51,656 nt of DNA, from IMG/VR virus record IMGVR_UViG_3300048893_000093, positions 1-51,656 of that record; one strand, 5' to 3'. The number at the start of each line of letters is the position of its first letter. Within the stretch, counting starts at the first letter, position 1. Source of the stretch: a virus (lineage: Duplodnaviria > Caudoviricetes). Shown one piece after another: positions 1 to 51,656 of this stretch. Under the pieces are notes generated by a model, which did not search any database, was not told where the DNA came from, and saw only the letters and a program-made list of their open reading frames with translations. The position numbers and the translations under genes are program-made.

Positions 1-127
1 CTAACGCTGCCAACACAAATACAATTATACAATGGGATTCTTTCCAATTTGGAAAATGAATTCGGTGTGCCAATTAACGACCAAGGTAAAGCAGAGATGC
101 GCGCACAGGCGGCAACGCAAGCCGCTA
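1..127. repeat. Terminal direct repeat, copy 1 (circular assembly overlap)
   Basis: 1-127 is identical to 51530-51656; 127 is a common assembler k-mer length. Confidence 0.95.
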
Positions 128-1164
128 CATTATTCGGGCAATATTTAGCAATTGCAGAAACACAAAAAAATATTTGGGTTGATTTATGTGATGAGGAAAC
201 ACTTATCCGCTTCGGTAAAATAAAAATAAACCGGGAGCCGTTTAGCGCATTGGCTGGAAGATATGATATTACAGTTACGGGCACAATTGGAGGCGTTATT
301 CCGGCTGAAACTACATTTAAAAGTGACGACAATTCGCTTAATCCCGGCGTATTGTATGTATTGGACGTTGAACATATAATGCTTACTACCAGCGATACGA
401 TTAATGTACGCGCACTTACAATTGGCGAAGCAGGTAAATTAAACATTGGCGATACTTTAACGGCCACTGCCCCGATGCCAGTCGTTAATTCTGGCGCGGT
501 TGTAACGGCGGAAACGGTACAACCATTAGCAGCAGAAGATATTGAAAATTATAGGGATATTGTAATTGCCGCATTTCGTATTGACGCGCAGGGAGGTTCG
601 CCTGGGGATTATCGTTTATGGGTTTCGGGTGTGCAGGGCGTTAAAATAATTTATCCATACGCACGCGAAGGATTTCCAAGCCAGGGAGTAATTTATATTG
701 AAGCCACAATAGCAGATAGCATTGATGGTAAAGGTACACCGTCAGCGCAAACAATTCTAGATGTTAAATCGGCTGTAAATTTCGATCCCGATACATCATT
801 GGATATTGATGAGCGCGGACGTAGGCCAATGATGGCTGCAATAGATTATGAACCAATAACAGTTAAGACTGTTGTTATTACAATCACTGGATTCCAGGCA
901 TTAACAGCCGGTAAGCAGGCATCTATATTGGCAGCATTACAGGATTCTATTTCGCAAATACGTCCTTTTTTGGATGCTGCCGATGACCCTATTTCAGAAA
1001 ACGATACATTGGATGACAATAAAATAATTGGCGTAATAACTTTAAATCAACCTGGTAATCCTTTTACTAGTGTTGGATTTACAGTTAATGGCGTACTACA
1101 CACAAGTTATGAATTTGTACTGGGCGATATTCCTTATTTAAATCCCGTTATAATTTACAACTAA
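1..1164 (+). CDS. Baseplate J-like / Mu gp47-like wedge protein; true ATG at 51527, across the circular junction
   Basis: Frame open from base 1 (LTLPTQIQLYNGILSNLENEF...); motifs G.IG.VIPA.T.F, AQGGS.GDY..W, GVQGV; follows the gp46-like gene on the circle. Confidence 0.85.
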   Translation, partial: LTLPTQIQLYNGILSNLENEFGVPINDQGKAEMRAQAATQAATLFGQYLAIAETQKNIWVDLCDEETLIRFGKIKINREPFSALAGRYDITVTGTIGGVIPAETTFKSDDNSLNPGVLYVLDVEHIMLTTSDTINVRALTIGEAGKLNIGDTLTATAPMPVVNSGAVVTAETVQPLAAEDIENYRDIVIAAFRIDAQGGSPGDYRLWVSGVQGVKIIYPYAREGFPSQGVIYIEATIADSIDGKGTPSAQTILDVKSAVNFDPDTSLDIDERGRRPMMAAIDYEPITVKTVVITITGFQALTAGKQASILAALQDSISQIRPFLDAADDPISENDTLDDNKIIGVITLNQPGNPFTSVGFTVNGVLHTSYEFVLGDIPYLNPVIIYN

Positions 1165-1184
1165 CCCATGAGACCTATTGTATA

Positions 1185-1901
1185 ATGGAACTGAGCGTAC
1201 AGGAAAAAATACAAAAATTAACTCGGCAGTTTTATCCGACTGGCCGCGCGTTTGCTCTACCGTTCGATTCTTATATTTTCCGTCTGCATCGCGCGCTTTC
1301 GATTAGTCAGGGTCAGGCTTATGAAGATAGCATAGCAATTTTATATTCATTACTTCCAGACAATGATAAATTTACAAGCGATGATGCAACCGACTGGGAG
1401 CGCCGATTAGCTATTACAACTAATTTATCTTTACCGTTAGAAACAAGAAAAGCAGAGATAAGGCGTAAAATGGCCGCGCCAGGAATACAACCTGCGCACG
1501 GACATTATTTATATTTACAAAGACAATTGCATGCGGCAGGATTTAATAATGTTTATGTTTACGAATCTTTTTTTGCAACTTATCCAAGCGGTTGGGACTA
1601 CACAAATCCGGCTGATTTGAATGGTGCGATATTATCAGAAGTTCAACAGGGTCAATTTCAGCAAGGTGATTGGCAACAAGGATTTTACATAAATGAATTG
1701 GTGGGAAATAATACTGATAATAATAAAGACATTCGATTTGATCCGGGTGGAATGAACGCTGTATTTTTTATCAGTGCAGGGCCAAACACGCCTGGTGTTT
1801 ATACTAATGTAAGTTTAAGTCGTGAGGCTGAATTTAGAAGGATCGTTTTGAAATTTAAACAATTGCAAACTGTGGGAGTTATGTTTTTGAATTTTGTATA
1901 A
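1185..1901 (+). CDS. Baseplate protein, Mu gp48 / DUF2313-like
   Basis: L...YPTGRAF and DWERRL motifs; directly after baseplate J. Confidence 0.75.
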   Translation: MELSVQEKIQKLTRQFYPTGRAFALPFDSYIFRLHRALSISQGQAYEDSIAILYSLLPDNDKFTSDDATDWERRLAITTNLSLPLETRKAEIRRKMAAPGIQPAHGHYLYLQRQLHAAGFNNVYVYESFFATYPSGWDYTNPADLNGAILSEVQQGQFQQGDWQQGFYINELVGNNTDNNKDIRFDPGGMNAVFFISAGPNTPGVYTNVSLSREAEFRRIVLKFKQLQTVGVMFLNFV

Positions 1902-1917
1902 TTAAAATAAAAATAAA

Positions 1918-2466
1918 ATGGCAGTAGGTATTCAAAACTATCCAAACATAGATCCGCCGGATTTCGATTTTCCAAATGGGCGAACAACAGATAATCCTGG
2001 CAATTTCTTAGGAACGCCGGTAAATTTAATCACCCTTGGCGATTATCAACAATGGTTCGCTAAAATAATGCGTATAGCTGGATTAAACGCCGATGGAATT
2101 CCTGATAGTGAATACAATGGTTTTCAATATTTGGATGCCGCGTTGATTGCTTTCCAAAGATACCGTAAAAACTATGTTCCCGGCGGTGGCGGTACAACCG
2201 CAATCCCACCTTATGAACAGGCGTTAGTATTTTATTTAAATGGTATTGGGCCAGGATCGGTAACAGCATTGCCAAATATGGCTAGCACATGTGACGGACA
2301 TACAGTGAAAGTGGTTAATGAAAGCGCGGGTGAAACTGTAGATATTACAGCGGACATAAATATAGATTCAAATGCTTCGCCATATACGCAGCCAATTCAA
2401 TCAATTCGTGAATACACGTTGATAAAATCGCTGCCTATGTGGGCTATTACTGAGAAATTTAATTAA
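1918..2466 (+). CDS. Short tail fibre / fibre-attachment protein
   Basis: N-terminal FPNG...GTP...D.QQ.F...AG....G.PD.....QY.DA pattern typical of fibre anchors after gp48. Confidence 0.6.
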   Translation: MAVGIQNYPNIDPPDFDFPNGRTTDNPGNFLGTPVNLITLGDYQQWFAKIMRIAGLNADGIPDSEYNGFQYLDAALIAFQRYRKNYVPGGGGTTAIPPYEQALVFYLNGIGPGSVTALPNMASTCDGHTVKVVNESAGETVDITADINIDSNASPYTQPIQSIREYTLIKSLPMWAITEKFN

Positions 2467-2510
2467 AAACATGAGCTTGCCTGACAAATTTATATATTAA
2501 ATAAAAACAC

Positions 2511-2518
2511 TACATTTG
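2511..2518 (+). promoter_or_regulatory. Bacteroidota-type -7 promoter box TACATTTG
   Basis: Matches TAnnTTTG, 18 nt upstream of ATG 2537. Confidence 0.55.
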
Positions 2519-2536
2519 ATGGCAAAAATTATTGCC

Positions 2537-3376
2537 ATGAAAAAACAACCCACAACAATCTGCTCACTTGTATTCTTGCTTTCGTGCTTATGCACATTCC
2601 TACATGCTCAAATCATTCCAGTAACAATTATCGAAACGCGACCCGAAGCGTTGTGTACTGGTGATACTATTGAAGTTAGATTTGTTGTATTAGCTCAATT
2701 ACAACCGAACCAAATTTTTAAAGTCGGTGTAAGGTTAGATCGAAATAATACAACATTGATCGACACACTTTTCACTGGCACGCTTTCGCAATTAACGGTA
2801 GTCGATACTATTAGTATCGGCTTGGTTTACGGCGAGAAATTGAAAATACCGAATCAGTGCCCGGTAGGTACTTGGTCAGTTAGTGGTAATATATTGTCTC
2901 CGAACCAAGTAACACTTGGTATTATTGCCTGTAATCCAATCCCACAAATAATAAGTTTTTCACCTGATACGCTTTGTCCGGGAGATACGATTTGTATTAA
3001 ACTTTACAATCCATTAAAGGATTCTTTCAATTTCAATTGGATGACTACACAAGGTGAATCTGTTATAGTGTGGACGCAGATATTAACAAGTGGTAATGAA
3101 ACAGATACGATGAACTATTGTTTCAGGACACCTGATTTTTTATATCTGTCGTGTGGCCCCGCTTTTATTGGAATTGATCTTATTAACCAGTGGCCGATAT
3201 ATATTAAATGTGGTTGTATAATAAATTGGCTTGGAATAAAACAGAACGATCCGAATAAATTAAAACCAATTTATTACGACATTATGGGTAACCGCGTAGA
3301 ACCTCAGCAAGGAATGTTTTTGATTGAGCAGAAGGGACGGGAAAAACCGCATCCAGTTATTATAACCGAACCGTAA
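2537..3376 (+). CDS. Secreted Ig/IPT-like repeat protein with T9SS-CTD-like tail (moron)
   Basis: Signal peptide MKKQ...FLHA/Q; repeats PEALCTGDTIEV and PDTLCPGDTICI; C-terminal IYYDIMGNRV...GMFLI motif. Confidence 0.6.
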   Translation: MKKQPTTICSLVFLLSCLCTFLHAQIIPVTIIETRPEALCTGDTIEVRFVVLAQLQPNQIFKVGVRLDRNNTTLIDTLFTGTLSQLTVVDTISIGLVYGEKLKIPNQCPVGTWSVSGNILSPNQVTLGIIACNPIPQIISFSPDTLCPGDTICIKLYNPLKDSFNFNWMTTQGESVIVWTQILTSGNETDTMNYCFRTPDFLYLSCGPAFIGIDLINQWPIYIKCGCIINWLGIKQNDPNKLKPIYYDIMGNRVEPQQGMFLIEQKGREKPHPVIITEP

Positions 3377-3431
3377 ACCTCAGCGAAAAAATAAATTTGG
3401 AGTTTGGTTTTATTTGTATTAATTTAGCCCT

Positions 3432-3617
3432 CGCACTCAAAGCATACATTAACATGAATCAAAATTATATCCTTCGTTCGCAGTCGCTAACCGCTCCGCT
3501 CTGTGGAACACTCGGATATAATGTGATTATGTTAAGTAGCCGCACAGAATAACGTGGCCTAAAAAGGCCCGTTTATTCTTTTTCGATACTCGCTAACGCG
3601 ACCTGTGTGTATGTTAA
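3432..3617 (+). repeat. Structured repeat A1 (bulged long hairpin with XerD-like arm plus a second hairpin)
   Basis: 3442-3472 pairs with 3514-3540; GAATAACG-TGGCCT-AAAA-AGGCC-CGTTTATTC stem; homologous to 39562-39750. Confidence 0.8.
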
Positions 3618-3645
3618 TTTAATAGTGTAATAAAATATTTTAAGA

Positions 3646-4230
3646 TCATGGCAACTTTCCATTGACCGGATAACATTTATGCATAGGTGTTATTTCGCAG
3701 GCGAGTTGTCTATGGGAAAAAAATTTCTCAGTTATTTCAGCAACTAATATTCGTTGGTCAATAATAATTTTCATTATAGATCTTATTGAAGCGTCAGTGT
3801 AGGGTAACATTTCTTCTTTTGAATTAGTGCCTTTTACTTCAAAATTTACTAATTTAAAAACACCGTCTTTGTTATAATTTTCTACACAATTATGAGATGT
3901 ATCTAACATATAATGAGCCATTCTGTTTCTTTCAGGAATAATCTTTTCAAAAGTATCTAAAAATTCAGGGTGTTCTTCAATAAATTGTTTGTAATTATTT
4001 TTTAAAATATAACCAATAGCTTCTTTCTTACCGTTAAACGTCATTCTTTTTGTGGCAAGTATTAATTGAAATAAATCACGTCTTTTATCATTGTTGTTTC
4101 CACAAAAATATCTTGATAAAAATTCATCAACATGCCTTTCTAAATAAACCAATTCACTTATAATTGAACCCCTACAAAATTCAGATAAGGTCATTAATTC
4201 CCTCATATTTTTTATTTCTAATTTTCCCAT
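3646..4230 (-). CDS. HEPN-like (MtlR-like helical fold) protein, possible RNase/defence factor
   Basis: RNRMAH fits the HEPN RX4H motif; very AT-rich; antisense to flanking structural genes. Confidence 0.55.
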   Translation of the reverse strand: MGKLEIKNMRELMTLSEFCRGSIISELVYLERHVDEFLSRYFCGNNNDKRRDLFQLILATKRMTFNGKKEAIGYILKNNYKQFIEEHPEFLDTFEKIIPERNRMAHYMLDTSHNCVENYNKDGVFKLVNFEVKGTNSKEEMLPYTDASIRSIMKIIIDQRILVAEITEKFFSHRQLACEITPMHKCYPVNGKLP

Positions 4231-4300
4231 CCCGCTAAAATAGCAATTCTCTTTTTAATCAGCCATTCCGCACATACCACCTGCCCTGCCCACAACCGAA

Positions 4301-4371
4301 GCTACTGTAACATAATGCACCATTATAATCCCGTGAAAAACGTTATCATAATTCGCATTATATTAAATAGC
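4301..4371 (+). repeat. Hairpin B1 with XerD-like arm TTATATTAAAT
   Basis: GCTACTGTAACATAATGC...GCATTATATTAAATAGC imperfect inverted repeat; homologous to 40267-40349. Confidence 0.7.
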
Positions 4372-4422
4372 CGCTATGGAATTTTTTTATGTCGATTTGG
4401 GTATTTTTTATTAATTTTATAT

Positions 4423-5154
4423 ATGCCCTCAAACTTCAAATTTTCAATTGATACTTCAGCCACGGTAAAATGGACTAATAAATTAGAACAGATACACCGA
4501 TCTGCTTTACCGATCGCGGCCAGGTCAGCAATCAATGATACAATTTTTGATGTTAAAACCAGGACAATGCCGCAAGAAACTCAATCCGATTTTACTATCC
4601 GGCAAAAAAATTTCTTTATCGCCAATAGCAAATTCATAAAGGCAGAAGGTTTTGAATTAAAATCCATGAAAGGACAGATCGGATTTTATGAAAACAAATT
4701 GAAAAATCAGGCGACCAATTTTGCTATAAAGGATTTGGAACAGCAGGAACATGGTGGTGTAATACATAGCAAAACATTTATTGCAATGCCTGGCGCACGG
4801 ATTGGCGGTAAAGGAAATGTACGCGCAAATGCAAGGTTGAAAACAATTAGGGAAAGAGGTATTGTTGACGTTACAAAATCACAAGGTAAAACAGACGCAG
4901 CAAAATTTTATTCATCAATTAAACATGCTGGTGTTGGTGGATTTATTTTAGCTAAGAATATATTATGGAGGGTTAATTCGGTGGGCGCATTTGCGAAACT
5001 CACCCCCTTATATTCCGAATCCAAAGGCCGCTCCATCCACGTCAACCCTACCAATTTTATGAAAAATGCCTCAAACCGATCACATAAAAAAATGGAAGGA
5101 TTTTACATAAAACAGGCCCAAAAACAACTATTGAAATATTGGGATAGGAAATGA
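4423..5154 (+). CDS. Putative tail-completion / neck morphogenesis protein (basic)
   Basis: Probable start ATG 4423 (MPSNFKF); A.RSAINDT.F motif and C-terminal FM..AS basic pattern of neck/tail completion proteins. Confidence 0.5.
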   Translation: MPSNFKFSIDTSATVKWTNKLEQIHRSALPIAARSAINDTIFDVKTRTMPQETQSDFTIRQKNFFIANSKFIKAEGFELKSMKGQIGFYENKLKNQATNFAIKDLEQQEHGGVIHSKTFIAMPGARIGGKGNVRANARLKTIRERGIVDVTKSQGKTDAAKFYSSIKHAGVGGFILAKNILWRVNSVGAFAKLTPLYSESKGRSIHVNPTNFMKNASNRSHKKMEGFYIKQAQKQLLKYWDRK

Positions 5155-5180
5155 GCCGCCTTTTTTCTATTTTTACATAA

Positions 5181-6422
5181 TTGAGCTGGCAGGATAGATA
5201 TACCCAAGTTATGAGCATCCGAACTGGTGACGGCGAAACGTTCCTAGTTCACACATTACCCTCATATTCATTAGAGGAAGAATACCACGAAACTGAATAT
5301 GAGCTTGTTGATATTGACTTGCCGCTAATTAAAAAACGTAAATTAAAACGCCGGGAGTTTCCACTTGAATTTTACTTTATCGGCGATAATCATTTATCCG
5401 AATCTTTTTCATTTCGTTTCTCAGCAGGGCATCCCGACCCTTGGGAAATACAGCATCCATATTATGACTTCATTAATTGCCAAGTAACCCAATTAAAATT
5501 TGATGACATCGATTTAAACATTACGAAAGTTACATGTATTGCGAAAGAAACTATTTTAGATGGTACACAGGTAAAGTTCATTCAAAATCAAAGCGATGTT
5601 ATACAGCTAAAGTCAATTGCAGTTGAACAAGCTATAACCTCAGATACTGATATAACAGGACTTTCAATAAAAGAAACACAGACACTAAAACAAACCACTA
5701 CAAAAAATTATAATTCAGCCGTCAAAATAATTAAAGACCCGGTTGATGCTGAGAATTATTATAACGCTTTTAGTAAAGCTAACGCAGCTATCAATAATCT
5801 CACGCATGAGCCTGTAGTATTTATGCGGGAAATAACATCTTTGATATTGGCGCCATATCAATTCAATGCAAGCGTAAAAGACAAAATCCGTATCCTGAAT
5901 AATCAGTATGCAAATTTCAGGGCCACGCTTACAGGTCTTACAACATCGGCTTCAAAAAAACTTTATCAATTGATGGTAAGTGGCAATATTAGCGCGACTT
6001 GTAATGCTGCCGCCACGCCAACACAAACAGGTATAGGCCCCGTCATATCAACTACATTTGTTCAAAGCGTACAGCAATTGATAAATACAAATTATCGGCA
6101 ATTCAGAAATGATCTTGGCAGTCTACAGGGTTTAAACGGTGGCAATGCTTTATTTTTTATTCCAAACTTTGACGTTAACCAATCGCTTAACGACATCGTT
6201 ACATTTACAACTTCTGCATTGATCGAAATTGCATTGAACGGTCGAAAGGAAATTCGATATACTTTAACAGAAGATAGTAATGTGATTTTACTTACACACC
6301 GCTTTTATGGGCTTGACCCTTTGGATAATAATATTCAAAATTTCATCCAACAAAATAAAATTCGGTATAAAGAAATTGCATTGGGATTACCGAAAGGGCG
6401 AGAAATAGTTTATTATGCGTAA
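5181..6422 (+). CDS. Mu gp43-like DNA circularisation / tail tube initiator protein
   Basis: N-terminal SWQDR, HPYYD motif, C-terminal LysM-like LTHRFYG; precedes hub gene. Confidence 0.7.
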   Translation: MSWQDRYTQVMSIRTGDGETFLVHTLPSYSLEEEYHETEYELVDIDLPLIKKRKLKRREFPLEFYFIGDNHLSESFSFRFSAGHPDPWEIQHPYYDFINCQVTQLKFDDIDLNITKVTCIAKETILDGTQVKFIQNQSDVIQLKSIAVEQAITSDTDITGLSIKETQTLKQTTTKNYNSAVKIIKDPVDAENYYNAFSKANAAINNLTHEPVVFMREITSLILAPYQFNASVKDKIRILNNQYANFRATLTGLTTSASKKLYQLMVSGNISATCNAAATPTQTGIGPVISTTFVQSVQQLINTNYRQFRNDLGSLQGLNGGNALFFIPNFDVNQSLNDIVTFTTSALIEIALNGRKEIRYTLTEDSNVILLTHRFYGLDPLDNNIQNFIQQNKIRYKEIALGLPKGREIVYYA

Positions 6423-6428
6423 ACATAA

Positions 6429-7745
6429 ATGATAAAGTTAGTTGTAAATACACGGGAATCTTCTACACGACCAACACTTATAACCGCTACTCTTTTTAAT
6501 GAGATCGAATTAAATTTAAAATACGATTCAATCGCATCCACATTCAGACTACAATTATTTTTTGATCCGAATAATCACGAACACGCTGAATTAGCAGCCG
6601 TTTCTCATATACATGAATGTAAATTATATTATGTTCACGATAAACCTGGAATGTATGCAGTTGGTCAGGGGCCGGGTGGTAAAGCAATTTTAGGGTTAAC
6701 CCATGACGAATTGATACTAACAGGATTCATGCTTTCTCAATTATTTATTAAGGGGCCAAAACCTACATTCATGGAAATTGGCGGTTATTCAAAACCGGGT
6801 GTTATTGGTGATTGCGATTTTCCAACAAAAGCATATCCGCTTGAAAGTATCGGTATGTCATTGCGTCAAATTATAAATCAAAAAGTACTTCCATATTTCA
6901 GCGATCCTGCAAGCGGTGGTTTTAAATTTTATGTCAAAAGCAGCCGTGCCGATTCGGTATTTGAAACAGATATAAATAAAAAACAAACTAAGGCGAATTC
7001 ATTGGGTTTGCCCGAATCAATGAAAGCATTTATTCAAAGCGCAAGTGATGACACGGATGAACCGATTGATAAAACAACTGGCCCTGAATCTCAAAATATT
7101 TTATCTTATCTTAAAGATTTGGCAGTACAAAAAAATCTTATTTTATCAACTGATTGTTTTGGAAATCTTATTGTGAATGTGCCATATACCGGCGATTCAA
7201 AAGGTAACTGTGATTATATTTTTGAAATTGGGACAAACTCAATTAGAGCAATAAACCCACTTGATATTAAATCAAGCTACAATGGGCAGGCTATGTTTAG
7301 CGATATTGAGGTGGTTGGGCAAGCACCCAAAGATAACGATCTGAGCGGTGATGGTGGCAACATGCCATACGCTCACATAACAAATCCATTCGTGCCAATT
7401 GTTTACAGGCCAAAGGTTATAAAAATATCTTCCGGTACAAATGATGATTGTTTGAGAGCAGCTATACGGGAGCGAAGCAGTCAATTATCTCACGCCAATT
7501 TAAAAATAGAATTAGATAAGCCAGCCGTGAATGGCAGGTTTATATTTCCAAATAATATGATCCGCGTAATAAGCCGTGATAATTATTTTTATATTCCATC
7601 GCAATGGTTCATTGAAGAAATGAATTATAAATTAAATGCAGATGGTGAAAAAGCAACGATAACCGCAGTGCCGCCAGGTGTTTATGATACCAGAACACCA
7701 ATGAATCCATTTGTTTTACCAGGTGAAAATTTAGGGAGGGTATAA
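6429..7745 (+). CDS. Baseplate hub, Mu gp44-like
   Basis: DSIASTF, GYSKPGV..DC, FSDI.V.GQ and YRPKV motifs. Confidence 0.75.
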   Translation: MIKLVVNTRESSTRPTLITATLFNEIELNLKYDSIASTFRLQLFFDPNNHEHAELAAVSHIHECKLYYVHDKPGMYAVGQGPGGKAILGLTHDELILTGFMLSQLFIKGPKPTFMEIGGYSKPGVIGDCDFPTKAYPLESIGMSLRQIINQKVLPYFSDPASGGFKFYVKSSRADSVFETDINKKQTKANSLGLPESMKAFIQSASDDTDEPIDKTTGPESQNILSYLKDLAVQKNLILSTDCFGNLIVNVPYTGDSKGNCDYIFEIGTNSIRAINPLDIKSSYNGQAMFSDIEVVGQAPKDNDLSGDGGNMPYAHITNPFVPIVYRPKVIKISSGTNDDCLRAAIRERSSQLSHANLKIELDKPAVNGRFIFPNNMIRVISRDNYFYIPSQWFIEEMNYKLNADGEKATITAVPPGVYDTRTPMNPFVLPGENLGRV

Positions 7746-7748
7746 AAA

Positions 7749-8294
7749 ATGAACGCACGATTATTAAGAGTTACAAACACTGTTTTAAATAAAATATTTC
7801 AACTTGAAATAAAAGCGATTGCATCTAAAAGTACATACACGGCTGAGGACTACGGCCCATACGGCACCGATTCACGCCCACCAAAAAATGCCACGGTAAT
7901 TTATATTACAACAGAGCGTAACGGCGACGAGGCAATAATAGGCGTTTTAAATAAAGGCCGTAAAGCTGAAATTGGTGAGCATCGAATATTCAGCACTAAC
8001 GCTGACAGGTTATTCAAATTCAATATCTGGCTTACCGCAGATGGTAAAGTGCGTATAGGTAACAGCGATGCCCCGGCAGACTACACCAATTTTGCTACCC
8101 GGTATAACGAACTTAAAACGGCTTATGACAAAACTGTGCAATATCTGACTACTTTAAAACTTGCCACAAAGGCAGTTGCGGTGGCCGTTGATGCCATTGC
8201 ACCAGGAACTAGCGCCGCTTTTGATGCCGCAATGGCCGGTCAAACAACGGGGGATATTTCGGAAGCAAAAGCAGATACTATTTTGTTAAAATAG
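7749..8294 (+). CDS. Baseplate spike, Mu gp45-like
   Basis: PYG.DSRPP and GE.RIFS motifs; synteny after hub. Confidence 0.7.
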   Translation: MNARLLRVTNTVLNKIFQLEIKAIASKSTYTAEDYGPYGTDSRPPKNATVIYITTERNGDEAIIGVLNKGRKAEIGEHRIFSTNADRLFKFNIWLTADGKVRIGNSDAPADYTNFATRYNELKTAYDKTVQYLTTLKLATKAVAVAVDAIAPGTSAAFDAAMAGQTTGDISEAKADTILLK

Positions 8295-8348
8295 CAAAAA
8301 TGACAATTGCAAATATTTTTATTACCTTTAACCGATAATCAAAACTAA

Positions 8349-8678
8349 ATGGCAATTTTATATTTTACCCTTGATGCTAATTTTGAAAGCTGCACGTCAA
8401 TTAAGGCTAAGATAAATAAATTAAATGTCCTGATAGATGCCATGTTCAATACGGCAACCAAAGCAATTTCCACTGGCAACCATGCATCTTATAAAATAGA
8501 TGACGGTCAAAGCGTGCAGGAAGTCGTTTATACTAGCATGATCTCAGTACAGAAAGCCATACAGGCTTATGAAAATTTAAAACAAATGTACATCAATAAA
8601 TTAACCGGTAACGAGTTTCGCCAGGTCAGCGAACAGAACCTTACCCGTTATCGGGGATTTTTTGGTAGGGGATGGTAA
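8349..8678 (+). CDS. Head-tail joining protein (lambda gpW-like)
   Basis: SY.IDDGQS...V.Y between two helices; upstream of portal. Confidence 0.6.
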   Translation: MAILYFTLDANFESCTSIKAKINKLNVLIDAMFNTATKAISTGNHASYKIDDGQSVQEVVYTSMISVQKAIQAYENLKQMYINKLTGNEFRQVSEQNLTRYRGFFGRGW

Positions 8679-8687
8679 CAGCACAAT

Positions 8688-8915
8688 ATGACAAAAATAA
8701 AATATAGAGTATCAGAATATAAAATCCCTCAACCTCAAACGGGTTTCAGATATTTTGTCGAGATAGGCAGACCTTATGAAGAGCGCACATTCCTTTGGTT
8801 TTATTCATCGAAAATTAATTGGGAAATGGATGCGGGTTTTAAAACAATGGAAGAGGCCATACAACGTATTGGTGAGATAAAACAAACCGTTCCAATATTT
8901 CACGAAATTCGTTAA
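8688..8915 (+). CDS. Hypothetical protein
   Basis: 75-aa ORF tightly packed between gpW and portal. Confidence 0.55.
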   Translation: MTKIKYRVSEYKIPQPQTGFRYFVEIGRPYEERTFLWFYSSKINWEMDAGFKTMEEAIQRIGEIKQTVPIFHEIR

Positions 8916-8918
8916 CGC

Positions 8919-10619
8919 ATGGCATATCCTGTAAAATATAAATCGCCGCCCTCTGACATTCACGCCACATACCCGAGGGCTTATATGGATTTGTCGCCTT
9001 CAAAAAACGCAATTTTTCCCGGCCTTACATATCAGCATGTAGCCAGTTATTCATTTAACGGTGAAAAGAATTTCGGTCAAGCTGGCCCGATGATTGACTA
9101 TACACTTGACACGAATGGCTTACGTATTCGTTCATGGCAAGCTATGCTTGAAAGTGATAAGGCACAAATCGGAATCGGGCGTTTATTGAAATGGGTTATC
9201 GGCACTGGCTTAAAGCCTCAGTGCGAACCTTCTGTTTCTGTCTTAGAACAATATGGAATAAAATTAGATAAAAAGAAATACGCAAAGCAAGTCGAAGAAC
9301 TTTGGAATTTATGGCGTAGATCGAAGTCGTGTGATTATTCAGGAATGAAAAACATGAACCAGATCGACCTGGAATCTGAGAAAAATTCTATGGTTGGCGG
9401 CGATGTTCTTATCATAATCCGATACATTAAAGGCCAACAGAAAATACAATTAATCGACGGCGCACATGTACAATCTCCTTATTACGGTTCTGAATTTTTC
9501 CCAAAAGCACTTGCAAACGGCAACACTATAATTGATGGTGTTGAAATAAATTCCCGCCGGGAGCATATAGCGTATTATGTAAGGACTTACGCGCTCAATG
9601 CTGATATAAGTAATATTTTTGAATACAAATTTGAACGAATTGAAGCGAGGGGAAAAGATGGATTACTCCGAGCATGGTTTCATTATGGCAATGAATTCCG
9701 GATAAATAATGTTCGCGGAATGTCTATTTATGCGGCCTGCCTTGAGAAGCTAAAGCAGATGGAAGAATATTCAGGTGCCACGTTAAGCCAGGCTAAAGAA
9801 GCGGCTAAGGTAAGCTACCAGGTCGAGCATGAATTAAACGCATCTGGTAAAGCACCATTCGCAACTGCTGCCGTGGAAGGATTTAGCTCAGGCATTGGAA
9901 TGAATGGAAATAATCGGTTACCGATAACTGACGACGGCATAACAATGGGTAAGGTTATGCAAATTACCAATATCGGCACGGCTTACAATAATAATCCCGG
10001 TTCAAAAATATCAATGCTCAAAAATGAGAATCCATTATATTTTAAAGAATTTATGGAAACTCACACGAATGAATTTTGCGCTGTGATTGATATTCCGCCA
10101 AATGTATTTTGGGGATTATATACAAATTCATTTTCGGCAAGCCGGGCAAGTATTGTTGATCTGATCCATACGCTTGCAAATAAACGCGAGCATCATTACG
10201 TTGGTCATAAAAAACCAATATTTGATTTTTGGCTCCATACCGAAATATTAAAAGGAAACATACAAGCGCCTGGTTACATCATGGCGTTTAATGACGGAAA
10301 TGAAATGGTACTTGAAGCATATCGCAGCGTGAGATTTGTTGGTAAAAATCCAGGTCACATTGACCCTGAGAAAGAAGCCAATGCAGTACGGGTAATGCTT
10401 GGCCCAGCTATGGCTAATATGCCATTGATAGATGGTGAAAATGCGGCAGAGGTGCTTGGAACTGGCGATATAACAGAGATTATAGAACAATCGGCAATAG
10501 AGCGCGATATGACTGAAAAACTGGGATTAAAGCCAGCGCCTATCGAACAAAAGGTTGTGAACGATTCTACTATTACTAAGAAGGGTGGGAAGAAAAAACC
10601 GAAACCGCCCGTAAAATAA
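8919..10619 (+). CDS. Portal protein, lambda family
   Basis: LR.RSW, VIGTGL, GVE, RGMS, FSASRAS and IDP.KE motifs. Confidence 0.9.
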   Translation: MAYPVKYKSPPSDIHATYPRAYMDLSPSKNAIFPGLTYQHVASYSFNGEKNFGQAGPMIDYTLDTNGLRIRSWQAMLESDKAQIGIGRLLKWVIGTGLKPQCEPSVSVLEQYGIKLDKKKYAKQVEELWNLWRRSKSCDYSGMKNMNQIDLESEKNSMVGGDVLIIIRYIKGQQKIQLIDGAHVQSPYYGSEFFPKALANGNTIIDGVEINSRREHIAYYVRTYALNADISNIFEYKFERIEARGKDGLLRAWFHYGNEFRINNVRGMSIYAACLEKLKQMEEYSGATLSQAKEAAKVSYQVEHELNASGKAPFATAAVEGFSSGIGMNGNNRLPITDDGITMGKVMQITNIGTAYNNNPGSKISMLKNENPLYFKEFMETHTNEFCAVIDIPPNVFWGLYTNSFSASRASIVDLIHTLANKREHHYVGHKKPIFDFWLHTEILKGNIQAPGYIMAFNDGNEMVLEAYRSVRFVGKNPGHIDPEKEANAVRVMLGPAMANMPLIDGENAAEVLGTGDITEIIEQSAIERDMTEKLGLKPAPIEQKVVNDSTITKKGGKKKPKPPVK

Positions 10620-10654
10620 ATTTTGGTTTTAAAAATAAAAGAATTACATTTGAT

Positions 10655-11583
10655 ACCATGAACGGCTATTTACACATAATACAAATTATATTATTTCAGA
10701 TATAATGTTTTTCGTTGATTTTAAAGTAAACTCATTTGCACGGTATCATACTGGGTAATTTGATTCGACCAGATAGCTTCCGTAGTCCTGAATTTTATTC
10801 CCTGCATCTCAACCATTGATTTAAACGGCATCCAATTAGCGTTAGTGTTTTCGCAAACAATAGTCTGCCCCAACCTTTCCTTGCACCAAGCCGTTAAATG
10901 GCTGTAATCAATGTTCTTATTGCTTTGGTTGTATTTGTGTCCTCCATGTTGATATGGCGGGTCAACAAACCATGTTGCCAACTCATTTGCCAAATCCTTG
11001 TAGCAACCGTGCTGAATAACCCAATGCCTTATTTTAAAGAGATTAGAGGCTATTAGTTTCAAGTTTTGTTTGTATGACTTAACACCCCACTCATAGGCTT
11101 TATTCCCGCCAACCGTCCCCTGTTGCAGCAAAAACCTTAGTAATTCGTATTGCTCAACACAATCCAAATCCTCCTTTATAATCCTATCGCCGGCTTTGTA
11201 ATTTGGAAATGATAACACATCTTTTTCGCTGCACTTTTGCAGGTACTTCCAAATATTAACAATGACCTCGTATTTATCAACCAACAAAATATCTCTGTCA
11301 AAATACTTCAAAGCATATCGGGCACTCCCCGCAAACGGCTCTATTATTTTCCCGTGCATAGGAGCAGGGTAATAATCAATAATCTTTGACTTGCTGCCGT
11401 AGTAACTAAACATTCTTTTTTACAATTTTCTTTAGAGCATCATTAAAGCTGATTCCCGCCACTTCCTGAATATCGGCAGCCATATCCATCAAAACGGATT
11501 TTAGCTGCTCTGTTTCTGCCTCTGTGAAGCTATACGCTATCTGTGTATCGCTTATTCCATAATCGCTGAGGTCGCTGAGGTCT
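10655..11583 (-). mobile_element. Accessory module 3 (inverted): GACCTCAGCGACCTCAGCGA - gene remnant - MTase - dif-like arm
   Basis: 11562-11583 reverse complement = AGACCTCAGCGACCTCAGCGAT; 10663-10691 reverse complement = ATATAATTTGTATTATGTGTAAATAGCCG. Confidence 0.5.
10721..11413 (-). CDS. DNA N6-adenine methyltransferase (Dam/D12-like)
   Basis: FSYYGSK, EPFAGSA (motif I) and FVDPPY (motif IV). Confidence 0.85.
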   Translation of the reverse strand: MFSYYGSKSKIIDYYPAPMHGKIIEPFAGSARYALKYFDRDILLVDKYEVIVNIWKYLQKCSEKDVLSFPNYKAGDRIIKEDLDCVEQYELLRFLLQQGTVGGNKAYEWGVKSYKQNLKLIASNLFKIRHWVIQHGCYKDLANELATWFVDPPYQHGGHKYNQSNKNIDYSHLTAWCKERLGQTIVCENTNANWMPFKSMVEMQGIKFRTTEAIWSNQITQYDTVQMSLL

Positions 11584-11780
11584 CAACACCCATCATCATC
11601 CAAAAATTTCTTTTCCTGGGCAGGTGCATTTTTCCAAACATCCCACAAGATCGACCGGCAAAAAGTAGCTAAATCCATTCCACGAGACTTTGCAATGGCG
11701 GTCATTTCAAGTTTGAATTTCATGTTTGTATTTCCTATCCAGAATTTCGGCGTAGTTGATTTGCGATAACTTCCCTTCAT
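11583..11780 (-). CDS. Small ribbon-helix-helix-like DNA-binding protein
   Basis: Strand-helix-helix pattern (...LEMTAIAKSRGMDLATFCRSIL); divergent from head operon. Confidence 0.5.
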   Translation of the reverse strand: MKGSYRKSTTPKFWIGNTNMKFKLEMTAIAKSRGMDLATFCRSILWDVWKNAPAQEKKFLDDDGC

Positions 11781-11794
11781 TAAAAAGTGGTTTG

Positions 11795-11865
11795 CACAAA
11801 TATAAAAAAAGTTAGTATAATATGCTAACTTATAAAAAATACTTTTTAACTGTGGGTATTTTTAC
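11795..11865. promoter_or_regulatory. Divergent late promoter module with palindromic operator AAGTTAGTATAATATGCTAACTT (11809-11831)
   Basis: Near copy at 46250-46320; leftward TATATTTG box. Confidence 0.7.
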
Positions 11866-11870
11866 TCCCA

Positions 11871-12890
11871 ATGGCAAAGGACATATTAATGTACGGTATA
11901 ATAGATAGTTGGTCAGTAGGCCAATTTATCAACGACATTGATGAGGTTCTTGAAGAAAATGAAAGCGCACCTATAACAGTTCGCGTTAATTCCCCTGGTG
12001 GCGACCCTGATTATGGATTCGGTGCCGTTGCAAAATTCGCTGAAATAAAAAACGAAAAGATTGTTCGCGTTGACGGTAAGGCTTATTCGACAGCTTTATA
12101 TTATTGTTGTTACACGGATAATGTCGTTGCGTTGGATGTTTCTGAATTCCTTTTGCACCGGGCCGCTTATGATGAATGGGTGGAATCGAATCCCGCTTAT
12201 TTCACGGATGCCAGAAAAGCCGGACTGGAAAATGCCAATAAAAAATTACGCGCTGCGTTTGAAGCAAAAGTAAACGTTCCATTATTTGAACAACTTTGCA
12301 AATGCACATTGGATGAGGTCTTTTCAATGGAAGGTCGTAAAGACGTATCGTTTAACGCTAAAATCGCAAAACGCATAGGTCTTATAAAAGAAATTATCCA
12401 AATCACGCCAACTAAAAAAGCCGAAATTGAAACATTGATGTTGAATGTTTCGGCCCTTCATAATGGATTCAAAATTGCGGCAAAAGCCGAAACAGAAGAT
12501 AAACCAAAAACCATGACAAAAGCAGAATTACAACTTAATCACGCGGCTGTTTACGCTGAAATATTTGAAGCAGGAAAAACTGCCGGTATAACTGAAATGA
12601 AGCAAATCGCTGAGGTATGGGCACATTACGCGCCTATTGATGCAAAGGCTTGTCAGGATGGAATTAAATCCGGCGTTATGCCGTCTCCTGTTCAGGTCAT
12701 TGAACTTGGCGAAAAGAAATTCAGTAAAAAATCGTTGAAAGAAATTGAGCATGGAAACGCTCCCGATACGCCAACACAGGAAGACAAAAATCTTTCAGCA
12801 AAAGAAAAAGAATTACAGGATTTCGTTTTGGGCGTTACCAAAAATTCAACTTTTTTGAGTGAAGCCGCTAAAAAACAACCTGTTAAATAA
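11871..12890 (+). CDS. ClpP-like head maturation protease with C-terminal scaffold
   Basis: VNSPGGD, DGKAYS and LLHRA motifs. Confidence 0.9.
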   Translation: MAKDILMYGIIDSWSVGQFINDIDEVLEENESAPITVRVNSPGGDPDYGFGAVAKFAEIKNEKIVRVDGKAYSTALYYCCYTDNVVALDVSEFLLHRAAYDEWVESNPAYFTDARKAGLENANKKLRAAFEAKVNVPLFEQLCKCTLDEVFSMEGRKDVSFNAKIAKRIGLIKEIIQITPTKKAEIETLMLNVSALHNGFKIAAKAETEDKPKTMTKAELQLNHAAVYAEIFEAGKTAGITEMKQIAEVWAHYAPIDAKACQDGIKSGVMPSPVQVIELGEKKFSKKSLKEIEHGNAPDTPTQEDKNLSAKEKELQDFVLGVTKNSTFLSEAAKKQPVK

Positions 12891-12932
12891 AAATAGTAAG
12901 CCACTGACATACAAAAATAAAAATATTTTATC

Positions 12933-13379
12933 ATGAGCAACAATACGGTAACATTCAATAATGGTCAGCAATTACAGGTTAATACCAACCTTGCAAAATT
13001 ATTTCCGTTTGAAAGGGAGCAAAGACAGTATTTGCATACCAATTCAAAATACGATCCTGTTCCATTGGCCGCAGGGACTCTCATGGTTGTAAATAAAAGC
13101 ACTGGCAAGGTCGAGGAGTTTGATTCGACTATTCACACTGCCAATCAATATTATTTTTGCATCCTGGCTGATGATGCAATAATTGATGAAGGAGCAACTG
13201 AAAATGTCGCTATCGCTGTCTGTGGTACCAGGGTTCGCCAAGATATGATTGTATTTAATCATACCGGAGATTCTTTAAGTACAGTAGTTGGCGATTTGAG
13301 AATTTTTGAATGGCTGCTGACTTGCGGAATCATTCCAATATCAGCAGCCAACTGTACCAATTTTGATAACGCGATTTAA
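12933..13379 (+). CDS. Head decoration protein (lambda gpD-like)
   Basis: L.AGT.M and CILA.D motifs; between protease and capsid genes. Confidence 0.7.
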   Translation: MSNNTVTFNNGQQLQVNTNLAKLFPFEREQRQYLHTNSKYDPVPLAAGTLMVVNKSTGKVEEFDSTIHTANQYYFCILADDAIIDEGATENVAIAVCGTRVRQDMIVFNHTGDSLSTVVGDLRIFEWLLTCGIIPISAANCTNFDNAI

Positions 13380-13410
13380 ACCAAAACACACAACATAAAA
13401 AAACTGCAAA

Positions 13411-14466
13411 ATGAATATATCAGTAACAGATGCTTTACCACTATTTACCAACACGATTGTTGCTAAATATTCTGACCATCAGAAACCAAAATCGTTTGGC
13501 AGATCGTTTTTTACCGAAGTGGAAACGAATAGTAAGCTGGCATCGCTTGTTTCGGAGCGCGGATTGAATTTGATTGCAAACGACATTCCACGTGGTCAGC
13601 GCGGTGAACTGAATGTGTTTGATAAAAGCACGCAGAACGTTGTATTCCCTCCTTTCTTCGATAAATTAATTAACCTTACCGATTTGGATGGTTATGATTA
13701 TTTGCACGTGGAAGGTGTAACTTCGCAAATTGCATGGGGACGTTTTCTGGACGACTTCGCAGCCAGAATGATGGTGTGTATGAATCAAATCGACCGCCGT
13801 TATGAATTGATGTGCTGGCAGGTTTTGGAAACTGGCATCATCCAGCTTTCATCAATGAAGAATATTTCATACGGCCGTAAAGCAGGATCACTGGTTAACG
13901 CATTGACTGTTGGTGGTTACTGGACTACCAACGGCGTTAATCCTGTAACAGGAACGCTTATGCGCGGTGCAGTTTGGAATAATGAAACCGGTAAGATGAA
14001 CGGTAATACATTGAATGTTATTTTCGGTTCTGAAGCATGGAGCGCGTGGGTGGCCAATAGCACAACAAAAGACAATGACCTGAAATTCAACAATAACCTT
14101 ACTGTGCTTGCAAAACAAGCCGTGAGGGATTCGACCGGTAAAACATTTTTGGGATCGACAACATACGATGCGTTCAATTTCAACTTTTTCACTTATTCAG
14201 ATTTTTACCAGGATGATGATGGAACAGTTCATAAGTTCGTGAATCCAAAAAAGGTTATCATTTTACCGGAAGAAACAGCAAACGTTCTAACATATTGCGC
14301 CGTGCCATTGCTTACAGAGCAGGGCGCAATGTTGAGCAAAGGAAAATTCAGCACTTATCGCGCATTGGATCAGTTCGCGCAGGCTGAATTCAGGGGCGTT
14401 CGTTCTGCCGGTATTCCTATTCAGGCAGCCGTTGACCAGGTATACACCGAACAGGTAGTTGCATAA
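13411..14466 (+). CDS. Major capsid protein, lambda gpE family
   Basis: PPFF and RR.E.MC.Q.L.TG.I motifs; size and synteny. Confidence 0.9.
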   Translation: MNISVTDALPLFTNTIVAKYSDHQKPKSFGRSFFTEVETNSKLASLVSERGLNLIANDIPRGQRGELNVFDKSTQNVVFPPFFDKLINLTDLDGYDYLHVEGVTSQIAWGRFLDDFAARMMVCMNQIDRRYELMCWQVLETGIIQLSSMKNISYGRKAGSLVNALTVGGYWTTNGVNPVTGTLMRGAVWNNETGKMNGNTLNVIFGSEAWSAWVANSTTKDNDLKFNNNLTVLAKQAVRDSTGKTFLGSTTYDAFNFNFFTYSDFYQDDDGTVHKFVNPKKVIILPEETANVLTYCAVPLLTEQGAMLSKGKFSTYRALDQFAQAEFRGVRSAGIPIQAAVDQVYTEQVVA

Positions 14467-14753
14467 TGAGGACTGGAACGGTTATAGTTACTGATATTGG
14501 CGGACTTGGAAAAAATATTTTCCATTATGGCGACAAGGTTAAAGAAGGGAATTTTCCGGTTGATAATTTTGACCGATTGGTGAAAGGTGGGTATATTGAG
14601 GAGGATGTGAATGAGACGGTACTAGCAATCACAGAACCAATCGAATCTGAACCAGAACAGACCGAAACTGAACCGGCAAATACAGAGACCGAAACAAAAG
14701 ACCCATTATCAAACATTGATTTTGGAGGTAATAAAAATAAAAAACGGCGTTAA
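14466..14753 (+). CDS. Capsid-associated packaging accessory protein (lambda gpFI position)
   Basis: Coupled to MCP stop; GD.V.E..F......L...G.I domain followed by acidic/Pro tail. Confidence 0.6.
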   Translation: MRTGTVIVTDIGGLGKNIFHYGDKVKEGNFPVDNFDRLVKGGYIEEDVNETVLAITEPIESEPEQTETEPANTETETKDPLSNIDFGGNKNKKRR

Positions 14754-14786
14754 TAAAATTGGCATTTCATAAAGGGTAACAAAACG

Positions 14787-14817
14787 AAGGGTAGGTAATT
14801 AAAACCTGCCCTTTTTT
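14787..14817 (+). terminator. Rho-independent terminator
   Basis: AAGGGTAGGT-loop-ACCTGCCCTT followed by T run. Confidence 0.75.
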
Positions 14818-14834
14818 AGTAAAAACAAATTGGT

Positions 14835-15242
14835 ATGGGATTAAGCGAACAGGCTGCAATAGACGCTCAACAATTTTTGGAAAATACAGATGACTTCGGT
14901 ATTGAAATTATATTGACTTCGCCCACGTTTGAAATAGCAAATGTTACCGGTTATTCACGTAAACATCACACATCAGTTGACCCGGCAAACGGGCATGCGA
15001 TAAGCACGAAACAAGCAAGTGTAACCATTTCAGAAAAAACTATTACCGATGCAAATCCAAATTATCCGGTAAGAATAAATGATCCTGAAAATAAAAATTA
15101 CCAGGAAGTAAGCATGATTGGACATTTAATAGACGTGCCTGATAGCTCAGGTATAGTAAAAAATTACAAAGTTTTAAATCATTTTCCTGATGAAAAATTG
15201 GGATGGATAGTTTTTATTTTGGAGGATTATAAGTCCGCATAA
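14835..15242 (+). CDS. Head-tail adaptor / stopper (gpFII-like)
   Basis: D...F.....FG N-terminus; synteny. Confidence 0.55.
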   Translation: MGLSEQAAIDAQQFLENTDDFGIEIILTSPTFEIANVTGYSRKHHTSVDPANGHAISTKQASVTISEKTITDANPNYPVRINDPENKNYQEVSMIGHLIDVPDSSGIVKNYKVLNHFPDEKLGWIVFILEDYKSA

Positions 15243-15851
15243 ATGCAGCTGGTAAATTATAAAATAGAACCACAAAATTATGAACTGATACTTGAAAGGG
15301 TTGGGCAGATTCTTACACTTGAATTTGAAAACCAATTTATTCAATTTTATAATTCTATTTGTAGTGATGTTGCGGTTTACATTGAACATTTTGATCCGAC
15401 CAATTTCACTGAAATGTCGATAGTATCATTATCAATTGATAAAGGGACTTACGACAATAGACATGCCGGTTACGTCAGGGGAACTTACATTTATAACATT
15501 GATCTTTATACGAATTCAAAATCAATTGGCGATGACCGTGGCGATAAATTGTCTGCTGTAATTAATCATCGAATAGCAGGAATAATTCGTGCTATACTTG
15601 AAAACCCAATTTATAAAACACTTGGATTTGAACCCGGTTCAGTAGGTAACCTTCGTGTTAATTCAATTGAGTGGGGAAAGATAATGAAATCAAATCAGGA
15701 TGCACGTAATATTTATATGTCAAGAATTCAACTTGAATTCCAGGCACAAGAAACTACACCGTTGTTAACAGGCGTTCCATTACTTTCAATGATAACAAAA
15801 ATAAAATTAGAAAATTCAGATAACGGTTTACAATTTATAATTCAATCATGA
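15243..15851 (+). CDS. Tail terminator / neck protein
   Basis: Synteny; Y.YNID.Y...IRAIL pattern. Confidence 0.5.
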   Translation: MQLVNYKIEPQNYELILERVGQILTLEFENQFIQFYNSICSDVAVYIEHFDPTNFTEMSIVSLSIDKGTYDNRHAGYVRGTYIYNIDLYTNSKSIGDDRGDKLSAVINHRIAGIIRAILENPIYKTLGFEPGSVGNLRVNSIEWGKIMKSNQDARNIYMSRIQLEFQAQETTPLLTGVPLLSMITKIKLENSDNGLQFIIQS

Positions 15852-17353
15852 GCCAGCAGACAAGGGCACAGCTACAAGCATTAAGAGGATCACTAATTAA
15901 AAGTGGTAACAGGCAAACTACGGCTGTTGGTGTTAATACGGTGCTAGATGCTGTTATAGTATCGCTTATGAATATTTTAGATGACGCCAACAATGATGGG
16001 GGATTTCTTCAGATAAATTCCGGGCGCGTCGATATATCCAAAATAAATGCAGCTTCGCCGCAACAATATTTTTTAAGGGATGATGGGACGTGGCAGCCTG
16101 CGGAAAGCGGCGGTAAATACAACGTTTTGGATTGTGGGTTAATTGGCGATGGCATATTTGATAATACGGCGGCATTAAACACTCTTCTAAATACTACTGC
16201 TCCAAGCGGTTCTACTATTGTATTTCCACCAAGTCTTAATTTTCTTATTAGATCAAATATTGCTATTAACGGAAAACAATTTAATTTTATAGGAAATTTT
16301 TCAACAATTTCGACAGCTTCAAATGTACAAATATTCAATATTAGCAACGCTTCAAAGTGGAGATTCTCAAATTTAATTTTTAGCGGAAATAGTTCCGGTT
16401 CAAATCAATATGCTTTTTATTTTTCAGCGGCATCCGGATCATTTGCTTTTTACAATTGCACGTTTACCAATTTTGCAGGTGGCGGAGTGGCGATTAATAA
16501 TACCGAATCTTCCACATATTTAGGTGGTCTTTTTTCAAGTTGCAAGTTTTATGGAAATAACATTGCTGCTGATTTAAGTTTTACAAGACCGGAATATATA
16601 CAATTTATTGGTTGTGATATTTTTGATAACACTGGTGGAATAATTTGTGCTGGTGGAAATCTTATTGTTAACGGATGTAATATAACTTACAACGGCACTG
16701 GAATTGAGTTGTTAGCAGGCACAAACAATGGACACGGCATTATATCAAATAACAATATAAATCATAATACTACTTATAATTTATACATTCACAATACCGT
16801 TCTAGGTATGACAATTTCTAACAACCATTTTTACCAGGGAGAGATAAAAATAGCAAACACAACAGGAGTAAATATTTCAGGAGGTATAATCGATGTTAAT
16901 GCATATACCTTAACTACAAATGTGGGACTACTATTTTCAGGAGTTTCATTCGATACATCCTATTCAAATGTAGTTACATTAATTGGAACGGCTCCGCAAT
17001 TTAATTCATGTTACAACATAGATGGCACTTCAGCGGCTTGTCCGTCAAGTGGTAACGCGATAACATTTGATGCTGAAACGGTTGTATCTTCTGCCGCATC
17101 ATTAACAATGAAATCCCCAACGAGATATTTTATTTTTACTGGCTCGGCAAGTACATGGACATTATTTGCGCTTACTGAAGGTTTACTGAATAGACCAATA
17201 AATATCAAAAATAGAGGTTCTGGAAATATTACATTAAACACTTTTTCAGGTGGAAATGATATTTATAAAACATCGGCATTAAATACCCTGACAATAGGTC
17301 CAGGCTCATCTATGACACTTATATATGATGGAACATTTTTTAACGCGCCGTAA
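15848..17353 (+). CDS. Pectin-lyase-fold beta-helix spike / depolymerase
   Basis: FLRDDGTW anchor, NV.D.G..GDG..DNT.A motif, Asn/Ile/Gly-rich beta-helix rungs. Confidence 0.8.
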   Translation: MSQQTRAQLQALRGSLIKSGNRQTTAVGVNTVLDAVIVSLMNILDDANNDGGFLQINSGRVDISKINAASPQQYFLRDDGTWQPAESGGKYNVLDCGLIGDGIFDNTAALNTLLNTTAPSGSTIVFPPSLNFLIRSNIAINGKQFNFIGNFSTISTASNVQIFNISNASKWRFSNLIFSGNSSGSNQYAFYFSAASGSFAFYNCTFTNFAGGGVAINNTESSTYLGGLFSSCKFYGNNIAADLSFTRPEYIQFIGCDIFDNTGGIICAGGNLIVNGCNITYNGTGIELLAGTNNGHGIISNNNINHNTTYNLYIHNTVLGMTISNNHFYQGEIKIANTTGVNISGGIIDVNAYTLTTNVGLLFSGVSFDTSYSNVVTLIGTAPQFNSCYNIDGTSAACPSSGNAITFDAETVVSSAASLTMKSPTRYFIFTGSASTWTLFALTEGLLNRPINIKNRGSGNITLNTFSGGNDIYKTSALNTLTIGPGSSMTLIYDGTFFNAP

Positions 17354-17623
17354 ATGAAAGATCAACACACAATAAAATATCTCAGCGTTTTCATAACCAT
17401 TTTAATGGCCGTGAATACTTTTTTTATTGCCAAATTAGTGAATGATTTTTACGTGCTTCAAAAAGATGTTAGTGCGATAAAGACACAGACCGCCGTTACC
17501 AATAGCGAATTGTCAGGTATAAAGCAGGAAGTTGCCGACATAAAAGAAGATATTAAATACGATAAAACACGGATTAATTTTTTAGAGTTTAAAACATCGA
17601 AGCCAAGTTTTAATTCGCAATAA
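17354..17623 (+). CDS. Holin/antiholin-like membrane protein
   Basis: One N-terminal TM segment plus coiled coil; directly before endolysin. Confidence 0.5.
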   Translation: MKDQHTIKYLSVFITILMAVNTFFIAKLVNDFYVLQKDVSAIKTQTAVTNSELSGIKQEVADIKEDIKYDKTRINFLEFKTSKPSFNSQ

Positions 17624-17636
17624 CAGTTATTAATAG

Positions 17637-18098
17637 ATGAAAATAATCGAAACAGCAATCGCCGAAATAGGAACTAAGGAAAACCCTCCTAATTCTAATT
17701 TAACCAAATACGGTGAATGGTTTGGTCTTAATGGTCAGGCATGGTGTGGCCAATTTGTTTCGTGGGTATTTTTTCACGCTGGATTTCCGTTGCCATCTAT
17801 TGATTTTACAAAAGGGTATGCTGGTTGTCCTTATGCCGTTACCAATGTAAATAAGTGGGGTAAAATAGTAACGATACCACAATCAGGTGACGTTGTATTT
17901 TACGATTGGCAAGGTGATGGTAAATGGGATCATACCGGTATATTCGTAAAAGATTTAGGTAAAGGCTATTTTCAAGCGATAGAAGGTAATACGGCCCTTA
18001 CAAATCAATCAGATGGTGGTGAAGTAATGTTGCGCAGTGATCGCAAATATAAGAATGTAATTTTTATAAGACCGAATGTTTTAAACGCACATTTATAA
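17637..18098 (+). CDS. Endolysin, CHAP amidase
   Basis: WCGQFVSW, GD.V.Y, HTGI and IEGN motifs. Confidence 0.9.
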   Translation: MKIIETAIAEIGTKENPPNSNLTKYGEWFGLNGQAWCGQFVSWVFFHAGFPLPSIDFTKGYAGCPYAVTNVNKWGKIVTIPQSGDVVFYDWQGDGKWDHTGIFVKDLGKGYFQAIEGNTALTNQSDGGEVMLRSDRKYKNVIFIRPNVLNAHL

Positions 18099-18370
18099 TG
18101 GACAAAGAAAAAGTAAATTTCAAATCATTAAAAGCCAGGCTGCTGGCTGACATCCCTTATTTCTGGAAAGTTATCAGGCGTTGGATGATCGGGTGCGGAA
18201 CAGTTGGTACTGCGCTTGTAGCAGTACCAGATTCTTATGTGCCGCCTATCGTAAAAAAAATAGCTGGTTATATGGTTGCGATTGGAGTAGTTGGAACGGC
18301 GCTGGCAACGTTGACGGTGAAATCGGAGCCGCCACCGGCGATAAAAACTGAGGATGAAAAAATCGGGTAA
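18098..18370 (+). CDS. Holin
   Basis: Two hydrophobic segments; overlaps endolysin stop. Confidence 0.65.
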   Translation: MDKEKVNFKSLKARLLADIPYFWKVIRRWMIGCGTVGTALVAVPDSYVPPIVKKIAGYMVAIGVVGTALATLTVKSEPPPAIKTEDEKIG

Positions 18371-18372
18371 AA

Positions 18373-18400
18373 CAAAACCCGGCTTCAATACCGGGTTTTG
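18373..18400. terminator. Bidirectional terminator hairpin
   Basis: CAAAACCCGG-loop-CCGGGTTTTG. Confidence 0.65.
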
Positions 18401-18474
18401 CTGATGAAAACAAGATGCACCTACTAAAATGCGTCCGTGACAAATTTATAAAAAATAAATGAAACAAACAATAC

Positions 18475-18657
18475 ATGGGATTTTTAACAGGAATTTTTAG
18501 CGCGGTTGTAAAAACTGCATTAACACCGGTAGCAATAGTTAAAGATGCTGCAAACATAGTAACAGGAAATGAAGTTGATGCAACTAAGAATTTATTAGAG
18601 GATGCTAAAGACAATGTTTCTGAAGCACTCGACGATTTATGTGATGGCGATATTTAA
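18475..18657 (+). CDS. Small hypothetical protein
   Basis: 60-aa ORF followed by hairpin at about 18662-18687. Confidence 0.6.
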   Translation: MGFLTGIFSAVVKTALTPVAIVKDAANIVTGNEVDATKNLLEDAKDNVSEALDDLCDGDI

Positions 18658-18740
18658 AACAAAACCCCACCGGTTAAAGTGGGGCTTGTCTCGACAGTGA
18701 ATTATTTGCCGTCTTAGGGCGTGAACACAAATATAACAAA

Positions 18741-19265
18741 ATGAAACTATCCTACATAATTATTTTTTTAACCGCTTTCGGCTGCACATCCCTTCACAAA
18801 ACAACGACCGAAAACAAAACAACTGAGGAAAAGAAGACCGAAACAGTAACGGCCACAACCAGGACTATAACAGAGACCTTTAACCAGCCGGTGACCGTAA
18901 AAGCGGATACGTTAATGTCAGTTGAAACCCTTAGTGAATTGGAGAAAGACGGCGGTTATGTCGCAGAAGATGACAAAGAAAAGGTTAAGATAAATTACAA
19001 TAAAAAAGAGGGTAAATTCACAATAGAAGCCATTAAAAAGCCTGAAGTTGTCCAAATGCCCGGAAATCGCCAAATTATCGAATCTGAGCATAGCAATGTA
19101 AAAGAGGACGACAAGGTTAAGAAGGATGACAAAGTAACAGTGAAGGAACGGCAGGGGCTTGTAATACCATTTAATCCTAATTGGCTATGGGCACTTTTTA
19201 TCCCGGCAGGATTGATCTGGTTTTTTGTTTGGATGAGGAAAAAGGATCAGGAGAAGAAGGTTTAG
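18741..19265 (+). CDS. Unimolecular spanin-like lipoprotein
   Basis: Lipobox AFG-C at residue 15 and C-terminal TM WLWALFIPAGLIWFFVWM followed by RKK; end of lysis module. Confidence 0.65.
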   Translation: MKLSYIIIFLTAFGCTSLHKTTTENKTTEEKKTETVTATTRTITETFNQPVTVKADTLMSVETLSELEKDGGYVAEDDKEKVKINYNKKEGKFTIEAIKKPEVVQMPGNRQIIESEHSNVKEDDKVKKDDKVTVKERQGLVIPFNPNWLWALFIPAGLIWFFVWMRKKDQEKKV

Positions 19266-19540
19266 TTTTTACTCAATTTTCCCCACCGATTCCGCATCGT
19301 CTGGCATAGGTCGTCGTCCGATTCCTTGTCTACAACGAATATAAAGCAGTTTGCCGCTTCGCAAAGCATTAGCAGGTTGTCAAGTGTCGGTGGGTATTTT
19401 GCAGCCAACATTCGGCTTACATTCGATTCCTGCCAGCCGTTCTTATCAGCTATCATCTTATGGGTGATGCCCTGTTCTTGCATTCGCTCTCGGATATAAT
19501 CTAGCAACAATCGTCGCGCTGTTTCTATTTTTTTACTCAT
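19262..19540 (-). CDS. XRE-family HTH transcriptional regulator
   Basis: Probable start 19540; GITHKMIADKNGWQESNVSRML...PTLDNL HTH. Confidence 0.8.
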   Translation of the reverse strand: MSKKIETARRLLLDYIRERMQEQGITHKMIADKNGWQESNVSRMLAAKYPPTLDNLLMLCEAANCFIFVVDKESDDDLCQTMRNRWGKLSKN

Positions 19541-19545
19541 AATGA

Positions 19546-19565
19546 AAAAAGGCCCCGAAGGGCCG
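19546..19565 (-). terminator. Terminator hairpin (minus strand)
   Basis: GGCCC-TTCG-GGGCC followed by T run on minus strand. Confidence 0.6.
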
Positions 19566-19574
19566 TTAAGGTTA

Positions 19575-19928
19575 TTATTTTGGTGTATTTTTTCCGCCTG
19601 AAAAACAATATAATTTTTGAATAAAAACTTCCCCTGTTTTTTCATCAATTCCAAGAAATTCAGAATGGTATATACGTTGTTTGCGTTGTCCGTAGTAATC
19701 TGACCAGTTTACAATTTCACCGCTTGAATTAAATGGGCCGTAATTTACAAACTGAGAATTTCCGTGTCCGTTTACTTCGCAGAAATCTACTTTTGATTTT
19801 TTAATTTTGTCCTGATTTTCATTTAAGAAGTTTACGATTTCTTGTTCCATTTCTTCGATAGTTTCAAAAGAAGCGTTATCAAAATCGTAACCTAATTTGA
19901 TTGCTGTTGTAATGGTTAAATTTTTCAT
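19575..19928 (-). CDS. Hypothetical early protein
   Basis: Probable start 19928 (MKNLT), downstream of a TATATTTG box. Confidence 0.6.
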   Translation of the reverse strand: MKNLTITTAIKLGYDFDNASFETIEEMEQEIVNFLNENQDKIKKSKVDFCEVNGHGNSQFVNYGPFNSSGEIVNWSDYYGQRKQRIYHSEFLGIDEKTGEVFIQKLYCFSGGKNTPK

Positions 19929-20053
19929 TTTCTTTAGCCGCTGTTTCGGGTTGCCGCCCCTTTTTTGATTTGGCTTAATTGCCTGTACAAATATACGAAC
20001 TATTTTTACACATAACAAATATGATATGTTAAATCTTTTGTTAAAATTGTTAA

Positions 20054-20254
20054 TTAACACTTGGTGGCTCCTTTTATTGCTTCTTTTGCCGCTATGGAAA
20101 GCCTTTTTTCAACGTAAGCCGTAATTTCAGGAATAAGCGAAATAGGCACCCTGAAAGATACTGTTTTGGTTGGTTCGCCGTATTTCTGAGTGCGCCCAGC
20201 ACCGGGACGCTTGCCGCCGTGGTTGGATTTAGCCGGGCGTTTTGAAGGTTTCAT
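20054..20254 (-). CDS. Small DNA-binding protein (HGGKRPGAGR + RHH-like)
   Basis: GG.R.GAGR motif then TVSFRVP strand-helix. Confidence 0.65.
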   Translation of the reverse strand: MKPSKRPAKSNHGGKRPGAGRTQKYGEPTKTVSFRVPISLIPEITAYVEKRLSIAAKEAIKGATKC

Positions 20255-20392
20255 TTAACCTCCATTTAAAAACGAAACGCGTTTGGCGGCAGATTCCCTA
20301 TCGTCGTGATCGCTTTCAGGATACCATTTTCCTTGTGGATCGTAATAGCCAACGGTGTATAAACCTGGCTCTGTTTCTTTATATACATACAT
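20255..20392 (-). CDS. 45-aa small phage protein (below ORF-track cutoff)
   Basis: Translated by hand: MYVYKETEPGLYTVGYYDPQGKWYPESDHDDRESAAKRVSFLNGG; abuts next gene. Confidence 0.65.
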   Translation of the reverse strand: MYVYKETEPGLYTVGYYDPQGKWYPESDHDDRESAAKRVSFLNGG

Positions 20393-20413
20393 GGTTTTAA
20401 TTTTTCTCACCCA

Positions 20414-20443
20414 AAAACCCCGGCCTTATTTCAGGGCCGGGGC
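20414..20443 (-). terminator. Terminator hairpin (minus strand)
   Basis: CCCCGGCC-loop-GGCCGGGG followed by TTTTT on minus strand. Confidence 0.65.
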
Positions 20444-20480
20444 TGAGGGCTTGCGATAACCTCGCAAGTTGAGCGCAAGG

Positions 20481-20669
20481 TTAATCTAATTCATCTAATT
20501 GCTTTTGGACTTTTTCGCTAAAATCATTAATAGTTTCCGTTAGTGATTTTGGTATAATTCCTTCGATGTGGCTGTATTTATTTATTGTTTCGTTAAGCGA
20601 AGCACATAGGCTAAGTGCTTCTTCAAGATCATTATAACTTGTCAATTTAATCCCGTTTTGTGTTTTCAT
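20481..20669 (-). CDS. Hypothetical protein
   Basis: 62-aa ORF between promoter-like sequence and terminator. Confidence 0.55.
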   Translation of the reverse strand: MKTQNGIKLTSYNDLEEALSLCASLNETINKYSHIEGIIPKSLTETINDFSEKVQKQLDELD

Positions 20670-20750
20670 TTTGCGAGGTTTTTTATCGTGGCTTTATTGC
20701 CACGGTGTAAAGATACAACATTAATTTTGATTATGCAAACTTTTTCAAGA

Positions 20751-20954
20751 TTATTTTGTTAAAATGGTAAAATTTAACATTTGGAAGTATAGGAAGCGGT
20801 TATTTGTGTTGTGACTTATCTGAATATTACCATTTTCATCTATTGTTCTATAATTAAAATTATCCGAACCTAGAGAAATCCAAGCCATGCGTTCATTTAA
20901 CCATTGGCCTACATTTACCCATTCTTTTCCGTTAAAATATTGTAGCGTTATCAT
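20751..20954 (-). CDS. Hypothetical protein
   Basis: 67-aa ORF in leftward early operon. Confidence 0.5.
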   Translation of the reverse strand: MITLQYFNGKEWVNVGQWLNERMAWISLGSDNFNYRTIDENGNIQISHNTNNRFLYFQMLNFTILTK

Positions 20955-20978
20955 TTTTTTAGTTGTTTTATTTTATCT

Positions 20979-21374
20979 CTAATCGTAGGTGAGTTCTTCG
21001 TGGGTTAAAGCGTGCCACAAATTTTGTAATTCATGGACTGATTCGCATTTTACGGAAATTACATAGGTTCCATTTCGGCAAATAGTAAATTCGTTGCTAT
21101 CTGACCACATTTGCATTGTAGTGGGTAATCCCTCTATATCTTCTTTTAAAAACCGGCTCCAAACATTACTATTCCGTTCAAACCCAAATTTAACCAGCCA
21201 ATCTTCGGTGAGAGGGATTCCTGATAAATAACCAATATCAATAGGTTGGGAGCCTTTGAAATCTGGAAAGTCGTGCGCATAAACCGAATCATTATTAATT
21301 GATTCTATTTGCATTATAGAACTCCATCCGATTGCATTGACCAGGTTGCCCCGTCTTAATTCTTCTGCTTTCAT
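20979..21374 (-). CDS. Hypothetical Bacteroidota-phage-type protein
   Basis: ELR.GN.V, IPLTE.WL.KFGF and VHELQNL motifs. Confidence 0.7.
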   Translation of the reverse strand: MKAEELRRGNLVNAIGWSSIMQIESINNDSVYAHDFPDFKGSQPIDIGYLSGIPLTEDWLVKFGFERNSNVWSRFLKEDIEGLPTTMQMWSDSNEFTICRNGTYVISVKCESVHELQNLWHALTHEELTYD

Positions 21375-21390
21375 ATCATTTTAATTTTAG

Positions 21391-21597
21391 TTATTCCCAC
21401 TCCGGCAAATTATCTATTTGCTTCTGAGTTAGTTTTTTCTCAACTCTTATTATAAAATCTAATGGCAAATCGCTTTCATCAATTGCCTCTATTTCGCTTT
21501 CTAACGACTGAGTGGCTTGCTCCATAGATGTGCAAATCAAATCCGGGCCACCGCCGTAATCCACAACGGTATAAGTTATTATTTTTTCTGTTGCCAT
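21391..21597 (-). CDS. Hypothetical acidic protein
   Basis: 68-aa ORF in operon. Confidence 0.55.
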   Translation of the reverse strand: MATEKIITYTVVDYGGGPDLICTSMEQATQSLESEIEAIDESDLPLDFIIRVEKKLTQKQIDNLPEWE

Positions 21598-21675
21598 AAT
21601 ATATTGTTTTTAGTTTGTTTCAAATCGCACCAACCGTTTGGGATTCTTCGCACCCCAATAATACCTTTAGCTGTT

Positions 21676-21852
21676 TCACTTCTCCAATCCCCTTCCTTGC
21701 TTTACCCGCTTAGGATATTTTGTCCGGCTATCTATTAGTCGTTTGCCGTATTTTTTTACAAATTTTAATTGACCAACCCTGAGTTGGTATTCCACCGTCT
21801 TCACTGATTTACCAGACTGATCCGCGTATTCTTCTAAAGTTAATAATGACAT
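21676..21852 (-). CDS. 58-aa excisionase/AlpA-like winged-HTH protein (below ORF-track cutoff)
   Basis: Translated by hand: MSLLTLEEYADQSGKSVKTVEYQLRVGQLKFVKKYGKRLIDSRTKYPKRVKQGRGLEK; TATATTTG box upstream. Confidence 0.65.
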   Translation of the reverse strand: MSLLTLEEYADQSGKSVKTVEYQLRVGQLKFVKKYGKRLIDSRTKYPKRVKQGRGLEK

Positions 21853-21859
21853 TTGAGAT

Positions 21860-22030
21860 AAGTTTTATTCGACAAATATAATGTATCTTTATCTAATGTG
21901 GTGAAATTTAACAAAAAAAATAATTGTATTGATGTAAAAAAAATAATCATATTGAGCCTCAATGGTTTAACCAAATCAACTCAATTTACCTATTGACATT
22001 CCCAAATTAACCCGTATATTTGTCGGCACA
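21860..22030. promoter_or_regulatory. Divergent early control region
   Basis: TATATTTGTCG on minus strand near 21870 and on plus strand near 22016, separating leftward and rightward operons. Confidence 0.6.
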
Positions 22031-22061
22031 CATCAGGTGAAAGATGGGTGCTTAAAAATAA

Positions 22062-22520
22062 ATGAGGATGAAACAAAGTATTTTAAAAGATTGGGTTATT
22101 GAACTTGGCTTACGTCACCAGGGAGTATTGTTAGGTGCAATCAGGGGTTGTGACACCGTTCCAAAAGAAGACCCCGCTAAACATTTAGTAAGATGTCTTC
22201 GCGCAGAAATATTAAATGCCCATTGTGGAGATGCTGGAAAGGCAAAAACATTCATGGAAGGAGTAAGTGACTATGAATTACAGGGAAGAATGGATGTTTT
22301 TTTTAAGTATGGATTTGACCATTACCCTAATCATTATGTTATACACTTTCTTCATGCGGCTGAGATATTAGGCTATAAGCTTGACATAGAAAGTCGTCGT
22401 CTTATTTGGCTTGATTTTTATTTAAAGTTCTGTAAAAAATTACATCTAAGGCACGAATCAGTGCAAATGCTTGATGAGCGCCTTAATAAAAACGAAAAGG
22501 AGTTTTTTGAATCACAATAA
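22062..22520 (+). CDS. Hypothetical phage protein
   Basis: 152-aa ORF, first gene of rightward operon. Confidence 0.65.
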   Translation: MRMKQSILKDWVIELGLRHQGVLLGAIRGCDTVPKEDPAKHLVRCLRAEILNAHCGDAGKAKTFMEGVSDYELQGRMDVFFKYGFDHYPNHYVIHFLHAAEILGYKLDIESRRLIWLDFYLKFCKKLHLRHESVQMLDERLNKNEKEFFESQ

Positions 22521-22583
22521 TTTTAATCCATGACCACAATACAAAACAAATCAGAGTTACGCGGAAATCAAAAATAAATAACC

Positions 22584-22823
22584 ATGAATTATAAAGAAAA
22601 AAAAGAGCTTTCATATTTTCCTGCAGGATTGGATGAAGCGATTATAAAAAAGTTTGGCAAAGTTACAAAAGCAAAAACAGAGTGGAATTTCATAACCGGA
22701 AAACATACTACTTTTTATAAAGCATCAGGCGAAAAAAAGAAACGCATTGAGATTTTTGTATCGGGTTTCATTGAAGGAAATCTTGAATTAGGTAAACGAC
22801 TTAACGCTATCTCAAACCCATGA
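22584..22823 (+). CDS. Hypothetical protein
   Basis: 79-aa ORF. Confidence 0.55.
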   Translation: MNYKEKKELSYFPAGLDEAIIKKFGKVTKAKTEWNFITGKHTTFYKASGEKKKRIEIFVSGFIEGNLELGKRLNAISNP

Positions 22824-23119
22824 CCATCCAAAATAAAGACCAGTTACGCGGGGCCATGCTTCAACTCATAACTATTTATAACGACAATGTTAAGGGGATT
22901 GAGGAGGGGAAAAATTTGATATTTACAATTCAGGAACATTGGAAGCGTGGCGCAAGATTAGTTGGTTTTCAGATTGAATTTCATTGGGGCGAAAAAGAAA
23001 AAAGTGATCCGGTAAACTGGCCAATTAACGCCGACCTCCGCGACCTGGAGCTACTCGTAAATCGCATCCTTGACCAAGTGACAGATTATAAACATAAAGA
23101 CATTTCGGAATTTAAATGA
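22820..23119 (+). CDS. Hypothetical protein
   Basis: 99-aa ORF with ATGA overlaps. Confidence 0.55.
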   Translation: MTIQNKDQLRGAMLQLITIYNDNVKGIEEGKNLIFTIQEHWKRGARLVGFQIEFHWGEKEKSDPVNWPINADLRDLELLVNRILDQVTDYKHKDISEFK

Positions 23120-23439
23120 CAACAGATGAAATAAATAATTTCAGGAAAGAATTTGCAAGTATTGTTTATGTAAGAAACTCAGTCAAAACGTATGCTTATA
23201 ACTTACGGAAACTTGAATCTTGGAATAAAAACGGAAGCCATGATAATGCGATAAAAAGATCATTATAAAATTTAGTTAAAGCAAAAGAAATTTTGCGCGG
23301 AAAACTGAAAGGTAAAAGTTATGATGAATGGCGCGATTTCAGTAAAAAACTTTCTTCGATAAATAGTAAAATGAATCGTTCTGTAAATGATGTAACTAAA
23401 CAAAAATGGCAATCCCAAATTAACAATCTTAATTTTTAA
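23116..23439 (+). pseudogene. 107-codon reading frame broken by one in-frame TAA (23266-23268)
   Basis: ATG overlaps previous stop; frame stays open after the TAA to 23439, just before the next gene. Confidence 0.55.
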
Positions 23440-23444
23440 AACCA

Positions 23445-23678
23445 ATGGAAACAGAAAACCTTAAAAACAATATAATTATGGATTCACAAATAATCGAAAA
23501 TATCCGAAAAGAAATTCTAACAGTCAATCAGAGGATTATTGATCGTGAAGCTGATAATGCCATGCATTTGGCCGCGATCTCAACCAACAAGTCGCTTAAT
23601 AAAGACGACCAGAAAATCATAAACCTATACAAGAGCCAGGTTGAATTGTTAAAGGCTCTTTCAACTCAAACCAAATAG
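23445..23678 (+). CDS. Hypothetical coiled-coil protein
   Basis: 77-aa ORF. Confidence 0.5.
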   Translation: METENLKNNIIMDSQIIENIRKEILTVNQRIIDREADNAMHLAAISTNKSLNKDDQKIINLYKSQVELLKALSTQTK

Positions 23679-23704
23679 CGGCGGCTAAAATATTCGCGTA
23701 AAAA

Positions 23705-24205
23705 ATGGCAAACGAAAATAAAACATTATGGAAAAAAAACCTTGATTCAAAATTCATATCAGGTGAAGATTTGAAACTAGGAGTAAAAGACCTTAAACCA
23801 GAAATGGTAGTGCAAATCGAAAAATTTGATGATGCCGAAACATTCGATCAAAACCAACAAGCCAAAAGAATCGTGACTGAATTATGGTTGCGTGAGGTTG
23901 GCGGCGAACGATTATATAAGCCGGTCATTCTAAACAAAACTAACGCGAAATTTTTTGTGAAAGAAACTGGCAGCGATTACGTTGATGATTGGGTGGGACG
24001 GCCTGTTATATTGTATGCGGTGAAAGACAGCCGCCATGGGCATGTGGTAAGATTTAAGTCATATATATTGCCTACCCTTGTAAATGGCTCCGACAATTTC
24101 AAAGCATGCCGGACTGCCTTAAAATCTGGTGGTTATACAATGGCACAAATCAAAATGAAATACCAGGTTTCGGAATCGGTTGAGAAACTTTTAATTTCGG
24201 AATAA
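23705..24205 (+). CDS. Putative ssDNA-binding/annealing recombination protein
   Basis: WKK..D..FI.GEDL, LNKTN and DDW.G..V.LY motifs; coupled to exonuclease. Confidence 0.55.
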   Translation: MANENKTLWKKNLDSKFISGEDLKLGVKDLKPEMVVQIEKFDDAETFDQNQQAKRIVTELWLREVGGERLYKPVILNKTNAKFFVKETGSDYVDDWVGRPVILYAVKDSRHGHVVRFKSYILPTLVNGSDNFKACRTALKSGGYTMAQIKMKYQVSESVEKLLISE

Positions 24206-24972
24206 TGACAATCGAAAACAACCGCCTGGATCAGGCTCCGAAATTATTTCGCATTCATTGCAGTCAAATCCATAAAATTATGGGGGATGTGGGGCTGACT
24301 GAAAATCAATTGCAGACAATGCATGAATTGCAAGCCAGAAAAGATGATTCGGGCGCAAAGCCACTGACCGCGAACATGGAATCGACCCTGTCCGATCTCA
24401 TCAATCGTTATAATAATCCTGATCTTCCGGTCGGGTGCCAGACTTTTCTTAAGGAATGGTACGCGGGGGATTACGAAGAAATCTATTCAAAATACACCAA
24501 CAAGGGTAATATTGTTGAACAAGATTGTATCGACTTTATGGCCCGTGTTTTGGGATTTGGTCTAGCTGATAAAAATAAAATTCAAATGTCGGATGAATTT
24601 CTTATTGGCGAATGTGATGTGGATTTTTTGGATTTGATTGTAGATGTAAAATCGCCATGGAATCGAAAAACGCTTCACGATGCAATCGGTGGCATTAACC
24701 CCGAACACGAATGGCAGGGGCGTGGCTATATGAGATTATATCGCAAACCACGATTCATTGTCTTTCACGGCCTAATGGACACCCCGGCGACCGATTACGA
24801 AGATGAGGTAATTTATTCCGATCTACCCGATAATGAACGGTGGATCGCTTATGAAATTGAACGAGACGAGGCAATAGAATCAAAAATAATTGGCCGTGTT
24901 TTGGAATGCCGGGAATGGCTGACGGAATATGATAAGCTGGTTAAAAGCAGGATGGGGAGGGTGTTGAGATGA
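24205..24972 (+). CDS. YqaJ / lambda-exonuclease-like PD-(D/E)XK nuclease
   Basis: KGN..E, GECD, DVKS and WQ.RGYM motifs. Confidence 0.8.
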   Translation: MTIENNRLDQAPKLFRIHCSQIHKIMGDVGLTENQLQTMHELQARKDDSGAKPLTANMESTLSDLINRYNNPDLPVGCQTFLKEWYAGDYEEIYSKYTNKGNIVEQDCIDFMARVLGFGLADKNKIQMSDEFLIGECDVDFLDLIVDVKSPWNRKTLHDAIGGINPEHEWQGRGYMRLYRKPRFIVFHGLMDTPATDYEDEVIYSDLPDNERWIAYEIERDEAIESKIIGRVLECREWLTEYDKLVKSRMGRVLR

Positions 24973-25205
24973 AAAGGGAAAGTGGGTATTATCATATAAG
25001 AATTGGCAATAAATGGACTATCGCATCATATAGAATGGCTGACAATGGCTTTCCGATTACGACAATGATTGATATTTTTCAAAGACCAATAAATGAATGG
25101 GAGCCTTTTCCAAGAATAGATTTTGGAGGTGGCCATTTCAGAATTAGCGAATATGAAATTACCGAAATCAACGAAACACGAATTAAAAACCCTGATGAGA
25201 AATGA
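24969..25205 (+). CDS. Hypothetical protein
   Basis: 78-aa ORF with ATGA overlap. Confidence 0.55.
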   Translation: MKRESGYYHIRIGNKWTIASYRMADNGFPITTMIDIFQRPINEWEPFPRIDFGGGHFRISEYEITEINETRIKNPDEK

Positions 25206-25371
25206 AAAAAGAAGATTACAAAATAATTCAGGATATACGTGAACGTCTGAAAAAAGGTGAACCAACAACTTTTCAGGAAAGAAATATTTTGAATATTTAT
25301 AATAAACGATTAAAAAAGAAAGACCGAGATGCTATTAAAGTTTTCAATTCATTAACTATAATCACTTATCA

Positions 25372-25641
25372 ATGAAATCACTATTCGACCTATCCGATGC
25401 CAACGCGCCACAGGTGCTAACGCTTATCCTGGCCTGTTACCTCATCATATTCATTTTAGGAATGTGGGGATATGTGATGGCTTATAAAAGGAAGCTAAAG
25501 AAAATGAAGGAATGTAAGCATTTGAAGTGGCAATATAAAACAGTTGCGCTTGATAGATCGGTTGGAATTGATTCGGGCGTTGACCACTCATCTATTGTTT
25601 GCACTGAATGTAAAAAAAGTTTGGGGGAGGTTAATTTTTAA
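25372..25641 (+). CDS. Hypothetical membrane protein with CxH...CxxC
   Basis: One TM segment plus Zn-ribbon-like residues. Confidence 0.5.
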   Translation: MKSLFDLSDANAPQVLTLILACYLIIFILGMWGYVMAYKRKLKKMKECKHLKWQYKTVALDRSVGIDSGVDHSSIVCTECKKSLGEVNF

Positions 25642-25807
25642 TAGGCATGAAAGAAATAATAATTAAATTCCATATTTTTTATGCTTGCATATTAATATTA
25701 TTTATAATAATTGGTTTTTTCATTGGGTTTGGTAAAGGTTTTTTTATGGGGGCGGCTTGCGTTTATTTTATGATTTTGGTAGGTATTTTAATGAGTTATA
25801 TTGATTT

Positions 25808-27301
25808 ATGATCTCCCTTCGCCCATACCAAATCCAGGCCGTGAATGATATTCGTGAAGCTTACCGTGAACATAATCGTATCTTATTGGTTATGCCGACT
25901 GGCTCTGGAAAAACCTGTACGTTCTCTTTTATTTGTGCGAGCGCGGTTGAAAGAGGTAAGCGTGTTTTAATTTTATCCGATCGCGTTGAGATTTTCGCAC
26001 AAACTTTGGTAGCAGTTTCAAAACACAAAATTCAGATTTGTAAAATTGATGCTGAAAATAAAATGGTAAGTCAAACCGCATTAGTCTACATGGCTATGGT
26101 AGAGACATTCAAGCGAAGACTGGAAAGGTACAAACACATAAAATTTGATCTGATAGTGATAGATGAAGCGCATAAAGCCGCTTTCAACAAAATAATGGAT
26201 GCTTATCCAAACACTAAAACATTAGGTTGTACTGCTACGCCGGTGGGGAAATCACTCCATAAATATTACACCAAACTCATTCAATCAATTGATATACCGG
26301 AATTAATTGAACAAGGCTATTTATCTCCTTGCCGTGGATTTCAAATGCAGGATAATTTCGACGACTTGGTTATTGACAAAACAGGTGAATTTTCGGATCA
26401 ATCACAATATGCACATTTCCATAAATCGAAACTGTATGAAGGTGTAATTGAGAAATGGATTGAAAAAGCGAAAGGAAAAAAGACGCTGATTTTTAACTGT
26501 AACATCGCTCATGCCATCCATACAACAGAAGCCTTTAATGCTGCCGGAATTCCATCTCGGTGCATTACTAGCGAAACAAGCAAACAGGAGCGTGAATGGA
26601 TATTGCACGAATATGATCGCGGTATGTTTTGCGTTTTGAATAATGCGAATATATTAATAGCAGGTTATGATAATCCTAGCATCGAAGTAATTATTATGAA
26701 CCGTGCAACAACAGCTATTAATGTTTGGTTACAAGCGGGTGGCCGTGGGAGTAGAATTTTTCCTGGTAAATCTGAATTTCTATTGATCGACTTTGGCGGT
26801 AATTTTTCGCGCCACGGACTTTGGAATGAACCCCGTAAATGGTCACTCGATCCTCCAAAAAAGCGCAACACGCTTGGTGCACCTGCCGTCAAGACATGTA
26901 AACAATGTGGCGCAATACAGGCCGCAGCAGTTCGTAAATGCGAATTTTGCGGATTCATCTGGGAAAAAACAGCCGCCGAATTGAAAGCAGGGCAACTGAT
27001 TGAGGTAAGCAATCAAATACGATCTGCAATACCAGGTAAATATATTTCGCAATGCACGGTGCCAGAGTTGATTGAATTGGAAAGGGCGAAAGTAATTAAA
27101 CCGGCTTATTGCTGGCGGATATTACGGGCCAGAGGAGCGCAGGATATTGGAGATTATGCTAGAATTAAGGGGTATAGGGACGCGTGGATAATAAGACAGA
27201 TCGAGGCACTTGAGGCGGAAGCTGGAACGGATAAAAATAAACGGATTCAATTTTTTGATAAGAAAATAAACCAGGTGCCATTAACGCCGGTTGGGATATG
27301 A
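25808..27301 (+). CDS. Superfamily II DEAH helicase (RadD/YejH-like) with C-terminal Zn finger
   Basis: PTGSGKT, DEAH, TATP, Q..GR.SR and CxxC...CxxC. Confidence 0.9.
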   Translation: MISLRPYQIQAVNDIREAYREHNRILLVMPTGSGKTCTFSFICASAVERGKRVLILSDRVEIFAQTLVAVSKHKIQICKIDAENKMVSQTALVYMAMVETFKRRLERYKHIKFDLIVIDEAHKAAFNKIMDAYPNTKTLGCTATPVGKSLHKYYTKLIQSIDIPELIEQGYLSPCRGFQMQDNFDDLVIDKTGEFSDQSQYAHFHKSKLYEGVIEKWIEKAKGKKTLIFNCNIAHAIHTTEAFNAAGIPSRCITSETSKQEREWILHEYDRGMFCVLNNANILIAGYDNPSIEVIIMNRATTAINVWLQAGGRGSRIFPGKSEFLLIDFGGNFSRHGLWNEPRKWSLDPPKKRNTLGAPAVKTCKQCGAIQAAAVRKCEFCGFIWEKTAAELKAGQLIEVSNQIRSAIPGKYISQCTVPELIELERAKVIKPAYCWRILRARGAQDIGDYARIKGYRDAWIIRQIEALEAEAGTDKNKRIQFFDKKINQVPLTPVGI

Positions 27302-27419
27302 AGAAAACAATTGAAAAAATAGTCAACACTTGGTATCAATCAGTAAATAACGATATTGATTTCATTGTGGAATTAGAGGATGTTTTACCGCAATATAAAT
27401 TCACATTTGATGGCGACAA

Positions 27420-27830
27420 ATGGATCATCGTATCGGAATTATGAAAACAATCCAAGATATAAACAACGAAATTGCATCAATCCAAAACGGCATTGAGCAA
27501 TTGAATGATGCTGCGCCAAACGAGATGCTTCTGTTTTCTGAGATGAAACAAAAATCCATTACAACACGAAATAAAAATAAAATCGCTGATCGAATAGAAT
27601 TTCTTTTGGCAGTTCGGCAAATATTGGAGATCAAACCATCAGAAGACTATTTGAAAGGCGAAATTTCACGGCTCAAAACACTCATTGCAAACTTATCGCA
27701 AATAACCGTTCCGCGCGATTTTTATCCAAAAGATTTTTCTGGAAACGCTATATTTTATTTTAATAAAAAAATGGGTATAACTGAAATGCGACAACAAATA
27801 AGAAATATTGAATTTATACTTGGGATATGA
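27420..27830 (+). CDS. Hypothetical protein
   Basis: 136-aa helical ORF (start may be 27441). Confidence 0.55.
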   Translation: MDHRIGIMKTIQDINNEIASIQNGIEQLNDAAPNEMLLFSEMKQKSITTRNKNKIADRIEFLLAVRQILEIKPSEDYLKGEISRLKTLIANLSQITVPRDFYPKDFSGNAIFYFNKKMGITEMRQQIRNIEFILGI

Positions 27831-28975
27831 CCGACACACAACGAAACATTTGGCTTCTACGAATACAGGATTTTGCAAACATCCTTTTGGATTTGCCGTT
27901 AGATGAAAGAATAGAAATGCTCAACGAGGCGAGGTTAATTTTACATTCAACTTCGCCTTTTAAAGCAGAGCCGGTGGATTATGTGAAGTGGGTATTAGCA
28001 GAAACTGTAACGGCAAATGATTATAATCCTAACAAGGTCGCCCCTCCTGAAATGGAATTATTGGAAATTTCTATTATGAATGATGGCTTTACACAACCAG
28101 TAGTGACATTTCCTAATAATGGGAAAATTGAAGTGGTAGATGGCTTTCATAGAACGCGTGTATGTAAAGAATCTAAAATAGTTAAACAGCGCGTTATCGG
28201 TTATACGCCAACCGTTATAATTCGTAAAGAACAAAGTGATAAGAATGATCGCATCGCTTCAACCATCCGTCACAATCGTGCCCGTGGCAAACATCAAATT
28301 GACGCAATGAGTGAAATTGTTTTGGAATTGAAAAACCGTAATTGGAAAAATGAAAGAATTGCCCGTGAACTTGGAATGGATGAGGAAGAAATATTACGGT
28401 TATGCCAAATAACAGGTTTAGCAGAAATATTCAAAGATGATGACTTTTCAAAATCATGGGAAGCCTCAGATTCGATTGCAAATTACGAGCCATTAACAGA
28501 TGAATTAAACCAGGATGAGGTTGAACATTATCGAACAAGCAATACAAATGATCCTGACCGAATATTCCACACATTTGATAAATGGGAATGTCATAAAGCG
28601 GGATTCTACGCTAGTTCAAGATCAGGATTAACAGCAGATCAATGCGAGAAAATGTATGCTTCATTCCTGGGTGATAATAACCAATTCAGGGAGGGTTTGG
28701 AAGGTGTTCTCCGATCATGGCCCAACTCATGCGAACATTATCTGACTAATAAGGCTATGAACCGAATTGCTTGGTTAGGTCAAGCTGCTGTATGTTATAG
28801 CACTGGAATACCAAGTAAATTTTGTTCTGCTTGGACACTCTTAACAGAGCAACAACAAAACAATGCAAATGAATTGGCGCTAATTTATTTAAACAAATGG
28901 ATGGTATCGCATAACCGCGAACCAATCAGTATGGAAGATGCTTTATCAATTGGAAGACAAGTAAATATTTATTGA
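27827..28975 (+). CDS. ibrB: IbrB-like ParB/Srx-domain protein with extra C-terminal domain
   Basis: ANDYNPN.VAPPEM.LL..SI..DGFTQP, VDGFHR, ASTIRHNRARGKH. Confidence 0.8.
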   Translation: MTDTQRNIWLLRIQDFANILLDLPLDERIEMLNEARLILHSTSPFKAEPVDYVKWVLAETVTANDYNPNKVAPPEMELLEISIMNDGFTQPVVTFPNNGKIEVVDGFHRTRVCKESKIVKQRVIGYTPTVIIRKEQSDKNDRIASTIRHNRARGKHQIDAMSEIVLELKNRNWKNERIARELGMDEEEILRLCQITGLAEIFKDDDFSKSWEASDSIANYEPLTDELNQDEVEHYRTSNTNDPDRIFHTFDKWECHKAGFYASSRSGLTADQCEKMYASFLGDNNQFREGLEGVLRSWPNSCEHYLTNKAMNRIAWLGQAAVCYSTGIPSKFCSAWTLLTEQQQNNANELALIYLNKWMVSHNREPISMEDALSIGRQVNIY

Positions 28976-28976
28976 C

Positions 28977-29675
28977 ATGGCAACTAAACTCTATCATACA
29001 ACAAAATCCGTTCTTACCGCTTCAAAAGAGCGCATATCAGCCACTTTCGATAATTTCCAACGAATTTATATTTCTTTCAGTGGCGGCAAAGATAGTTCCG
29101 TTATGACACATTTAATATTGCAGGAAGCGCGTAAAAGAGGTAGGCAAGTTGGGTTATTGATTATTGATCTTGAGGCGCAATATAATGATACAATCACACA
29201 TATAGAACAAATGGTCGCCATGTACCAGGATATTATCGAATTACATTGGGTGTGTGCCGAATTGTTATTACGAAATGCCGTATCAAATTATCAACCTCGC
29301 TGGATTTGTTGGGATAAAGAAAAACAAGATGTTTGGGTGCGACCAATGCCCTCTCGGTGCGCTGACCTAAACCAGTACGATTTTTACCAACCTAAAATGG
29401 AATTTGAAGAGTTTATGGTATTGTTTGGCGAATGGTATTCACGCGGAATAAATACCGTTGCGTTTATTGGCATACGCGCCGATGAATCACTGCATCGTTA
29501 CCGGGCAATCACTTCACGAAAAGATGGATTAATGTTTAATAATTGGAAATGGTCTACTAAAATAGCCGCGAAATTATTTAATATTTATCCGATTTACGAT
29601 TGGCGCACAGAAGATATTTGGGTGTTTCATGGTAAATTTCGTGAGCTGCCACATAATAAAATTTATGATAAATGA
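28977..29675 (+). CDS. ibrA: IbrA-like PAPS-reductase family protein, N-terminal part
   Basis: SFSGGKDS, GIRADES..R and YPIYDW motifs. Confidence 0.8.
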   Translation: MATKLYHTTKSVLTASKERISATFDNFQRIYISFSGGKDSSVMTHLILQEARKRGRQVGLLIIDLEAQYNDTITHIEQMVAMYQDIIELHWVCAELLLRNAVSNYQPRWICWDKEKQDVWVRPMPSRCADLNQYDFYQPKMEFEEFMVLFGEWYSRGINTVAFIGIRADESLHRYRAITSRKDGLMFNNWKWSTKIAAKLFNIYPIYDWRTEDIWVFHGKFRELPHNKIYDK

Positions 29676-30187
29676 TGATGGCAGGTGTAAAAATATCACA
29701 ACAGCGATTGTGTCAGCCATACGGAGATGACCAGCGCAGAGGATTATGGTTATATCATATATTGGAACCTGAAACATGGTATAAACTCGTATCGCGTGTT
29801 AATGGCGTAAATTCTGGTGCGCTCTATATTCAAGAAACAGGTAATATGACAGGGTATAATAAAATTACTAAACCTAACGGTCATACGTGGCAATCATTTT
29901 GCAATCTACTTTTATCAACAATGCCATGTCGCACCAGTTCGCATTATAAGGAACGGTTTAAAAAATTTATTAAAGGTTGGCAAGATAGGGGTTACCTCAA
30001 AATACCCGACGAAGCGCCGGAAGATTTAGAATCAAAATGTTGGGTACCATCATGGCGAAGATTATGCAAGGTGATTCTACGTAATGACTATTGGTGCAAA
30101 GGGCTTGGACAAGTTCAACCATTTTCAGAGGCTTACGGAAAATTTAAAGACATTAAAAAGAAACGTGAGATTGAAGCTAAATTATAA
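29672..30187 (+). CDS. IbrA-like protein, C-terminal part (DUF3440)
   Basis: QRLCQPYG, EPETW..L..RV.G.N.G and PSWRR.CK..L.NDYW. Confidence 0.75.
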   Translation: MMMAGVKISQQRLCQPYGDDQRRGLWLYHILEPETWYKLVSRVNGVNSGALYIQETGNMTGYNKITKPNGHTWQSFCNLLLSTMPCRTSSHYKERFKKFIKGWQDRGYLKIPDEAPEDLESKCWVPSWRRLCKVILRNDYWCKGLGQVQPFSEAYGKFKDIKKKREIEAKL

Positions 30188-30657
30188 TGACCGACTTCCA
30201 CTCCATAACCGAATCAGTCCGCGAATTTGAACAATCATTCACGCCCTCACAACCGCGAATATTGCGATTTTATAATCGTAAGCGGAAATGCGTTAAAACT
30301 ATAACATCGACTGATTACATCTATTGGTACAATAATCGACATGCATCCTGGCAAACTGAAAATGAATATATTATTGCGATTGAAAATGAATTGAGGCAAA
30401 ATGATGAGCAGAAGCGATATTCATTTATAGAAGTATTTTCGATGATCGGCGAATTTATCCGCCGCCATTATATACGCGGTAACCGATTGGCCCCGATTTC
30501 GTTTGAGGGGCAAATGCAGGATGATCCGTATTTATCGCAACGACTTATTGTCATTATACCGGTTTGCGATTGGCGAAAGGTGATGAGGTGGACGCGACAA
30601 AATCGGTATATTACAATAGAACAATTTATTAACCAATATAAAAACCAAACCTCATGA
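30187..30657 (+). CDS. Hypothetical protein
   Basis: 156-aa ORF coupled to both neighbours. Confidence 0.55.
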   Translation: MTDFHSITESVREFEQSFTPSQPRILRFYNRKRKCVKTITSTDYIYWYNNRHASWQTENEYIIAIENELRQNDEQKRYSFIEVFSMIGEFIRRHYIRGNRLAPISFEGQMQDDPYLSQRLIVIIPVCDWRKVMRWTRQNRYITIEQFINQYKNQTS

Positions 30658-31403
30658 CACAAATTTTCAAAGATTATCAAGAATTTTCTCAAAGAGAAGA
30701 TAAAACAGTTAACGGCGTTTCTCAAAATTTCGCTGATAATAACCCGGATTATAAAAATCAGTTTAATAATGAAGGCTGTTACAATTGCCATGATTGCAGC
30801 GGTTGCATCGGTTGCAGCGATTGCAGCGGTTGCAGCGGTTGCAGCGGTTGCAGCGATTGCATCGGTTGCAGCGGTTGCAGCGGTTGCCGCGGTTGCAGCG
30901 GTTGCAGCGGTTGCAGCGGTTGCAGCGGTTGCCGCGGTTGCAGCGATTGCAGCGGTTGCATCGGTTGCAGCGATTGCAGCGATTGCAGCGGTTGCGGCGG
31001 TTGCAGCGATTGCCGCGATTGCCGCGGTTGCCGCGGTTGCATAGGTTTGTATTATAAAAACGGTTATAATGAAATTAATAAATTAGAAATTCCCATTATC
31101 GAAAACATCCATCAAAAAATATTAGAAGCATGTAAACCTCCTTATGCTTTAAAAATGGATAAATGGCATACATGTGAAACAACTCATTGTCGTGCTGGTT
31201 GGGTAGAAATAATTGCTGGTGAGGCTGGCTCGAAACTCGCTGCGCAAACCTCAACCTTATTCGCCGCTATACAAATTTATAAAAAATCTTCGCCTAATAT
31301 TCGTGTTTTTCCACCGAGATTTTTTGAAAGCGATAAAATAGCAATGGAAGATATAAAGAGATGTGCGGAATTGGAGATTGAAGAAAATAGTAAAATCAAA
31401 TAA
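30654..31403 (+). CDS. Cys-rich (CXX)30 repeat protein with C-terminal [13 protein letters not shown] domain
   Basis: Only frame with unique flanking domains across the repeat. Confidence 0.75.
30777..31046. repeat. 9-bp coding tandem repeat x30 (consensus TGCAGCGGT)
   Basis: Counted directly. Confidence 0.95.
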
Positions 31404-31426
31404 CAACAAATAAAACAATTACAACC

Positions 31427-32215
31427 ATGACCACACAACAATTAACACTCGACCAACTCGGTAACAGAACTACCATCCGCGATAATTCACAACGGGCAGA
31501 TGAAGTTATGCGTATTTCTCTCGACAAAATAGTTATCCGCGACGGCTTCAATGTCCGGCAGCATTACGGCGATATTAAGGGGTTGGCGCAATCCATTTTA
31601 GAAAACGGACAGACACTACCTGGCCGTGTTGATGTATTGGCTGATGGAACATTTGTACTGGCAGACGGGCACCGGCGATATGAGGCGTTAAAACTACTTG
31701 AAACGGAAGGCAATGATTGTTACTTCATGGCAATTGTAAACAAAACCAAAACTACAGAAGAACAACGCATCCTTCAAATGTTTACAACGCAAGACAATAA
31801 GCCGTTAGATGCAATTGAAGTTTGCGAACTGATACAACGCCTAGTTAATATCGGACACACCCCAAAAGCGATTGCCGATAAAATTGGAAAGAGCCGGTCT
31901 TATGTGGATCAAATGCTTTCACTCGCAACTGAATCTCCTCAGATAAAAGAGCATGTAAAAAACGGTACTATAAATGTTTCGACTGTTTTGAAAACAAAAC
32001 GAACAACGCCCAACGCAGAAGAACGCTCATCCCGTCTTGCCGATGCCATAAAAAACAGTAACGGTAAATCTTCTGGCGTTTCCAAAATTGTGCGGGTGGC
32101 GCAAAAAAACGAAGCCAAAACAAATCATGCCAATCGGATCGCAAAGGCCATTATAAAAGATGATAAAATGCAAACGCAGGAACGGCTGGTTGAGATTATA
32201 TTGGAGTTGTTATGA
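31427..32215 (+). CDS. ParB/RepB/Spo0J-family protein with HTH
   Basis: GFNVR, LA.SI..NG, DGHRR..A and IADKIGKSRSYV. Confidence 0.85.
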   Translation: MTTQQLTLDQLGNRTTIRDNSQRADEVMRISLDKIVIRDGFNVRQHYGDIKGLAQSILENGQTLPGRVDVLADGTFVLADGHRRYEALKLLETEGNDCYFMAIVNKTKTTEEQRILQMFTTQDNKPLDAIEVCELIQRLVNIGHTPKAIADKIGKSRSYVDQMLSLATESPQIKEHVKNGTINVSTVLKTKRTTPNAEERSSRLADAIKNSNGKSSGVSKIVRVAQKNEAKTNHANRIAKAIIKDDKMQTQERLVEIILELL

Positions 32216-32294
32216 AGCGCGAGGAAATATTTGATTTTATTTTGGTAATTTTGGTATTGGCGATTGTTGCGGGGGCGGCTTGGATGAATAGGTT

Positions 32295-32609
32295 ATGACA
32301 AAAGAAACAACAACGGATATTCAAAAAGCGCTATTAAAAATTAAGCAACAACTATTGGTCACCAAAGGTAATTTAGAAAATTTACGAAAGCCTGAGGTAT
32401 TCCGATCCAACAAGGATGTAACCGAAAGCCTTTTAAGCCAACATGATCGGGTAGCATCACGCCCACTAGTTCGTCATTACAGTACGTTCAAATCCCAATG
32501 CGGTATTCGTGAGCCGTCCCGTGCAACCGAAATTGCGTTGATTGAAATAAACAATCACGAACCATCACCGTTATATGGTTTTATTTATCCTGAGGAGATG
32601 TATTTATGA
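32295..32609 (+). CDS. Hypothetical protein
   Basis: 104-aa ORF. Confidence 0.5.
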   Translation: MTKETTTDIQKALLKIKQQLLVTKGNLENLRKPEVFRSNKDVTESLLSQHDRVASRPLVRHYSTFKSQCGIREPSRATEIALIEINNHEPSPLYGFIYPEEMYL

Positions 32610-32836
32610 CTGCCGAACCGCGCCACGCCACCCTCACTCAAGCTCGCCAACTATTCGATCTATTCCAATATAAATTATTTTCAATGCGCAAAATCAATGC
32701 GCAAAATCTGCCTATTACCGAATCTGACATAGCCCATATTCAAATTTTTGGAATGCTTGATAAAAAATCGGCTGGCGCATGCAATAGGTGCGATTATACT
32801 TATCGGTTTGTAAAAAATCCATGGTTGATTGAATAG
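32606..32836 (+). CDS. Hypothetical protein
   Basis: 76-aa ORF. Confidence 0.5.
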   Translation: MTAEPRHATLTQARQLFDLFQYKLFSMRKINAQNLPITESDIAHIQIFGMLDKKSAGACNRCDYTYRFVKNPWLIE

Positions 32837-32909
32837 CTATACACATGCAATAGTTCATAATTATTTTCACACTCATGATTTCGCTTGGTTATTATTTATA
32901 TATTAGCAG

Positions 32910-33025
32910 TCCCACTTATTACGTCAAGCGAAATGGAATCGTATTTTTAACATAGCCCTGAGAATTCATGCGTTCTAAACGCTTGACGGCTTACCGTGTG
33001 AGTTTGACGGGCTTAATTTTTTTTT
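32910..33025 (+). promoter_or_regulatory. Structured leader / attenuator of replication operon
   Basis: CGTCAAGCG (32922-30) complements CGCTTGACG (32980-88), which sits in the loop of a hairpin (32954-33013) followed by T9. Confidence 0.5.
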
Positions 33026-33028
33026 GTC

Positions 33029-33586
33029 ATGGAGAATATTTTAATTCCATTTGGTAAATACAAAGGCCAACCTCTTGAGGTTATGGCACAGGATCAGCAA
33101 TATATGGAATGGATACAACAACAGGGATGGTTGGCTGAAAAATACCCACAAATAAATACACTTATAATTAACAACTTTAAAGAACCATCCGAAACACCTG
33201 ATCATAATAAAATACAGGGAATGTTTTTGGATATGGATTTTATTTCAAAATTAGTTGTTTTATACCTTAATAAAATAAATTCTAAAGCTGTAATAAAAAA
33301 AATATCACCCCCTAAATTTGAAATTGATGGGATAGATGCTTCATTTACCGTTACGTATTACAATAACGTTGATATTTTTTTTAGAATTGAAATTAAACCA
33401 GGGTTAGGAGATGATTACCCAGTAATATTAAGACAAATAAGAGGTTTAAAGGGATTTTCGATAGAGCGTTATTTTGCAAATATATTATTGATTGATAATT
33501 ATAATGGAGTTGGAATAAGCCAGGAACAATTAATAAAATTATTTAATAGCATGGGTATTATGATAATTTTTCTCCATGAAATATGA
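33029..33586 (+). CDS. DUF3820-like N-terminal domain protein
   Basis: IPFGKYKGQPL...Y.EW motif. Confidence 0.6.
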   Translation: MENILIPFGKYKGQPLEVMAQDQQYMEWIQQQGWLAEKYPQINTLIINNFKEPSETPDHNKIQGMFLDMDFISKLVVLYLNKINSKAVIKKISPPKFEIDGIDASFTVTYYNNVDIFFRIEIKPGLGDDYPVILRQIRGLKGFSIERYFANILLIDNYNGVGISQEQLIKLFNSMGIMIIFLHEI

Positions 33587-35169
33587 GTAACCCATTAAAT
33601 TTACACGCAATTGAATGGTTTAATTTCTACGGAGATTTTAAAGATATTTTTACAGGAGTTCGTAATTGTAATATGATTACGGTTAATGAGGCCGCTCTTA
33701 TTAATCCTTTAGAACCGTCTCCAAACGACCTAAATACGGTTACGTTTAAAAATGGAAAGTATATGGTTCAAGTTTGTAAACCTAATGATTATGATTTTCC
33801 AAACAACGCTATAATTTCTCGCTTCTCTTTATTGTGTGCTGTAAAATTCAAAAGAGATATTGGAGCCGCAATTTCTTACATCCAATACGAATTAATGGGC
33901 CAGGAAATTCCATATATCCGGGTTGGAACAGATTATTACAAAGTTATTTCAAAACAAGATCGCTATGGTGCAAATCAAACTCATCTTAAGCCCTGGAAGA
34001 AAGATGAAATAAAGCAAGATCATTCTAAAAATCTACTTTCATCTATTCCTAAGTTCGATGATTTTATTATTGATCCGGATAATACAAGATATTCACCAAT
34101 AATAAAAAACTGTTATAATTTATACTCTCAATTTTCACACACACCATACCCAACCGATGTAAATTTTAGTCACTTTCCCGTTACATATAATTTTCTCCAA
34201 CATATTTTTAATAATGGCACACCCGACAAACCGCAATTGGATGCAGGATTAATTTACTTCAAAGTACTTTATGAATACCCTAAACACATCTTACCAATCT
34301 TATGCCTCATTTCTAAACCGCGCGAAACAGGTAAAACAACATTTATCAATTGGCTTCAAATGATTTTTGGCGCTAATTATGTTTCTATTTCAAGTGATGC
34401 GCTTACGAAACAATTTAATTCTAATTATGCTAATAAAAATATTATCACTTTTGAAGAAACTTTTATTGAAAAACAACAAGGAATAGAAAAATTAAAACAC
34501 CTTAGCACCGCAAAATCAATTGATGTTAGTCAAAAATTTATCTCCGAATATTCGATCCCTTTTTATGGTAAATTCATTCTATGCTCAAATAAAGTGCTTG
34601 ATTTTATGCGTATTGATAAAGAGGAAAATAGATTTTGGATTCGCCCTATCCCTGTAATTACAAATAAACGAAACACTAAAATAGAACAACAACTATTCGA
34701 TGAAATACCATATTTTTTAAAATACCTTACTCAATTACCTCCAATAGATTTTGATAATGGATCGCGTATGGTTTTAAACGTAAACCAAACTCAAACCGAT
34801 GCGTTATCGGCTGTAAAAGAAGATTCAAAATCTTGGCTTCATAAAGAAATTGAAATACTTATTGAGGATTTTTTTAATGAAAACCCAAACTTAGATTCAT
34901 TTCAAGCCACCTCTTCTGATATTAAACATGAGTGGTTTAAAACCAATAACCAGGTATCAGTTGCATACATTAGGAAGGTTATAGTTGATGAAATTGGATT
35001 ACAATGTAAAAAAGGCCCTAGCAATGAAGTTTTAAAATATTATCGTTTTGGTAGGAATAATTATGATCCGGTTGTTAAGAATATGGATTACAAAACAGGG
35101 TGGCCTTTTGAGTTTCATAGAAACAATGAGATTCTTAAACCGGTTGAGGAGCCAAATTACCCGTTTTAA
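33583..35169 (+). CDS. Primase-associated SF3 (D5 / DUF5906-like) helicase
   Basis: Walker A RETGKTT, F.E Walker B, ILCSN and R-finger-like NRFW. Confidence 0.8.
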   Translation: MSNPLNLHAIEWFNFYGDFKDIFTGVRNCNMITVNEAALINPLEPSPNDLNTVTFKNGKYMVQVCKPNDYDFPNNAIISRFSLLCAVKFKRDIGAAISYIQYELMGQEIPYIRVGTDYYKVISKQDRYGANQTHLKPWKKDEIKQDHSKNLLSSIPKFDDFIIDPDNTRYSPIIKNCYNLYSQFSHTPYPTDVNFSHFPVTYNFLQHIFNNGTPDKPQLDAGLIYFKVLYEYPKHILPILCLISKPRETGKTTFINWLQMIFGANYVSISSDALTKQFNSNYANKNIITFEETFIEKQQGIEKLKHLSTAKSIDVSQKFISEYSIPFYGKFILCSNKVLDFMRIDKEENRFWIRPIPVITNKRNTKIEQQLFDEIPYFLKYLTQLPPIDFDNGSRMVLNVNQTQTDALSAVKEDSKSWLHKEIEILIEDFFNENPNLDSFQATSSDIKHEWFKTNNQVSVAYIRKVIVDEIGLQCKKGPSNEVLKYYRFGRNNYDPVVKNMDYKTGWPFEFHRNNEILKPVEEPNYPF

Positions 35170-35174
35170 CCCAA

Positions 35175-35423
35175 AAAATCAATTTTCGTTTTTACTTTAC
35201 TTTCCGTTTTACTAGCCTAAAAAATTGAAAACCATGCAGTTAACCCCAGGTAAAAAAAAACGACAAAAATCATAAACCCCAGTGTGTTTTTTATATATAC
35301 CACCGTACTATTATCTATAATATATATTATATTTTACTTTTTACTTTATATATATAATATATTAATAATCAATATTATATAACGTAAAACAGGTAAGTAA
35401 AAATAAAGTAAAACTAAGTAAAA
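35175..35423. other. Candidate replication origin
   Basis: Very AT-rich, with clustered TTTTAC(T) and (A)GTAAAA repeats in opposite orientation around a TATA-rich core, just after the helicase. Confidence 0.5.
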
Positions 35424-35789
35424 ATGACTCCATCCGAAGACCGAATCCAGGCCGAAATTGTGCGCTGGTATACCAACACCTACTGTCTAGCTCACCACTC
35501 CCCACGCTGTCTAATCTTCCATGTACCCAACCAGGGCCAGCAACGCTTAACTAATATAGGGGTATTGGGTGGGGTGAGTGATCTTATTGTGGTACATACC
35601 TCACAATCCCAACCAACCACACCAACGTCCACCCAGCCGCACGTTCTATTCATAGAGGTAAAGACACCAACCGGAACACTAAGCGCATCACAGAGGGCAT
35701 TTATGGAACGAATAGAGGCTATTGGATTGAGGTATTATATAGTGAAGTCGTTGGAAGAGTTTCAGGGGATTATTGAATTATTAGCATAA
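35424..35789 (+). CDS. VRR-NUC domain nuclease
   Basis: E..IQ, HVPN, GVSDL, FIEVKT..G.LS..Q. Confidence 0.85.
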   Translation: MTPSEDRIQAEIVRWYTNTYCLAHHSPRCLIFHVPNQGQQRLTNIGVLGGVSDLIVVHTSQSQPTTPTSTQPHVLFIEVKTPTGTLSASQRAFMERIEAIGLRYYIVKSLEEFQGIIELLA

Positions 35790-35807
35790 TTTACGTATAT
35801 TTACTTA

Positions 35808-36518
35808 ATGAAATTAATCGAAAATTTAAAAACTCAATTAAATGGGAAATGGTTAATCCGTTATGGTATTTATGAATGTCCTAGATGTTCAAATCATTTT
35901 AAAGCAAATGTAAGTGACGTAAAGCGTAATAGAGTGCGCCATTGTGGATGTTCTAAATGGAATAGGCCTTTACCTGAAATAATTAATGGTTATAAAATAT
36001 CACAAGATTTAGGTATAAAAAATGGTCGTAAGCGGGCAACTGTATTTTGTCCATTATGTTTTGTTAATACTTATGAGGTATCAGTGGATAGCTTACATAG
36101 AGATAAGATTCGTAAAAATTGTGGATGTATAAAATCTCAATTACAACAAATTAAAATATTAGTTAATGAAAGTGATATTATTAAACAGCATGAACGCATA
36201 ATAGAGCGCGCGCCACTTATACGTCTTAAAAATAATATAAGGGCACTTATACGTAAGTCTATATGGAAGGGCAGTTACACAAAAGATAGTTCTACTGAGA
36301 GGATATTAGGCTGTAATTTTAATAAATTCAAAACACATATTGAAAATTTATTTACAGACGGGATGAATTGGAATAACCGCGATAAATGGCACATAGATCA
36401 CATCATTCCTTGTGATAGCGCTAAGAATAAAAAAGAGCTTATTAAATTAAATCATTATACAAATTTACAGCCGTTATGGGCTATTGATAATATAAGAAAA
36501 AGTAATAAGATAGTTTAA
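35808..36518 (+). CDS. HNH endonuclease with tandem Zn ribbons
   Basis: CxxC...CGC repeats; WHIDHIIP...NLQPLWA.DN.RK. Confidence 0.8.
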   Translation: MKLIENLKTQLNGKWLIRYGIYECPRCSNHFKANVSDVKRNRVRHCGCSKWNRPLPEIINGYKISQDLGIKNGRKRATVFCPLCFVNTYEVSVDSLHRDKIRKNCGCIKSQLQQIKILVNESDIIKQHERIIERAPLIRLKNNIRALIRKSIWKGSYTKDSSTERILGCNFNKFKTHIENLFTDGMNWNNRDKWHIDHIIPCDSAKNKKELIKLNHYTNLQPLWAIDNIRKSNKIV

Positions 36519-36519
36519 C

Positions 36520-36687
36520 ACATGACCCCCCCCTAGGTATTAGGTACTTCCAGTGTTATAAAAAATACTCGCAATAAATGCAAATGCGCGTTCTTTTACA
36601 AAAACACTAAAATTTCACTTTTTGTAGCCTGGGTTTGTAGTATAAATTGGCTACAACTCCATTTTTAACTACATTTGTTGTTAAACG
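36520..36687 (+). other. Candidate cos/pac packaging region
   Basis: Between HNH and terS; C7 run, TAGGTACTTCC, TGTAG/CTACA repeats at about 36623-36673. Confidence 0.4.
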
Positions 36688-37365
36688 ATGCCACTCCATA
36701 CTAAGAAAGAATTCGCCGCGATGTGCGGTATGACTACGTCGAAGCTATCCATATATGCTTTACCTGATAGGCGAAAAATAATTTACAATGGAGACTACAT
36801 AGATTCATCGGTTGAGCCAAATATTTCCTTTTTACAGAAATGGCGCGATAAAAATCGGGATAAAATAGCAGGGATAGAATCAGAAAAACCGGCGGTTGAG
36901 CCAAAAAAATTAAGACTAACGCGCCCGTTGACCAAAAAAGAAATAATTGAAGATGAACAGAAATGGCAACAAAATGAACCGATTGATCCAGAAATAACCG
37001 GCACAACTAGCTTAGATGCTAAAAAATTGCGCACCCAAATTCTCAAAATGGAAAAGGAAATTGAGAAGTTAAACCTCAACAACCAAAAAGCGATGGGCCA
37101 GGTTGTACCGGTTGATCTTATGGATTCCGTTTTTTTACAGGAACGCCAATCTGTTTTGGTTGAAAGCAAAAATACACTTCAGGATATTTTGACAATTTTT
37201 GCGAAGCGCCGGGATTTGACGGCAGCAGAAAGGGCGGATATATCAACTGAGTTTACTGACCGATTAAACGAAATGATGAAACGATCTGCTGAAGCAACCC
37301 AAAAGGCGATAGATGAAATTGTTAAACAGTTTTCGGTTAAACGTGGGAAGGGGGAGCGGACATAA
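36688..37365 (+). CDS. terS: Terminase small subunit (Nu1-like)
   Basis: N-terminal HTH (TKKEFA.MCG), coiled coil, G.VVP motif; before terL. Confidence 0.75.
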   Translation: MPLHTKKEFAAMCGMTTSKLSIYALPDRRKIIYNGDYIDSSVEPNISFLQKWRDKNRDKIAGIESEKPAVEPKKLRLTRPLTKKEIIEDEQKWQQNEPIDPEITGTTSLDAKKLRTQILKMEKEIEKLNLNNQKAMGQVVPVDLMDSVFLQERQSVLVESKNTLQDILTIFAKRRDLTAAERADISTEFTDRLNEMMKRSAEATQKAIDEIVKQFSVKRGKGERT

Positions 37366-37387
37366 TTATGATAGACATTTATAAGTT

Positions 37388-39505
37388 ATGATCGACACGA
37401 TAATATTAGATGAATCAGAAATTTTAGTTAAACAACTAAAAAATATTGTTACTAAAAACATTCCGCAAATTTCCACCATCAAACCAAGCGATTGGGTTGA
37501 ACAAAATATAGTAATGGGTAAGCCTTTTCCTGGGCCGTTTCGATATAAGCGTACCCCTTATACCAGAGAAATTATAGATATACTTTCACCCGACAGTTCA
37601 TGCTGGGGATGTGCCGTGAAGAAAGGCGGCCAGATTGGTTTTTCGGCTGGCGTAATTTATCCCGGTATTTGTTGGATCATAAAAAATAATCCTGGTAATA
37701 CATCACTAAGTGTTGGCGCACCGGAACTAATAAAGAAAGCCACTGATAAATTAGATGCTTGTATAAATTCGGCTGGACTGAGGGATTACATTAAACCGTC
37801 ATCATTAAGGAAAAGAAATAATAAAACAGGCGATACTAATACGCAAAAGGATTTTACCGGCGGTTTCGCAATGATATGGAGTGCAAATAATCATAAAAAT
37901 ATCCGTCAGGTGGATTTGCAAAACCAATTTAATGATGACTATGTTGCGATAAAAAAAGCATCAAAAGAATCTGGAAGTACTGATAAAAAATTAGACCAAC
38001 GGAGCGCAGCTTATAAAGATACTAAGAAGCGGATGGATATTTCAACGCCAGAATTAATTGGCAGTACTATTGATGAGGCATTTGACAAGGGAGATAAGCG
38101 CCGGTATTTAATCCCATGCCCTTGCTGTAATGATCTGATAACAATTGATTGGATCATGCCATCCGTTTGTAGACCTGGTAAAATGGCTGGTATAACATGG
38201 AAAATGAAAGAGGGTGACGGGGGATTAGATAAAGAAAGTGTGGGTTATGTGTGTCCGTTGTGTGATGGTTTTTTTACTGATAAAAATAAACAGGATTGGT
38301 TGAATAAGGGTGAATGGGTGGCATTTGATATTCAGAAAATTGAAGGGTATAGGAGTTATCATATCTCAGCATTATACGCGCCGATTGGAATGGACGGTTG
38401 GGATAAGTATGTGCAGGATTGGATTGATATTCACCCGAAAGGACAGCCGCGTAAAGAAGAGGAATACCAATGGTTTGTCAATGAAGTGTTAGGTGAAAGT
38501 TACGAACCAAAAACAACTGCAATCCAACCCCGCCAGCTTGAAAAAAACATTCAACCTTATGATATTGGTGTTGTGCCCGATGAACTGAGCGTGAAACATG
38601 GTAATGGTCATATCGTTTTAATCACCTGTGCATGTGATTTAGGGGGCCGGTATGTCGGGGATCAATTAAACAGCAAGGAAGATGATGCCCGGCTGGATTG
38701 GGAAATAGTGGCCCATGCAGAAAATGGCACTACATATAGCATTGACCACGGTAGTATCGGCACATTTACCAATGCATACTTGGGTAAAAAAGATGAGGGA
38801 CGTGAATTATGGTCTTATGATCCGAGTAAAACTAATAATGTTTGGAAGGAATTGGATTTAATTTTGGCGCGCACATACGTAGTTGGCAAACATGGCCGGG
38901 GCGCAAACGCCATTACCAATACGATGAAGATACAATTAACCGGTATAGATAGCGGGTTCGCTGATAAATTCGTGTGGAACTATATTGATAGTCGGAGCGG
39001 CAGGTTTAAAATCGTTGGGTTAAAGGGAAATAAAGAATCAACGCCGCGTATTCACGGCGCGAATCAGCGAAACTGGACGTTAGGTAAGAGCCGGGCCAAT
39101 CTGTATATGATCGAAGTGGGCCACCTGAAAGATATAATTGCAAGCCGAATTTCGCTCCGATGGGACGGTTCAAACGCGTCAAGTCAACCAGGCGGGTATA
39201 TGAATTTTCCGCGCCGGGCCGATGGAAAATACGAAAATGAAAATTATTTTGAGCATTTTGAGGCCGAACACCGGGTTATTGATGAGAAAAAAGGAACGTT
39301 CATTTGGAAAAAGAAAAGTCCGAATGTGCAAAATCACGTTTTCGATTTGAACGTTTACAATATGGCCCTGACAGAAATTTTAATGCACCATGTGTTTAAA
39401 GAAATTGGCGTGGTTGAAAAAGATGAACAAACCTGGTGGCGCTTTTCTGAATGGTTGATTAAACAGTGGGGATTGACCTCAGCTTTAAATAGACCTCAGC
39501 GATAA
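37388..39505 (+). CDS. terL: Terminase large subunit, lambda gpA family
   Basis: RTPY.REI, K..QIG.S, ISTP, CPCC...CP.C, IDSG and NH.FD motifs. Confidence 0.92.
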   Translation: MIDTIILDESEILVKQLKNIVTKNIPQISTIKPSDWVEQNIVMGKPFPGPFRYKRTPYTREIIDILSPDSSCWGCAVKKGGQIGFSAGVIYPGICWIIKNNPGNTSLSVGAPELIKKATDKLDACINSAGLRDYIKPSSLRKRNNKTGDTNTQKDFTGGFAMIWSANNHKNIRQVDLQNQFNDDYVAIKKASKESGSTDKKLDQRSAAYKDTKKRMDISTPELIGSTIDEAFDKGDKRRYLIPCPCCNDLITIDWIMPSVCRPGKMAGITWKMKEGDGGLDKESVGYVCPLCDGFFTDKNKQDWLNKGEWVAFDIQKIEGYRSYHISALYAPIGMDGWDKYVQDWIDIHPKGQPRKEEEYQWFVNEVLGESYEPKTTAIQPRQLEKNIQPYDIGVVPDELSVKHGNGHIVLITCACDLGGRYVGDQLNSKEDDARLDWEIVAHAENGTTYSIDHGSIGTFTNAYLGKKDEGRELWSYDPSKTNNVWKELDLILARTYVVGKHGRGANAITNTMKIQLTGIDSGFADKFVWNYIDSRSGRFKIVGLKGNKESTPRIHGANQRNWTLGKSRANLYMIEVGHLKDIIASRISLRWDGSNASSQPGGYMNFPRRADGKYENENYFEHFEAEHRVIDEKKGTFIWKKKSPNVQNHVFDLNVYNMALTEILMHHVFKEIGVVEKDEQTWWRFSEWLIKQWGLTSALNRPQR

Positions 39506-39561
39506 AAATAAATTTGCAAATCCCGTTTTGTTGCCGTATATTTGTTTCGCTTAAAAAGCCC

Positions 39562-39750
39562 CGCACACCAAAGCTAAATTTAACATGAACGCTCCATTAT
39601 ATCTTTCGTCGCCTTCGCTAATCGCTCGGCTTATAGAGGCACTCAGATATAATGGCGTTATGTGTAAATAGCCGCCCCGAATAGCGTAAACGAAAACGTT
39701 TCGCTTATTCTCTGGCCTGATCTCGCTAACGCTCCTGTGTGTAAGGTTAA
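39562..39750 (+). repeat. Structured repeat A2
   Basis: 39573-39604 pairs with 39645-39672; second stem GAATAGCG-TAAACG-AAAA-CGTTT-CGCTTATTC; preceded by TATATTTG at 39537. Confidence 0.8.
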
Positions 39751-39762
39751 CCGTTAGGCTCA

Positions 39763-39963
39763 GTGCGAATGTTTATTTTCAATTCAGATTTTGAATCAGA
39801 CAAAAATTTTCACAAAGAAATTCGTGACAGATCAATTATTTATGATCCGACTACAAATGAAAATTTTGATAAAATAGACGCTGAAATATCTAAATTAAAA
39901 AAAATAGGTATTGAAATAAAATACTCAGCTAAGTTCGATTCCGTTGTCCTTGAGAAACAGTAA
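39763..39963 (+). CDS. Small hypothetical protein (module cargo)
   Basis: 66-aa AT-rich ORF; ATG at 39769 possible. Confidence 0.45.
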   Translation: MRMFIFNSDFESDKNFHKEIRDRSIIYDPTTNENFDKIDAEISKLKKIGIEIKYSAKFDSVVLEKQ

Positions 39964-40116
39964 ATATTCATTTACTGCATTTGGATTACCGGCAGTAGGT
40001 TGTAATTTAAGTGAATACCCTCCATTAACCGTGTTAATTTGGCCCATGACTTTAGTATCATTTTTTAATTTGTTGATAATGTCTAATTGTTCTTGAGTGA
40101 TGAAATAAGTTTTCAT
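39925..40116 (-). CDS. Small hypothetical protein (module cargo)
   Basis: 63-aa ORF with A-rich leader; convergent overlap with previous ORF. Confidence 0.5.
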   Translation of the reverse strand: MKTYFITQEQLDIINKLKNDTKVMGQINTVNGGYSLKLQPTAGNPNAVNEYLLFLKDNGIELS

Positions 40117-40147
40117 TGTTTAAGTTGTTTTTAAATGATGAATTAAT

Positions 40148-40182
40148 GAGGCTCGACATTCTAAGTGTCGGGCTTCTCTTTT
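40148..40182 (+). terminator. Terminator-like hairpin
   Basis: GAGGCTCGACA-loop-TGTCGGGCTTC followed by TCTTTT. Confidence 0.55.
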
Positions 40183-40266
40183 ATAAAGGTATCTAAAATT
40201 TGAACTAACATTAACATCAACTTATTAGTATCGCGCAAACCCAACCCTACGCCACCCACCTCCCAA

Positions 40267-40349
40267 GCTATTTATACATAACGCTCCATTATAATGCGTC
40301 ACTAACAAAACCGTTAGTTTGTATTATAATCGACGTTATATTAAATAGC
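40267..40349 (+). repeat. Hairpin B2 with XerD-like arm
   Basis: GCTATTTATACATAACG...CGTTATATTAAATAGC. Confidence 0.75.
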
Positions 40350-40387
40350 CGCGCGTGGAATTTTTAATTGTGGTAAAATGGAAATGA

Positions 40388-41077
40388 TTAGAGGGCCACC
40401 GGCTTGTTGAAATAATTAACATAAAACTCAAAACTTTCAGGATCGCATATCCGGCGCAGCAATTGCAAGTCTTTATCTGGCCCACCGTGAATATCGTATC
40501 TTTCAAGCCTGGAAGTATGCATATCGCCACCGGTTAACCCTATTCCATGCTTAATACCTAGGCAAATATGCTGTTTTGGGGCAAAATTGACCAATTTTAG
40601 GCGCTTTCCATCAGCATGTTTTGCTATGTCAGATAGGTGTGTATCCAAATATGGCTCGTGATCCGGCGGCCAATTGAAGCTCATATCGGGCCGAATCAAT
40701 GTTGACATGGCGCAAGTTCGGCGCGGATGACCCATTTCAAAGTAAGAAAAGATACGAATATTATAATAAATTGTGTAAGAAGTGGAGAAAAGTTCGGGTT
40801 TTCCAGCATTTTCCCAGGATTTTATCATTGTTTCTAGGTAATTTGGAGCATACCAGTCATCATCCTCCCAGAAAGCAATAACATCTAATCCACGACCGCG
40901 CAAATATTCATAACCGCGCCGGTAACGCTGCGTTATATCTTTGTTGGTGGATTCCGGTGGGTAATCCATGAAAAGAATAATGTCCGGCTGAATTGTTTGC
41001 AATTTTATCAGCCGTTCACATTGTTTTCGGAATAACGGACGGTCGCCGCGTGTTGGGATTAGGATAGCGAGTTTCAA
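40388..41077 (-). CDS. Glycosyltransferase, GT-A / GT2-like
   Basis: ILIPTRGDRP, WEDDDWY; paralogue of 45052-45891. Confidence 0.8.
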   Translation of the reverse strand: MKLAILIPTRGDRPLFRKQCERLIKLQTIQPDIILFMDYPPESTNKDITQRYRRGYEYLRGRGLDVIAFWEDDDWYAPNYLETMIKSWENAGKPELFSTSYTIYYNIRIFSYFEMGHPRRTCAMSTLIRPDMSFNWPPDHEPYLDTHLSDIAKHADGKRLKLVNFAPKQHICLGIKHGIGLTGGDMHTSRLERYDIHGGPDKDLQLLRRICDPESFEFYVNYFNKPVAL

Positions 41078-41162
41078 TTCATTCCAATTTTAAAAACAAA
41101 AACAATATCAATTCCGCGATGAGCGAAAACAAAAGAAGGGTATATGACGGGAATGAAATACA

Positions 41163-41813
41163 TCACTGCTTCGCGGGCACATCCCATTTATCAGGTGAAA
41201 ATTCAGGTGGATTTAATATGCGGGTTCCTCTCCCAGGATGAAAAATAAAATCTGAGAAAGGAACGTTGATGCAAAAAAATCGGTGCGGACTGGTTTCAAG
41301 TTGCGTCATCGTATTAATACATGGCGCGCCGTGATTTATAAAAGCTGGCAATAAAATGTATTTCATTTTATCTATCAGCGCAAAATGTGGATGCAAATAA
41401 CGAATACCGTCTTTGTCAACGTTACCGCCATCATTATTTACCATCACAACTCTGCCAACTCCAAAACATTTATCCCGGTTACCATCCATCAGGATAGCCA
41501 TGTATTCTATTATGCCGTGACGGCGTATAATTACATCGGAATCAATTAAAAGGAAGTAGCGCGTCTTACAAAATCCAATTCCTAAATTCATTCCTGGCCC
41601 ATGCCCGATATTTTGACGATAATTTTTAACGAGCGTGATGTCATCGCGTAAGGTTTGCGTATAAGTAAAACAGTCGTTGGTTTCATCACTACCATCAATG
41701 ATAATTATTTTCAACTTAGGATACTCAAGTCGGATAGATTCAACGCAAGAACGAAGTATATCTGCGGTGTTGTAAGAAACAATTATAGCGGTTATGTTGT
41801 CGGTCATCTCCAA
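41163..41813 (-). CDS. Glycosyltransferase family 2
   Basis: IIVSYN, IIDGS, NIGHG.G.N and LIDSD. Confidence 0.85.
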   Translation of the reverse strand: MEMTDNITAIIVSYNTADILRSCVESIRLEYPKLKIIIIDGSDETNDCFTYTQTLRDDITLVKNYRQNIGHGPGMNLGIGFCKTRYFLLIDSDVIIRRHGIIEYMAILMDGNRDKCFGVGRVVMVNNDGGNVDKDGIRYLHPHFALIDKMKYILLPAFINHGAPCINTMTQLETSPHRFFCINVPFSDFIFHPGRGTRILNPPEFSPDKWDVPAKQ

Positions 41814-42772
41814 TACCTCCCAAAAATACTCAATAAATATTTACCTGTCGCCTCAAAACTGTGCTTTTCTGTTACCCAATTATAAGTATCGGTTTGATGC
41901 CGTGAAATTTCAGCCGGGGATAATTCCAATAGATGCGAAACGTTATCAATGAATCTTTGTTCGGTATTACAAACGAAAAACGGGCAAATTCTTTCAGTCG
42001 GATGCGTTCCTTTGCGCGGCGATCCGTATGCCGATTCGTAAACATCCAAATTTATATTTTGCGTAACCACAATTTTACCAGCCGCCGCCGCTTCAAAAGC
42101 AGTAACACCCCAGCAACCGTATGGTTTACCGTTTAATTCCGGTTTAAATAACTCAATATAAATATCATAATTATTCATCCTGGTAAGTTGTTCTGTGTGA
42201 GAAACACGATCATTTGAGTGCATAAGCGTGAATGGCTGTTTTACCTTTCCCAACATTTCCAGTATTTTTTCAGTTCCTTTCACTTCCGGGTTACTTGGAA
42301 AATGACCAATCGCATAAGGAGCATGAATTTCGTGCCCGAATTTTGGCGTACCGTTCATTTCAAATGGAGCAGCAAAATAATGAATATTTTTTGCGCCAAG
42401 TTGCATAAATTCACACTCATCAGTAAGAGTGAATTTGACGCGCGGATTAAAAACGGCGTTATGTGCTTCCGGTGCGCGCCTGTATGCTGATCCGGTATAT
42501 CCTACGCAAATCGTGCGGTTACCTATCACACTTTCCAATTCATTCAATAGCCAAATTTCACCGTGAGTTAAAATAATGAGTGAATCTGTTGGCGAAGACG
42601 AAATGACGCGGCGCAATCCATCTATTGTAGTGTGTGTACTGGTTTCTGCATACCCAAATGGGTGCGGTGTAATATAATATGATGAAGCATCGGCACCGGC
42701 AGCGCGGAGGGATTTACAAATGTTGAATTCCAAATTGGCCCAATCCGATATGCAGCATAGGATTATTTTCAT
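41804..42772 (-). CDS. Glycosyltransferase, GT-B (GT4-like)
   Basis: H.PSNP..KGT, DIYIE and G...FEAAAAGK.VV. Confidence 0.75.
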   Translation of the reverse strand: MKIILCCISDWANLEFNICKSLRAAGADASSYYITPHPFGYAETSTHTTIDGLRRVISSSPTDSLIILTHGEIWLLNELESVIGNRTICVGYTGSAYRRAPEAHNAVFNPRVKFTLTDECEFMQLGAKNIHYFAAPFEMNGTPKFGHEIHAPYAIGHFPSNPEVKGTEKILEMLGKVKQPFTLMHSNDRVSHTEQLTRMNNYDIYIELFKPELNGKPYGCWGVTAFEAAAAGKIVVTQNINLDVYESAYGSPRKGTHPTERICPFFVCNTEQRFIDNVSHLLELSPAEISRHQTDTYNWVTEKHSFEATGKYLLSIFGRYWR

Positions 42773-43542
42773 AATTCAGTAATTAACGGTTTCGATTTTC
42801 GCTTCGTGATCTCCCCCAGAACCTTATTTTTATATTCCTGCCCCAACCTTCGTTGCGTTCCATTCGGTAAATTTTGATTGTACAAATATATGGGTTCCCG
42901 GATTATTCCAATGCGTTTTTTACCACACATTTCTAAACATGAAAACATAACCTCGCTTTCCGTGGTCGTATCTATCCAATTGCCGTTAATTAAAAAATCA
43001 CAGATTGGTATTTGTCTAAATAATTCTATCCTGAATGTATTTGGTGCGGTGGAACGGTATGGTACGGTGCGATACGCGCGCGTCTCATGTATCTCGTCCG
43101 GGAAATCCAATTCAAAATCCACCGGCAACATTTTACCGTATTGATTAATCCAATTACCATACGTCATCCATTTGCCATTTTGATATTCGCGGCAAATTCT
43201 ATTCAGTGCGCATGGTAAAAGTTCGTCATCCAATCCAACAAATATCACCACATCATTATCCTGACCATAAGTCGAAATAGCAGCATGGCGACAAAAAGCA
43301 GCCCCGTGATTTTGCTTATACGACATGGTTTGAAATAGATGTTTGAACCTTGGATTGTTGTGAATAAAAGTTTCGTAAAATTGATTTATTTCTGAAAGTG
43401 TATTATCGGTGCTGGCATCGTCGATGACAATAATTTTTATTTTACCGTTATCGTAATGCTGGTTTACGATGGATTTTAAGCACGGGAATACGTAGGGCGC
43501 ACAATTGTAGCCGCTCACCACAATTATAAAATTAATCTTCAT
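42769..43542 (-). CDS. Glycosyltransferase family 2
   Basis: GYN, IDDASTD, GLDD, WMTYG. Confidence 0.88.
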   Translation of the reverse strand: MKINFIIVVSGYNCAPYVFPCLKSIVNQHYDNGKIKIIVIDDASTDNTLSEINQFYETFIHNNPRFKHLFQTMSYKQNHGAAFCRHAAISTYGQDNDVVIFVGLDDELLPCALNRICREYQNGKWMTYGNWINQYGKMLPVDFELDFPDEIHETRAYRTVPYRSTAPNTFRIELFRQIPICDFLINGNWIDTTTESEVMFSCLEMCGKKRIGIIREPIYLYNQNLPNGTQRRLGQEYKNKVLGEITKRKSKPLITEL

Positions 43543-43581
43543 ACGGCTTATATGTCATTAAAATTAATATTATGATGAAAA

Positions 43582-44325
43582 TTACAAGCATTCCAACGGT
43601 TTTTTCGGTTCTAATCCCTTCACAAATGCCAACTCCGAATCCCTCTGTTCCTGCGTGAACCTGCGCGTTATTGCTAACGGATTCATATTATTGTATTCGT
43701 AAATAACATCCAGTATCGGCACTATGTGATCTTTTCCAGCCAATTCCATTAAGCAATAAAGCATATTAATGTCGGGATAAATTGTTTTTTGCTTAGGAAA
43801 TAAATCAGCATCGGTTAAGTGATAATATAATTCTTTTCTGAATGATCGCAAATGAATAAATTTCCAATCCTGGTGCCGGGCCGGTTTATCTTCGTATTTA
43901 ATTGTATTCTCATCAAAACAAACCTGGCCCGTATCTTTAATAATGTAATTGCCGTATGTTAGCCAGCAATCGGAGGATTGATAAGCGAGATTAAGTGTTT
44001 CAAGCGCGTTTGGCAATAAGCGGTCGTCGAGGTCGAGCCATACGATAACGTCGAAATTAATAGTGTGATTTATTCTTTTTAGCGCATCGTGTCTGCATTT
44101 CACAATACCTTTATTTCTGAATTCGTATTCGGCACACCATTTTAAATCTTTTGTAGCTCTCAAATATTTTTGAATAACATCCCTGCTATTATCAGAACTT
44201 GCATCATCTATAACGATTAACTCAAAATTCCTATAAGTTTGCGCCTCAATCGAAGTTAAACAATCTTCAACGTATTTTTCGACGTTGTAACCGCTTGCCA
44301 AAATAAGAAATTTTACTTCCACCAT
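43582..44325 (-). CDS. Glycosyltransferase family 2
   Basis: Probable start 44325; GYN.EKY, IDDASSD, LDLDD, WLTYG; paralogue of 42769-43542. Confidence 0.88.
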   Translation of the reverse strand: MVEVKFLILASGYNVEKYVEDCLTSIEAQTYRNFELIVIDDASSDNSRDVIQKYLRATKDLKWCAEYEFRNKGIVKCRHDALKRINHTINFDVIVWLDLDDRLLPNALETLNLAYQSSDCWLTYGNYIIKDTGQVCFDENTIKYEDKPARHQDWKFIHLRSFRKELYYHLTDADLFPKQKTIYPDINMLYCLMELAGKDHIVPILDVIYEYNNMNPLAITRRFTQEQRDSELAFVKGLEPKKPLECL

Positions 44326-44439
44326 AATAAAACTACTATAACCGTTATCCAAAAAACTGCAATTACCGCGCCAATAAATAAGCACCCATTACGCGCGTCT
44401 TTATCCCATTTTATATTATGTTCGTCGAATGGCATTGTA

Positions 44440-45039
44440 CTATTCGGGTTTGCCGCGTGAAACCTTTCCGGTTTCACACATTATTACATCGTGCCAATAT
44501 ACACTTGCGCCACTTTCCCAAACCGCATCAATGAATGCGAAGTCACCGCATCTAGCAACTCCAAACTTATGAATAAATTTTTCATAAATTTCTCGCTTGA
44601 CAACAAAACAGCTACCTCCAATTCTTGCAATAATAGGCTTTTTACCCCAACATAATTCATCAGTAGGATATAAATTCCCTGGTATTTGATTTATTTTGAT
44701 AATCATTCTGAAAAAAATAACGTCTGGGTTATGCTGATCGGCAACCGCCTTTAATTCAGTTGTCATTTCAGGATTTATAATTTTATCATCGTCATCCAAA
44801 AGGAAAACATATTTACCTGTAACTAACGCGCGGGTTTCTTTATCCGAAAAAGATTGGTTCGCTCTGAGTAATCCAATCCCGATAGTATCAGTAATAAAAA
44901 TTTGCTCAATATCTTTATCTGTTAACGAATCAATGGAAAGTAAATTTTCAGCTAATCCCTGCGGGCGTTTATAAACCCTCGTAATTATTGATAGAAAAGG
45001 GTCGGATGAATATGATTTTTTGGTGTAGGTTAAATTCAT
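44440..45039 (-). CDS. Glycosyltransferase, GT-A / GT2-like
   Basis: LSIITR..KRP, GKYVFLLDDDD, GDF.FI. Confidence 0.75.
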   Translation of the reverse strand: MNLTYTKKSYSSDPFLSIITRVYKRPQGLAENLLSIDSLTDKDIEQIFITDTIGIGLLRANQSFSDKETRALVTGKYVFLLDDDDKIINPEMTTELKAVADQHNPDVIFFRMIIKINQIPGNLYPTDELCWGKKPIIARIGGSCFVVKREIYEKFIHKFGVARCGDFAFIDAVWESGASVYWHDVIMCETGKVSRGKPE

Positions 45040-45051
45040 AAATCATCATTT

Positions 45052-45891
45052 TTAAAATCTGCTATTAATTTTTCGACTTGTATGTTTATCACCACTCATT
45101 ACTAACGATTCATAAAACTCCGCACCATCCCCGCAAACTCCGCGCAACCAACTTCCATCTGCATCCACCTTATTATAATGCGCATTATCTTCGTTATGCG
45201 CCCCCCCCGCAACCATTCCGGTATTATGTTTTATTCCGATACAAATATGTTTTGCTGGTATCCAGGTTTTTCCAGGGTATTTCCAAAGTGCAGCGTCTAA
45301 GTAAGCATCATTGTCTTTGGGCCATTTTAAATCCATAATTTTGCGCGTAACCATTGTACTCATTGCGCTGGCCTTGCTTCGATGGGCCAATACCATATAA
45401 CGGCGTGAAAAGATATGATAATAAACAGTTTGACCTATCCCGAAAAGTGATGGTCGACCTATGCGCATCCATTCACCAATCATTAATTCGATATATTCTG
45501 GCGAATACCAATCGTCATCCTCCCAGAAAATAATTACATCGCAACCCAACGCGAATAATCGCTCACATCCAATTCGATAACGGTACGTAACGTCTATATC
45601 TTCGCTTAATGGAAGGTCTGAAATAATTTCAACGTGATCTGGTTGTCTTGTTTGAGCATTAATAAGTGAAAGCGCCTGCTCTAAAAATACCGGCCTGTTC
45701 CCGCGCGTAGGTATCAATACGCCGATTTTAAAATTTAATTTTACAGGTTTTAATCGTTTCAAATGACCGCGATTCGCCAAATCTTCGGCGCGACCTGGCG
45801 TGAAATGAGATTCATTTACAAGATCACCAGTTTTGAAAATTTTATTTCCCGATCCAGAAACGGCACATGATATTACTTTGTATTCTATCAT
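45052..45891 (-). CDS. Glycosyltransferase GT2-like with N-terminal domain homologous to the post-MCP protein
   Basis: VLIPTRGNRP, WEDDDWY; residues 1-47 align with the 14466-14753 protein. Confidence 0.8.
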   Translation of the reverse strand: MIEYKVISCAVSGSGNKIFKTGDLVNESHFTPGRAEDLANRGHLKRLKPVKLNFKIGVLIPTRGNRPVFLEQALSLINAQTRQPDHVEIISDLPLSEDIDVTYRYRIGCERLFALGCDVIIFWEDDDWYSPEYIELMIGEWMRIGRPSLFGIGQTVYYHIFSRRYMVLAHRSKASAMSTMVTRKIMDLKWPKDNDAYLDAALWKYPGKTWIPAKHICIGIKHNTGMVAGGAHNEDNAHYNKVDADGSWLRGVCGDGAEFYESLVMSGDKHTSRKINSRF

Positions 45892-46247
45892 GTCGTAGCA
45901 ATCCCTTTCTTTTCCTTCGCTTCATTCGCCAACTTTTCAAAATGATCGACGTATAATTTCACCCCGCCATCACCATCTTTTTGGTAAATATCAATTAAAT
46001 TAACCTGGTGATTAATGAGTAATGGCTTTTTACCTTTTTCGATTTGTTTTGTATATGACGGGCCAACCCCTTTTATTTCTGACAGTTGAAAATCTTTTGT
46101 TCCGATAAATTTCGCAACCGGTTCAAATCTCAATTTACCAGTTTTATCCACTTGCTGAAACTTCGCCAGCCGCGCACAAATAGCTAAAATATTTTTATAT
46201 GCTTGCGGCGTTAATTTAAAACGATTCGGTTTATTTTTATTCGGCAT
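45888..46247 (-). CDS. Hypothetical basic protein, first gene of GT operon
   Basis: 119-aa ORF; ATG just downstream of TACATTTG box; ATGA overlap with GT. Confidence 0.6.
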   Translation of the reverse strand: MPNKNKPNRFKLTPQAYKNILAICARLAKFQQVDKTGKLRFEPVAKFIGTKDFQLSEIKGVGPSYTKQIEKGKKPLLINHQVNLIDIYQKDGDGGVKLYVDHFEKLANEAKEKKGIATT

Positions 46248-46249
46248 GG

Positions 46250-46320
46250 AACAAATGTAAAAAAAGTTAGCATATTATACTAACTTATAAAAAATATATT
46301 TTCAACCCCCGTAGTTTTAC
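46250..46320. promoter_or_regulatory. Divergent late promoter module with operator AAGTTAGCATATTATACTAACTT (46264-46286)
   Basis: Near copy of 11795-11865. Confidence 0.7.
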
Positions 46321-46338
46321 ACAAACTAAAAGTACAAA

Positions 46339-47844
46339 ATGTCGGCAGTTGGATCAAACAATGTAGCGTCAATAGTTGGTTACCAACTCTCTGTTTTACT
46401 TCAAAATTCAACTTCAAATTTACCACAGCGTGTAGCCGTTCTTTGCGAGGCAAACCACGCCAATCAGGATAGTTTAGATGTTTCGGAATGGGAAGCCACA
46501 TCGTTAAAAGCAGTTGGTCTGCGTTATGGTTTTGGTTCACCGGCATATCAGATTGCCAGGATAATGATGCCGATTTTAAACGGTATTCCTTTAGTTTTTT
46601 ATCCACAATCCGAAGCAGCCGGGGCAACTGCAAAAGTTTATGAAATAACTCCCGTTGGTACAGCGACTTCCAGCGCAACCCACACTATAAAAATTGATGG
46701 GCGCGATGGATTGGATGCGCAATTTTACAATATCACAATTAACCAGGGGGATTCATCCGACCAAATAACTGATAAAATTACCGATGCCGTAAATTCAGTA
46801 TTGGGTGCGCCAATGTCGGCCACTGATACAGATTACGTAAATACTTTCACATCAAAATGGAGAGGTGAAACTGCAAACGCTTTAACTGTTAGCGTCGATA
46901 CCAACGGAAACGATGCCGGGATTACATATATCATTAACAGCATCCAAAATGGTGCTGGCGTTCCATCAATAGCCGATGCACTTGCTTTGATGGAACCCAA
47001 ATGGAATACAATCGGCATAAATTCTTACGGAACAAATACAACTATTTGCAGCGCGCTTGAAGCATGGACAGGTATTCCTGATCCGGATGCACCAACTGGC
47101 CGTTATATTGGAATTGTAATGAAACCGATTATCTGGCTTACCGGTTCTGTTGATGAAGATCCGTCATCATTTACTGACCCGCGTAAGGCCCAGGTTGCTA
47201 TATCAATTTCACCTGCTCCGCTTGGTTTGATTTTACCGATGGAAGTAGCAGCAAGCGATGGCGGTACATGGGCAGTTATCGCACAGGATAATCCGGCATT
47301 GGATGTTCTGAATAAGCGCCTTGTTGATATTCCGGCACCTACATTGATCGGCGTAATGTCAAATTACAATGACCGCGATAGAATTGTGAAAAAAGGATGT
47401 TCCACCGTTGATCTGATAAATGGAAATTATGTAATGAAAGACCCTATTACAACTTTCCATCCCGATGGTGACCTTCGCCCAGCATGGAGATGGCGCAGGG
47501 ATTTGATGGTTGATTTCAATGTGAGGTTTCGTTATAAAGTTCTTGAAGATATTTTTGTTGTTGGTAAAATTATTGCCAATGATTCAGATTCAGTTCAAAA
47601 CGGCGAAATAATTAAACCAAAAGACTGGAAGCAAATTTTAATTACTTCTTTCTTTGCAGGGTTAGTTTCGGACGGACTGATTGCTGATTTGGATTTTTCA
47701 GTTGCATCTTTGCAAGTTTCAATTGACCAAAATAATCCAAACCGTTTCAATACATTTTTCAGGTATAAAAAAACAGGCATTGCCAGGATTTCAGCAACAG
47801 AAGCTGAATCAGGCGTTAATTTAGGAACACCGGTAAGTATATAA
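46339..47844 (+). CDS. Tail sheath protein (Mu gpL-like)
   Basis: LPQR.A, YGFGSP, KKGCSTV, D.ITT.HP, NPNR. Confidence 0.9.
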   Translation: MSAVGSNNVASIVGYQLSVLLQNSTSNLPQRVAVLCEANHANQDSLDVSEWEATSLKAVGLRYGFGSPAYQIARIMMPILNGIPLVFYPQSEAAGATAKVYEITPVGTATSSATHTIKIDGRDGLDAQFYNITINQGDSSDQITDKITDAVNSVLGAPMSATDTDYVNTFTSKWRGETANALTVSVDTNGNDAGITYIINSIQNGAGVPSIADALALMEPKWNTIGINSYGTNTTICSALEAWTGIPDPDAPTGRYIGIVMKPIIWLTGSVDEDPSSFTDPRKAQVAISISPAPLGLILPMEVAASDGGTWAVIAQDNPALDVLNKRLVDIPAPTLIGVMSNYNDRDRIVKKGCSTVDLINGNYVMKDPITTFHPDGDLRPAWRWRRDLMVDFNVRFRYKVLEDIFVVGKIIANDSDSVQNGEIIKPKDWKQILITSFFAGLVSDGLIADLDFSVASLQVSIDQNNPNRFNTFFRYKKTGIARISATEAESGVNLGTPVSI

Positions 47845-47858
47845 AAATTAATGTAAAA

Positions 47859-48263
47859 ATGGGATTTTTCGCTGGCGATTTAAAAAGCATCACAATCAAA
47901 CATCAGGTTGAAGGCACTGTTATTTTAGAATGCAAAGCATCCCAGGATAACAGTTATGATCTTGGTGGGATTCGTAAAACAGAGGTTGCTGTTACCGGTA
48001 ATGGAACGCCAATTTATAAAATGAATAATGTTCCTTGGGAAGTTGATGCATTGGTGGCGTGGGATATGCTTGTTGCCGAAGAACTTCAAGCATTGGGCCG
48101 GATCGCCGCTTCTACAATCGAAGCTGATATAACGATTGATAGCATTAACGGTTCGGTATATGGCGCGAAAGGCTCCGTTATTAGCGACCTTAAGGCAAAT
48201 GTAAACGATTCAACTGTACCTACTAAATTTGGTGGCGGTGGAACACTTAAAAGGGTAGCGTGA
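47859..48263 (+). CDS. Tail tube protein
   Basis: Size, position after sheath, NG.VY...G motif. Confidence 0.75.
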   Translation: MGFFAGDLKSITIKHQVEGTVILECKASQDNSYDLGGIRKTEVAVTGNGTPIYKMNNVPWEVDALVAWDMLVAEELQALGRIAASTIEADITIDSINGSVYGAKGSVISDLKANVNDSTVPTKFGGGGTLKRVA

Positions 48264-48673
48264 TGAAAGAGGAAGTTGTAAGTTTAGACCAGGCCACAAA
48301 AGAAGTCCATGAATGGATTGATAAAATGGATCGTTCTGCTTTTAAGGATAAAGAAGGCGTTGTTCCAGCAATTGAAGTTTTAATAAAGGCAGTGCAGGTT
48401 GGCGAGTTAGTTTTTGAAGAAAAAACCGTAACTCAAAAATTACAAACACCGCTTGGTGATGGCGCAACAACTGAAATAGTTTATGATTTCAGATACAGTG
48501 CCGGTGATTTTATTAAAGCGACAAAAAATTATTTGGATTTCAGTCCTGACGGCGTTATTGCTCGACTTACATTAGTTAGTAAAGCAAAATTACCAAAGGG
48601 TGTTTTTGAAAAAATGGAACGACATGATTTCCTTATAGCAACACAATTGACTGTTTTTTTTTACAGCCTATAA
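48260..48673 (+). CDS. Tail assembly chaperone (short form)
   Basis: Between tube and tape measure; ends VFFYSL on a T9 run. Confidence 0.75.
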   Translation: MMKEEVVSLDQATKEVHEWIDKMDRSAFKDKEGVVPAIEVLIKAVQVGELVFEEKTVTQKLQTPLGDGATTEIVYDFRYSAGDFIKATKNYLDFSPDGVIARLTLVSKAKLPKGVFEKMERHDFLIATQLTVFFYSL

Positions 48674-48864
48674 AATTTGAATACACATTAAGGACAGTTG
48701 CAATGGAATTTAAAAGTTGGTCGCCTAATATTTTGGGCGACCTTTTTTGTGACAGAGATGACTATTTGGGTCTTTATTACTGGTTCGATTTAGTAATGGA
48801 AAAAAAGAAATTTTCCAGGTTAAAAAAAGGTGAAAGCATGGAAGTAACATTTGAACATTTATAG
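48661..48864 (+). CDS. Tail assembly chaperone -1 frameshift extension (gpGT / gpE'-like)
   Basis: -1 frame open from T run 48654-48662 to TAG 48864: LQPIKFEYTLRTVAMEFKSWSPNILGDLFCDRDDYLGLYYWFD... Confidence 0.75.
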   Translation, partial: LQPIKFEYTLRTVAMEFKSWSPNILGDLFCDRDDYLGLYYWFDLVMEKKKFSRLKKGESMEVTFEHL

Positions 48865-48867
48865 ACA

Positions 48868-51009
48868 ATGCCAGCATTAGTAATTCCATCAATTTTTACA
48901 GCCGTCGATCAAATGTCGCCGGCAATGCAAAAAATGCGTGGCGGTGTTATTTCTTTTGGTCAAAGTGCTGAGGCCGCAATGGCAAGGACTGAACGGGTTG
49001 TGCGAAAATTAACGCCTGGTTTAGGTGCGCTTCAAAAACAAATGCTTTCAATGGTTGGAACTGGTGCTATGGTGGCCGGAGCATTTCAATTAGGTAAATT
49101 TTCATTCAATGCAATCACAGATTACGAAACTGCTGTTGATGCTTTTAGGGTTATTGTTTCTGATTTAAACGATGCTGAATTTGCGCCATTTCAGAAAAAA
49201 ATTGATGACGTTGCAAAACACACACAAAAATCCAGCGTGTTTGTGGCCCAGGCATTTGAGCAGATCGCATCTAAAAACGCTAAGTTCGCGGAAACTGCTG
49301 ATGGTTTAGGTCAGGTTGCAGAGGCTACCATAACTCTTGCAAAAGCTGCACGAATGGATTTACAGCCAGCCGCAGAAAGCCTGGTTGGTATAATGAATGA
49401 ATATTCTTTTGGTGCAGATCAGGCTAATAGAACTATAAACGTATTAGCGGCAGGACAAGCAGTCGGTGCTGCTTCAATTGCCCAAACCGCAGAATCATTT
49501 GTGAATTTAGGCCCGACCGCAGCAAGCGCAAATGTGACATTAGAACAGTCGGTCGCATTAATTCAAACCCTTGCAAAATTTTCACTATATGGTGCTGATG
49601 CTGGTACAGCATTGCGCGGATCAATTATCAAATTACAAAAAGCCGGATTGGGTTATAAATCAGGGCAATTCTCTATTAACGCAGCACTTGACGACACTAA
49701 TAAATTATTAGATAAATTAAAAACAGCAAAACAAAAAGATGCGTTGATAACTGCAATTTTTGGAATACACAATATTACAGCCGGTAAAATATTGGTTGCA
49801 AATCGGCAAACCTATAATGAGTTCACGAAAGCAGTAAGCGGTACCAGTGAGGCGCAGAAGGGAGCGGTTATAAATTCCGGTAATATGAAAACTGTTTTGG
49901 AAAGGTTAAGTGCGGCATGGGCAAATATGTTAACCACTTCTGCCCCGGTTGGCAGTGTGATGGATACGATTTCTAAGGCTGCGGTTTGGTTGACTAATAA
50001 TTTGGAAAAAGTATTAAGCGGCATTGCAACGGCTGTAAAACTATTTCTTGAATACAAAGCCGTCATGTTAACTGCTAAAATAGTTATGACTGCTTGGAAT
50101 GTAACACTTGGTATTAGTTCGGTTGCGCAACGTGCTTTTTCAGCCACATTAAAAGGAAATGAAGTTGCATTAGCGGCCAGGCGTATTTCGATGCTTGGTG
50201 CCGCTATGTTAGGAACCGCAACCGCAACAGAAGGAGCAACAACCGCTACACTTGGATTTAACGCGGCATGGGCGGCTAATCCTATTGGAATAATTGTATT
50301 AGGTGTTGCTGCGCTTGCTGCCGGTATAGGATACTTGGCTTATCACCAGGGGGAATTAAACGCCGAATATGAACGGCAACAAAATATGAATATTCGTGCG
50401 CACATAGATGCGCAAACGCAAGCAACAGCAGATTTGGTTAAGCAGTGGGAAAAAGTTGGTTATGCTACGCATGACGCGATGATAAAGGCGTTGCAATACC
50501 AGGCTCAACAAACCGGGCAAGGTGTTACAGAAGCGCAAAATAAAAAATCAAACATAGAAGGTCAATTATTAACTGCAACTGACAATGCGTGGTTCCCCGC
50601 TTTCAACGAAGATGTATCAAGACTAAGGGGCGAATTAGAAGGTTCAAAATCGGCTTTAAGTTTAGCGTTGGCAGATAAATTAGGCGCTACAAATTCAGTT
50701 CAACAAGCTATTCAAAGCGGTGGTATATCTGCAATTGAAGGACGAGACATATTACAAGGTAAAAAAATTTCGACAAAAAAAGAAGAAATAACAGCGCCAA
50801 CAATAACACAAGAAAAAGAATTTTCACCTGAACAGCAAGCAATGGTTGACGAAATGAACGCGACCATGAAGGCAAGTTTAAATGCAACTATTACGATTAA
50901 AAATGATAGTAATAATTCGGTTGCTATGCAATCTGGCAAATCACAAACCGTTAATGTAATGCCAAATGTTTCATCTACAAAAGTATTAACACCTGCTTAT
51001 GGCCGCTAG
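48868..51009 (+). CDS. Tape measure protein (TP901-like core)
   Basis: Ala-rich helical protein; A.D..SP, G..AGT.LR and ANPIG motifs. Confidence 0.9.
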   Translation: MPALVIPSIFTAVDQMSPAMQKMRGGVISFGQSAEAAMARTERVVRKLTPGLGALQKQMLSMVGTGAMVAGAFQLGKFSFNAITDYETAVDAFRVIVSDLNDAEFAPFQKKIDDVAKHTQKSSVFVAQAFEQIASKNAKFAETADGLGQVAEATITLAKAARMDLQPAAESLVGIMNEYSFGADQANRTINVLAAGQAVGAASIAQTAESFVNLGPTAASANVTLEQSVALIQTLAKFSLYGADAGTALRGSIIKLQKAGLGYKSGQFSINAALDDTNKLLDKLKTAKQKDALITAIFGIHNITAGKILVANRQTYNEFTKAVSGTSEAQKGAVINSGNMKTVLERLSAAWANMLTTSAPVGSVMDTISKAAVWLTNNLEKVLSGIATAVKLFLEYKAVMLTAKIVMTAWNVTLGISSVAQRAFSATLKGNEVALAARRISMLGAAMLGTATATEGATTATLGFNAAWAANPIGIIVLGVAALAAGIGYLAYHQGELNAEYERQQNMNIRAHIDAQTQATADLVKQWEKVGYATHDAMIKALQYQAQQTGQGVTEAQNKKSNIEGQLLTATDNAWFPAFNEDVSRLRGELEGSKSALSLALADKLGATNSVQQAIQSGGISAIEGRDILQGKKISTKKEEITAPTITQEKEFSPEQQAMVDEMNATMKASLNATITIKNDSNNSVAMQSGKSQTVNVMPNVSSTKVLTPAYGR

Positions 51010-51517
51010 TCAAAATAAACTTGTATATGACCACGCGATTGGTGAATCAGATGGTAACGGTGGCGACCTGCAATTGCTTGGAAATGATTTTGCATTGGTA
51101 TATGGAAATGAAAATCAAATTTATCTTGCGTTATTTGGCGGCAATATCGAACAGTCAACAAATGAACCTTCGCCGATACCAGGACAAAATTTCGATTATT
51201 GGGGCAATAAATTATTTCATGGCAATATTCCTGGTCGGCAATTTAATTCTAAAACAGAGCGAACTTTAAATAACACTCCGTTAAACAGTGCTGGGAGGGT
51301 TAAAATTGAAAATGCAGTAAAAGACGACCTGAAATTTTTAACTGATCTCGGTGCAACGTTTACGGTTAATGTTACTTTACCGGCAATAAATACTGTGAAA
51401 ATAAATATTGTAACGATTTATCCAAACGGTTCAAAACGAATGACGGTAATAAATTTCGGTAACACAAAATTAACCGGCGACTTTAACCCACTTGACTTTA
51501 ATGATGACTTTTTTTAA
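50999..51517 (+). CDS. Baseplate wedge protein, Mu gp46-like
   Basis: LALFGGN, YWGN, DL.FL motifs; precedes baseplate J on the circle. Confidence 0.7.
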   Translation: MAASQNKLVYDHAIGESDGNGGDLQLLGNDFALVYGNENQIYLALFGGNIEQSTNEPSPIPGQNFDYWGNKLFHGNIPGRQFNSKTERTLNNTPLNSAGRVKIENAVKDDLKFLTDLGATFTVNVTLPAINTVKINIVTIYPNGSKRMTVINFGNTKLTGDFNPLDFNDDFF

Positions 51518-51529
51518 ACCCATGCCATG

Positions 51530-51656
51530 CTAACGCTGCCAACACAAATACAATTATACAATGGGATTCTTTCCAATTTGGAAAATGAATTCGGTGTGCC
51601 AATTAACGACCAAGGTAAAGCAGAGATGCGCGCACAGGCGGCAACGCAAGCCGCTA
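51530..51656. repeat. Terminal direct repeat, copy 2
   Basis: Identical to 1-127. Confidence 0.95.

Follow-up and report, generated by a model that had tools for sequence, protein, structure and literature searches.

Hairpins resembling folded dif sites bound accessory modules in a tailed phage of Bacteroidota and are candidate substrates of Xer-type recombinases

How do small accessory genes come to lie between matching hairpins in a tailed phage that has no site-specific recombinase of its own? The window, by which we mean the whole stretch of 51,656 nucleotides that was analysed, is the circular 51.5-kb genome of a soil phage of Bacteroidota; it carries a terminase gene and belongs to a double-stranded DNA tailed phage. 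The initial annotation had recognised no site-specific recombinase here and had proposed that host Xer enzymes load accessory genes (morons) into the phage at hairpin-bounded cassettes. Its first point was borne out. The window gave no match to the tyrosine recombinase family PF00589 (the control profile matched 14/14 genomes) and none to the Y1 transposase family PF01797. It also gave no match to a Rep gene and, in tblastn, none to the Xer-like proteins of the hairpin-bearing loci described below, and no tRNA genes were found in it. Elements that exploit Xer recombinases are known mainly from filamentous phages of Vibrio, a few islands and Acinetobacter plasmids, and recombination sites that act as folded single strands have been described in CTXphi and integrons.

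Two full modules are present (3377-4390 and 39493-40370), together with a degenerate third one on the minus strand (11581-10663). In both full modules the features that had been described were found at their places, with the start of the second moved by one base from 39492 to 39493. The first module consists of the following features:

3377..3386, plus strand: left motif ACCTCAGCGA, immediately downstream of the stop codon that ends ORF 2516-3376; a copy with one mismatch lies at 3301-3310
3438..3545, plus strand: hairpin A1 (covariance model 55 bits; DNA fold)
3548..3611, plus strand: remainder of element A1, a terminator-like GC stem (3556-3569) enclosed by a longer stem and followed by the conserved block CTCGCTAACGCGACCTGTGTGTA (3589-3611)
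3646..4230, minus strand: cargo 1, an ORF of 194 aa
4260..4298, plus strand: C-rich, G-poor tract preceding hairpin B1
4297..4376, plus strand: hairpin B1 (covariance model 74 bits; DNA fold), then TATGGAATTTTTTT

The second module has the same layout:

39493..39502, plus strand: left motif ACCTCAGCGA, overlapping the last codons of TerL (37388-39505); a near copy, GACCTCAGC, lies 18 nt upstream
39569..39677, plus strand: hairpin A2 (covariance model 53.3 bits; DNA fold)
39680..39743, plus strand: remainder of element A2, a stem showing compensatory changes when compared to A1, followed by CTCGCTAACGCTCCTGTGTGTA (39722-39743)
39763..40116: cargo 2, two small overlapping ORFs (39763-39963, plus strand, 66 aa; 39925-40116, minus strand, 63 aa)
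40232..40264, plus strand: C-rich tract
40263..40354, plus strand: hairpin B2 (covariance model 69 bits; DNA fold), then GTGGAATTTTTAA

In an alignment of 307 columns the A elements of the two modules share a mean column identity of 80%; for the B elements it is 76% over 216 columns, and the cargo does not align. A and B hairpins are also homologous to each other, since a single covariance model finds all four with 53-74 bits. The fold z-scores of the four full hairpins range from -1.3 to -4.6, and DNA folding predicts the conserved G in ACATGAA, which had been described as bulged, to be unpaired in both A hairpins. Within the window, TTAARTAGCCGC with at most one mismatch occurs five times compared to 0.69 expected, a number reached in 0/100 shuffles. 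Cargo 1 matched no family, had no relative in viral contigs and found only itself in the protein collection; the ORFs of cargo 2 likewise matched no family. B1 is followed by the gene of a minor tail protein (phrog_4688), for which ATG 4423 is the probable start. Neither the region of module 1 nor hairpin B2 matched GenBank phages, and two strings specific to element A had no match in viral contigs.

The third module is less complete:

11563..11581, minus strand: two tandem copies of ACCTCAGCGA at the left end, one base past the stop codon of a 65-aa ORF (11583-11780)
10721..11413, minus strand: cargo 3, a D12-class N6-adenine DNA methyltransferase with a DPPY motif
10663..10708, minus strand: partial hairpin, consisting of inner stem and loop followed by ATATAAT-TTGTA-TTATGTGTAAATAGCCG; the outer 5′ arm is missing

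Its partial hairpin has 17 nt in common with the 3′ end of A2. It is not detected by the covariance model, and its fold is no better than that of shuffled sequences (z = -0.06). The homology of A and B, this degenerate module and the hairpin family beyond the phage make the observation larger than first noted. The same ends with different cargo, as originally suggested, are seen in modules 1, 2 and 3 and in the unrelated records G001 and L310.

The hairpin arms had been likened to the XerD half of dif. The arm sequences quoted for this are correct, and compared to a consensus derived from Bacteroidota the likeness is found in XerC and XerD arms alike. For this consensus, genome contigs were scanned with TTATAA-N6-TTATGTTAAAT, which gave at least 120 stretches in all; about 52 of the 80 that were listed carry titles with Bacteroidota taxa. 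Beyond the fixed letters, 78 dif-like sites have TTTGTC before them, TTAATA as centre and AG after them. Judged by its recurrence rather than by a position at replication termini, the consensus would represent true chromosomal dif. The 3′ half of each hairpin consists of a XerC-type arm, a centre of 5-7 nt, a XerD-type arm and AG, and the 5′ half is its imperfect complement. These 3′ halves read GGATATAA-TGTGA-TTATGTTAAGT-AGCCGC in A1 (where the unpaired G lies in the 5′ half), GATATAA-TGGCG-TTATGTGTAAAT-AGCCGC in A2, TATCATAA-TTCGCA-TTATATTAAAT-AGCCGC in B1 and TTTGTATTATAA-TCGACG-TTATATTAAAT-AG in B2. The XerD arm agrees with the 78-site consensus at 10/11 positions in A1, B1 and B2, and in A2 it contains one inserted base. 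In B2, the XerC-arm part agrees at 11/12 positions and the agreement extends through the outer XerC arm. AG ends all four hairpins.

The same hairpin was found in at least 120 metagenome stretches, 80 of which were listed. Among 86 distinct hairpins, the inner stem, which lay outside the search pattern used to collect them, is paired in 90.9% of cases and shows changes on both sides in 6/6 pairs. The covariation score of this set was as high in 0/500 shuffles. Over all pair cells 93.6% are paired, again as high in 0/500 shuffles. Genes for Xer-like tyrosine recombinases are present in 23 of the 80 listed loci, as tandem pairs where examined; PF00589 matches their products, for which the XerC/XerD models give the best scores, though below the curated cut-offs. 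A rolling-circle Rep gene (PF23343, phrog_3419) occurs in 8 of the 80 listed loci, and in 6/6 clustered loci the Rep ORF is on the hairpin strand. Five of the 80 listed loci are circular contigs with end overlaps of 94-127 nt, three of them with Rep and two with recombinases, a primase-like gene and an ORF6N gene. It is likely that the hairpin is the attachment site of these small circular replicons. In L094, a contig of Puia sp. (Chitinophagaceae), the hairpin follows a dif-like site after about 800 bp that contain a small ORF. The XerC arm is of the consensus type at the left site and of the element type at the right one, and AGCGCTTC follows as the flank at either site. The record G001 carries three hairpins and two cargos, a short array. 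A search for TerL in 10 hairpin-bearing records had no match.

We hold with moderate confidence that the modules are products of recombination and that their hairpins act as attP/attC-like substrates of Xer-type enzymes provided in trans. The hairpins would then be members of a widespread family, recombination sites that are able to fold and that mimic Bacteroidota dif. Having inverted halves, a single strand could fold into a stem that rebuilds an Xer-type site with small internal loops. A resident unit, made of the ACCTCAGCGA motif and hairpin A, might gain a cassette of cargo and hairpin B by a tyrosine-recombinase exchange between two such sites, and the product would be two hairpins in direct orientation around the cargo. 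The action of Xer-type enzymes at the hairpins, the folded single strand as their substrate and this order of events are inferences. The recombinase could be host XerC/XerD or an Xer-like pair of a co-resident element; the Xer-like pairs of the family may be the enzymes because their genes accompany the hairpin in more than a quarter of the listed loci. Both kinds of unit are represented: L238 and L265 carry the left motif with one hairpin and are empty units, modules 1, 2 and L310 carry left motif, hairpin, cargo and second hairpin and are loaded units, and the motif is common to both.

Several observations count against recombination at folded hairpins. In a tailed phage with double-stranded DNA and without a Rep gene, a single-stranded stage is not obvious. 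The centres of the four hairpins differ from each other and from the consensus TTAATA, which a classical two-strand Xer exchange would not tolerate. Module 2 is kept together with its cargo in one diverged relative whose neighbouring gene is only 53% identical; this is vertical inheritance, and module 2 is therefore old and stable. Cargo 2 has a homologous sequence in the metagenome locus L278, where it lies upstream of the hairpin; in this diverged relative CGCAAACCCAACCCTACGC of the C-rich tract is identical at 19/19 positions. Also, the strict hairpin pattern matched 1/401 sampled Bacteroidota genomes, compared to 2 matches in the reversed control. The hairpin model returned nothing at E up to 0.001 from five whole bacterial genomes, with 150 candidates scored per genome. 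The A elements contain about 140 nt of extra conserved sequence and the ACCTCAGCGA motif, which recombination at the hairpins leaves unexplained. Neither recombination events nor excision products were seen. Four soil-metagenome runs, two of which may be the source of the window, contain its sequence or parts of it as contigs; none of these is joined across a module and no junctions were listed, although assembled contigs are silent on rare excision.

A more far-reaching version of the same idea is tentative. It sees in Bacteroidota and their phages a second, independently evolved integron-like system, in which cassettes would end in a folded single-strand dif mimic. Host XerCD or dedicated tandem Xer paralogues would shuttle them among tailed phages, small circular replicons and the dif region of the chromosome, with units of the ACCTCAGCGA type as resident capture sites.

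The same enzymes might instead act on double-stranded sites, which has been proposed for the pdif modules of Acinetobacter plasmids. Two inverted Xer sites would then enclose the cargo, one being the left hairpin's 3′ half and the other the right hairpin's 5′ half, and the hairpin loops would be very short neighbouring modules. The geometry (XerC/D site, cargo, XerD/C site) is exact. Moreover, the Chitinophagaceae contig L071 carries a plain dif-like site and an inverted one about 480 bp apart around a small ORF, with no tight hairpin. The phage is double-stranded, and some complete phage records contain one duplex dif-like site each. On the other hand, the 3′ halves are near-invariant but the 5′ halves are the poorer sites, in which outer XerD-arm positions have mismatches or an extra base. 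In all family members the two halves are 13-60 nt apart with covarying inner stems, for which there would be no reason if the sites were independent. The occurrence of the family on replicons with a rolling-circle Rep, with the hairpin on the Rep coding strand, also argues against duplex sites, and we consider them rather unlikely. A candidate duplex dif-like site to the left of ORF 2516-3376 was rejected, since its 10/11 match at 2492 is no better than chance (22 such matches in the window, 17.5 in shuffles).

It could also be assumed that the hairpins chiefly serve the phage itself as Xer sites for attachment or multimer resolution, in IMEX-type lysogeny or in maintenance as a plasmid-like form, and that ordinary morons have gathered near them. 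Most other hairpin-bearing phages have a single hairpin copy. In G010, a syntenic relative labelled as a provirus, about 650 nt separate a canonical dif-like site from the downstream homologue of window 46339-47844, and the XerD arm and AGCCGCAC face the phage side. Module 2 lies in the region equivalent to this site and adjoins a block of GT2 glycosyltransferase genes; such blocks are typical of lysogenic conversion. However, four or five sites are spread over three places in the window, of which two fall within the tail-gene and early regions, and paired hairpins surround cargo in the unrelated records G001, L310, L267 and L315. TerL alone found no relative in viral contigs. Among the relatives recovered with a 501-aa protein, 0/80 loci have a hairpin, and a duplex dif-like site is convincing in the G010 record only (the regular expression gave 5 matches compared to 5 in the reversed control). 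The hairpin is therefore not the attachment site of the group: a conserved attachment site is ruled out by the 80 loci, and the wider assumption is improbable.

Syntenic relatives with empty sites, which the initial annotation had called for, exist for both full modules. In G010 the genes that flank module 1 abut, and in L381 TerL and a convergent gene nearly abut at the place of module 2. Both places are variable hot spots in relatives almost all of which lack hairpins, and a hairpin upstream of the phrog_4688 gene was found in 2/68 related loci. The hairpins may thus merely mark permissive places. They are not the general route by which this phage group acquires morons, and in this respect the original proposal did not hold.

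At the level of RNA or transcription, hairpins and C-rich tracts might frame the morons as terminators, insulators or processing sites, and the likeness to dif would be due to ancestry or coincidence. The hairpins are co-oriented with the nearest upstream ORF in 42/54 cases and with the nearest downstream ORF in 45/59. The C-rich, G-poor flanks would resemble Rho-loading tracts, and the terminator-like stem of element A shows compensatory changes between A1 and A2. Nevertheless, no Rfam family was found at the gathering threshold over the whole window, and for both modules even E up to 10 gave only chance-level matches. The near-invariant letters are precisely the two dif arms and AG, beyond mere pairing positions, and the family is linked to Xer-like recombinases, Rep genes and a chromosomal dif-like site. 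A function in RNA alone is therefore very doubtful.

The left motif ACCTCAGCGA occurs seven times in the window with at most one mismatch, compared to 1.14 expected (0/100 shuffles reach seven). Upstream of the hairpins, within 110 nt, ACCTCAGC is found at 4/91 unique hairpins, plus L238, compared to 0.14 expected and to zero in three controls. A role as an FtsK-orienting (KOPS-like) word was rejected because no polarity was seen (CCTCAGC 5 vs 4 around 17 dif-like loci, thin data). That the modules are non-autonomous HUH-type single-strand transposons, similar to palindrome-associated IS200/IS605 elements, with subterminal hairpins and ACCTCAGCGA as left cleavage or target sequence, has very little probability: hairpins of the same orientation at both ends, a short left motif directly after stop codons with repeats 9, 18 and 76 nt away, its significant link to hairpins and the Rep (HUH) proteins of some family members would suit it, but the phage has no Y1 HUH transposase (no PF01797), the left motif is present at only 5/92 hairpins, the dif-like arms would be needless for such a mechanism, and the empty site of L381 lacks ACCTCAGCGA, so that the motif was not a pre-existing target there.

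Recombination at dif-like hairpins by an enzyme in trans can be compared with known systems. As in CTXphi-type IMEX, the integrative mobile elements exploiting Xer through a folded attP(+), inverted dif-like halves fold into an imperfect stem rebuilding a XerC/XerD site, the carrier phage has no recombinase of its own, and family members are found on rolling-circle Rep replicons and, in one case, beside a chromosomal dif-like site. In the Vibrio dif consensus given in PMC12715192, ATTTAACATAA is the XerD arm in reverse complement. In contrast to these elements, the carrier is a 51.5-kb tailed double-stranded DNA phage with several internal sites that bracket cargo, and the host phylum is Bacteroidota. 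Many family members have their own Xer-like genes, and the rolling-circle Rep is absent from the window itself. A flanking dif-like site was seen for the cassette in L094 and is suggestive in the relative G010; none was seen at the window's own genome.

With integron cassettes and their attC sites, the modules share imperfect hairpins with conserved stem bases, unpaired bases and a variable loop, as well as one hairpin per cargo end in uniform orientation (modules 1 and 2, G001, L310, L267, L315). They differ in that the window has no IntI gene, attI or Pc platform, and the arrays are very short and scattered. The arms are dif-like instead of attC boxes, and no Rfam family matched, the presence of an attC model in the Rfam copy being unconfirmed. 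In pdif modules of Acinetobacter plasmids, cargo lies between inverse XerC/D and XerD/C sites without a dedicated recombinase, according to PMC7399989. Here, too, the cargo has inverted sites on both sides, the left hairpin facing it with its 3′ half and the right hairpin with its 5′ half. However, the inverted partners are tightly coupled as covarying hairpins with degenerate 5′ halves, and the carriers are phages and small circles with cargo other than resistance genes, not large plasmids. With centres of 5-7 nt and an extra base or mismatches in the outer XerD arm of the 5′ halves, the flanking sites may or may not be equivalent to full 28-bp duplex sites. Microvirus-related proviruses of Bacteroidetes, as described in PMC3091885, have no integrase and are flanked by dif-like sequences, some with an extra inverted dif-like sequence that was likened to CTXphi. 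They share with our phage the phylum, the absence of an integrase and the dif-like sites, but those proviruses are whole ssDNA viruses of 4.5-6.3 kb in chromosomes, whereas here sub-kilobase cargo lies inside a tailed phage. The same paper describes chromosome dimer resolution as hardly studied in Bacteroidota.

Our literature search found no description of such hairpins in tailed phages or in Bacteroidota. The hairpins and modules are a novel form of the known Xer-exploiting elements, IMEX and pdif modules, with an integron-like geometry. Such sites can be annotated immediately with the covariance model and the dif-like consensus. If the hairpins are active, the hijacking of Xer recombinases would reach to tailed phages and to Bacteroidota, and there would be a large family of small circular elements with the same site, some of which have their own Xer-like recombinase pair. 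Phages would then have a testable path by which small accessory genes may be gained or swapped without an integrase.

Modules 1 (3377-4390) and 2 (39493-40370) have the layout described in the initial annotation, in which an end motif and a left hairpin (A1, A2) are followed by accessory cargo, a C-rich tract and a right hairpin (B1, B2). Mean column identity is 80% for the A elements (307 columns) and 76% for the B elements (216 columns); the two modules carry unrelated cargo. The end motifs are far commoner in the window than expected by chance. Allowing at most one mismatch, TTAARTAGCCGC was found 5 times (0.69 expected) and ACCTCAGCGA 7 times (1.14 expected), counts attained in 0 of 100 shuffles each. 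A third, degenerate module comprises the following features:

11581-11563, minus strand: left end, two tandem copies of ACCTCAGCGA, one base past a stop codon
10721-11413, minus strand: cargo, D12 adenine methyltransferase gene
10708-10663, minus strand: partial hairpin, has TTATGTGTAAATAGCCG in common with A2, without the outer 5′ arm

One covariance model of 13 hairpins recovers all four window hairpins with 53-74 bits, which identifies A and B as variants of a single element. In the 5′ part, AAGCTA is followed by a sequence imperfectly complementary to the XerD-type arm, by a few bases that are unpaired or partly paired, and by an ATTATA-type inner stem. After a variable loop of 13-60 nt, the 3′ part carries a TATAA-type inner stem, a centre of 5-7 nt, TTAT(G/A)TTAA(A/G)T and AGCC(G/A)C. 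Folded as single-stranded DNA, the four full hairpins form long imperfect stems on either strand (z -1.3 to -4.6), and the G of ACATGAA, previously described as bulged, is unpaired in both A copies. The word TCGCTAA is present in both A loops, again past a terminator-like stem (3589-3599 and 39722-39732), and upstream of the hairpin of virus record G007 (locus L223, about 3655); ACCTCAGCGA contains its complement. TCGCTAA may serve as a protein-binding word or take part in long-range pairing.

As a host reference, one genome per species was scanned for TTATAA-N6-TTATGTTAAAT. At least 120 stretches matched, and about 52 of the 80 listed carry titles that we read as Bacteroidota taxa. Beyond the letters set by the pattern, the 78 usable sites agree in having TTTGTC before, TTAATA or TTTATA as centre and AG after. 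From this recurrence and form, rather than from replication termini, we infer that the consensus represents the Bacteroidota dif. Hairpin B2 reads TTTGTATTATAA-TCGACG-TTATATTAAAT-AG, with one change per arm relative to the consensus and a different centre. Thus, the XerD-like arms, proposed earlier by comparison with E. coli dif, are confirmed against genome sites, and the XerC side is dif-like too. The Vibrio dif consensus given in PMC12715192 begins with ATTTAACATAA, the reverse complement of TTATGTTAAAT. The genome sites themselves are not hairpins: the model matched with E < 0.01 in only 2 of the 80 loci, both times 0.5-0.9 kb off the dif-like site. The 7-mer AGGGTAG was directed towards the dif-like site in 17/17 occurrences, a small sample from 17 dif-like loci among L056-L135, and is a candidate FtsK-orienting word for Bacteroidota. 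A Chitinophagaceae contig (L071, 2340-2870) carries a consensus dif-like site and, about 480 bp away across a small ORF, a second dif-like site in inverse orientation; this is a chromosomal layout of the pdif-module type.

In IMG/VR, true hairpins were present in 8 of 32 loci containing TTATRTTAARTAGCCRC; the others mostly represent plain duplex dif-like sites or matches by chance. Searched as whole records, G001 contained three hairpins and G007 two, and six other records had a single one; no relative of the window terminase was found in the ten records searched. A stricter hairpin pattern matched at least 120 metagenome stretches, and the 80 obtained represent 75 unique hairpins; counts based on listed matches are lower bounds. 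The strict pattern is rare in chromosomes (1 of 401 sampled Bacteroidota genomes, compared to 2 matches for the reversed control). In an alignment of 86 distinct hairpins, which was fitted to the model so that pairing is favoured, 93.6% of cells are paired. The inner stem, left free by the search pattern, is 90.9% paired, both partners having changed in each of its 6 pairs, and none of 500 shuffles reached the observed covariation score. The flanks are alike in kind, with C-rich, G-poor tracts on both sides. Two complete phage records with terminal repeats, G418 (33.8 kb) and G419 (56.6 kb), were also noted. G418 has a single duplex dif-like site without a hairpin, and the site of G419 (in its locus L018) has a 7-nt centre and falls outside the duplex dif-like pattern used on records. 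In G416 and G417, labelled provirus, a duplex dif-like site is internal.

The window begins and ends with the same 127 bases, and IMG/VR classes the record as a virus with direct terminal repeats; the window is therefore a complete circular map, about 51.5 kb in size. Tail and baseplate proteins are encoded, and no tRNA genes were found in the window. Contigs of soil-metagenome runs hold DNA near-identical to the window, and two runs are a possible source; these data were examined at contig level, where rare excision is invisible. Landmarks used below are:

37388-39505: gpA-type large terminase
41163-44385, minus strand: GT2 glycosyltransferase block

The GT2 block is bracketed by two minus-strand paralogues, 40388-41077 and 45052-45891 (62-nt repeat; a common set of relatives matches both), one homologue of which adjoins the gene of a 501-aa protein (46339-47844) in 29-31 of 80 relatives. 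Separately, a 9-nt tandem repeat array (30731-31090, 27 register-shifted copies reported) lies within ORF 30654-31403, which suggests a product with a three-residue repeat. A 70-nt repeat of 80% identity containing a palindrome (11796-11865 and 46251-46320) lies in promoter-like regions ahead of two plus-strand genes, which start at 11871 and 46339. The repeat may be a shared operator or promoter; 11796-11841 is also matched by run contigs from other DNA.

Empty-site relatives, which the initial annotation had proposed to look for, were found for both modules. Using the phrog_4688 gene downstream of module 1, 68 related loci were obtained. The flanking gene order is kept in these loci and the gap at the place of module 1 is between about 110 and 3000 nt long; the syntenic relative G010 has no gap at all between the two flanking genes. 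Neither cargo 1 nor the 286-aa ORF 2516-3376 matched in any of the 68 loci. This ORF immediately adjoins module 1 on the left and adds another accessory gene to the hot spot; its translation has a signal-peptide-like start and no family match. A hairpin directly upstream of the phrog_4688 gene was present in only 2 of the 68 loci (the G007 record and L238), and two more gave weak model matches (26.7 bits) farther upstream. No hairpin was found in 80 further loci obtained via the 501-aa protein. At the place of module 2, the terminase gene and the convergent 40388-41077 homologue nearly abut in L381, and other relatives carry up to about 4 kb of other genes (14 of 80 loci inspected). Modules 1 and 2 therefore lie in variable hot spots, empty sites exist among the relatives, and few members of this phage group carry hairpins. 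Metagenome locus L278 has the same hairpin as module 2, homologous cargo and the same downstream gene at 53% amino-acid identity. No change is seen in the arms or in a C-rich string of 19 nt, while the loop differs. This speaks against recent mobility; the cassette is inherited, and selection acts on its site.

Of 91 unique hairpins, 4 (A1, A2, L265, L310) have the left motif ACCTCAGC no more than 110 nt upstream, against an expectation of 0.14, and L238 has it as well; as controls, the reversed word and its reverse complement yielded 0, as did the downstream side. L238 and L265 carry the motif and a single hairpin without cargo. In modules 1 and 2 and in L310, the motif and a first hairpin are followed by one to three small ORFs, and a C-rich tract then precedes a second hairpin. 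Capture sites would be expected to show such a pattern in their empty and loaded states. The motif is mostly located right past a stop codon and is absent from the L381 empty site; in the three modules of the window it is repeated nearby, at distances of 9, 18 and 76 nt. A function as polarity (KOPS-like) word was tested and was not supported.

Companion genes were surveyed in the 80 metagenome loci, 25 of which are shorter than 2.5 kb; many contigs are too short to hold neighbours. Xer-like tyrosine recombinase genes occur in 23 loci, as tandem pairs of about 300 aa each in the loci examined (e.g. L262, L264). The proteins match PF00589 and score best against XerC/XerD models, below the curated (equivalog) cut-offs. 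A large protein with a DnaG-type primase part was found in 15 loci, an ORF6N (antirepressor-like) protein directly before the hairpin in 10, and a rolling-circle replication initiator (Rep; PF23343, phrog_3419) in 8, on the hairpin's strand in 6 of 6 clustered cases; 47 loci have none of the four. Five contigs are self-closing with overlaps of 94-127 nt:

L300 (5078 nt), L324 (3269 nt), L299 (7524 nt): circular, Rep of PF23343 / phrog_3419, hairpin on the Rep coding strand
L307, L311 (8150 and 8675 nt): circular, tandem Xer-like pair, DnaG-like primase fusion, ORF6N, one dif-mimic hairpin

The Rep circles are candidate single-stranded elements integrating at dif. L262 and L264 have the gene set of L307 and L311, and this type has the appearance of a separate family of integrative plasmids or satellites. 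In a Puia sp. locus (L094), a consensus dif-like site is followed by about 800 bp with a small ORF and then a hairpin with an element-type XerC arm, AGCGCTTC standing directly after both sites, as would be expected once an element has integrated at dif.

It is possible that the same chemistry acts on duplex sites, as in pdif-like modules. The module geometry and the L071 layout agree with this, but the degenerate 5′ halves, the tightly coupled, covarying stems and the association with Rep argue against it. That the hairpins are the phage's own attachment or resolution sites is suggested by one provirus. About 650 nt upstream of its 46339-47844 homologue, it has a canonical dif-like site whose phage side bears AGCCGCAC:

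L010 9565-9603, minus strand: G010 dif-like site TTTTGTCTTATAA-TTAATA-TTATGTTAAAT-AGCCGCAC; provirus syntenic with the window ends nearby, XerD side towards the phage

Here, a tailed phage may have integrated at dif; however, G010 is the sole one of 80 relatives with such a site. The ORF beyond it on the non-phage side has no Pfam match. An RNA or terminator role fits the co-orientation of hairpin and gene (42/54 and 45/59), but disagrees with a conservation that is dif-specific and with the lack of Rfam matches. Reading the modules as HUH transposons would account for the left motif but not for the dif arms, and the Y1 transposase family PF01797 has no match in the window.

The most likely mechanism is cassette capture on folded sites. 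A resident unit (motif with hairpin A and terminator-like stem) would recombine with a circular cassette (cargo with hairpin B), and exchange at the border of the XerC-type arm would leave two complete hairpins in direct orientation. The differing centres would stop duplex recombination among sites of one genome and would agree better with the exchange of one strand on a folded substrate, finished by replication, as is established for CTXphi (PMC3442271, PMC3089051). The tyrosine recombinase family PF00589 has no match in the window; the enzyme would act in trans, supplied by host XerC/XerD or by a co-resident element encoding an Xer-like pair. We infer every step of this mechanism, as well as the host, the active strand and the enzyme.

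Among known systems, the nearest parallels are CTXphi-type IMEX, the attC cassettes of integrons, the pdif modules of Acinetobacter and, in Bacteroidetes, the microvirus proviruses flanked by dif (PMC3091885). The available portion of PMC12715192 covers IMEX of Vibrio inoviruses and double jelly-roll phages only. In the full texts searched, neither dif-like hairpins of tailed phages nor hairpin-bounded cassettes of Bacteroidota were reported. The companion genes, the circles and the L094 and L071 layouts speak for the hairpin as a site at which mobile DNA recombines, and the companion contexts argue that the mobile DNA carrying it includes DNA with a single-stranded stage.

Follow-up and report, generated by a model that had tools for sequence, protein, structure and literature searches.

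The window analysed here, a stretch of 51,656 nucleotides carrying a tailed-type phage genome of about 51.5 kb with terminase, portal, sheath and tape-measure genes, contains four imperfect hairpins, all on the + strand, whose arms resemble those of dif sites. With a probability of roughly 0.6, we consider these hairpins, two of them opening a longer element A and two belonging to a shorter element B, to be recombination sites at the borders of mobile cassettes.

Element A is a composite of a promoter-like box, an imperfect hairpin of about 110 nt, which would be its functional core, and a 3' extension specific to the phage lineage. Its two copies lie on the + strand at about 3437-3611 (A1) and at 39568-39743 (A2). 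The initial annotation had described them as different in sequence and preserved in pairing, and our alignment bears this out: the mean column identity is 79%, and RNAalifold placed 48 pairs, seven of which are altered on both sides. Compensatory changes were found between GGCC(T)/(A)GGCC in A1 and AAACG/CGTTT in A2, and as an A-T to G-C exchange within GAATA(A/G)CG / CG(T/C)TTATTC. Both copies fold better than shuffled sequence, with -56.1 kcal/mol for A1 (z = -4.85) and -56.5 kcal/mol for A2 (z = -3.63), and in neither case did any of 200 shuffles fold as well. The 15-mer TGGCCTAAAAAGGCC has a single exact copy in the window, in A1 at 3555-3569, with none expected in 100 shuffles.

The first, long and dif-like hairpin occupies 3437..3546 in A1, with a right arm ATATAA-TGTGA-TTATGTTAAGT and GTCGCTAACCGCTCC in its loop, and 39568..39678 in A2, with a right arm ATATAA-TGGCG-TTATGTGTAAAT that carries a 1-nt insertion according to the alignment to our family model R1, and TTCGCTAATCGCTCGG in the loop. 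The 3' extension comprises a second hairpin, capped by an AAAA loop, then TCGCTAACGC and CCTGTGTGTA in this order. The second hairpin lies at 3547..3578 in A1 (GAATAACG-TGGCCT-AAAA-AGGCC-CGTTTATTC) and at 39679..39710 in A2 (GAATAGCG-TAAACG-AAAA-CGTTT-CGCTTATTC); the stem as originally reported was recovered by both RNAalifold and direct reading, and it covaries among A1, A2 and a third viral locus, L134, where it reads CAACT-AAAA-AGTTG. The 3' tail spans 3590..3611 in A1 (TCGCTAACGC at 3590-3599, CCTGTGTGTA at 3602-3611) and 39723..39743 in A2 (TCGCTAACGC at 39723-39732, CCTGTGTGTA at 39734-39743). The tail of A1 is partly common to L134 and to the first element of another phage record, G003, and the pattern specific to the A tail had no matches in the viral contigs. 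The motif TCGCTAA(N)CGC was read directly twice in each copy of A, with one occurrence in the hairpin 1 loop and the other in the 3' tail, in agreement with the earlier description. Comparison with Rfam gave no match to a described family, with no gathering-score matches in the window and only chance-level matches elsewhere in both loci at E up to 10, and ARAGORN found no tRNA or tmRNA in the sequence.

Upstream of each copy of A, a box and a promoter-like pair were found. The ACCTCAGCGA box stands on the + strand at 3377..3386, where it abuts the stop codon of the ORF at 2516-3376, and at 39493..39502, where it overlaps the stop codon of TerL; a second box copy, GACCTCAGC, lies near the TerL stop at 39475-39483. 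The positions 3377 and 39493 are those of the exact 10-mer on the + strand, and further copies occur on the - strand. Boxes related to ACCTCAGCGA also precede the phage hairpins in seven other loci (L020, L037, L090, L091, L134, L419 and L427). The Bacteroidota promoter consensus is composed of TTTG at -33 and TAnnTTTG at -7. On the + strand, a pair of this kind spans 3396..3427 ahead of A1 (TTTG at 3396-3399, 20 nt, TAATTTAG at 3420-3427) and 39513..39544 ahead of A2 (TTTG at 39513-39516, 20 nt, TATATTTG at 39537-39544). In six phage-derived copies (A1, A2, G003 element 1, L037, L091 and L134), a promoter-like box is placed 3-25 nt before the hairpin.

The first ~110 nt of A, namely its long imperfect hairpin, return about 650 bp downstream as the shorter element B. 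Thus the description of the element as present twice, correct for A itself, is incomplete because its 5' hairpin occurs four times in the window (A1, A2, B1 and B2). The B1 hairpin (4296..4377, + strand) has the right arm TCATAA-TTCGCA-TTATATTAAAT and is preceded by a C-rich leader, CCGCACATACCACCTGCCCTGCCCACAACC (4255..4295, + strand), which is also found in B2 and in G003 element 3. The 3' end of B1 overlaps an in-frame ATG at 4375 of a minor-tail gene; the match to phrog_4688 in PHROGs spans residues 42-274 of the ORF starting at 4315. The B2 hairpin (40262..40355, + strand) has the right arm TTATAA-TCGACG-TTATATTAAAT and is followed on its 3' side by a minus-strand block of glycosyltransferase genes (Pfam). 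B1 and B2 are connected by the direct-repeat families D7 and D8, and A2 and B2 share AACGCTCCATTATA, at 39588 and 40280, respectively. Model R1 scored the hairpins at 51.7 bits (A1, E 6.1e-10), 56.8 bits (A2, E 3.9e-11), 62.2 bits (B1, E 1.9e-12) and 67.4 bits (B2, E 1.2e-13), scores that are not independent since all four were among its training sequences.

As the hairpin of A recurs as B at both loci, the phage contains two A-cassette-B units, the interiors of which are unrelated while both ends are conserved. Cassette 1 holds a gene of 194 aa on the - strand (P0001, 3646..4230), convergent with A1. Its product contains, as read by eye, RNRMAH, an Rx4H motif; no family was assigned to it in Pfam, PHROGs or NCBIfam, PADLOC returned a single weak match (Cas8a, 20.7 bits), and the protein Atlas placed it among unnamed bacterial clusters only, the nearest named cluster being MtlR (score 0.85), which serves as a lead only. 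Cassette 2 (39763..40116) holds two overlapping small candidate ORFs, one of 66 aa with a GTG start on the + strand (39763-39963) and one of 63 aa on the - strand (39925-40116), neither of which had a family in Pfam, PHROGs, NCBIfam or PADLOC. Among the 71 ORFs of the window, Pfam detected no recombinase.

Our searches placed the hairpin in a large family. In viral contigs, the 17-mer occurred in 14 loci and the complete hairpin in at least seven; a loose two-gap pattern gave 91 stretches there, mostly AT-rich chance matches, with about eight loci real by eye. At least 122 loci were found in metagenome contigs and at least 124 in genome contigs, and the 80 genome loci listed were nearly all titled Bacteroidota, the exceptions being L244, L246, L288, L296, L302 and L307. 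By blastn, A2, B2 and a canonical family member matched nothing in GenBank phages or PLSDB. The covariation among homologues that had been proposed as a check proved strong in a set of 94 family sequences, the same from which model R1 was built. Paired cells amounted to 93.2% versus 83.5% after shuffling, a level reached by none of 500 shuffles, and 213 cells were changed on both sides versus 66.5 in shuffles. The covariation score was 0.229 versus 0.061 when shuffled and at most 0.062 in slid controls, a signal that fits DNA and RNA alike.

Conserved AAGCTA and TAGCCGC extensions accompany the family hairpin, the loop of which varies in length. Upstream of the bacterial copies, the consensus is an A-run followed by CC.AAGCTA, with no phage-type promoter. 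Of 171 instances, 105 had the longer arm on the left, 25 had it on the right and 41 had arms of equal length. Whole-hairpin energies were better for the complement strand in 74 hairpins of 100, for which a C/A-rich top strand alone could account, and mismatches on the + strand were A.C in 71 cases versus G.U in 23 (43 versus 21 without one pair biased by the search pattern). These energies and the A.C excess give a hint that the complement (bottom) strand may be the folded one.

The arms of the family match those of dif. Among the 171 instances, the right arm read TTATGTTAAAT in 88, TTATATTAAAT in 49, TTATGTTAAGT in 33 and TTATATTAAGT in one, these four being the only variants that the search pattern admitted. 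Window arms come close to TTATGTTAAAT, with 10 of 11 positions identical in A1 (TTATGTTAAGT) and likewise in B1 and B2 (TTATATTAAAT), and with an insertion in A2 (TTATGTGTAAAT). Dif-type sites have a central region of 6 bp, or of 8 bp in plasmid sites. In the hairpins, the 11-nt XerD-type arm is present in inverted copies, and the ATAA-ended inner arm lies 5-7 nt off; the right-arm spacer measured 5 nt in 76, 6 nt in 45 and 7 nt in 42 of the 171 instances under a pattern that allowed 5-8. The spacer is 6 nt in B1 and B2 and 5 nt in A1 and A2, and a chromosomal copy in a bacterial genome (G007) has 6 nt in both halves. With their 5-nt right-arm spacers, and with the 1-nt insertion in the XerD-type arm of A2, A1 and A2 deviate from what is usual in the family and may be decayed, a point against functional sites in the phage. 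In PMC2731167, TTATGTTAAAT is given as the XerD arm for E. coli and for the dif sites of numerous other Proteobacteria, dif itself being built as 11 + 6 + 11 nt with the inner arm parts best conserved. A total of 54 papers print TTATGTTAAAT, and among the top matches listed these had mostly dif, pdif or Xer as their subject.

In bacteria, the hairpins are linked to recombinases and arrays. Tyrosine recombinases (PF00589) were encoded by 14 of 128 flanking ORFs at genome loci and by 9 of 52 at metagenome loci, eight of the latter above the cut-off. Scored with the XerC and XerD models, the cut-offs of which are about 330, the neighbouring recombinases reached 42-117 bits. Integron integrases were not among the nine neighbouring recombinases tested: the cut-off of TIGR02249 is 265, and they scored 28-37 bits or too low to be listed. 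In G006, G007, G008 and G010, four of the five genomes compared, the hairpins stood at a single locus per chromosome; in the fifth, G009, two copies were found on separate contigs of a fragmented assembly in which the number of loci is not judgeable. G006 contained six same-strand copies inside 53 kb, in units that each combined a tandem pair of tyrosine recombinases with a primase-like and an HTH gene. G008 had two strict-pattern copies together with variant copies about every 8 kb, the variants having been spotted with a loose dif pattern that served this purpose only, as it gave fewer matches than its reversed control across the five genomes. G010 had two copies 8 kb apart and G007 a single one. 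Shorter spacing was seen at L273-L275, where four hairpins stand 725-930 bp apart downstream of gyrA and a TPR gene, and convergent hairpin pairs, 230-1000 bp apart, occurred in 9 of 100 genome loci. Cargo near the hairpins included ORF6N, YhcG nucleases, HEPN, PIN, Sir2 and reverse transcriptase.

GC skew sampled in 20-kb windows was consistent with a terminus-type position of the hairpins in two of the four genomes tested. In G007, a record that looks chimeric, the hairpin lies at 3.554 Mb and the cumulative skew maximum at about 3.565 Mb, and in G008 the array is opposite the origin-type switch. The hairpin of G010 falls within a positive-skew stretch, off any skew switch, and the skew of G006 was too noisy to read.

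Related arrangements were found in other phages. Two of 80 viral loci with relatives of TerL (L419 and L427) carry one hairpin 30-54 nt 3' of TerL, with ACCTCA-type boxes ahead of it and minus-strand genes behind; their TerLs are distant relatives, and the gene 3' of the hairpin has no homology to the gene after B2. At default filters the hairpin was absent from the other 78 loci. A single-protein search with TerL gave no close viral relative, no related TerL was present in five hairpin-bearing phage records, and the TerL profile had no match at E <= 1e-30 in 401 Bacteroidota genomes. The G003 record, from an unrelated phage, contains three hairpins 516 and 590 bp apart and the same A-type tail and B-type C-rich leader as the window. 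At several viral loci, an ATG follows 15-25 nt after the hairpin end.

Taken together, the hairpins would serve as attachment or recombination sites of Xer-family tyrosine recombinases. Folding into a hairpin or cruciform would rebuild one dif-like duplex, and unfolded duplex DNA would present two dif-like sites face to face. A on the left and the shorter B on the right would form the junction sites around each small accessory-gene cassette, one located behind TerL and one within the tail-gene region, and the phage may have gained its cassettes by recombination at these sites. The recombinases would act in trans, supplied as host XerC/D or as the Xer-like pairs of resident integrative elements. 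What weighs against recombination sites is the lack of a recombinase among the 71 ORFs, the missing hairpin in 78 of the 80 TerL-relative loci, the different gene behind it in L419 and L427 and the discordant GC skew of G010. Moreover, four sites in direct orientation, if all active, would expose the genome to 35-kb deletions. No A-B joint appeared in the contig-only runs, in which X3 consisted of pieces of cassette 2 and X4 of pieces of the phage genes that lacked 39452-41683, at a depth of 2-3 that makes them unusable as evidence.

The promoter-like box and the conserved 3' extension are unaccounted for by recombination sites, and both lean toward RNA. As an alternative, A could give rise to a structured RNA of about 140-190 nt, a small RNA or a leader, transcribed from its own promoter and starting just past TAnnTTTG. 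The dif-like hairpin would then be a mere scaffold, and the RNA would act in cis or, as an antisense RNA, on the convergent cassette gene; it might, for instance, partner a toxin-like cargo. Such an RNA would agree with the TTTG-N20-TAnnTTTG arrangement ahead of both A copies, with the TAnnTTTG boxes that G003 element 1, L037, L091 and L134 carry 3-25 nt ahead of their hairpins, and with the folding of the full 190 nt beyond its shuffles (z = -3.6 and -4.85). The second hairpin, covarying across three sequences with its AAAA loop retained, points the same way, as do a possible closing stem, CGCAC/GUGUG, that links the 5' and 3' ends, and the minus-strand ORFs that the promoter-bearing A-type copies A1, G003 element 1 and L091 face. 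However, no terminator is conserved, a T-run after hairpin 2 being found in A1 only, and the hairpin core is common to hundreds of bacterial copies that lack such a promoter and adjoin recombinases. The arm, moreover, is conserved as sequence, 11 of 11 positions matching the XerD arm of dif, which suits protein-DNA recognition better than RNA pairing, and the A.C excess over G.U on the + strand points to folding of the opposite strand. We regard the small RNA as unlikely.

Recombination without any site-specific recombinase was considered as well, since in T4-type phages cassettes of a promoter and a stem-loop are proposed to spread by ordinary homologous recombination between phages. A and B would then be repeated regulatory modules (promoter, hairpin, insulator or terminator) flanking 'moron' genes, which would fit the position of the units at operon boundaries, where TerL or a tail-region gene ends and a tail gene or a convergent block follows, the conserved ends around unrelated cargo, the identical ends in an unrelated phage, and the hairpins placed 15-25 nt before an ATG in several viral loci. 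Yet these modules leave the identity of the arm with the XerD arm of dif, the tandem arrays beside pairs of tyrosine recombinases at one locus and the compensatory pairing all unexplained, and we judge them improbable. The initial annotation had offered either an undescribed RNA or a single-strand origin or recombination signal; the recombination signal gained from the dif-type arms, the adjoining Xer-like recombinases and the cassette-spaced arrays, and the ssoA part was not supported. An ssoA-type origin, or another priming signal for a single-stranded intermediate, would be compatible with a large hairpin and with TAGCGA, the complement of TCGCTA, which we take to resemble the CS-6 hexamer of ssoA. 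A match of six letters carries little weight, however, and TCGCTAA is confined to the phage A-type copies A1, A2 and L134 and absent from the family consensus; the carrier is a tailed-phage genome of 51.5 kb, and none of the 71 window ORFs matched a rolling-circle Rep family at or above the curated Pfam cut-off. Such an origin is very improbable.

Extending the recombination sites to a wider system, we tentatively suggest, as a possibility that is rather doubtful in its full form, that Bacteroidota and their phages share cassettes on hairpin-shaped, doubled dif sites. The terminus site would be an inverted dif pair at which elements with their own Xer-like pair pile up in tandem, and recombinase-less mini-cassettes of 0.5-0.9 kb would hop like integron cassettes, also into tailed phages, with accessory or conflict genes; the promoter and RNA-forming extension of the A type might control the captured gene or the recombination. 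The literature yielded no description of the site or the system, although predicted dif sites of Bacteroidetes may be tabulated in the supplement of PMC3025954, and chromosome dimer resolution in Bacteroidota is said to be unstudied in the available part of PMC3091885. If the recombination reading is right, the hairpin would be a candidate Bacteroidota dimer-resolution site, doubled and hairpin-forming, and the system would constitute a second widespread folded-site cassette exchange besides integrons, driven by Xer-like pairs. It would ferry cargo typical of conflict systems, bring cassettes into tailed phages at set positions, one of them immediately behind the terminase gene, and open a route of gene flow between host islands and phages. 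If the reading is wrong, A is still a covarying element of 190 nt with no Rfam match and with a promoter-like box of its own.

Several known systems share features with the one proposed here. T4-type cassettes likewise flank variable small phage genes with a repeated module of promoter and hairpin, but they have neither recombinase-site features nor a recombinase-linked bacterial counterpart. The pdif modules of Acinetobacter are small accessory modules bounded by XerC/XerD-type sites (PMC7399989 and PMC12907356, in their available parts), and the convergent hairpin pairs in 9 of 100 genome loci recall them. Their sites, however, are simple 28-bp plasmid sites in alternating orientation, whereas each site here is a hairpin made of an inverted pair. 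A pdif module was also rejected for the phage units, the sites of which stand in direct orientation, each being itself a hairpin pair.

Integrons are similar in their arrays of small cassettes, and the attC site is, like the present hairpin, an imperfect palindrome the pairing of which is kept by compensatory change. IntI recognises folded attC hairpins with involvement of the bottom strand, according to the accessible portions of PMC11641012 and PMC2117344, and a hint of one specific strand folding was obtained here too. In kind only, the extrahelical asymmetry (the left arm longer in 105 of 171 instances) and the variable loop are also shared. In contrast to attC, the arms here are strongly conserved across orders, and the geometry of arm and spacer is that of dif instead of R and L boxes; in contrast to integrons, the recombinase gene is located 5' of the site and reads in the same direction, and cassette genes occur in either orientation.

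The hairpins match dif in the XerD-type arm of 11 nt, in the inner arm with its ATAA end and in the short spacer, and the chromosomal hairpin had a terminus-type position in two of four genomes tested; spacers of 5-7 nt are common here, unlike the fixed 6 of dif. In CTX-like vibriophages, an inverted pair of dif-like sequences folds into a single site, as the available text of PMC3091885 describes, and the hairpins resemble this folded attP(+) of CTX-type phages (IMEX), in which two inverted dif-like sequences are foldable into one site. As with IMEX, integrated elements accumulate in tandem at a single locus of the chromosome. In contrast to CTX, the host belongs to Bacteroidota, a tailed dsDNA phage takes the place of a filamentous ssDNA phage as carrier, and in contrast to IMEX, many bacterial copies come with their own Xer-like pair and do not rely on host XerCD. 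Finally, the present hairpin differs from both dif and CTX in its conserved AAGCTA and TAGCCGC extensions and in the units between its sites, which can be as small as 0.5-0.9 kb.

Element A, which the initial annotation had described as a covarying RNA or single-stranded DNA structure present twice, is real, and the finding goes beyond what was then seen. Copy A2 occupies 39568-39743, where it had been placed, and A1, located by the exact 15-mer TGGCCTAAAAAGGCC with a single occurrence in the window (3555-3569, against 0 expected), occupies 3437-3611. Both comprise a dif-like hairpin 1, a hairpin 2 and a 3' tail, and each folds better than 200 of 200 of its own shuffles (z = -3.63 for A2 and -4.85 for A1). 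The copies share 79% identity and, as had been claimed, keep their pairing while the sequence changes, 7 of 48 RNAalifold pairs being altered on both sides and still paired; the two TCGCTAA(N)CGC occurrences per copy, like the TATATTTG box, were borne out by direct reading. There are indeed two A copies, but each is followed some 650 bp downstream by a shorter element B, in which the 5' hairpin recurs. At locus 1, A1 is followed by a 194-aa minus-strand gene (3646-4230) and B1 (4296-4377), and at locus 2, A2 is followed by two overlapping small ORFs (39763-40116) and B2 (40262-40355). The ends of this A-cassette-B unit are conserved between the loci (79% for the A and 77% for the B elements), whereas the cassette interiors are unrelated. 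The 194-aa protein found no family in Pfam, PHROGs or NCBIfam, its Atlas neighbours are unnamed bacterial clusters, and inspection by eye shows a HEPN-type Rx4H motif, RNRMAH, in its sequence.

The window, a circular phage genome in which bases 1-127 recur at 51530-51656 (direct-repeat family D2), encodes a gpA-type large terminase (TerL, 37388-39505), a portal protein (8919-10619) and tail sheath, tape-measure and baseplate proteins. At 705 aa, TerL is longer than most of its relatives (650-690 aa), and its reading frame extends into a ACCTCAGCGA box that supplies its stop codon. This 10-mer has four exact copies in the window, at 11562-11581 (minus), 39475-39502 (plus), 3377-3386 (plus) and 12607-12616 (minus), and is frequently a tandem pair directly past a stop codon; one example, GACCTCAGCGACCTCAGCGA, lies 3' of a 65-aa minus-strand ORF, away from any hairpin. 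The 10-mer appears to be a hairpin-independent phage intergenic signal, perhaps an operator or processing site. Between the terminase and tail sheath genes, 40388-45039 on the minus strand holds an unusual cargo of five ORFs matching family-2 glycosyltransferases (three above the Pfam cut-off, two weak), which causes a terminase-portal gap of about 21 kb. Two ParB-like genes and a PAPS-reductase gene, then a DUF3440 gene (27827-28975, 31427-32215, 28977-30187), in a genome with no integrase among the 71 ORFs scanned with Pfam, may reflect a plasmid-like prophage state or a DNA-modification module. At least about 27 head-to-tail copies of a 9-bp unit (30731-31090, family D1) lie inside ORF 30654-31403 and thus give its protein a three-residue repeat. 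A 70-nt repeat of 80% identity with an internal inverted repeat (AAAGTTAG..CTAACTT), found at 11796-11865 and 46251-46320, immediately preceding the head-protease (11871) and sheath (46339) genes, is probably a common late promoter or operator.

The hairpin belongs to a widespread family. In viral contigs its right-arm 17-mer was found at 14 loci, at least 7 of which hold the whole hairpin, and a stricter two-arm pattern recovered at least 122 loci in metagenome contigs, nearly all real by eye, and at least 124 in genome contigs. Among the matches listed, all but six of 80 genome records (L244, L246, L288, L296, L302 and L307) carry Bacteroidota in their title, and the titled records span Bacteroidales, Cytophagales, Chitinophagales, Flavobacteriales and Sphingobacteriales. 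The family consensus reads A-run ... CC.AAGCTA-nn-TAACATAA-N6-7-(A/C)TTATAG ... loop ... CTATAA-N5-7-TTATGTTAAATAGCCGC. Covariation across 94 sequences is strong, and the initial annotation's own test, significant covariation among homologues, thus came out in its favour: the paired share of cells was 93.2%, compared with 83.5% in shuffled controls (none of 500 as high), 213 cells against 66.5 were changed on both sides, and the covariation score was 0.229 against 0.061, slid controls reaching at most 0.062. This is compatible with either DNA or RNA as the folding molecule and does not discriminate between them. A scan of the window with R1, the model trained on these sequences, returned exactly four sites, all with E <= 6e-10 and matching partly by construction because all four are in the training set, while the next distinct site had E = 0.53. 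Element A matched no Rfam family, and our literature search found neither a description of the hairpin site or cassette system nor the family's 14-mers in print.

The arms of the hairpin resemble dif. Of 171 instances, 88 have TTATGTTAAAT as their right arm, a share bounded by the variants that the search pattern could find. PMC2731167 gives this 11-mer as the XerD arm of dif in E. coli and many other proteobacteria; dif is described there as 11 + 6 + 11 nt, best conserved at the XerD site and towards the inside of both arms. The 11-mer is found in 54 papers, and among the 25 listed the top ones deal mostly with dif, pdif or Xer. The left arm is the right arm's inverted copy, the inner arms end in ATAA at 5-7 nt from the outer arms, and of the two spacers the left exceeds the right in 105 of the 171 instances, matches it in length in 41 and falls short of it in 25. 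Hence, the folded hairpin restores a single dif-like duplex whose centre is partly unpaired, and the unfolded duplex reads as two dif-like sites face to face. The same layout of two inverted dif-like sequences is reported for CTX-like vibriophages in a section of PMC3091885, which also mentions Bacteroidetes microvirus proviruses flanked by dif-like sites and states there that dimer resolution was unstudied in Bacteroidetes. On sequence and context, the hairpin would be a dif-type site.

In bacteria the commonest recurring neighbour is a tyrosine recombinase, PF00589 being detected in 14 of 128 flanking ORFs of genome loci, often with a SAM_1 domain, and in 9 of 52 flanking ORFs of metagenome loci (8 above cut-off). 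Nine of these neighbours scored 42-117 bits on the NCBIfam XerC/XerD models (cut-offs about 330) and 28-37 bits or under the listing threshold on the integron integrase model (cut-off 265), and are therefore Xer-like, neither bona fide XerC/XerD nor IntI. Further neighbours include ORF6N, YhcG/DUF1016 nucleases, RadC, DUF4391, reverse transcriptase, Sir2, HEPN, PIN and SocA, and a TPR protein, mostly of about 380 aa, adjoins the hairpin in 10 loci. In Pontibacter (L248, L279, L286, L298) the hairpin separates a conserved gene for such a protein from a holin-4-like gene; L248 and L286 disagree in the orientation called for it relative to these genes, a call that may be unreliable since these copies are low-scoring and AT-rich.

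Several genomes carry the hairpin in arrays. G006 has six copies on the same strand within 53 kb (C1:4083001-4143000; L483-L485), separating units mostly about 7 kb long. Each unit encodes an HTH protein, a large protein that is primase-like or unknown and, immediately before the hairpin, two tandem tyrosine recombinases. In G008 the strict pattern finds two copies, and variant copies recur roughly every 8 kb (array C1 5.067-5.108 Mb); G010 has two copies 8 kb apart, G009 two on separate contigs of a fragmented assembly, and G007 a single site. The tandem elements of G006 and G008, mostly 6.5-8 kb, are a family of small integrative elements for which no literature description was found. Arrays of small cassettes occur in L273-L275, where gyrA and a TPR gene are followed by four hairpins at spacings of 725-930 bp, and in phage record G003 (three hairpins, 516 and 590 bp apart). 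Convergent hairpin pairs 230-1000 bp apart are present at 9 of 100 genome loci.

Chromosomal position, judged from GC skew in 20-kb windows only, is at most suggestive of the terminus, two of four genomes being consistent with it. In G007 the site (3.554 Mb) consists of two perfect inverted copies of a dif-like unit, 28 bp long and with a 6-bp centre, and is no more than about 10 kb from the peak of cumulative skew (about 3.565 Mb), in a record (C1, L363-L382) that may be a chimeric assembly, since GC is 50% in its first ~2 Mb and 35% in the rest. The G008 array lies opposite the origin-type skew switch, the G010 site falls within a positive-skew stretch away from any switch, and G006 was too noisy to read.

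Among 80 viral loci with TerL relatives, the R1 scan revealed the hairpin in two (L419 and L427) and none in the other 78. Each has one hairpin, 30-54 nt past the TerL stop codon, with ACCTCA-type boxes before and a minus-strand gene block after; this is the window's layout minus the cassette and one hairpin, as would be expected of an unoccupied landing site. The comparison has limits: besides the 78 loci lacking a hairpin, the gene that follows it in L419 and L427, homologous between these two, shows no homology to the one that follows B2. The unrelated phage G003, in which TerL has no match, contains the same unit in order: the TATATTTG box, a hairpin of A type whose tail is CACCTGTGTATG, an ORF on the minus strand and B-type hairpins, one with the same C-rich leader as the window's B elements. 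Thus, the unit, or at least its ends, moves between unrelated phages.

We consider A and B to be probably Xer-type hairpin recombination sites bounding two cassettes (probability roughly 0.58). The main rival, that the A-specific parts have an RNA role, seems unlikely to us. It draws on a promoter-like box that precedes the hairpin by 3-25 nt in six copies of phage origin (A1, A2, G003 element 1, L037, L091, L134) and is absent from the bacterial upstream consensus, and on the AAAA-looped hairpin 2, the TCGCTAACGC motif and the CCTGTGTGTA tail, which A shares only with L134 and partly with G003. These features may form an RNA convergent with the cassette gene, possibly regulating it; they may instead be accessory sequences for recombination, or may drive transcription through the hairpin. 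At 91 independent sites, A.C mismatches outnumber G.U by 71 to 23 (43 to 21 excluding the pair biased by the search pattern), which hints that the folding strand would be the one opposite the promoter's sense strand and argues mildly against a promoter-read RNA as the selected fold of hairpin 1.

As putative recombination sites, A and B invite comparison with three known systems. Like the attC sites of integron cassettes, element A is an asymmetric palindrome that folds, covaries and borders small cassettes; assignment to integrons was dropped because the neighbouring recombinases failed the defining integrase test (28-37 bits or less against 265). The pdif modules were set aside as well, because site orientation and site form differ. 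Nearest in working to element A, by arm sequences and geometry, are the dif/Xer systems with folded attP sites.

Follow-up and report, generated by a model that had tools for sequence, protein, structure and literature searches.

Between the genes for the large terminase and the tail sheath, a complete 51.5-kb DTR myovirus from soil, whose host group is probably the Bacteroidota, carries an operon of seven glycosyltransferase (GT) genes that we tentatively read as a cytoplasmic glycosylation pathway decorating a virion protein, most likely the capsid. In the analyzed stretch of DNA (the window, 51,656 nucleotides), the ORF listing has eight consecutive minus-strand ORFs at 40388-46247: g119 as a non-GT leader and, downstream, six GT-A enzymes and one GT-B enzyme. 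The operon and its flanks are as follows:

37388-39505, plus strand: terL, left flank (PHROG terminase large subunit, E 1.3e-102)
40388-41077, minus strand: g229, last operon gene (PF00535 at 18 bits, under the cut-off)
41163-41813, minus strand: g216, GT2 (PF00535 at 52 bits, E 1.1e-13; PF13641, E 1.3e-7)
41804-42772, minus strand: g322, GT-B, GT4-like (AF2 pLDDT 91.8)
42769-43542, minus strand: g257, GT2, paralogue of g267 (PF00535 at 50.8 bits, E 2.5e-13)
43582-44385, minus strand: g267, GT2 (PF00535 at 62.6 bits, E 5.7e-17)
44440-45039, minus strand: g199, 199 aa (PF00535 at 20.3 bits, under the cut-off)
45052-45891, minus strand: g279, N-terminal head-module domain of about 47 aa (45751-45891) and GT-A domain
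45888-46247, minus strand: g119, first operon gene, 119 aa, not a GT
46339-47844, plus strand: tail sheath, right flank (PHROG E 1.2e-66)

The initial annotation had counted six GT-A/GT2-like enzymes and one GT-B enzyme, and this count is borne out by Pfam, AF2 models with Foldseek, paralogy and profile comparison, with g199 as a probable case. Three of the genes (g216, g257 and g267) are identified by Pfam GT2 matches above the PF00535 cut-off of 23.3 bits, the others by fold model, paralogy or profile, and a six-frame search of the whole genome with PF00535 gave 7 matches in 6 ORFs, all within the cluster and none elsewhere. There is no Pfam match for g279, g322 or g119. The catalytic domain of g279 bears an EDDD (DxD) motif and is modeled as a GT-A fold (AF2 pLDDT 91.2) that Foldseek matches to SpsA (2.8e-7) and also to heparosan synthase and STIV A197, while g229, which lacks the N-terminal domain (42% identity to g279, E 1e-54), is assigned as a GT-A by its paralogy to this catalytic domain. 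Foldseek places BshA first for g322 (7.4e-9), with PimA and MshA also among 323 matches at E<=0.001; this protein has 196 homologues (PF13524 in 3 of the 120 listed). Profile comparison suggests that g199 is probably a minimal GT-A: its 29-homologue profile has an invariant DDDD and retrieves only GT-A structures at the top of a PDB search (TarS at 4.8e-4, AvpGT, TarP and SpsA), some of its 75 homologues carry PF00535, and hhalign gives a probability of 43% against the g279 family. The true start of g267 is likely the ATG at 44325, giving 247 aa, because residue 22 of the listed ORF aligns with residue 1 of g257 (31% identity, E 1e-29). Altogether, the seven GTs represent five families including two paralogue pairs (g279/g229 and g267/g257).

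The GT genes indeed share one orientation and the position first described, with terL on one side and the sheath gene on the other, but their strand is opposite to that of both flanks, which counts against a role in virion glycosylation. The start of g279 overlaps the stop of g119 by 4 nt, and the intervals ahead of g229 (85 nt) and g267 (54-114 nt) leave room for internal promoters. A 70-nt module (repeat family D3) is present in two copies that are 80% identical:

11796-11865, no strand assigned: module copy preceding the plus-strand protease/MCP operon; a 65-aa minus-strand gene points away from it
46251-46320, no strand assigned: module copy between the divergent GT operon (minus) and sheath operon (plus)

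The latter contains the perfect palindrome AAGTTAGCATATTATACTAACTT at 46264-46286, and its pattern AAGTTAG-N9-CTAACTT occurs at only 2 places genome-wide (shuffle mean 0.11). The ATG of g119 is preceded at 12 nt by a TAnnTTTG-type box on the minus strand, a putative promoter element. Sigma-70-type promoter sites (32 versus 26.7+/-5.6 in shuffles) and terminator-like sites (9 versus 6.8+/-2.6) are at background, which also counts against virion glycosylation. The initial annotation had placed all GT genes under one promoter module in common with the head and tail operons; the repeat does precede both of these, which on our best reading counts for virion glycosylation, but since the GT operon lies on the other strand from the copy at 46251-46320, we infer rather than observe its shared control. 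As for g119 itself, it has no match in Pfam, PHROG or NCBIfam and no homologue in any locus examined; Atlas links to CI-repressor/HTH-like clusters (0.91, few shared features) and to a helix-hairpin-helix model (TM 0.30) hint, as a lead only, at a small DNA-binding protein.

The terL-sheath slot is a conserved site for such islands. In G001/L028 (45% identical to the window in terL and 53% in the sheath), L044 and G002/L012, the same slot holds different GT/tailoring islands, all of whose genes share the strand of terL and sheath. Relatives also add a PIG-L de-N-acetylase adjoining the GT4-like gene as well as a hexapeptide acyltransferase. Beyond these three relatives, more distant ones have the head module in this place. 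Homologues in other phage backbones are also located inside morphogenesis modules: the order is tape measure protein (TMP), GT cluster, head protease and capsid-like protein in L084, and terL, a 69-aa gene and a g322-like GT in L088. A g322-like ORF occurs in 79 IMG/VR loci; within 3 kb of it lies an L088-type terL in 18, an L084-type protease in 5 and an L034-type tail protein in 4, and a window-type terL is near such an ORF in 2 more. Neighbors within 5 kb of g322-like ORFs are mostly on the same strand (825 of 882).

A further line of evidence is the N-terminal domain of g279 (the N-domain), which the initial annotation had already called a capsid-region domain and which relates to a small protein of the head module:

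13411-14466, plus strand: MCP, candidate acceptor and docking partner (PHROG major head protein, E 2.3e-19)
14466-14753, plus strand: stand-alone N-domain protein of 95 aa directly after the MCP (HMM E 3.6e-23)

By sequence comparison, the 47-aa N-domain is homologous to this protein, in which it is followed by a T/E/P-rich tail, and the g279 N-terminus likewise resembles the small post-MCP proteins of L005 (E 2e-7) and L007 (7e-6). The N-domain HMM matches the window gene at 14466 and loci L002-L005, L007, L182 and L183, with the gene in the same post-MCP location in L003, L005, L007, L182 and L183. Neither Pfam nor PHROG holds a match to this domain, yet a profile search at E<=0.001 recovers a large family of 732 cluster representatives. 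The fusion to a GT is retained in P0122-P0126, P0128, P0129, L028 and L044, and among the best 150 of the 732, one member, P0365, joins the N-domain to a GT-like domain of the unrelated TOD1/MUCI70 type (30.9 bits against a cut-off of 21.4). Our literature searches found no published report of a GT fused to a head-module docking domain. A viral 635-aa GT2+GT1 cluster in the Atlas has an N-terminus that aligns with the N-domain, a lead only.

When the N-domain was co-folded with the MCP, the score was 0.58 (0.50, 0.58 and 0.64 in single runs) against 0.01 for the best of three controls, and the runs have at least 97% of contacts in common with a partner pLDDT of at least 83. Among solved complexes, 58 of 80 pass the mark applied, as do 2 of 110 mismatched pairs, and passes at scores of 0.60 or below comprise only 7 of the 80 solved complexes and both mismatches. 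These models lend weak support to contact between the N-domain and the MCP, and the partner could also be a different protein. No Ser/Thr-rich tails are obvious in the structural proteins, where the maximum is 8-10 S/T per 30 aa (MCP, sheath and tube), a point against virion glycosylation.

The absence of an acceptor motif in structural proteins fits a different use of the operon, which we consider decidedly unlikely: g279 would be cargo that the N-domain loads into the head or onto it, or the pathway would make a soluble glycoconjugate or glycosylate host proteins or defense molecules instead of structural proteins. Among the best 150 of the 732 N-domain members, 9 terminate in a DNA-binding HeH (HeH/LEM) domain, so the N-domain may come from a protein of packaging or of the head interior instead of one that decorates the surface, and its family may have a role in either process. 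Furthermore, GT4 enzymes and PIG-L proteins are paired in the bacillithiol and mycothiol small-molecule pathways, and relatives pair PIG-L with a GT4-like gene while BshA and MshA are the nearest solved structures to g322. Against this, the N-domain is present on only one of seven GTs, its at least weak co-fold with the MCP also fits surface glycosylation, and small-molecule pathways with several GTs are not known from morphogenesis modules.

What the genome lacks bears on two further alternatives. As initially annotated, the island proteins have no obvious membrane segments (no 19-residue window at or above Kyte-Doolittle 1.6 in any of the eight; maximum 1.29) and the GTs are thus predicted to be soluble; six-frame family searches of the genome for sugar-nucleotide synthesis (NTP_transferase, Epimerase), priming (Bac_transf), flippase (Polysacc_synt, Wzx) and polymerase (Wzy_C) genes were also empty while their controls gave matches, in line with the same annotation. 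Its claim that base-hydroxylating enzymes are missing held as well: six-frame searches found no Thymidylat_synt hydroxymethylase (of 14 control genomes, 10 had this family above the cut-off) and no Tet_JBP or T4 glucosyltransferase (control genomes matched only below cut-offs). It is therefore highly improbable that the GTs glycosylate modified phage DNA bases as in T-even phages and diverse DNA-glycan systems, the more so as Pfam and PHROG identify, in 20 proteins that are early or unassigned, only helicase, exonuclease, ParB-like, PAPS reductase/DUF3440, DUF5906, VRR-NUC, endonuclease VII and methyltransferase, and the island is placed among morphogenesis genes, away from those of nucleotide metabolism. 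Still, a D12-type adenine methyltransferase (10721-11413) means that the genome does modify DNA, and DNA glycosylation is common among phage GTs (PMC12619734, citing Pyle 2024).

The main rival to virion glycosylation is remodeling of host envelope glycans, which we regard as rather unlikely. On the cytoplasmic side, the GTs would modify undecaprenyl-linked host intermediates of O-antigen or capsule, or else teichoic-like polymers, using the priming enzyme, flippase and polymerase of the host, and the altered glycan would block superinfection or the sticking of progeny to debris. Peripheral GTs require no membrane segment, and soluble GT2/GT4 enzymes working on host lipid-linked intermediates would look identical in sequence. 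The NCBIfam families closest to the GT2 genes (TuaG, PglI, EpsE, WcaA and HpsE) are GTs of lipid- or polymer-linked glycans, as are the nearest structures (TarS, TarP, SpsA and heparosan synthase), and a beta-helix tailspike-like protein (15848-17353; PHROG tail spike, 7.4e-7) suggests a polysaccharide receptor. Reports on cyanophages and on Cellulophaga phage propose such a role for phage GTs (PMC12801897, PMC11946311). However, no integrase or resolvase was found in the genome, which argues against a lysogenic phase, where seroconversion usually pays, and GtrA- or GtrC-like membrane proteins are absent among the eight island proteins. Seven GTs far exceed known seroconversion modules, and envelope remodeling explains neither the morphogenesis-region location across several backbones nor a capsid-module domain on a GT.

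Virion glycosylation becomes somewhat more likely because relatives keep the slot, with its genes running in the direction of the late genes, because the N-domain occurs in fusions with two GT families unrelated to each other, and because of the weak co-fold support; on our best reading, the missing DNA-hydroxymethylation and lipid-carrier pathway genes and membrane segments count for it as well. The initial annotation had proposed an oligosaccharide built on the virion, a proposal from context; slot, fusions and co-fold now give this partial support, while we infer the docking on the capsid, the protein acceptor, the order of steps and the late timing. In the proposed pathway, the seven soluble GTs would be produced together with the morphogenesis genes, probably late, and host NDP-sugars would feed the stepwise build-up of a hetero-oligosaccharide. 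As the capsid-proximal enzyme, g279 would dock on the MCP or procapsid via its N-domain, and the remaining GTs would lengthen the glycan.

Known systems resemble this operon in parts. GtrABC-type seroconversion modules, found in temperate phages, share a GT2 catalytic domain with it (g257 weakly matches the GtrB-like PHROG 841, E 6.2e-5, in the N-terminal GT2 domain only), but the window phage has seven GTs instead of one and no GtrA flippase, membrane-embedded GtrC, membrane segment or integrase. DNA glycosylation in T-even and related phages similarly employs soluble phage GT-A and GT-B enzymes, yet the window phage lacks the hydroxymethylase, TET and the T4 glucosyltransferase family and has its GTs in the morphogenesis region. 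For the post-MCP N-domain protein, a packaging accessory protein like lambda gpFI is a possible analogue: a small post-MCP gene product, bipartite with a flexible linker, one end weakly predicted on the MCP and the other often DNA-binding (the HeH members above). There is no sequence or family match, and the function of the N-domain protein is putative; the Atlas lead PF14000 (26% of members, score 0.79) is below the tool bar. In chloroviruses and giant viruses, which like their hosts are eukaryotic, cytoplasmic GTs build a complex MCP glycan independently of host machinery, and giant viruses encode sugar-nucleotide synthesis too, which the window phage does not. GT2 proteins of giant viruses rank high among the viral fold matches (ranks 3-7, 9 and 10), and this capsid glycosylation machinery is covered in PMC9614988. 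Mycobacteriophages (Che8, Corndog and Myrna) reportedly glycosylate capsid and tail-tube subunits by their own soluble GTs (PMC12363180, PMC12619734, citing Freeman 2023), with no flippase or lipid-carrier genes, which the window phage lacks as well. The Che8 GT Q855A2 shares the GT-A fold (Foldseek rank 20 of 171 viral matches at E<=0.001, E 1.2e-6), a generic likeness, and in sequence the window GTs are not specifically related to those of Che8 or Corndog. The window phage belongs to a different lineage and has seven GTs, which fall into five families and include one GT-B, and a putative docking domain from the head module on one of them.

The record is a viral genome of 51,656 bp with a direct terminal repeat of 127-128 bp (1-128 = 51529-51656), classed as DTR in IMG/VR and scored as 100% complete by CheckV. 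PHROG and Pfam scans of the window gave the following gene layout, in which the glycosyltransferase (GT) operon is located between terL and the tail sheath gene:

Start at 36688: terS-like gene
37388-39505: terL
40388-46247, minus strand: GT operon
Start at 46339: sheath gene, followed by a tube-like gene
Start at 48868: tape-measure-like gene
Across the terminal repeat to ~8294: baseplate and fibre genes
Start at 8919: portal gene
Start at 11871: protease gene
13411-14466: major capsid protein (MCP) gene
14466-14753: 95-aa gene after MCP
Start at 14835: head closure gene
15848-17353: tailspike-like gene
Start at 17637: endolysin gene
~18 to 36 kb: early/replication block

The 501-aa ORF at 15848-17353 was ruled out as a duplicate of the sheath, to which it has no similarity, and is tailspike-like instead. 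By TerL, the closest isolates (Flavobacterium phages) reach only 35.7% identity, and some homologues of the operon gene g322 (operon genes are named by product length in amino acids) come from Bacteroidota or Flavobacteria MAGs; these relationships suggest that the phage infects a Bacteroidota host. DNA of the window is present in two soil-metagenome runs, a possible source, and no RNA run was among those listed by the same search. Neither a near-identical DNA search with the GT cluster nor tblastn of g279 gave any match in 50,697 phage records, and neither tRNAs nor Rfam families were detected anywhere in the window.

Eight consecutive minus-strand ORFs fill the operon (g119, g279, g199, g267, g257, g322, g216 and g229), of which the first, g119, is not a GT; its likeness in Atlas to CI repressors and helix-hairpin-helix proteins is a weak lead. 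The initial annotation had described the other seven as six GT-A enzymes and one GT-B enzyme, and Pfam, fold models, paralogy and profiles agree, drawing them from five families. PF00535 matches exceeded the cut-off of 23.3 bits for g216 (52 bits), g257 (50.8 bits) and g267 (62.6 bits), as confirmed in six frames, and stayed under it for g229 (18 bits), g199 (20.3 bits) and, in the six-frame search, g279 (13.5 bits); across the genome, this six-frame search gave seven matches in six ORFs, all within the GT cluster and none elsewhere. The AF2 model of g279 (pLDDT 91.2), a protein without a Pfam hit, has a GT-A fold that Foldseek matched to SpsA (2.8e-7), heparosan synthase, WrtF and STIV A197, with 116 PDB hits at E<=0.001. 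Its paralogue g229 (42% identity) is assigned to GT-A by that likeness, g257 and g267 form a second paralogue pair (31% identity), and the 199-aa g199, whose homologue profile retrieved only GT-A structures at the top of a PDB search (E 4.8e-4 to 0.025), is probably a minimal GT-A. Alignments reveal E124, D126 and D127 of an EDDD motif as invariant in the g279/g229 family and a DDDD motif as invariant in the g199 family, and putative DxD metal/nucleotide-sugar motifs can be read from the translations of g216, g257 and g267.

The remaining enzyme, g322, was modelled by AF2 (pLDDT 91.8, pTM 0.87) with the two-Rossmann-domain fold of GT-B, and Foldseek returned BshA (7.4e-9), then PimA, MshA, PglA and TarM, placing it closest to the GT4 enzymes BshA, PimA and MshA. 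Searches of g322 against Pfam and NCBIfam gave no hits, including to PF00534 and PF13524, and PF13524 is carried by 3 among 120 listed homologues; g322 represents a divergent, phage-specific GT-B family. Single-sequence searches of PDB sequences with g322 and g279 found nothing meaningful. The absence of obvious TM segments that had been described for the GTs extends to all eight proteins, none of which contains a hydrophobic 19-mer at >=1.6. Overlaps of start and stop codons at g119/g279, g257/g322 and g322/g216 indicate probable translational coupling of these pairs, and internal promoters could be located in the gaps before g229 (85 nt) and g267 (54-114 nt).

The spacer of 91 bp between g119 (minus) and the sheath gene (plus) contains a 70-nt module (46251-46320), a second copy of which (11796-11865; 80% identity) is found upstream of the protease/MCP operon. 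The module core is a perfect palindrome, AAGTTAG-N9-CTAACTT, that occurs at two sites only (mean 0.11 in 100 shuffles), and each copy has a minus-strand gene that runs away from its left edge. Both also have a minus-strand TAnnTTTG box, 12 and 24 nt ahead of the start codons, in agreement with what we take to be the Bacteroidota -7 consensus. This arrangement fits a putative bidirectional, commonly regulated promoter region, whatever the timing of expression. The palindrome was absent from all fetched relatives, its matches in 3/183 loci being the window's own sub-loci only, and a scan for sigma-70-type promoters and terminators gave counts at background. The minus-strand genes diverging from the 11796-11865 copy, a D12-class adenine methyltransferase gene (10721-11413) and a 65-aa gene (11583-11780), lie within the head module. 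The ~880 bp that separate terL from the end of the GT operon (39506-40387) hold only two small ORFs, together with a strong hairpin of 13 pairs (40148-40176) and a 47-nt repeat (40322-40368) that shares 74% identity with 4344-4390; neither Rfam nor tRNA searches gave a match in this stretch.

Related phages, known from freshwater and soil contigs, carry GT islands in the same slot. The related loci L028 (also G001; terL 45%, sheath 53%, 93% complete), L044 and L012 (also G002) share the order terL-island-tail-head of the window, with MCP ~18-19 kb downstream and all island genes on the terL/sheath strand. These three are closer relatives than the sheath-based loci L003, L005 and L007 (~45% identity), in which the head module is located between terL and sheath and GT genes are absent there. 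In the window (46339-51656 and 1-17353), L028 and L012, the modules follow one another as terL, island, tail, fibres and then head (portal to head closure), an order from which the terL-head-tail arrangement of L003, L005 and L007 differs. The island of L028 comprises a g279-like di-domain GT (471 aa), a PIG-L de-N-acetylase, a hexapeptide acyltransferase, a further GT2 and g322-, g216- and g229-like genes, and that of L012 a g279-like gene, Glyco_trans_1_2, a GT47/RXYLT1-like gene, an FkbM methyltransferase, a radical SAM gene and weak GT1 and GT2 hits. Conservation of the cluster in related phages, proposed initially as a check, thus takes the form of a conserved slot with a turnover of cargo, since island contents differ among L028, L044 and L012 at the same terL-sheath position. 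In the window, the cargo is inverted compared to these relatives; the GT genes adjoin structural genes but lie on the strand opposite to the flanking late genes. The tailoring enzymes of the relatives' islands (PIG-L, hexapeptide acyltransferase, FkbM methyltransferase and radical SAM protein; L028 5024-5617 and 8573-9127; L012 8284-10044) are absent from the window; PIG-L adjoins the GT4-like gene. A 131-aa protein of unknown function from the early region of the window (20979-21374, minus) has homologues (31-33% identity) inside the GT islands of L028 (4647-5027) and L044 (8927-9322), directly following the g279-like GT. When metagenomes were scanned with g279, 68 loci were retrieved, of which none exceeded 50% identity across any segment of >100 residues, and closer relatives are encoded on Logan contigs of 41-53 kb (g279-like 58%, g199-like 69%, g322-like 50%).

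Genes like g322 are distributed more widely: 141 IMG/VR stretches matched the g322 pattern, 125 encoded a relative, and 79 of the 80 loci kept contain a g322-like ORF by our own ORF calling. We annotated three representative neighbourhoods with PHROGs and propagated these by BLAST across the 79 loci, so that the counts cover gene types of L084, L088 and L034 in a set including many short contigs. L084 combines a tape measure gene, a GT cluster (g279-, g199-, g322- and g216-like), a head protease and a capsid-like protein; L088 has terL, a 69-aa gene, the g322-like gene, a 176-aa gene and a 412-aa GT; and L034 has a tail protein two genes upstream. Within 3 kb, terL of the L088 type was found in 18/79 loci, the 412-aa GT in 43/79, the L084-type protease in 5/79, the L034-type tail protein in 4/79 and the L084-type tape-measure protein in 3/79; window-type terL was found nearby in 2 further loci. 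Among neighbouring ORFs within 5 kb, 825/882 are on the GT strand.

The N-terminal ~47 aa of g279 (hereafter N-domain) connect this enzyme to the head module. Residues 1-47 match the N-terminus of 89-aa proteins encoded after the MCP region in L005 (E 2e-7) and L007 (7e-6) and align also with the window's own 14466-14753 product and with L003. An HMM of eight such N-termini matched directly after MCP in the window, L182 and L183, in the capsid-module stretch from MCP to head closure or sheath in L003, L005 and L007, ~1 kb ahead of the sheath gene on two short contigs (L002 and L004), and in g279 and the g279-like GTs of L028 and L044. The fusion is retained in the homologues P0122-P0126, P0128 and P0129, and the HMM found nothing in the short ORFs immediately preceding GT genes of L084, L049, L028 and L044, which were candidates for split N-domains. 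Against 1.84 billion representatives, the N-domain profile found 732 proteins at E<=0.001 (299 at E<=1e-10), of which the best 150 measure 109 aa at the median and combine the N-terminal domain with an acidic linker and, in many cases, a motif at the C-terminus. Pfam detects a C-terminal HeH/LEM domain in 9 of these best 150 and a TOD1/MUCI70 GT-like domain in one (P0365), and has, like PHROG, no model for the N-domain itself. The N-terminus of a viral 635-aa GT2+GT1 cluster (Atlas) aligns with the N-domain as well, which is a lead only, and a few proteins (P0240-P0242) contain tandem double copies. From its occurrence after MCP, in 732 representatives and in fusion with GTs, we infer that the N-domain is a common head-module element, fused onto at least two unrelated GT families; it is undescribed, with no published account of the domain or its GT fusion found in open-access text.

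MCP and the N-domain, co-folded from alignments of 4 and 8 rows, respectively, scored 0.58 (runs 0.50, 0.58 and 0.64; best control 0.01), with >=97% of contacts shared among runs and partner pLDDT >=83. The procedure rates this result as "weak support": its mark was reached by 58/80 solved complexes and 2/110 mismatches, and scores <=0.60 belonged to 7 of those 80 solved complexes and both mismatches. We read it as a modest upward shift for a predicted contact between N-domain and MCP. The HeH-bearing members of the N-domain family hint at a role in packaging or inside the particle and so leave room for a packaged enzyme; this reading, together with that of another acceptor, we consider improbable.

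Glycosylation of DNA by these enzymes appears very improbable, given that six-frame searches of the whole genome found no base-hydroxymethylating enzyme. They gave no match for thymidylate-synthase-like proteins (PF00303), TET/JBP (PF12851) or T4 glucosyltransferase (PF09198), families that all rang in control genomes, the latter two only below cut-off; the initial annotation had likewise recognised no base-hydroxylating enzymes. Its further statement that no sugar-nucleotide synthesis, flippase or polymerase genes were recognised also holds, as Bac_transf (PF02397), Wzx (PF01943), Wzy (PF04932), NTP-transferase (PF00483) and epimerase (PF01370) had no match in six frames, nor had tyrosine integrase or resolvase, and these searches, too, rang in control genomes. 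Among 20 early or unassigned proteins, Pfam and PHROG identified helicase, exonuclease, ParB-like proteins, PAPS reductase and DUF3440, a DUF5906 protein, VRR-NUC, endonuclease VII and the D12 methyltransferase. Several of these are grouped at 27827-32215, where a ParB-like protein (27827-28975) is followed by PAPS reductase (28977-29675), DUF3440 (29672-30187) and, as the second ParB protein, a ParB-HTH one (31427-32215), an arrangement resembling the IbrA/IbrB pairing with reductase and DUF3440 as separate ORFs. Within this stretch, ORF 30654-31403 encodes an early-region protein whose PHROG match to "collagen like minor tail" is weak (E 1.2e-4); at 30731-31090 it contains a 9-nt unit (3 aa) repeated in tandem, with ~27 copies in overlapping register.

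The initial annotation had proposed that the operon glycosylates the virion. Its descriptive claims stand, and glycosylation of a virion protein is the reading that fits best, to which we give slightly less than even weight. A cytoplasmic, phage-encoded pathway would build an oligosaccharide on a virion protein, with g279 held at the capsid through its N-domain. That the GTs instead remodel the host envelope is rather unlikely in our view. The GTs are many and diverse, island contents turn over among relatives (methyl-, acyl- and de-N-acetyl-transfer enzymes included), the genes are placed in morphogenesis modules on several backbones, and lysogeny genes are lacking; these points speak for a glycan made de novo on an acceptor specific to the phage rather than for a tweaked host polymer. 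In the other direction, GT2 and GT4 enzymes acting on lipid-linked intermediates would be indistinguishable by sequence, and structural proteins showed no convincing Ser/Thr-rich acceptor tail, which counts against a virion acceptor. A 174-aa protein after the endolysin (18741-19265) has a Thr-rich stretch (14 S/T in 30 aa) and no family hits.

To our knowledge, virion glycosylation by phage enzymes has so far been documented in a few actinobacteriophages only. We tentatively raise the possibility, which we would sooner expect to fail than to hold, that a ~47-aa capsid-docking domain heading a common post-MCP protein has been fused repeatedly onto unrelated GT families (GT2-like in g279, TOD1/MUCI70-like and possibly GT2+GT1) as a general means of directing glycosylation to the phage capsid, and that environmental, non-actinobacterial phages owe a variable glycan coat to terL-proximal GT islands with fast-changing enzymes. 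If true, virion glycosylation would reach a lineage that is widespread in the environment and combines a seven-step pathway with its own targeting domain, and phage particles would commonly have variable glycan coats. Such coats would matter for how stable particles are, how they adsorb to soil, mucus or EPS matrices and how hosts and grazers recognise them, as well as for engineering phage surfaces. The fusion of N-domain and GT offers a concrete handle in the form of a 47-aa tag plus MCP.

Compared to GtrABC systems, the eight operon proteins include neither GtrA/GtrC membrane proteins nor a membrane-anchored GtrB C-terminus (no 19-mer >=1.6), and the window differs from Wzx/Wzy clusters in having no match to a priming phosphoglycosyltransferase of the PF02397 family or to the flippase, polymerase and NDP-sugar synthesis families searched. 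Systems for DNA base glycosylation differ by their ThyA-like hydroxymethylase or TET/JBP, for which the window gave zero matches. Authors working on cyanophages and Cellulophaga phages (PMC12801897 and PMC11946311) ascribe GTs of this kind, untested, to modification of the host surface or of DNA. Capsid glycosylation of giant viruses (PMC9614988) is a second precedent. The nearest functional precedent is the virion glycosylation of mycobacteriophages (PMC12363180 and PMC12619734); to the Che8 GT Q855A2, the likeness is that of a generic GT-A fold only (rank 20, E 1.2e-6), and the window locus differs from these precedents in lineage, in the number and families of its GTs and in its fused head-module domain.

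Follow-up and report, generated by a model that had tools for sequence, protein, structure and literature searches.

A domain shared by a capsid-adjacent small protein and a phage glycosyltransferase, and its possible role in docking the enzyme on the capsid

The small protein gpFI of phage lambda, a stimulator of DNA packaging, is encoded after gpE, and Popovic et al. are said to have assigned head binding to its C-terminal domain in 2012; we know of no case in which gpFI is fused to an enzyme. According to PMC7889075, gpFI probably works via the major head protein, and PMC13595911 describes it as a bridge from the capsid to the complex of terminase and DNA. Comparable in layout to the proteins treated here are YqbF (PDB 2HJQ), a protein of a B. 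subtilis prophage, and the DUF7210 proteins, which begin with a small beta-rich domain and continue into a HeH/SAP-like end, and for which no function is described in the literature searched. The yqbF gene presumably follows the capsid gene in its prophage. On the side of the enzymes, phage virion glycosylation has been recognised only recently. The mycobacteriophage glycosyltransferases (GTs) Che8 gp110, Corndog gp38 and that of Myrna modify the capsid and tail tube proteins of their own phages, and this glycosylation shields the particles from antibodies, according to PMC12363180. No targeting domain was found described for these enzymes in the literature searched, nor was any description found there of how virion-glycosylating enzymes find the capsid. 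To our knowledge, mycobacteriophage virion glycosylation is the only described case of the role that we propose below for a GT cassette.

The virus record analysed here comprises 51,656 bp and is a complete genome with direct terminal repeats; this whole stretch of DNA is called the window in the following. One GT of this genome starts with a domain which, by alignment and profile evidence, is homologous to the beginning of the small protein whose gene directly follows that of the major capsid protein. While phage virion glycosylation itself is known, the recurrence of this fusion in other phages is new, and a mechanism in which the domain docks the enzyme on the capsid is plausible.

Two genes of one genome that carry the same domain

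Judged by its gene families, the head module of the window is lambda-like. It comprises a portal gene of the lambda family (8919-10619), a gene for a ClpP-like protease (11871-12890), a weak gpD-like match (12933-13379) and the gene of the major capsid protein (MCP; 13411..14466, plus strand), which belongs to the gpE family (Pfam Phage_cap_E, E 2e-12; phrog_29, 2.3e-19) and whose profile has 3bqw as its only sequence match in the PDB (E 3.8e-5). The closest relative is the genome G011, the MCP of which is 57% identical to that of the window. Directly after the MCP gene lies the gene of a small protein of 95 aa (14466-14753, plus strand), with a start that overlaps the MCP stop by 1 nt according to the coordinates. 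The small protein therefore occupies the position of gpFI, directly after a gpE-family MCP in a lambda-like head module, as a preliminary description of this DNA had proposed. It consists of the domain of interest (residues 1-47, 14466..14606, plus strand), followed by an acidic linker rich in T, E and P and a short basic tail, GGNKNKKRR (linker and tail together 14607..14753, plus strand). Its single-sequence AF2 model, which is poor (pLDDT 56) and served for the order of the secondary structure elements, contains nothing confident past residue 46. In G011, the ortholog is built alike, including the basic tail, and its gene also follows that of the MCP. As in gpFI, two parts are joined by a disordered linker. 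However, sequence similarity to gpFI is absent, as the Packaging_FI HMM (PF14000) hits nothing in the window at E<=10, and the domain is N-terminal in the window protein, whereas it is C-terminal in gpFI.

The GT belongs to a cassette on the minus strand (40388-46247), which consists of a gene for a 119-aa protein and then seven genes, three of them clear GT2 genes, three weaker GT-A-like genes, including the 279-aa GT and its 229-aa paralog, and one without a family. The 119-aa protein, encoded by the first cassette gene (45888..46247, minus strand), has neither a Pfam nor a PHROG match; the stop of its gene overlaps the GT start by 4 nt, and an ortholog of 45% identity is present at the same position in G011. 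The ORF of the GT (45052..45891, minus strand; 279 aa) was confirmed as earlier described. Its N-terminal domain comprises residues 1-48 (45748..45891, minus strand) and is recognised by phrog_6286, by the domain HMMs and in the AF2 model. The remainder (residues 49-279, 45052..45747, minus strand) is a short linker of about 8 residues and a GT-A-type catalytic part with an EDDD motif, embedded in the acidic DXD-type sequence WEDDDWY; this assignment is based on the identity to the paralog and on the HMMER relatives, of which a search with the GT returned 945 cluster representatives at E<=1e-3. Adjoining the domain-bearing GT is a GT2-like gene (44440..45039, minus strand; Pfam Glycos_transf_2, E 5.7e-4, below the cut-off), the counterpart of which is fused to the C-terminus of the domain-bearing GT in P0005, P0007, P0008, L002 and L047. 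The three clear GT2 genes lie at 41163-41813, 42769-43542 and 43582-44385 on the minus strand (Glycos_transf_2, 1.1e-13, 2.5e-13 and 5.7e-17, respectively), and the gene of the 322-aa protein without family lies at 41804-42772; neither the 4-row nor the 13-row domain HMM, both introduced below, finds the domain in any of these four genes between 41163 and 44385. The paralogous GT of 229 aa (40388..41077, minus strand), which has a 55.5% identical ortholog in G011, also has no such domain. Against Pfam Glycos_transf_2 (PF00535) the GT scores 15.9 bits and the paralog 18.0 bits, both below the gathering score of 23.3 bits, and the fused form P0157 scores 9.2e-8 for the same family. The relative P0008 is annotated as a glycosyltransferase in one source.

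The ungapped alignment between the GT N-terminus and the small protein, on which the preliminary description was built, proved to be the optimal local alignment of the two: residues 6-45 of the GT are paired with residues 6-45 of the small protein, with 13/40 identities and a BLOSUM62 raw score of 56. When the first 50 residues of the small protein were shuffled, the mean score was 21.2 (sd 4.3) and a score of 56 was reached in one out of 5000 shuffles; with full-length proteins, it was reached in none of 2000. BLASTP of the GT against the small protein does not report this 40-column alignment, whereas Smith-Waterman with shuffles and the profiles detect it. The first profile is an HMM of four foreign GT N-termini (P0003, P0005, P0007 and P0008) from which the window GT was excluded; among the 825 six-frame ORFs of the window, only the GT itself scores above the small protein (E 2.3e-4), and the next ORF is at 1.6. 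The second, an HMM of 13 GT N-termini that contains no small protein, matches the small protein over HMM positions 1-47 with an E-value of 5.5e-10 and 34.6 bits, the next ORF being at 0.42. The two profile searches lead to the same result as the alignment, and by both kinds of evidence GT residues 1-48 and small-protein residues 1-47 are homologous and represent one shared domain. As to its place on the GT, the alignment of the GT with its paralog comprises GT residues 55-273 only (42% identity, E 1e-54), so that residues 1-54 are extra, which agrees with the earlier statement that the paralog lacks the extension. Likewise, the orthologous GT of G011 (49% identical, reciprocal best, in a syntenic cassette) starts directly at the catalytic core. 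Judged from these two domain-free enzymes, the domain of the GT is an added module, and since the G011 ortholog sits in a syntenic cassette without it, the domain is not obligatory.

A shared "KLKAL" and an insertion in G002 had prompted the idea of a likeness within genomes. The assumption that the two copies within one genome are most alike, as expected from recent duplication or co-evolution, was rejected, since identity is 30.2% within versus 30.4% between genomes, and in a copy pairing test with five genomes 36 and 61 of 120 permutations reach the observed value. Searches with single sequences had little reach: word-indexed protein searches returned only the window's own proteins, and in a phage GenBank collection the small protein has no tblastn match, 8 kb have no blastn match and the GT yields only chance rows by tblastn (E>=0.3). 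Pfam assigns no family to the two domain segments at E<=10, and a PDB sequence search with the domain profile gave nothing better than E 0.36.

Occurrence of the domain after capsid genes and on glycosyltransferases

The linkage of the domain to the capsid gene was followed in viral contigs with an MCP alignment of 12 rows, by which 173 relatives were confirmed and 80 loci kept, versus no confirmed relative in the scan with a single MCP sequence. The GT-only profile (E<=0.01) detects the domain in the ORF immediately downstream of the MCP gene in 68 of these 80 loci and nowhere else within them (up to 2.5 kb on each side). Eight of the other loci go straight to the next head gene, one has a divergent look-alike, and three are without assignment. 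Inspection of records by hand gave the same picture, with the domain in the ORF right after the MCP gene in each of 12 records. The small proteins of relatives are composed of the domain, an acidic linker of very variable length, which contains tandem units of 32 residues in P0162 and P0163, and a C-terminal helical motif, which matches Pfam HeH with an E-value of 3.4e-4 (below the cut-off), gives weak PHROG "Arc-like" hits and is probably DNA-binding. They match phrog_6286, a family of unknown function, with E-values of 2.1e-7, 1.8e-6 and 1.3e-5. Positions 1-47 of the 127 positions of phrog_6286 match GT residues 1-48 (E 0.0015; 3.6e-4 in the genome search), and this GT N-terminus is the only match of phrog_6286 in the genome; the window's own small protein has no match to this HMM at E<=10 and is linked to it via the GT-derived profiles only.

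On the side of the enzymes, 4 of the best 150 GT-family representatives contain the domain (P0003, P0005, P0007 and P0008, matching from residue 2-4), and 125 of 146 alignable representatives have no N-terminal extension at all. The domain HMM does not match the extensions that other GT relatives have at their N-termini (P0076, P0122, P0152 and others). When viral contigs were scanned with the GT alignment, 205 relatives could be confirmed. From these, 79 loci were retained, and one domain-GT ORF each is present in nine of the loci firmly and in one marginally. In the marginal locus, L023, the copy has an E-value of 0.061 with the independent profile and no hit in the genome profile search, and is 64% identical to that of L032. 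The fusion that the preliminary description had suggested looking for in other phages therefore exists there, and it occurs on three kinds of catalytic body. The first is the kind of the window GT (L002, L047, P0003, P0005, P0007, P0008). The second is recognised by the pattern "WKRPE...GSDD...YFYD" (L054, L056, L072, L046, L076, L032, L023) and reaches Glycos_transf_2 with an E-value of 5.4e-4, below the cut-off. The third, L025, which is identical with P0156, matches no family, and its reading as GT-like relies on a sequence pattern and on its place in a GT locus. Outside the domain, BLASTP detects no similarity among these bodies. The recurrence of the domain-GT fusion on three catalytic parts without mutual BLASTP likeness is described here for the first time. 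In the fusion loci, the domain is present once per cassette and always N-terminal. Furthermore, a domain-profile search of longer proteins (word-indexed, 8000 candidates scored) returned 21 proteins, all of which are fusions or small proteins, the latter of 108-291 aa.

Both forms of the domain can be present in one genome. A second copy, in a small ORF after the MCP gene, was found in 5 of the 10 records behind the fusion loci (G002, G003, G004, G010 and the window). Among 25 further GT-bearing records, seven have the domain, in the ORF right after the MCP gene and never on the GT. Since at least 8 of the 80 MCP loci lack the small gene and most GTs have no extension, both copies are accessory.

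Fold of the domain and its predicted contact with the capsid protein

The AF2 model of the domain, calculated from an alignment of 14 rows (A3), has a pLDDT of 87.5 and the order strand-strand-strand-strand-helix-strand. In an exhaustive structural alignment against 48,161 chains, GINS B-domains were at the top (9moj_B, Z 5.5, rmsd 1.9 A over 47 residues; 5ghr_B, Z 5.1), followed by the N-domains of ribosomal protein L9 with Z of about 4.2. The C-terminal domain of lambda gpFI (2lsm, residues 82-132) superposes with Z 4.1 and an rmsd of 2.2 A over 44 residues at rank 8 of 48,161, which is weak and tied with other small folds, and YqbF (2hjq) is a weak match as well (Z 4.0, rmsd 3.8 A, 50 residues). 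With this aligner, a Z below 8 may mean only a common arrangement; here, the whole fold of 47 residues is covered. Foldseek against the PDB gave nothing at E<=1e-3 with the domain model, the best rows being a Gins51 B-domain (E 0.14, probability 0.91) and YqbF 2hjq (probability 0.77). In BFVD, the model matches numerous short phage proteins without characterisation (best E 1.4e-3, TM 0.77) and, at rank 46, one DUF7210 protein. Atlas structure searches with both window proteins led to a viral cluster of like description (103 aa, 95 members), which is probably the same one in both cases, and to DUF7210, HeH or SAP, and Gins51_C clusters, with a TM of 0.41 or 0.66 for the DUF7210 rows, depending on the query. 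The resemblance to YqbF and DUF7210 proteins in layout is not accompanied by matches of their HMMs: at E<=10 the window contains no hit for YqbF (PF14553) or DUF7210 (PF23843), nor for FluMu_N (PF17891), and hmmscan of the two segments finds none of the three. GINS B-domains and L9 N-domains are parts of cellular replication and translation proteins, and their likeness to the domain is at the level of the fold only, without sequence similarity. All these fold matches are weak, and no function is proven by them.

The possible partner of the domain was modelled directly. A complex of the MCP (alignment A4) and the domain (A3, with residues 1-54 of the window GT as the first row) obtained a score of 0.69 (runs 0.59, 0.69 and 0.69), compared with 0.00 for the best of three controls. 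The mark for this score is passed by 58 of 80 solved complexes and by 2 of 110 mismatched pairs, counts that are only rough here as own alignments were used. Contacts agree by at least 97% among the runs, and the pLDDT of the partner is at least 81. On the MCP, the predicted contacts are residues 140-166, 281 and 346-348 (nt 13828-13908, 14251-14253 and 14446-14454), and on the domain residues 7-10, 12, 15-16, 18, 21 and 41-43. The model therefore supports binding of the GT domain to the MCP. The preliminary description had suggested that the domain docks an initiating GT onto the capsid; the docking is in line with the predicted complex, but the designation of the enzyme as initiating was not retained. 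Conservation within the domain does not single out the predicted contact residues, whose mean entropy is 2.08, versus 1.97 for the other positions. On the side of the MCP, no other block is as conserved as the predicted site; this surface may be an interface for assembly and, in a real shell, buried.

Proposed capsid docking, its alternatives and its meaning

From these data, we propose that the domain which starts a small accessory head protein, and which also forms the 48-residue N-terminus of the GT, would bind the major capsid protein. The small protein would then have a function analogous to that of lambda gpFI, the link between the capsid and DNA or terminase, and is regarded as such an analogue because of the same gene position, the similar domain fold, the disordered linker and the probable DNA-binding end. 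Placed on the GT with a linker of about 8 residues, the domain would hold the enzyme on procapsids or capsids, close to the shell, and the seven-gene GT cassette would thereby act on a virion protein. Capsid docking is supported by the modelling and by the gene order, and we infer capsid glycosylation as the purpose of the domain-bearing GT. Taken as a whole, with an MCP-binding domain, a gpFI-like small protein and a GT held on the capsid for virion glycosylation, this proposal has in our estimation about an even chance of being correct. Its wider form, in which GTs with three catalytic parts have repeatedly acquired a portable, gpFI-like domain that binds the capsid and docks the enzyme on the capsid or procapsid, is a possibility that we hold more tentatively. 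No capsid-targeting domain on phage GTs was found in the literature searched, in line with the preliminary description, which knew of no report of such a targeting mechanism.

Four other explanations have to be weighed against capsid docking. It is conceivable, but in our view unlikely, that the domain is a general binding module of the L9-N or GINS-B type, which on the GT binds DNA, RNA or a cassette protein instead of the capsid, and that the cassette modifies DNA or host glycans. This would fit the best fold matches, GINS B-domains and the L9 N-domain being binders of replisome proteins and rRNA, as well as the HeH-like, probably DNA-binding, motif (E 3.4e-4, below the cut-off) at the end of the small proteins of relatives, and phage GTs that glycosylate DNA are known according to PMC13326640 and bioRxiv 10.1101/2023.12.21.572611. 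However, a Tet/JBP dioxygenase and a C5 cytosine methyltransferase are both absent from the complete genome, which weakens DNA as the target. Moreover, a general module accounts poorly for a domain gene that is tied to the MCP gene in 68/80 loci, and for a complex model with the MCP that passes while its controls stay at 0.00.

The GT domain might also pair with the same domain of the small protein, so that the enzyme is recruited to the small protein and the acidic Ser/Thr linker serves as the acceptor, which we consider decidedly improbable. The linker of the window's small protein is indeed Thr-rich, and linkers vary in length and form tandem repeats in P0162 and P0163, as would be the case for exposed, possibly decorated, segments. 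Fusion and small protein also occur together in 5/5 records in which both regions are visible, one of the fusions being marginal. On the other hand, the linkers of several relatives are rich in Lys, Glu and Pro or in Asp and Val and contain few Ser/Thr, and the copies of one genome do not covary.

A bolder variant of reading the domain as an address tag is that it may load the enzyme into the head. In this case the domain would be an encapsidation tag on the inner face of the shell, and the small protein and the GT would be packed in the head, with the GT being delivered to the next host. The predicted site on the MCP, which comprises the strands after the spine helix and the C-terminal strand, would be compatible with such a location, as we assume from the HK97 fold that this sheet may face inward, and HeH-like or basic ends would suit a contact with packaged DNA. 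In contrast, PMC13595911 describes gpFI, which is closest in function, as a bridge from the capsid to terminase-DNA, and for a packaged GT we found no earlier example. We hold this variant to be very improbable. That the fusion is a functionless, neutral by-product of module recombination would agree with the G011 ortholog without domain and with the many GT-family members without N-terminal extension, but it is scarcely credible for a domain that is intact and keeps its conserved residues on three kinds of body, although the representatives are only 42-51% identical overall, and that is present in one copy per cassette and N-terminal in every case.

If capsid docking by this domain holds true, virion glycosylation would for the first time have a described targeting mechanism, and nature would offer an instance of an enzyme being recruited to the phage shell by a module of 48 residues. 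Should these 48 residues be sufficient, they would explain how a soluble GT can act on the assembling shell. Such docking would also give a first function to very common unannotated small genes beside capsid genes, namely those of phrog_6286 and perhaps those of the YqbF or DUF7210 type, and it would provide a small tag with which phage capsids could be decorated or loaded. Furthermore, the idea of a capsid-binding accessory protein, as represented by gpFI, would be widened from DNA packaging to the recruitment of enzymes.

Gene organization of the domain-bearing glycosyltransferase

The glycosyltransferase (GT) carrying the 48-residue domain at its N-terminus (45052-45891, minus strand) and the adjoining 199-aa GT2-like protein are encoded by two separate genes within 44440-45891 on the minus strand, and the counterparts of both are likewise separate genes in G011, the closest related virus record. 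In other phages GT and GT2-like neighbor form a single protein of 456-487 aa, as found for the GT relatives P0005, P0007, and P0008 and for the viral loci L002 (9989-11386) and L047 (3229-4647). According to the Rosetta-stone argument, these fusions are a hint that the two enzymes act jointly.

N-terminal extensions and the domain-like fold

Several GTs of the same family, among them P0076, P0122, and P0152, have a different N-terminal extension of ~60 residues (“...TDELA..FLKK.P.Y.KYF”), which gives no match to the domain HMM, the profile of the domain-carrying GT N-termini, and which may represent a second type of added module. Furthermore, a stretch of an Atlas cluster of 446 aa, designated “capsid protein family” (Phage_capsid in 100% of members), was structurally aligned to GT 1-53 with a TM of 0.65 by query. 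As a lead only, this alignment may indicate that certain phages have capsid proteins to which the fold of GT 1-53 is attached.

Further genes of the window

Two plus-strand genes encode proteins of equal length (501 aa), which are unrelated in sequence. The product of 15848-17353 is probably a tailspike, given its right-handed beta-helix together with a weak depolymerase C-terminal match. The product of 46339-47844 belongs to no family; the gene is located upstream of a gene for a small protein and a tape-measure gene and, from this position, we read it as a putative tail sheath or tube gene. The region 27827-30187 (plus strand) encodes a ParB_N-like protein (sub-threshold) and, after it, one protein with a PAPS-reductase domain and one with DUF3440, an order that resembles IbrA/IbrB-type pairs. 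A Dam-like N6-adenine methyltransferase is encoded at 10721-11413 on the minus strand.

Linker and distribution of the small protein

P0162 and P0163, relatives of the small protein of the related virus record G003 (L096, 1-249), contain a 32-residue unit in the acidic linker, present in 2 or 4 copies. Apart from this copy number both are identical, and thus linker length differs among close relatives. At eight loci of the major capsid protein (MCP; L112, L115, L122, L155, L156, L157, L159, and L174) the small gene after MCP is absent, and a homolog of 14835-15242, the next head gene of the window, directly follows MCP. The small protein (14466-14753, plus strand) is therefore accessory in this phage lineage.
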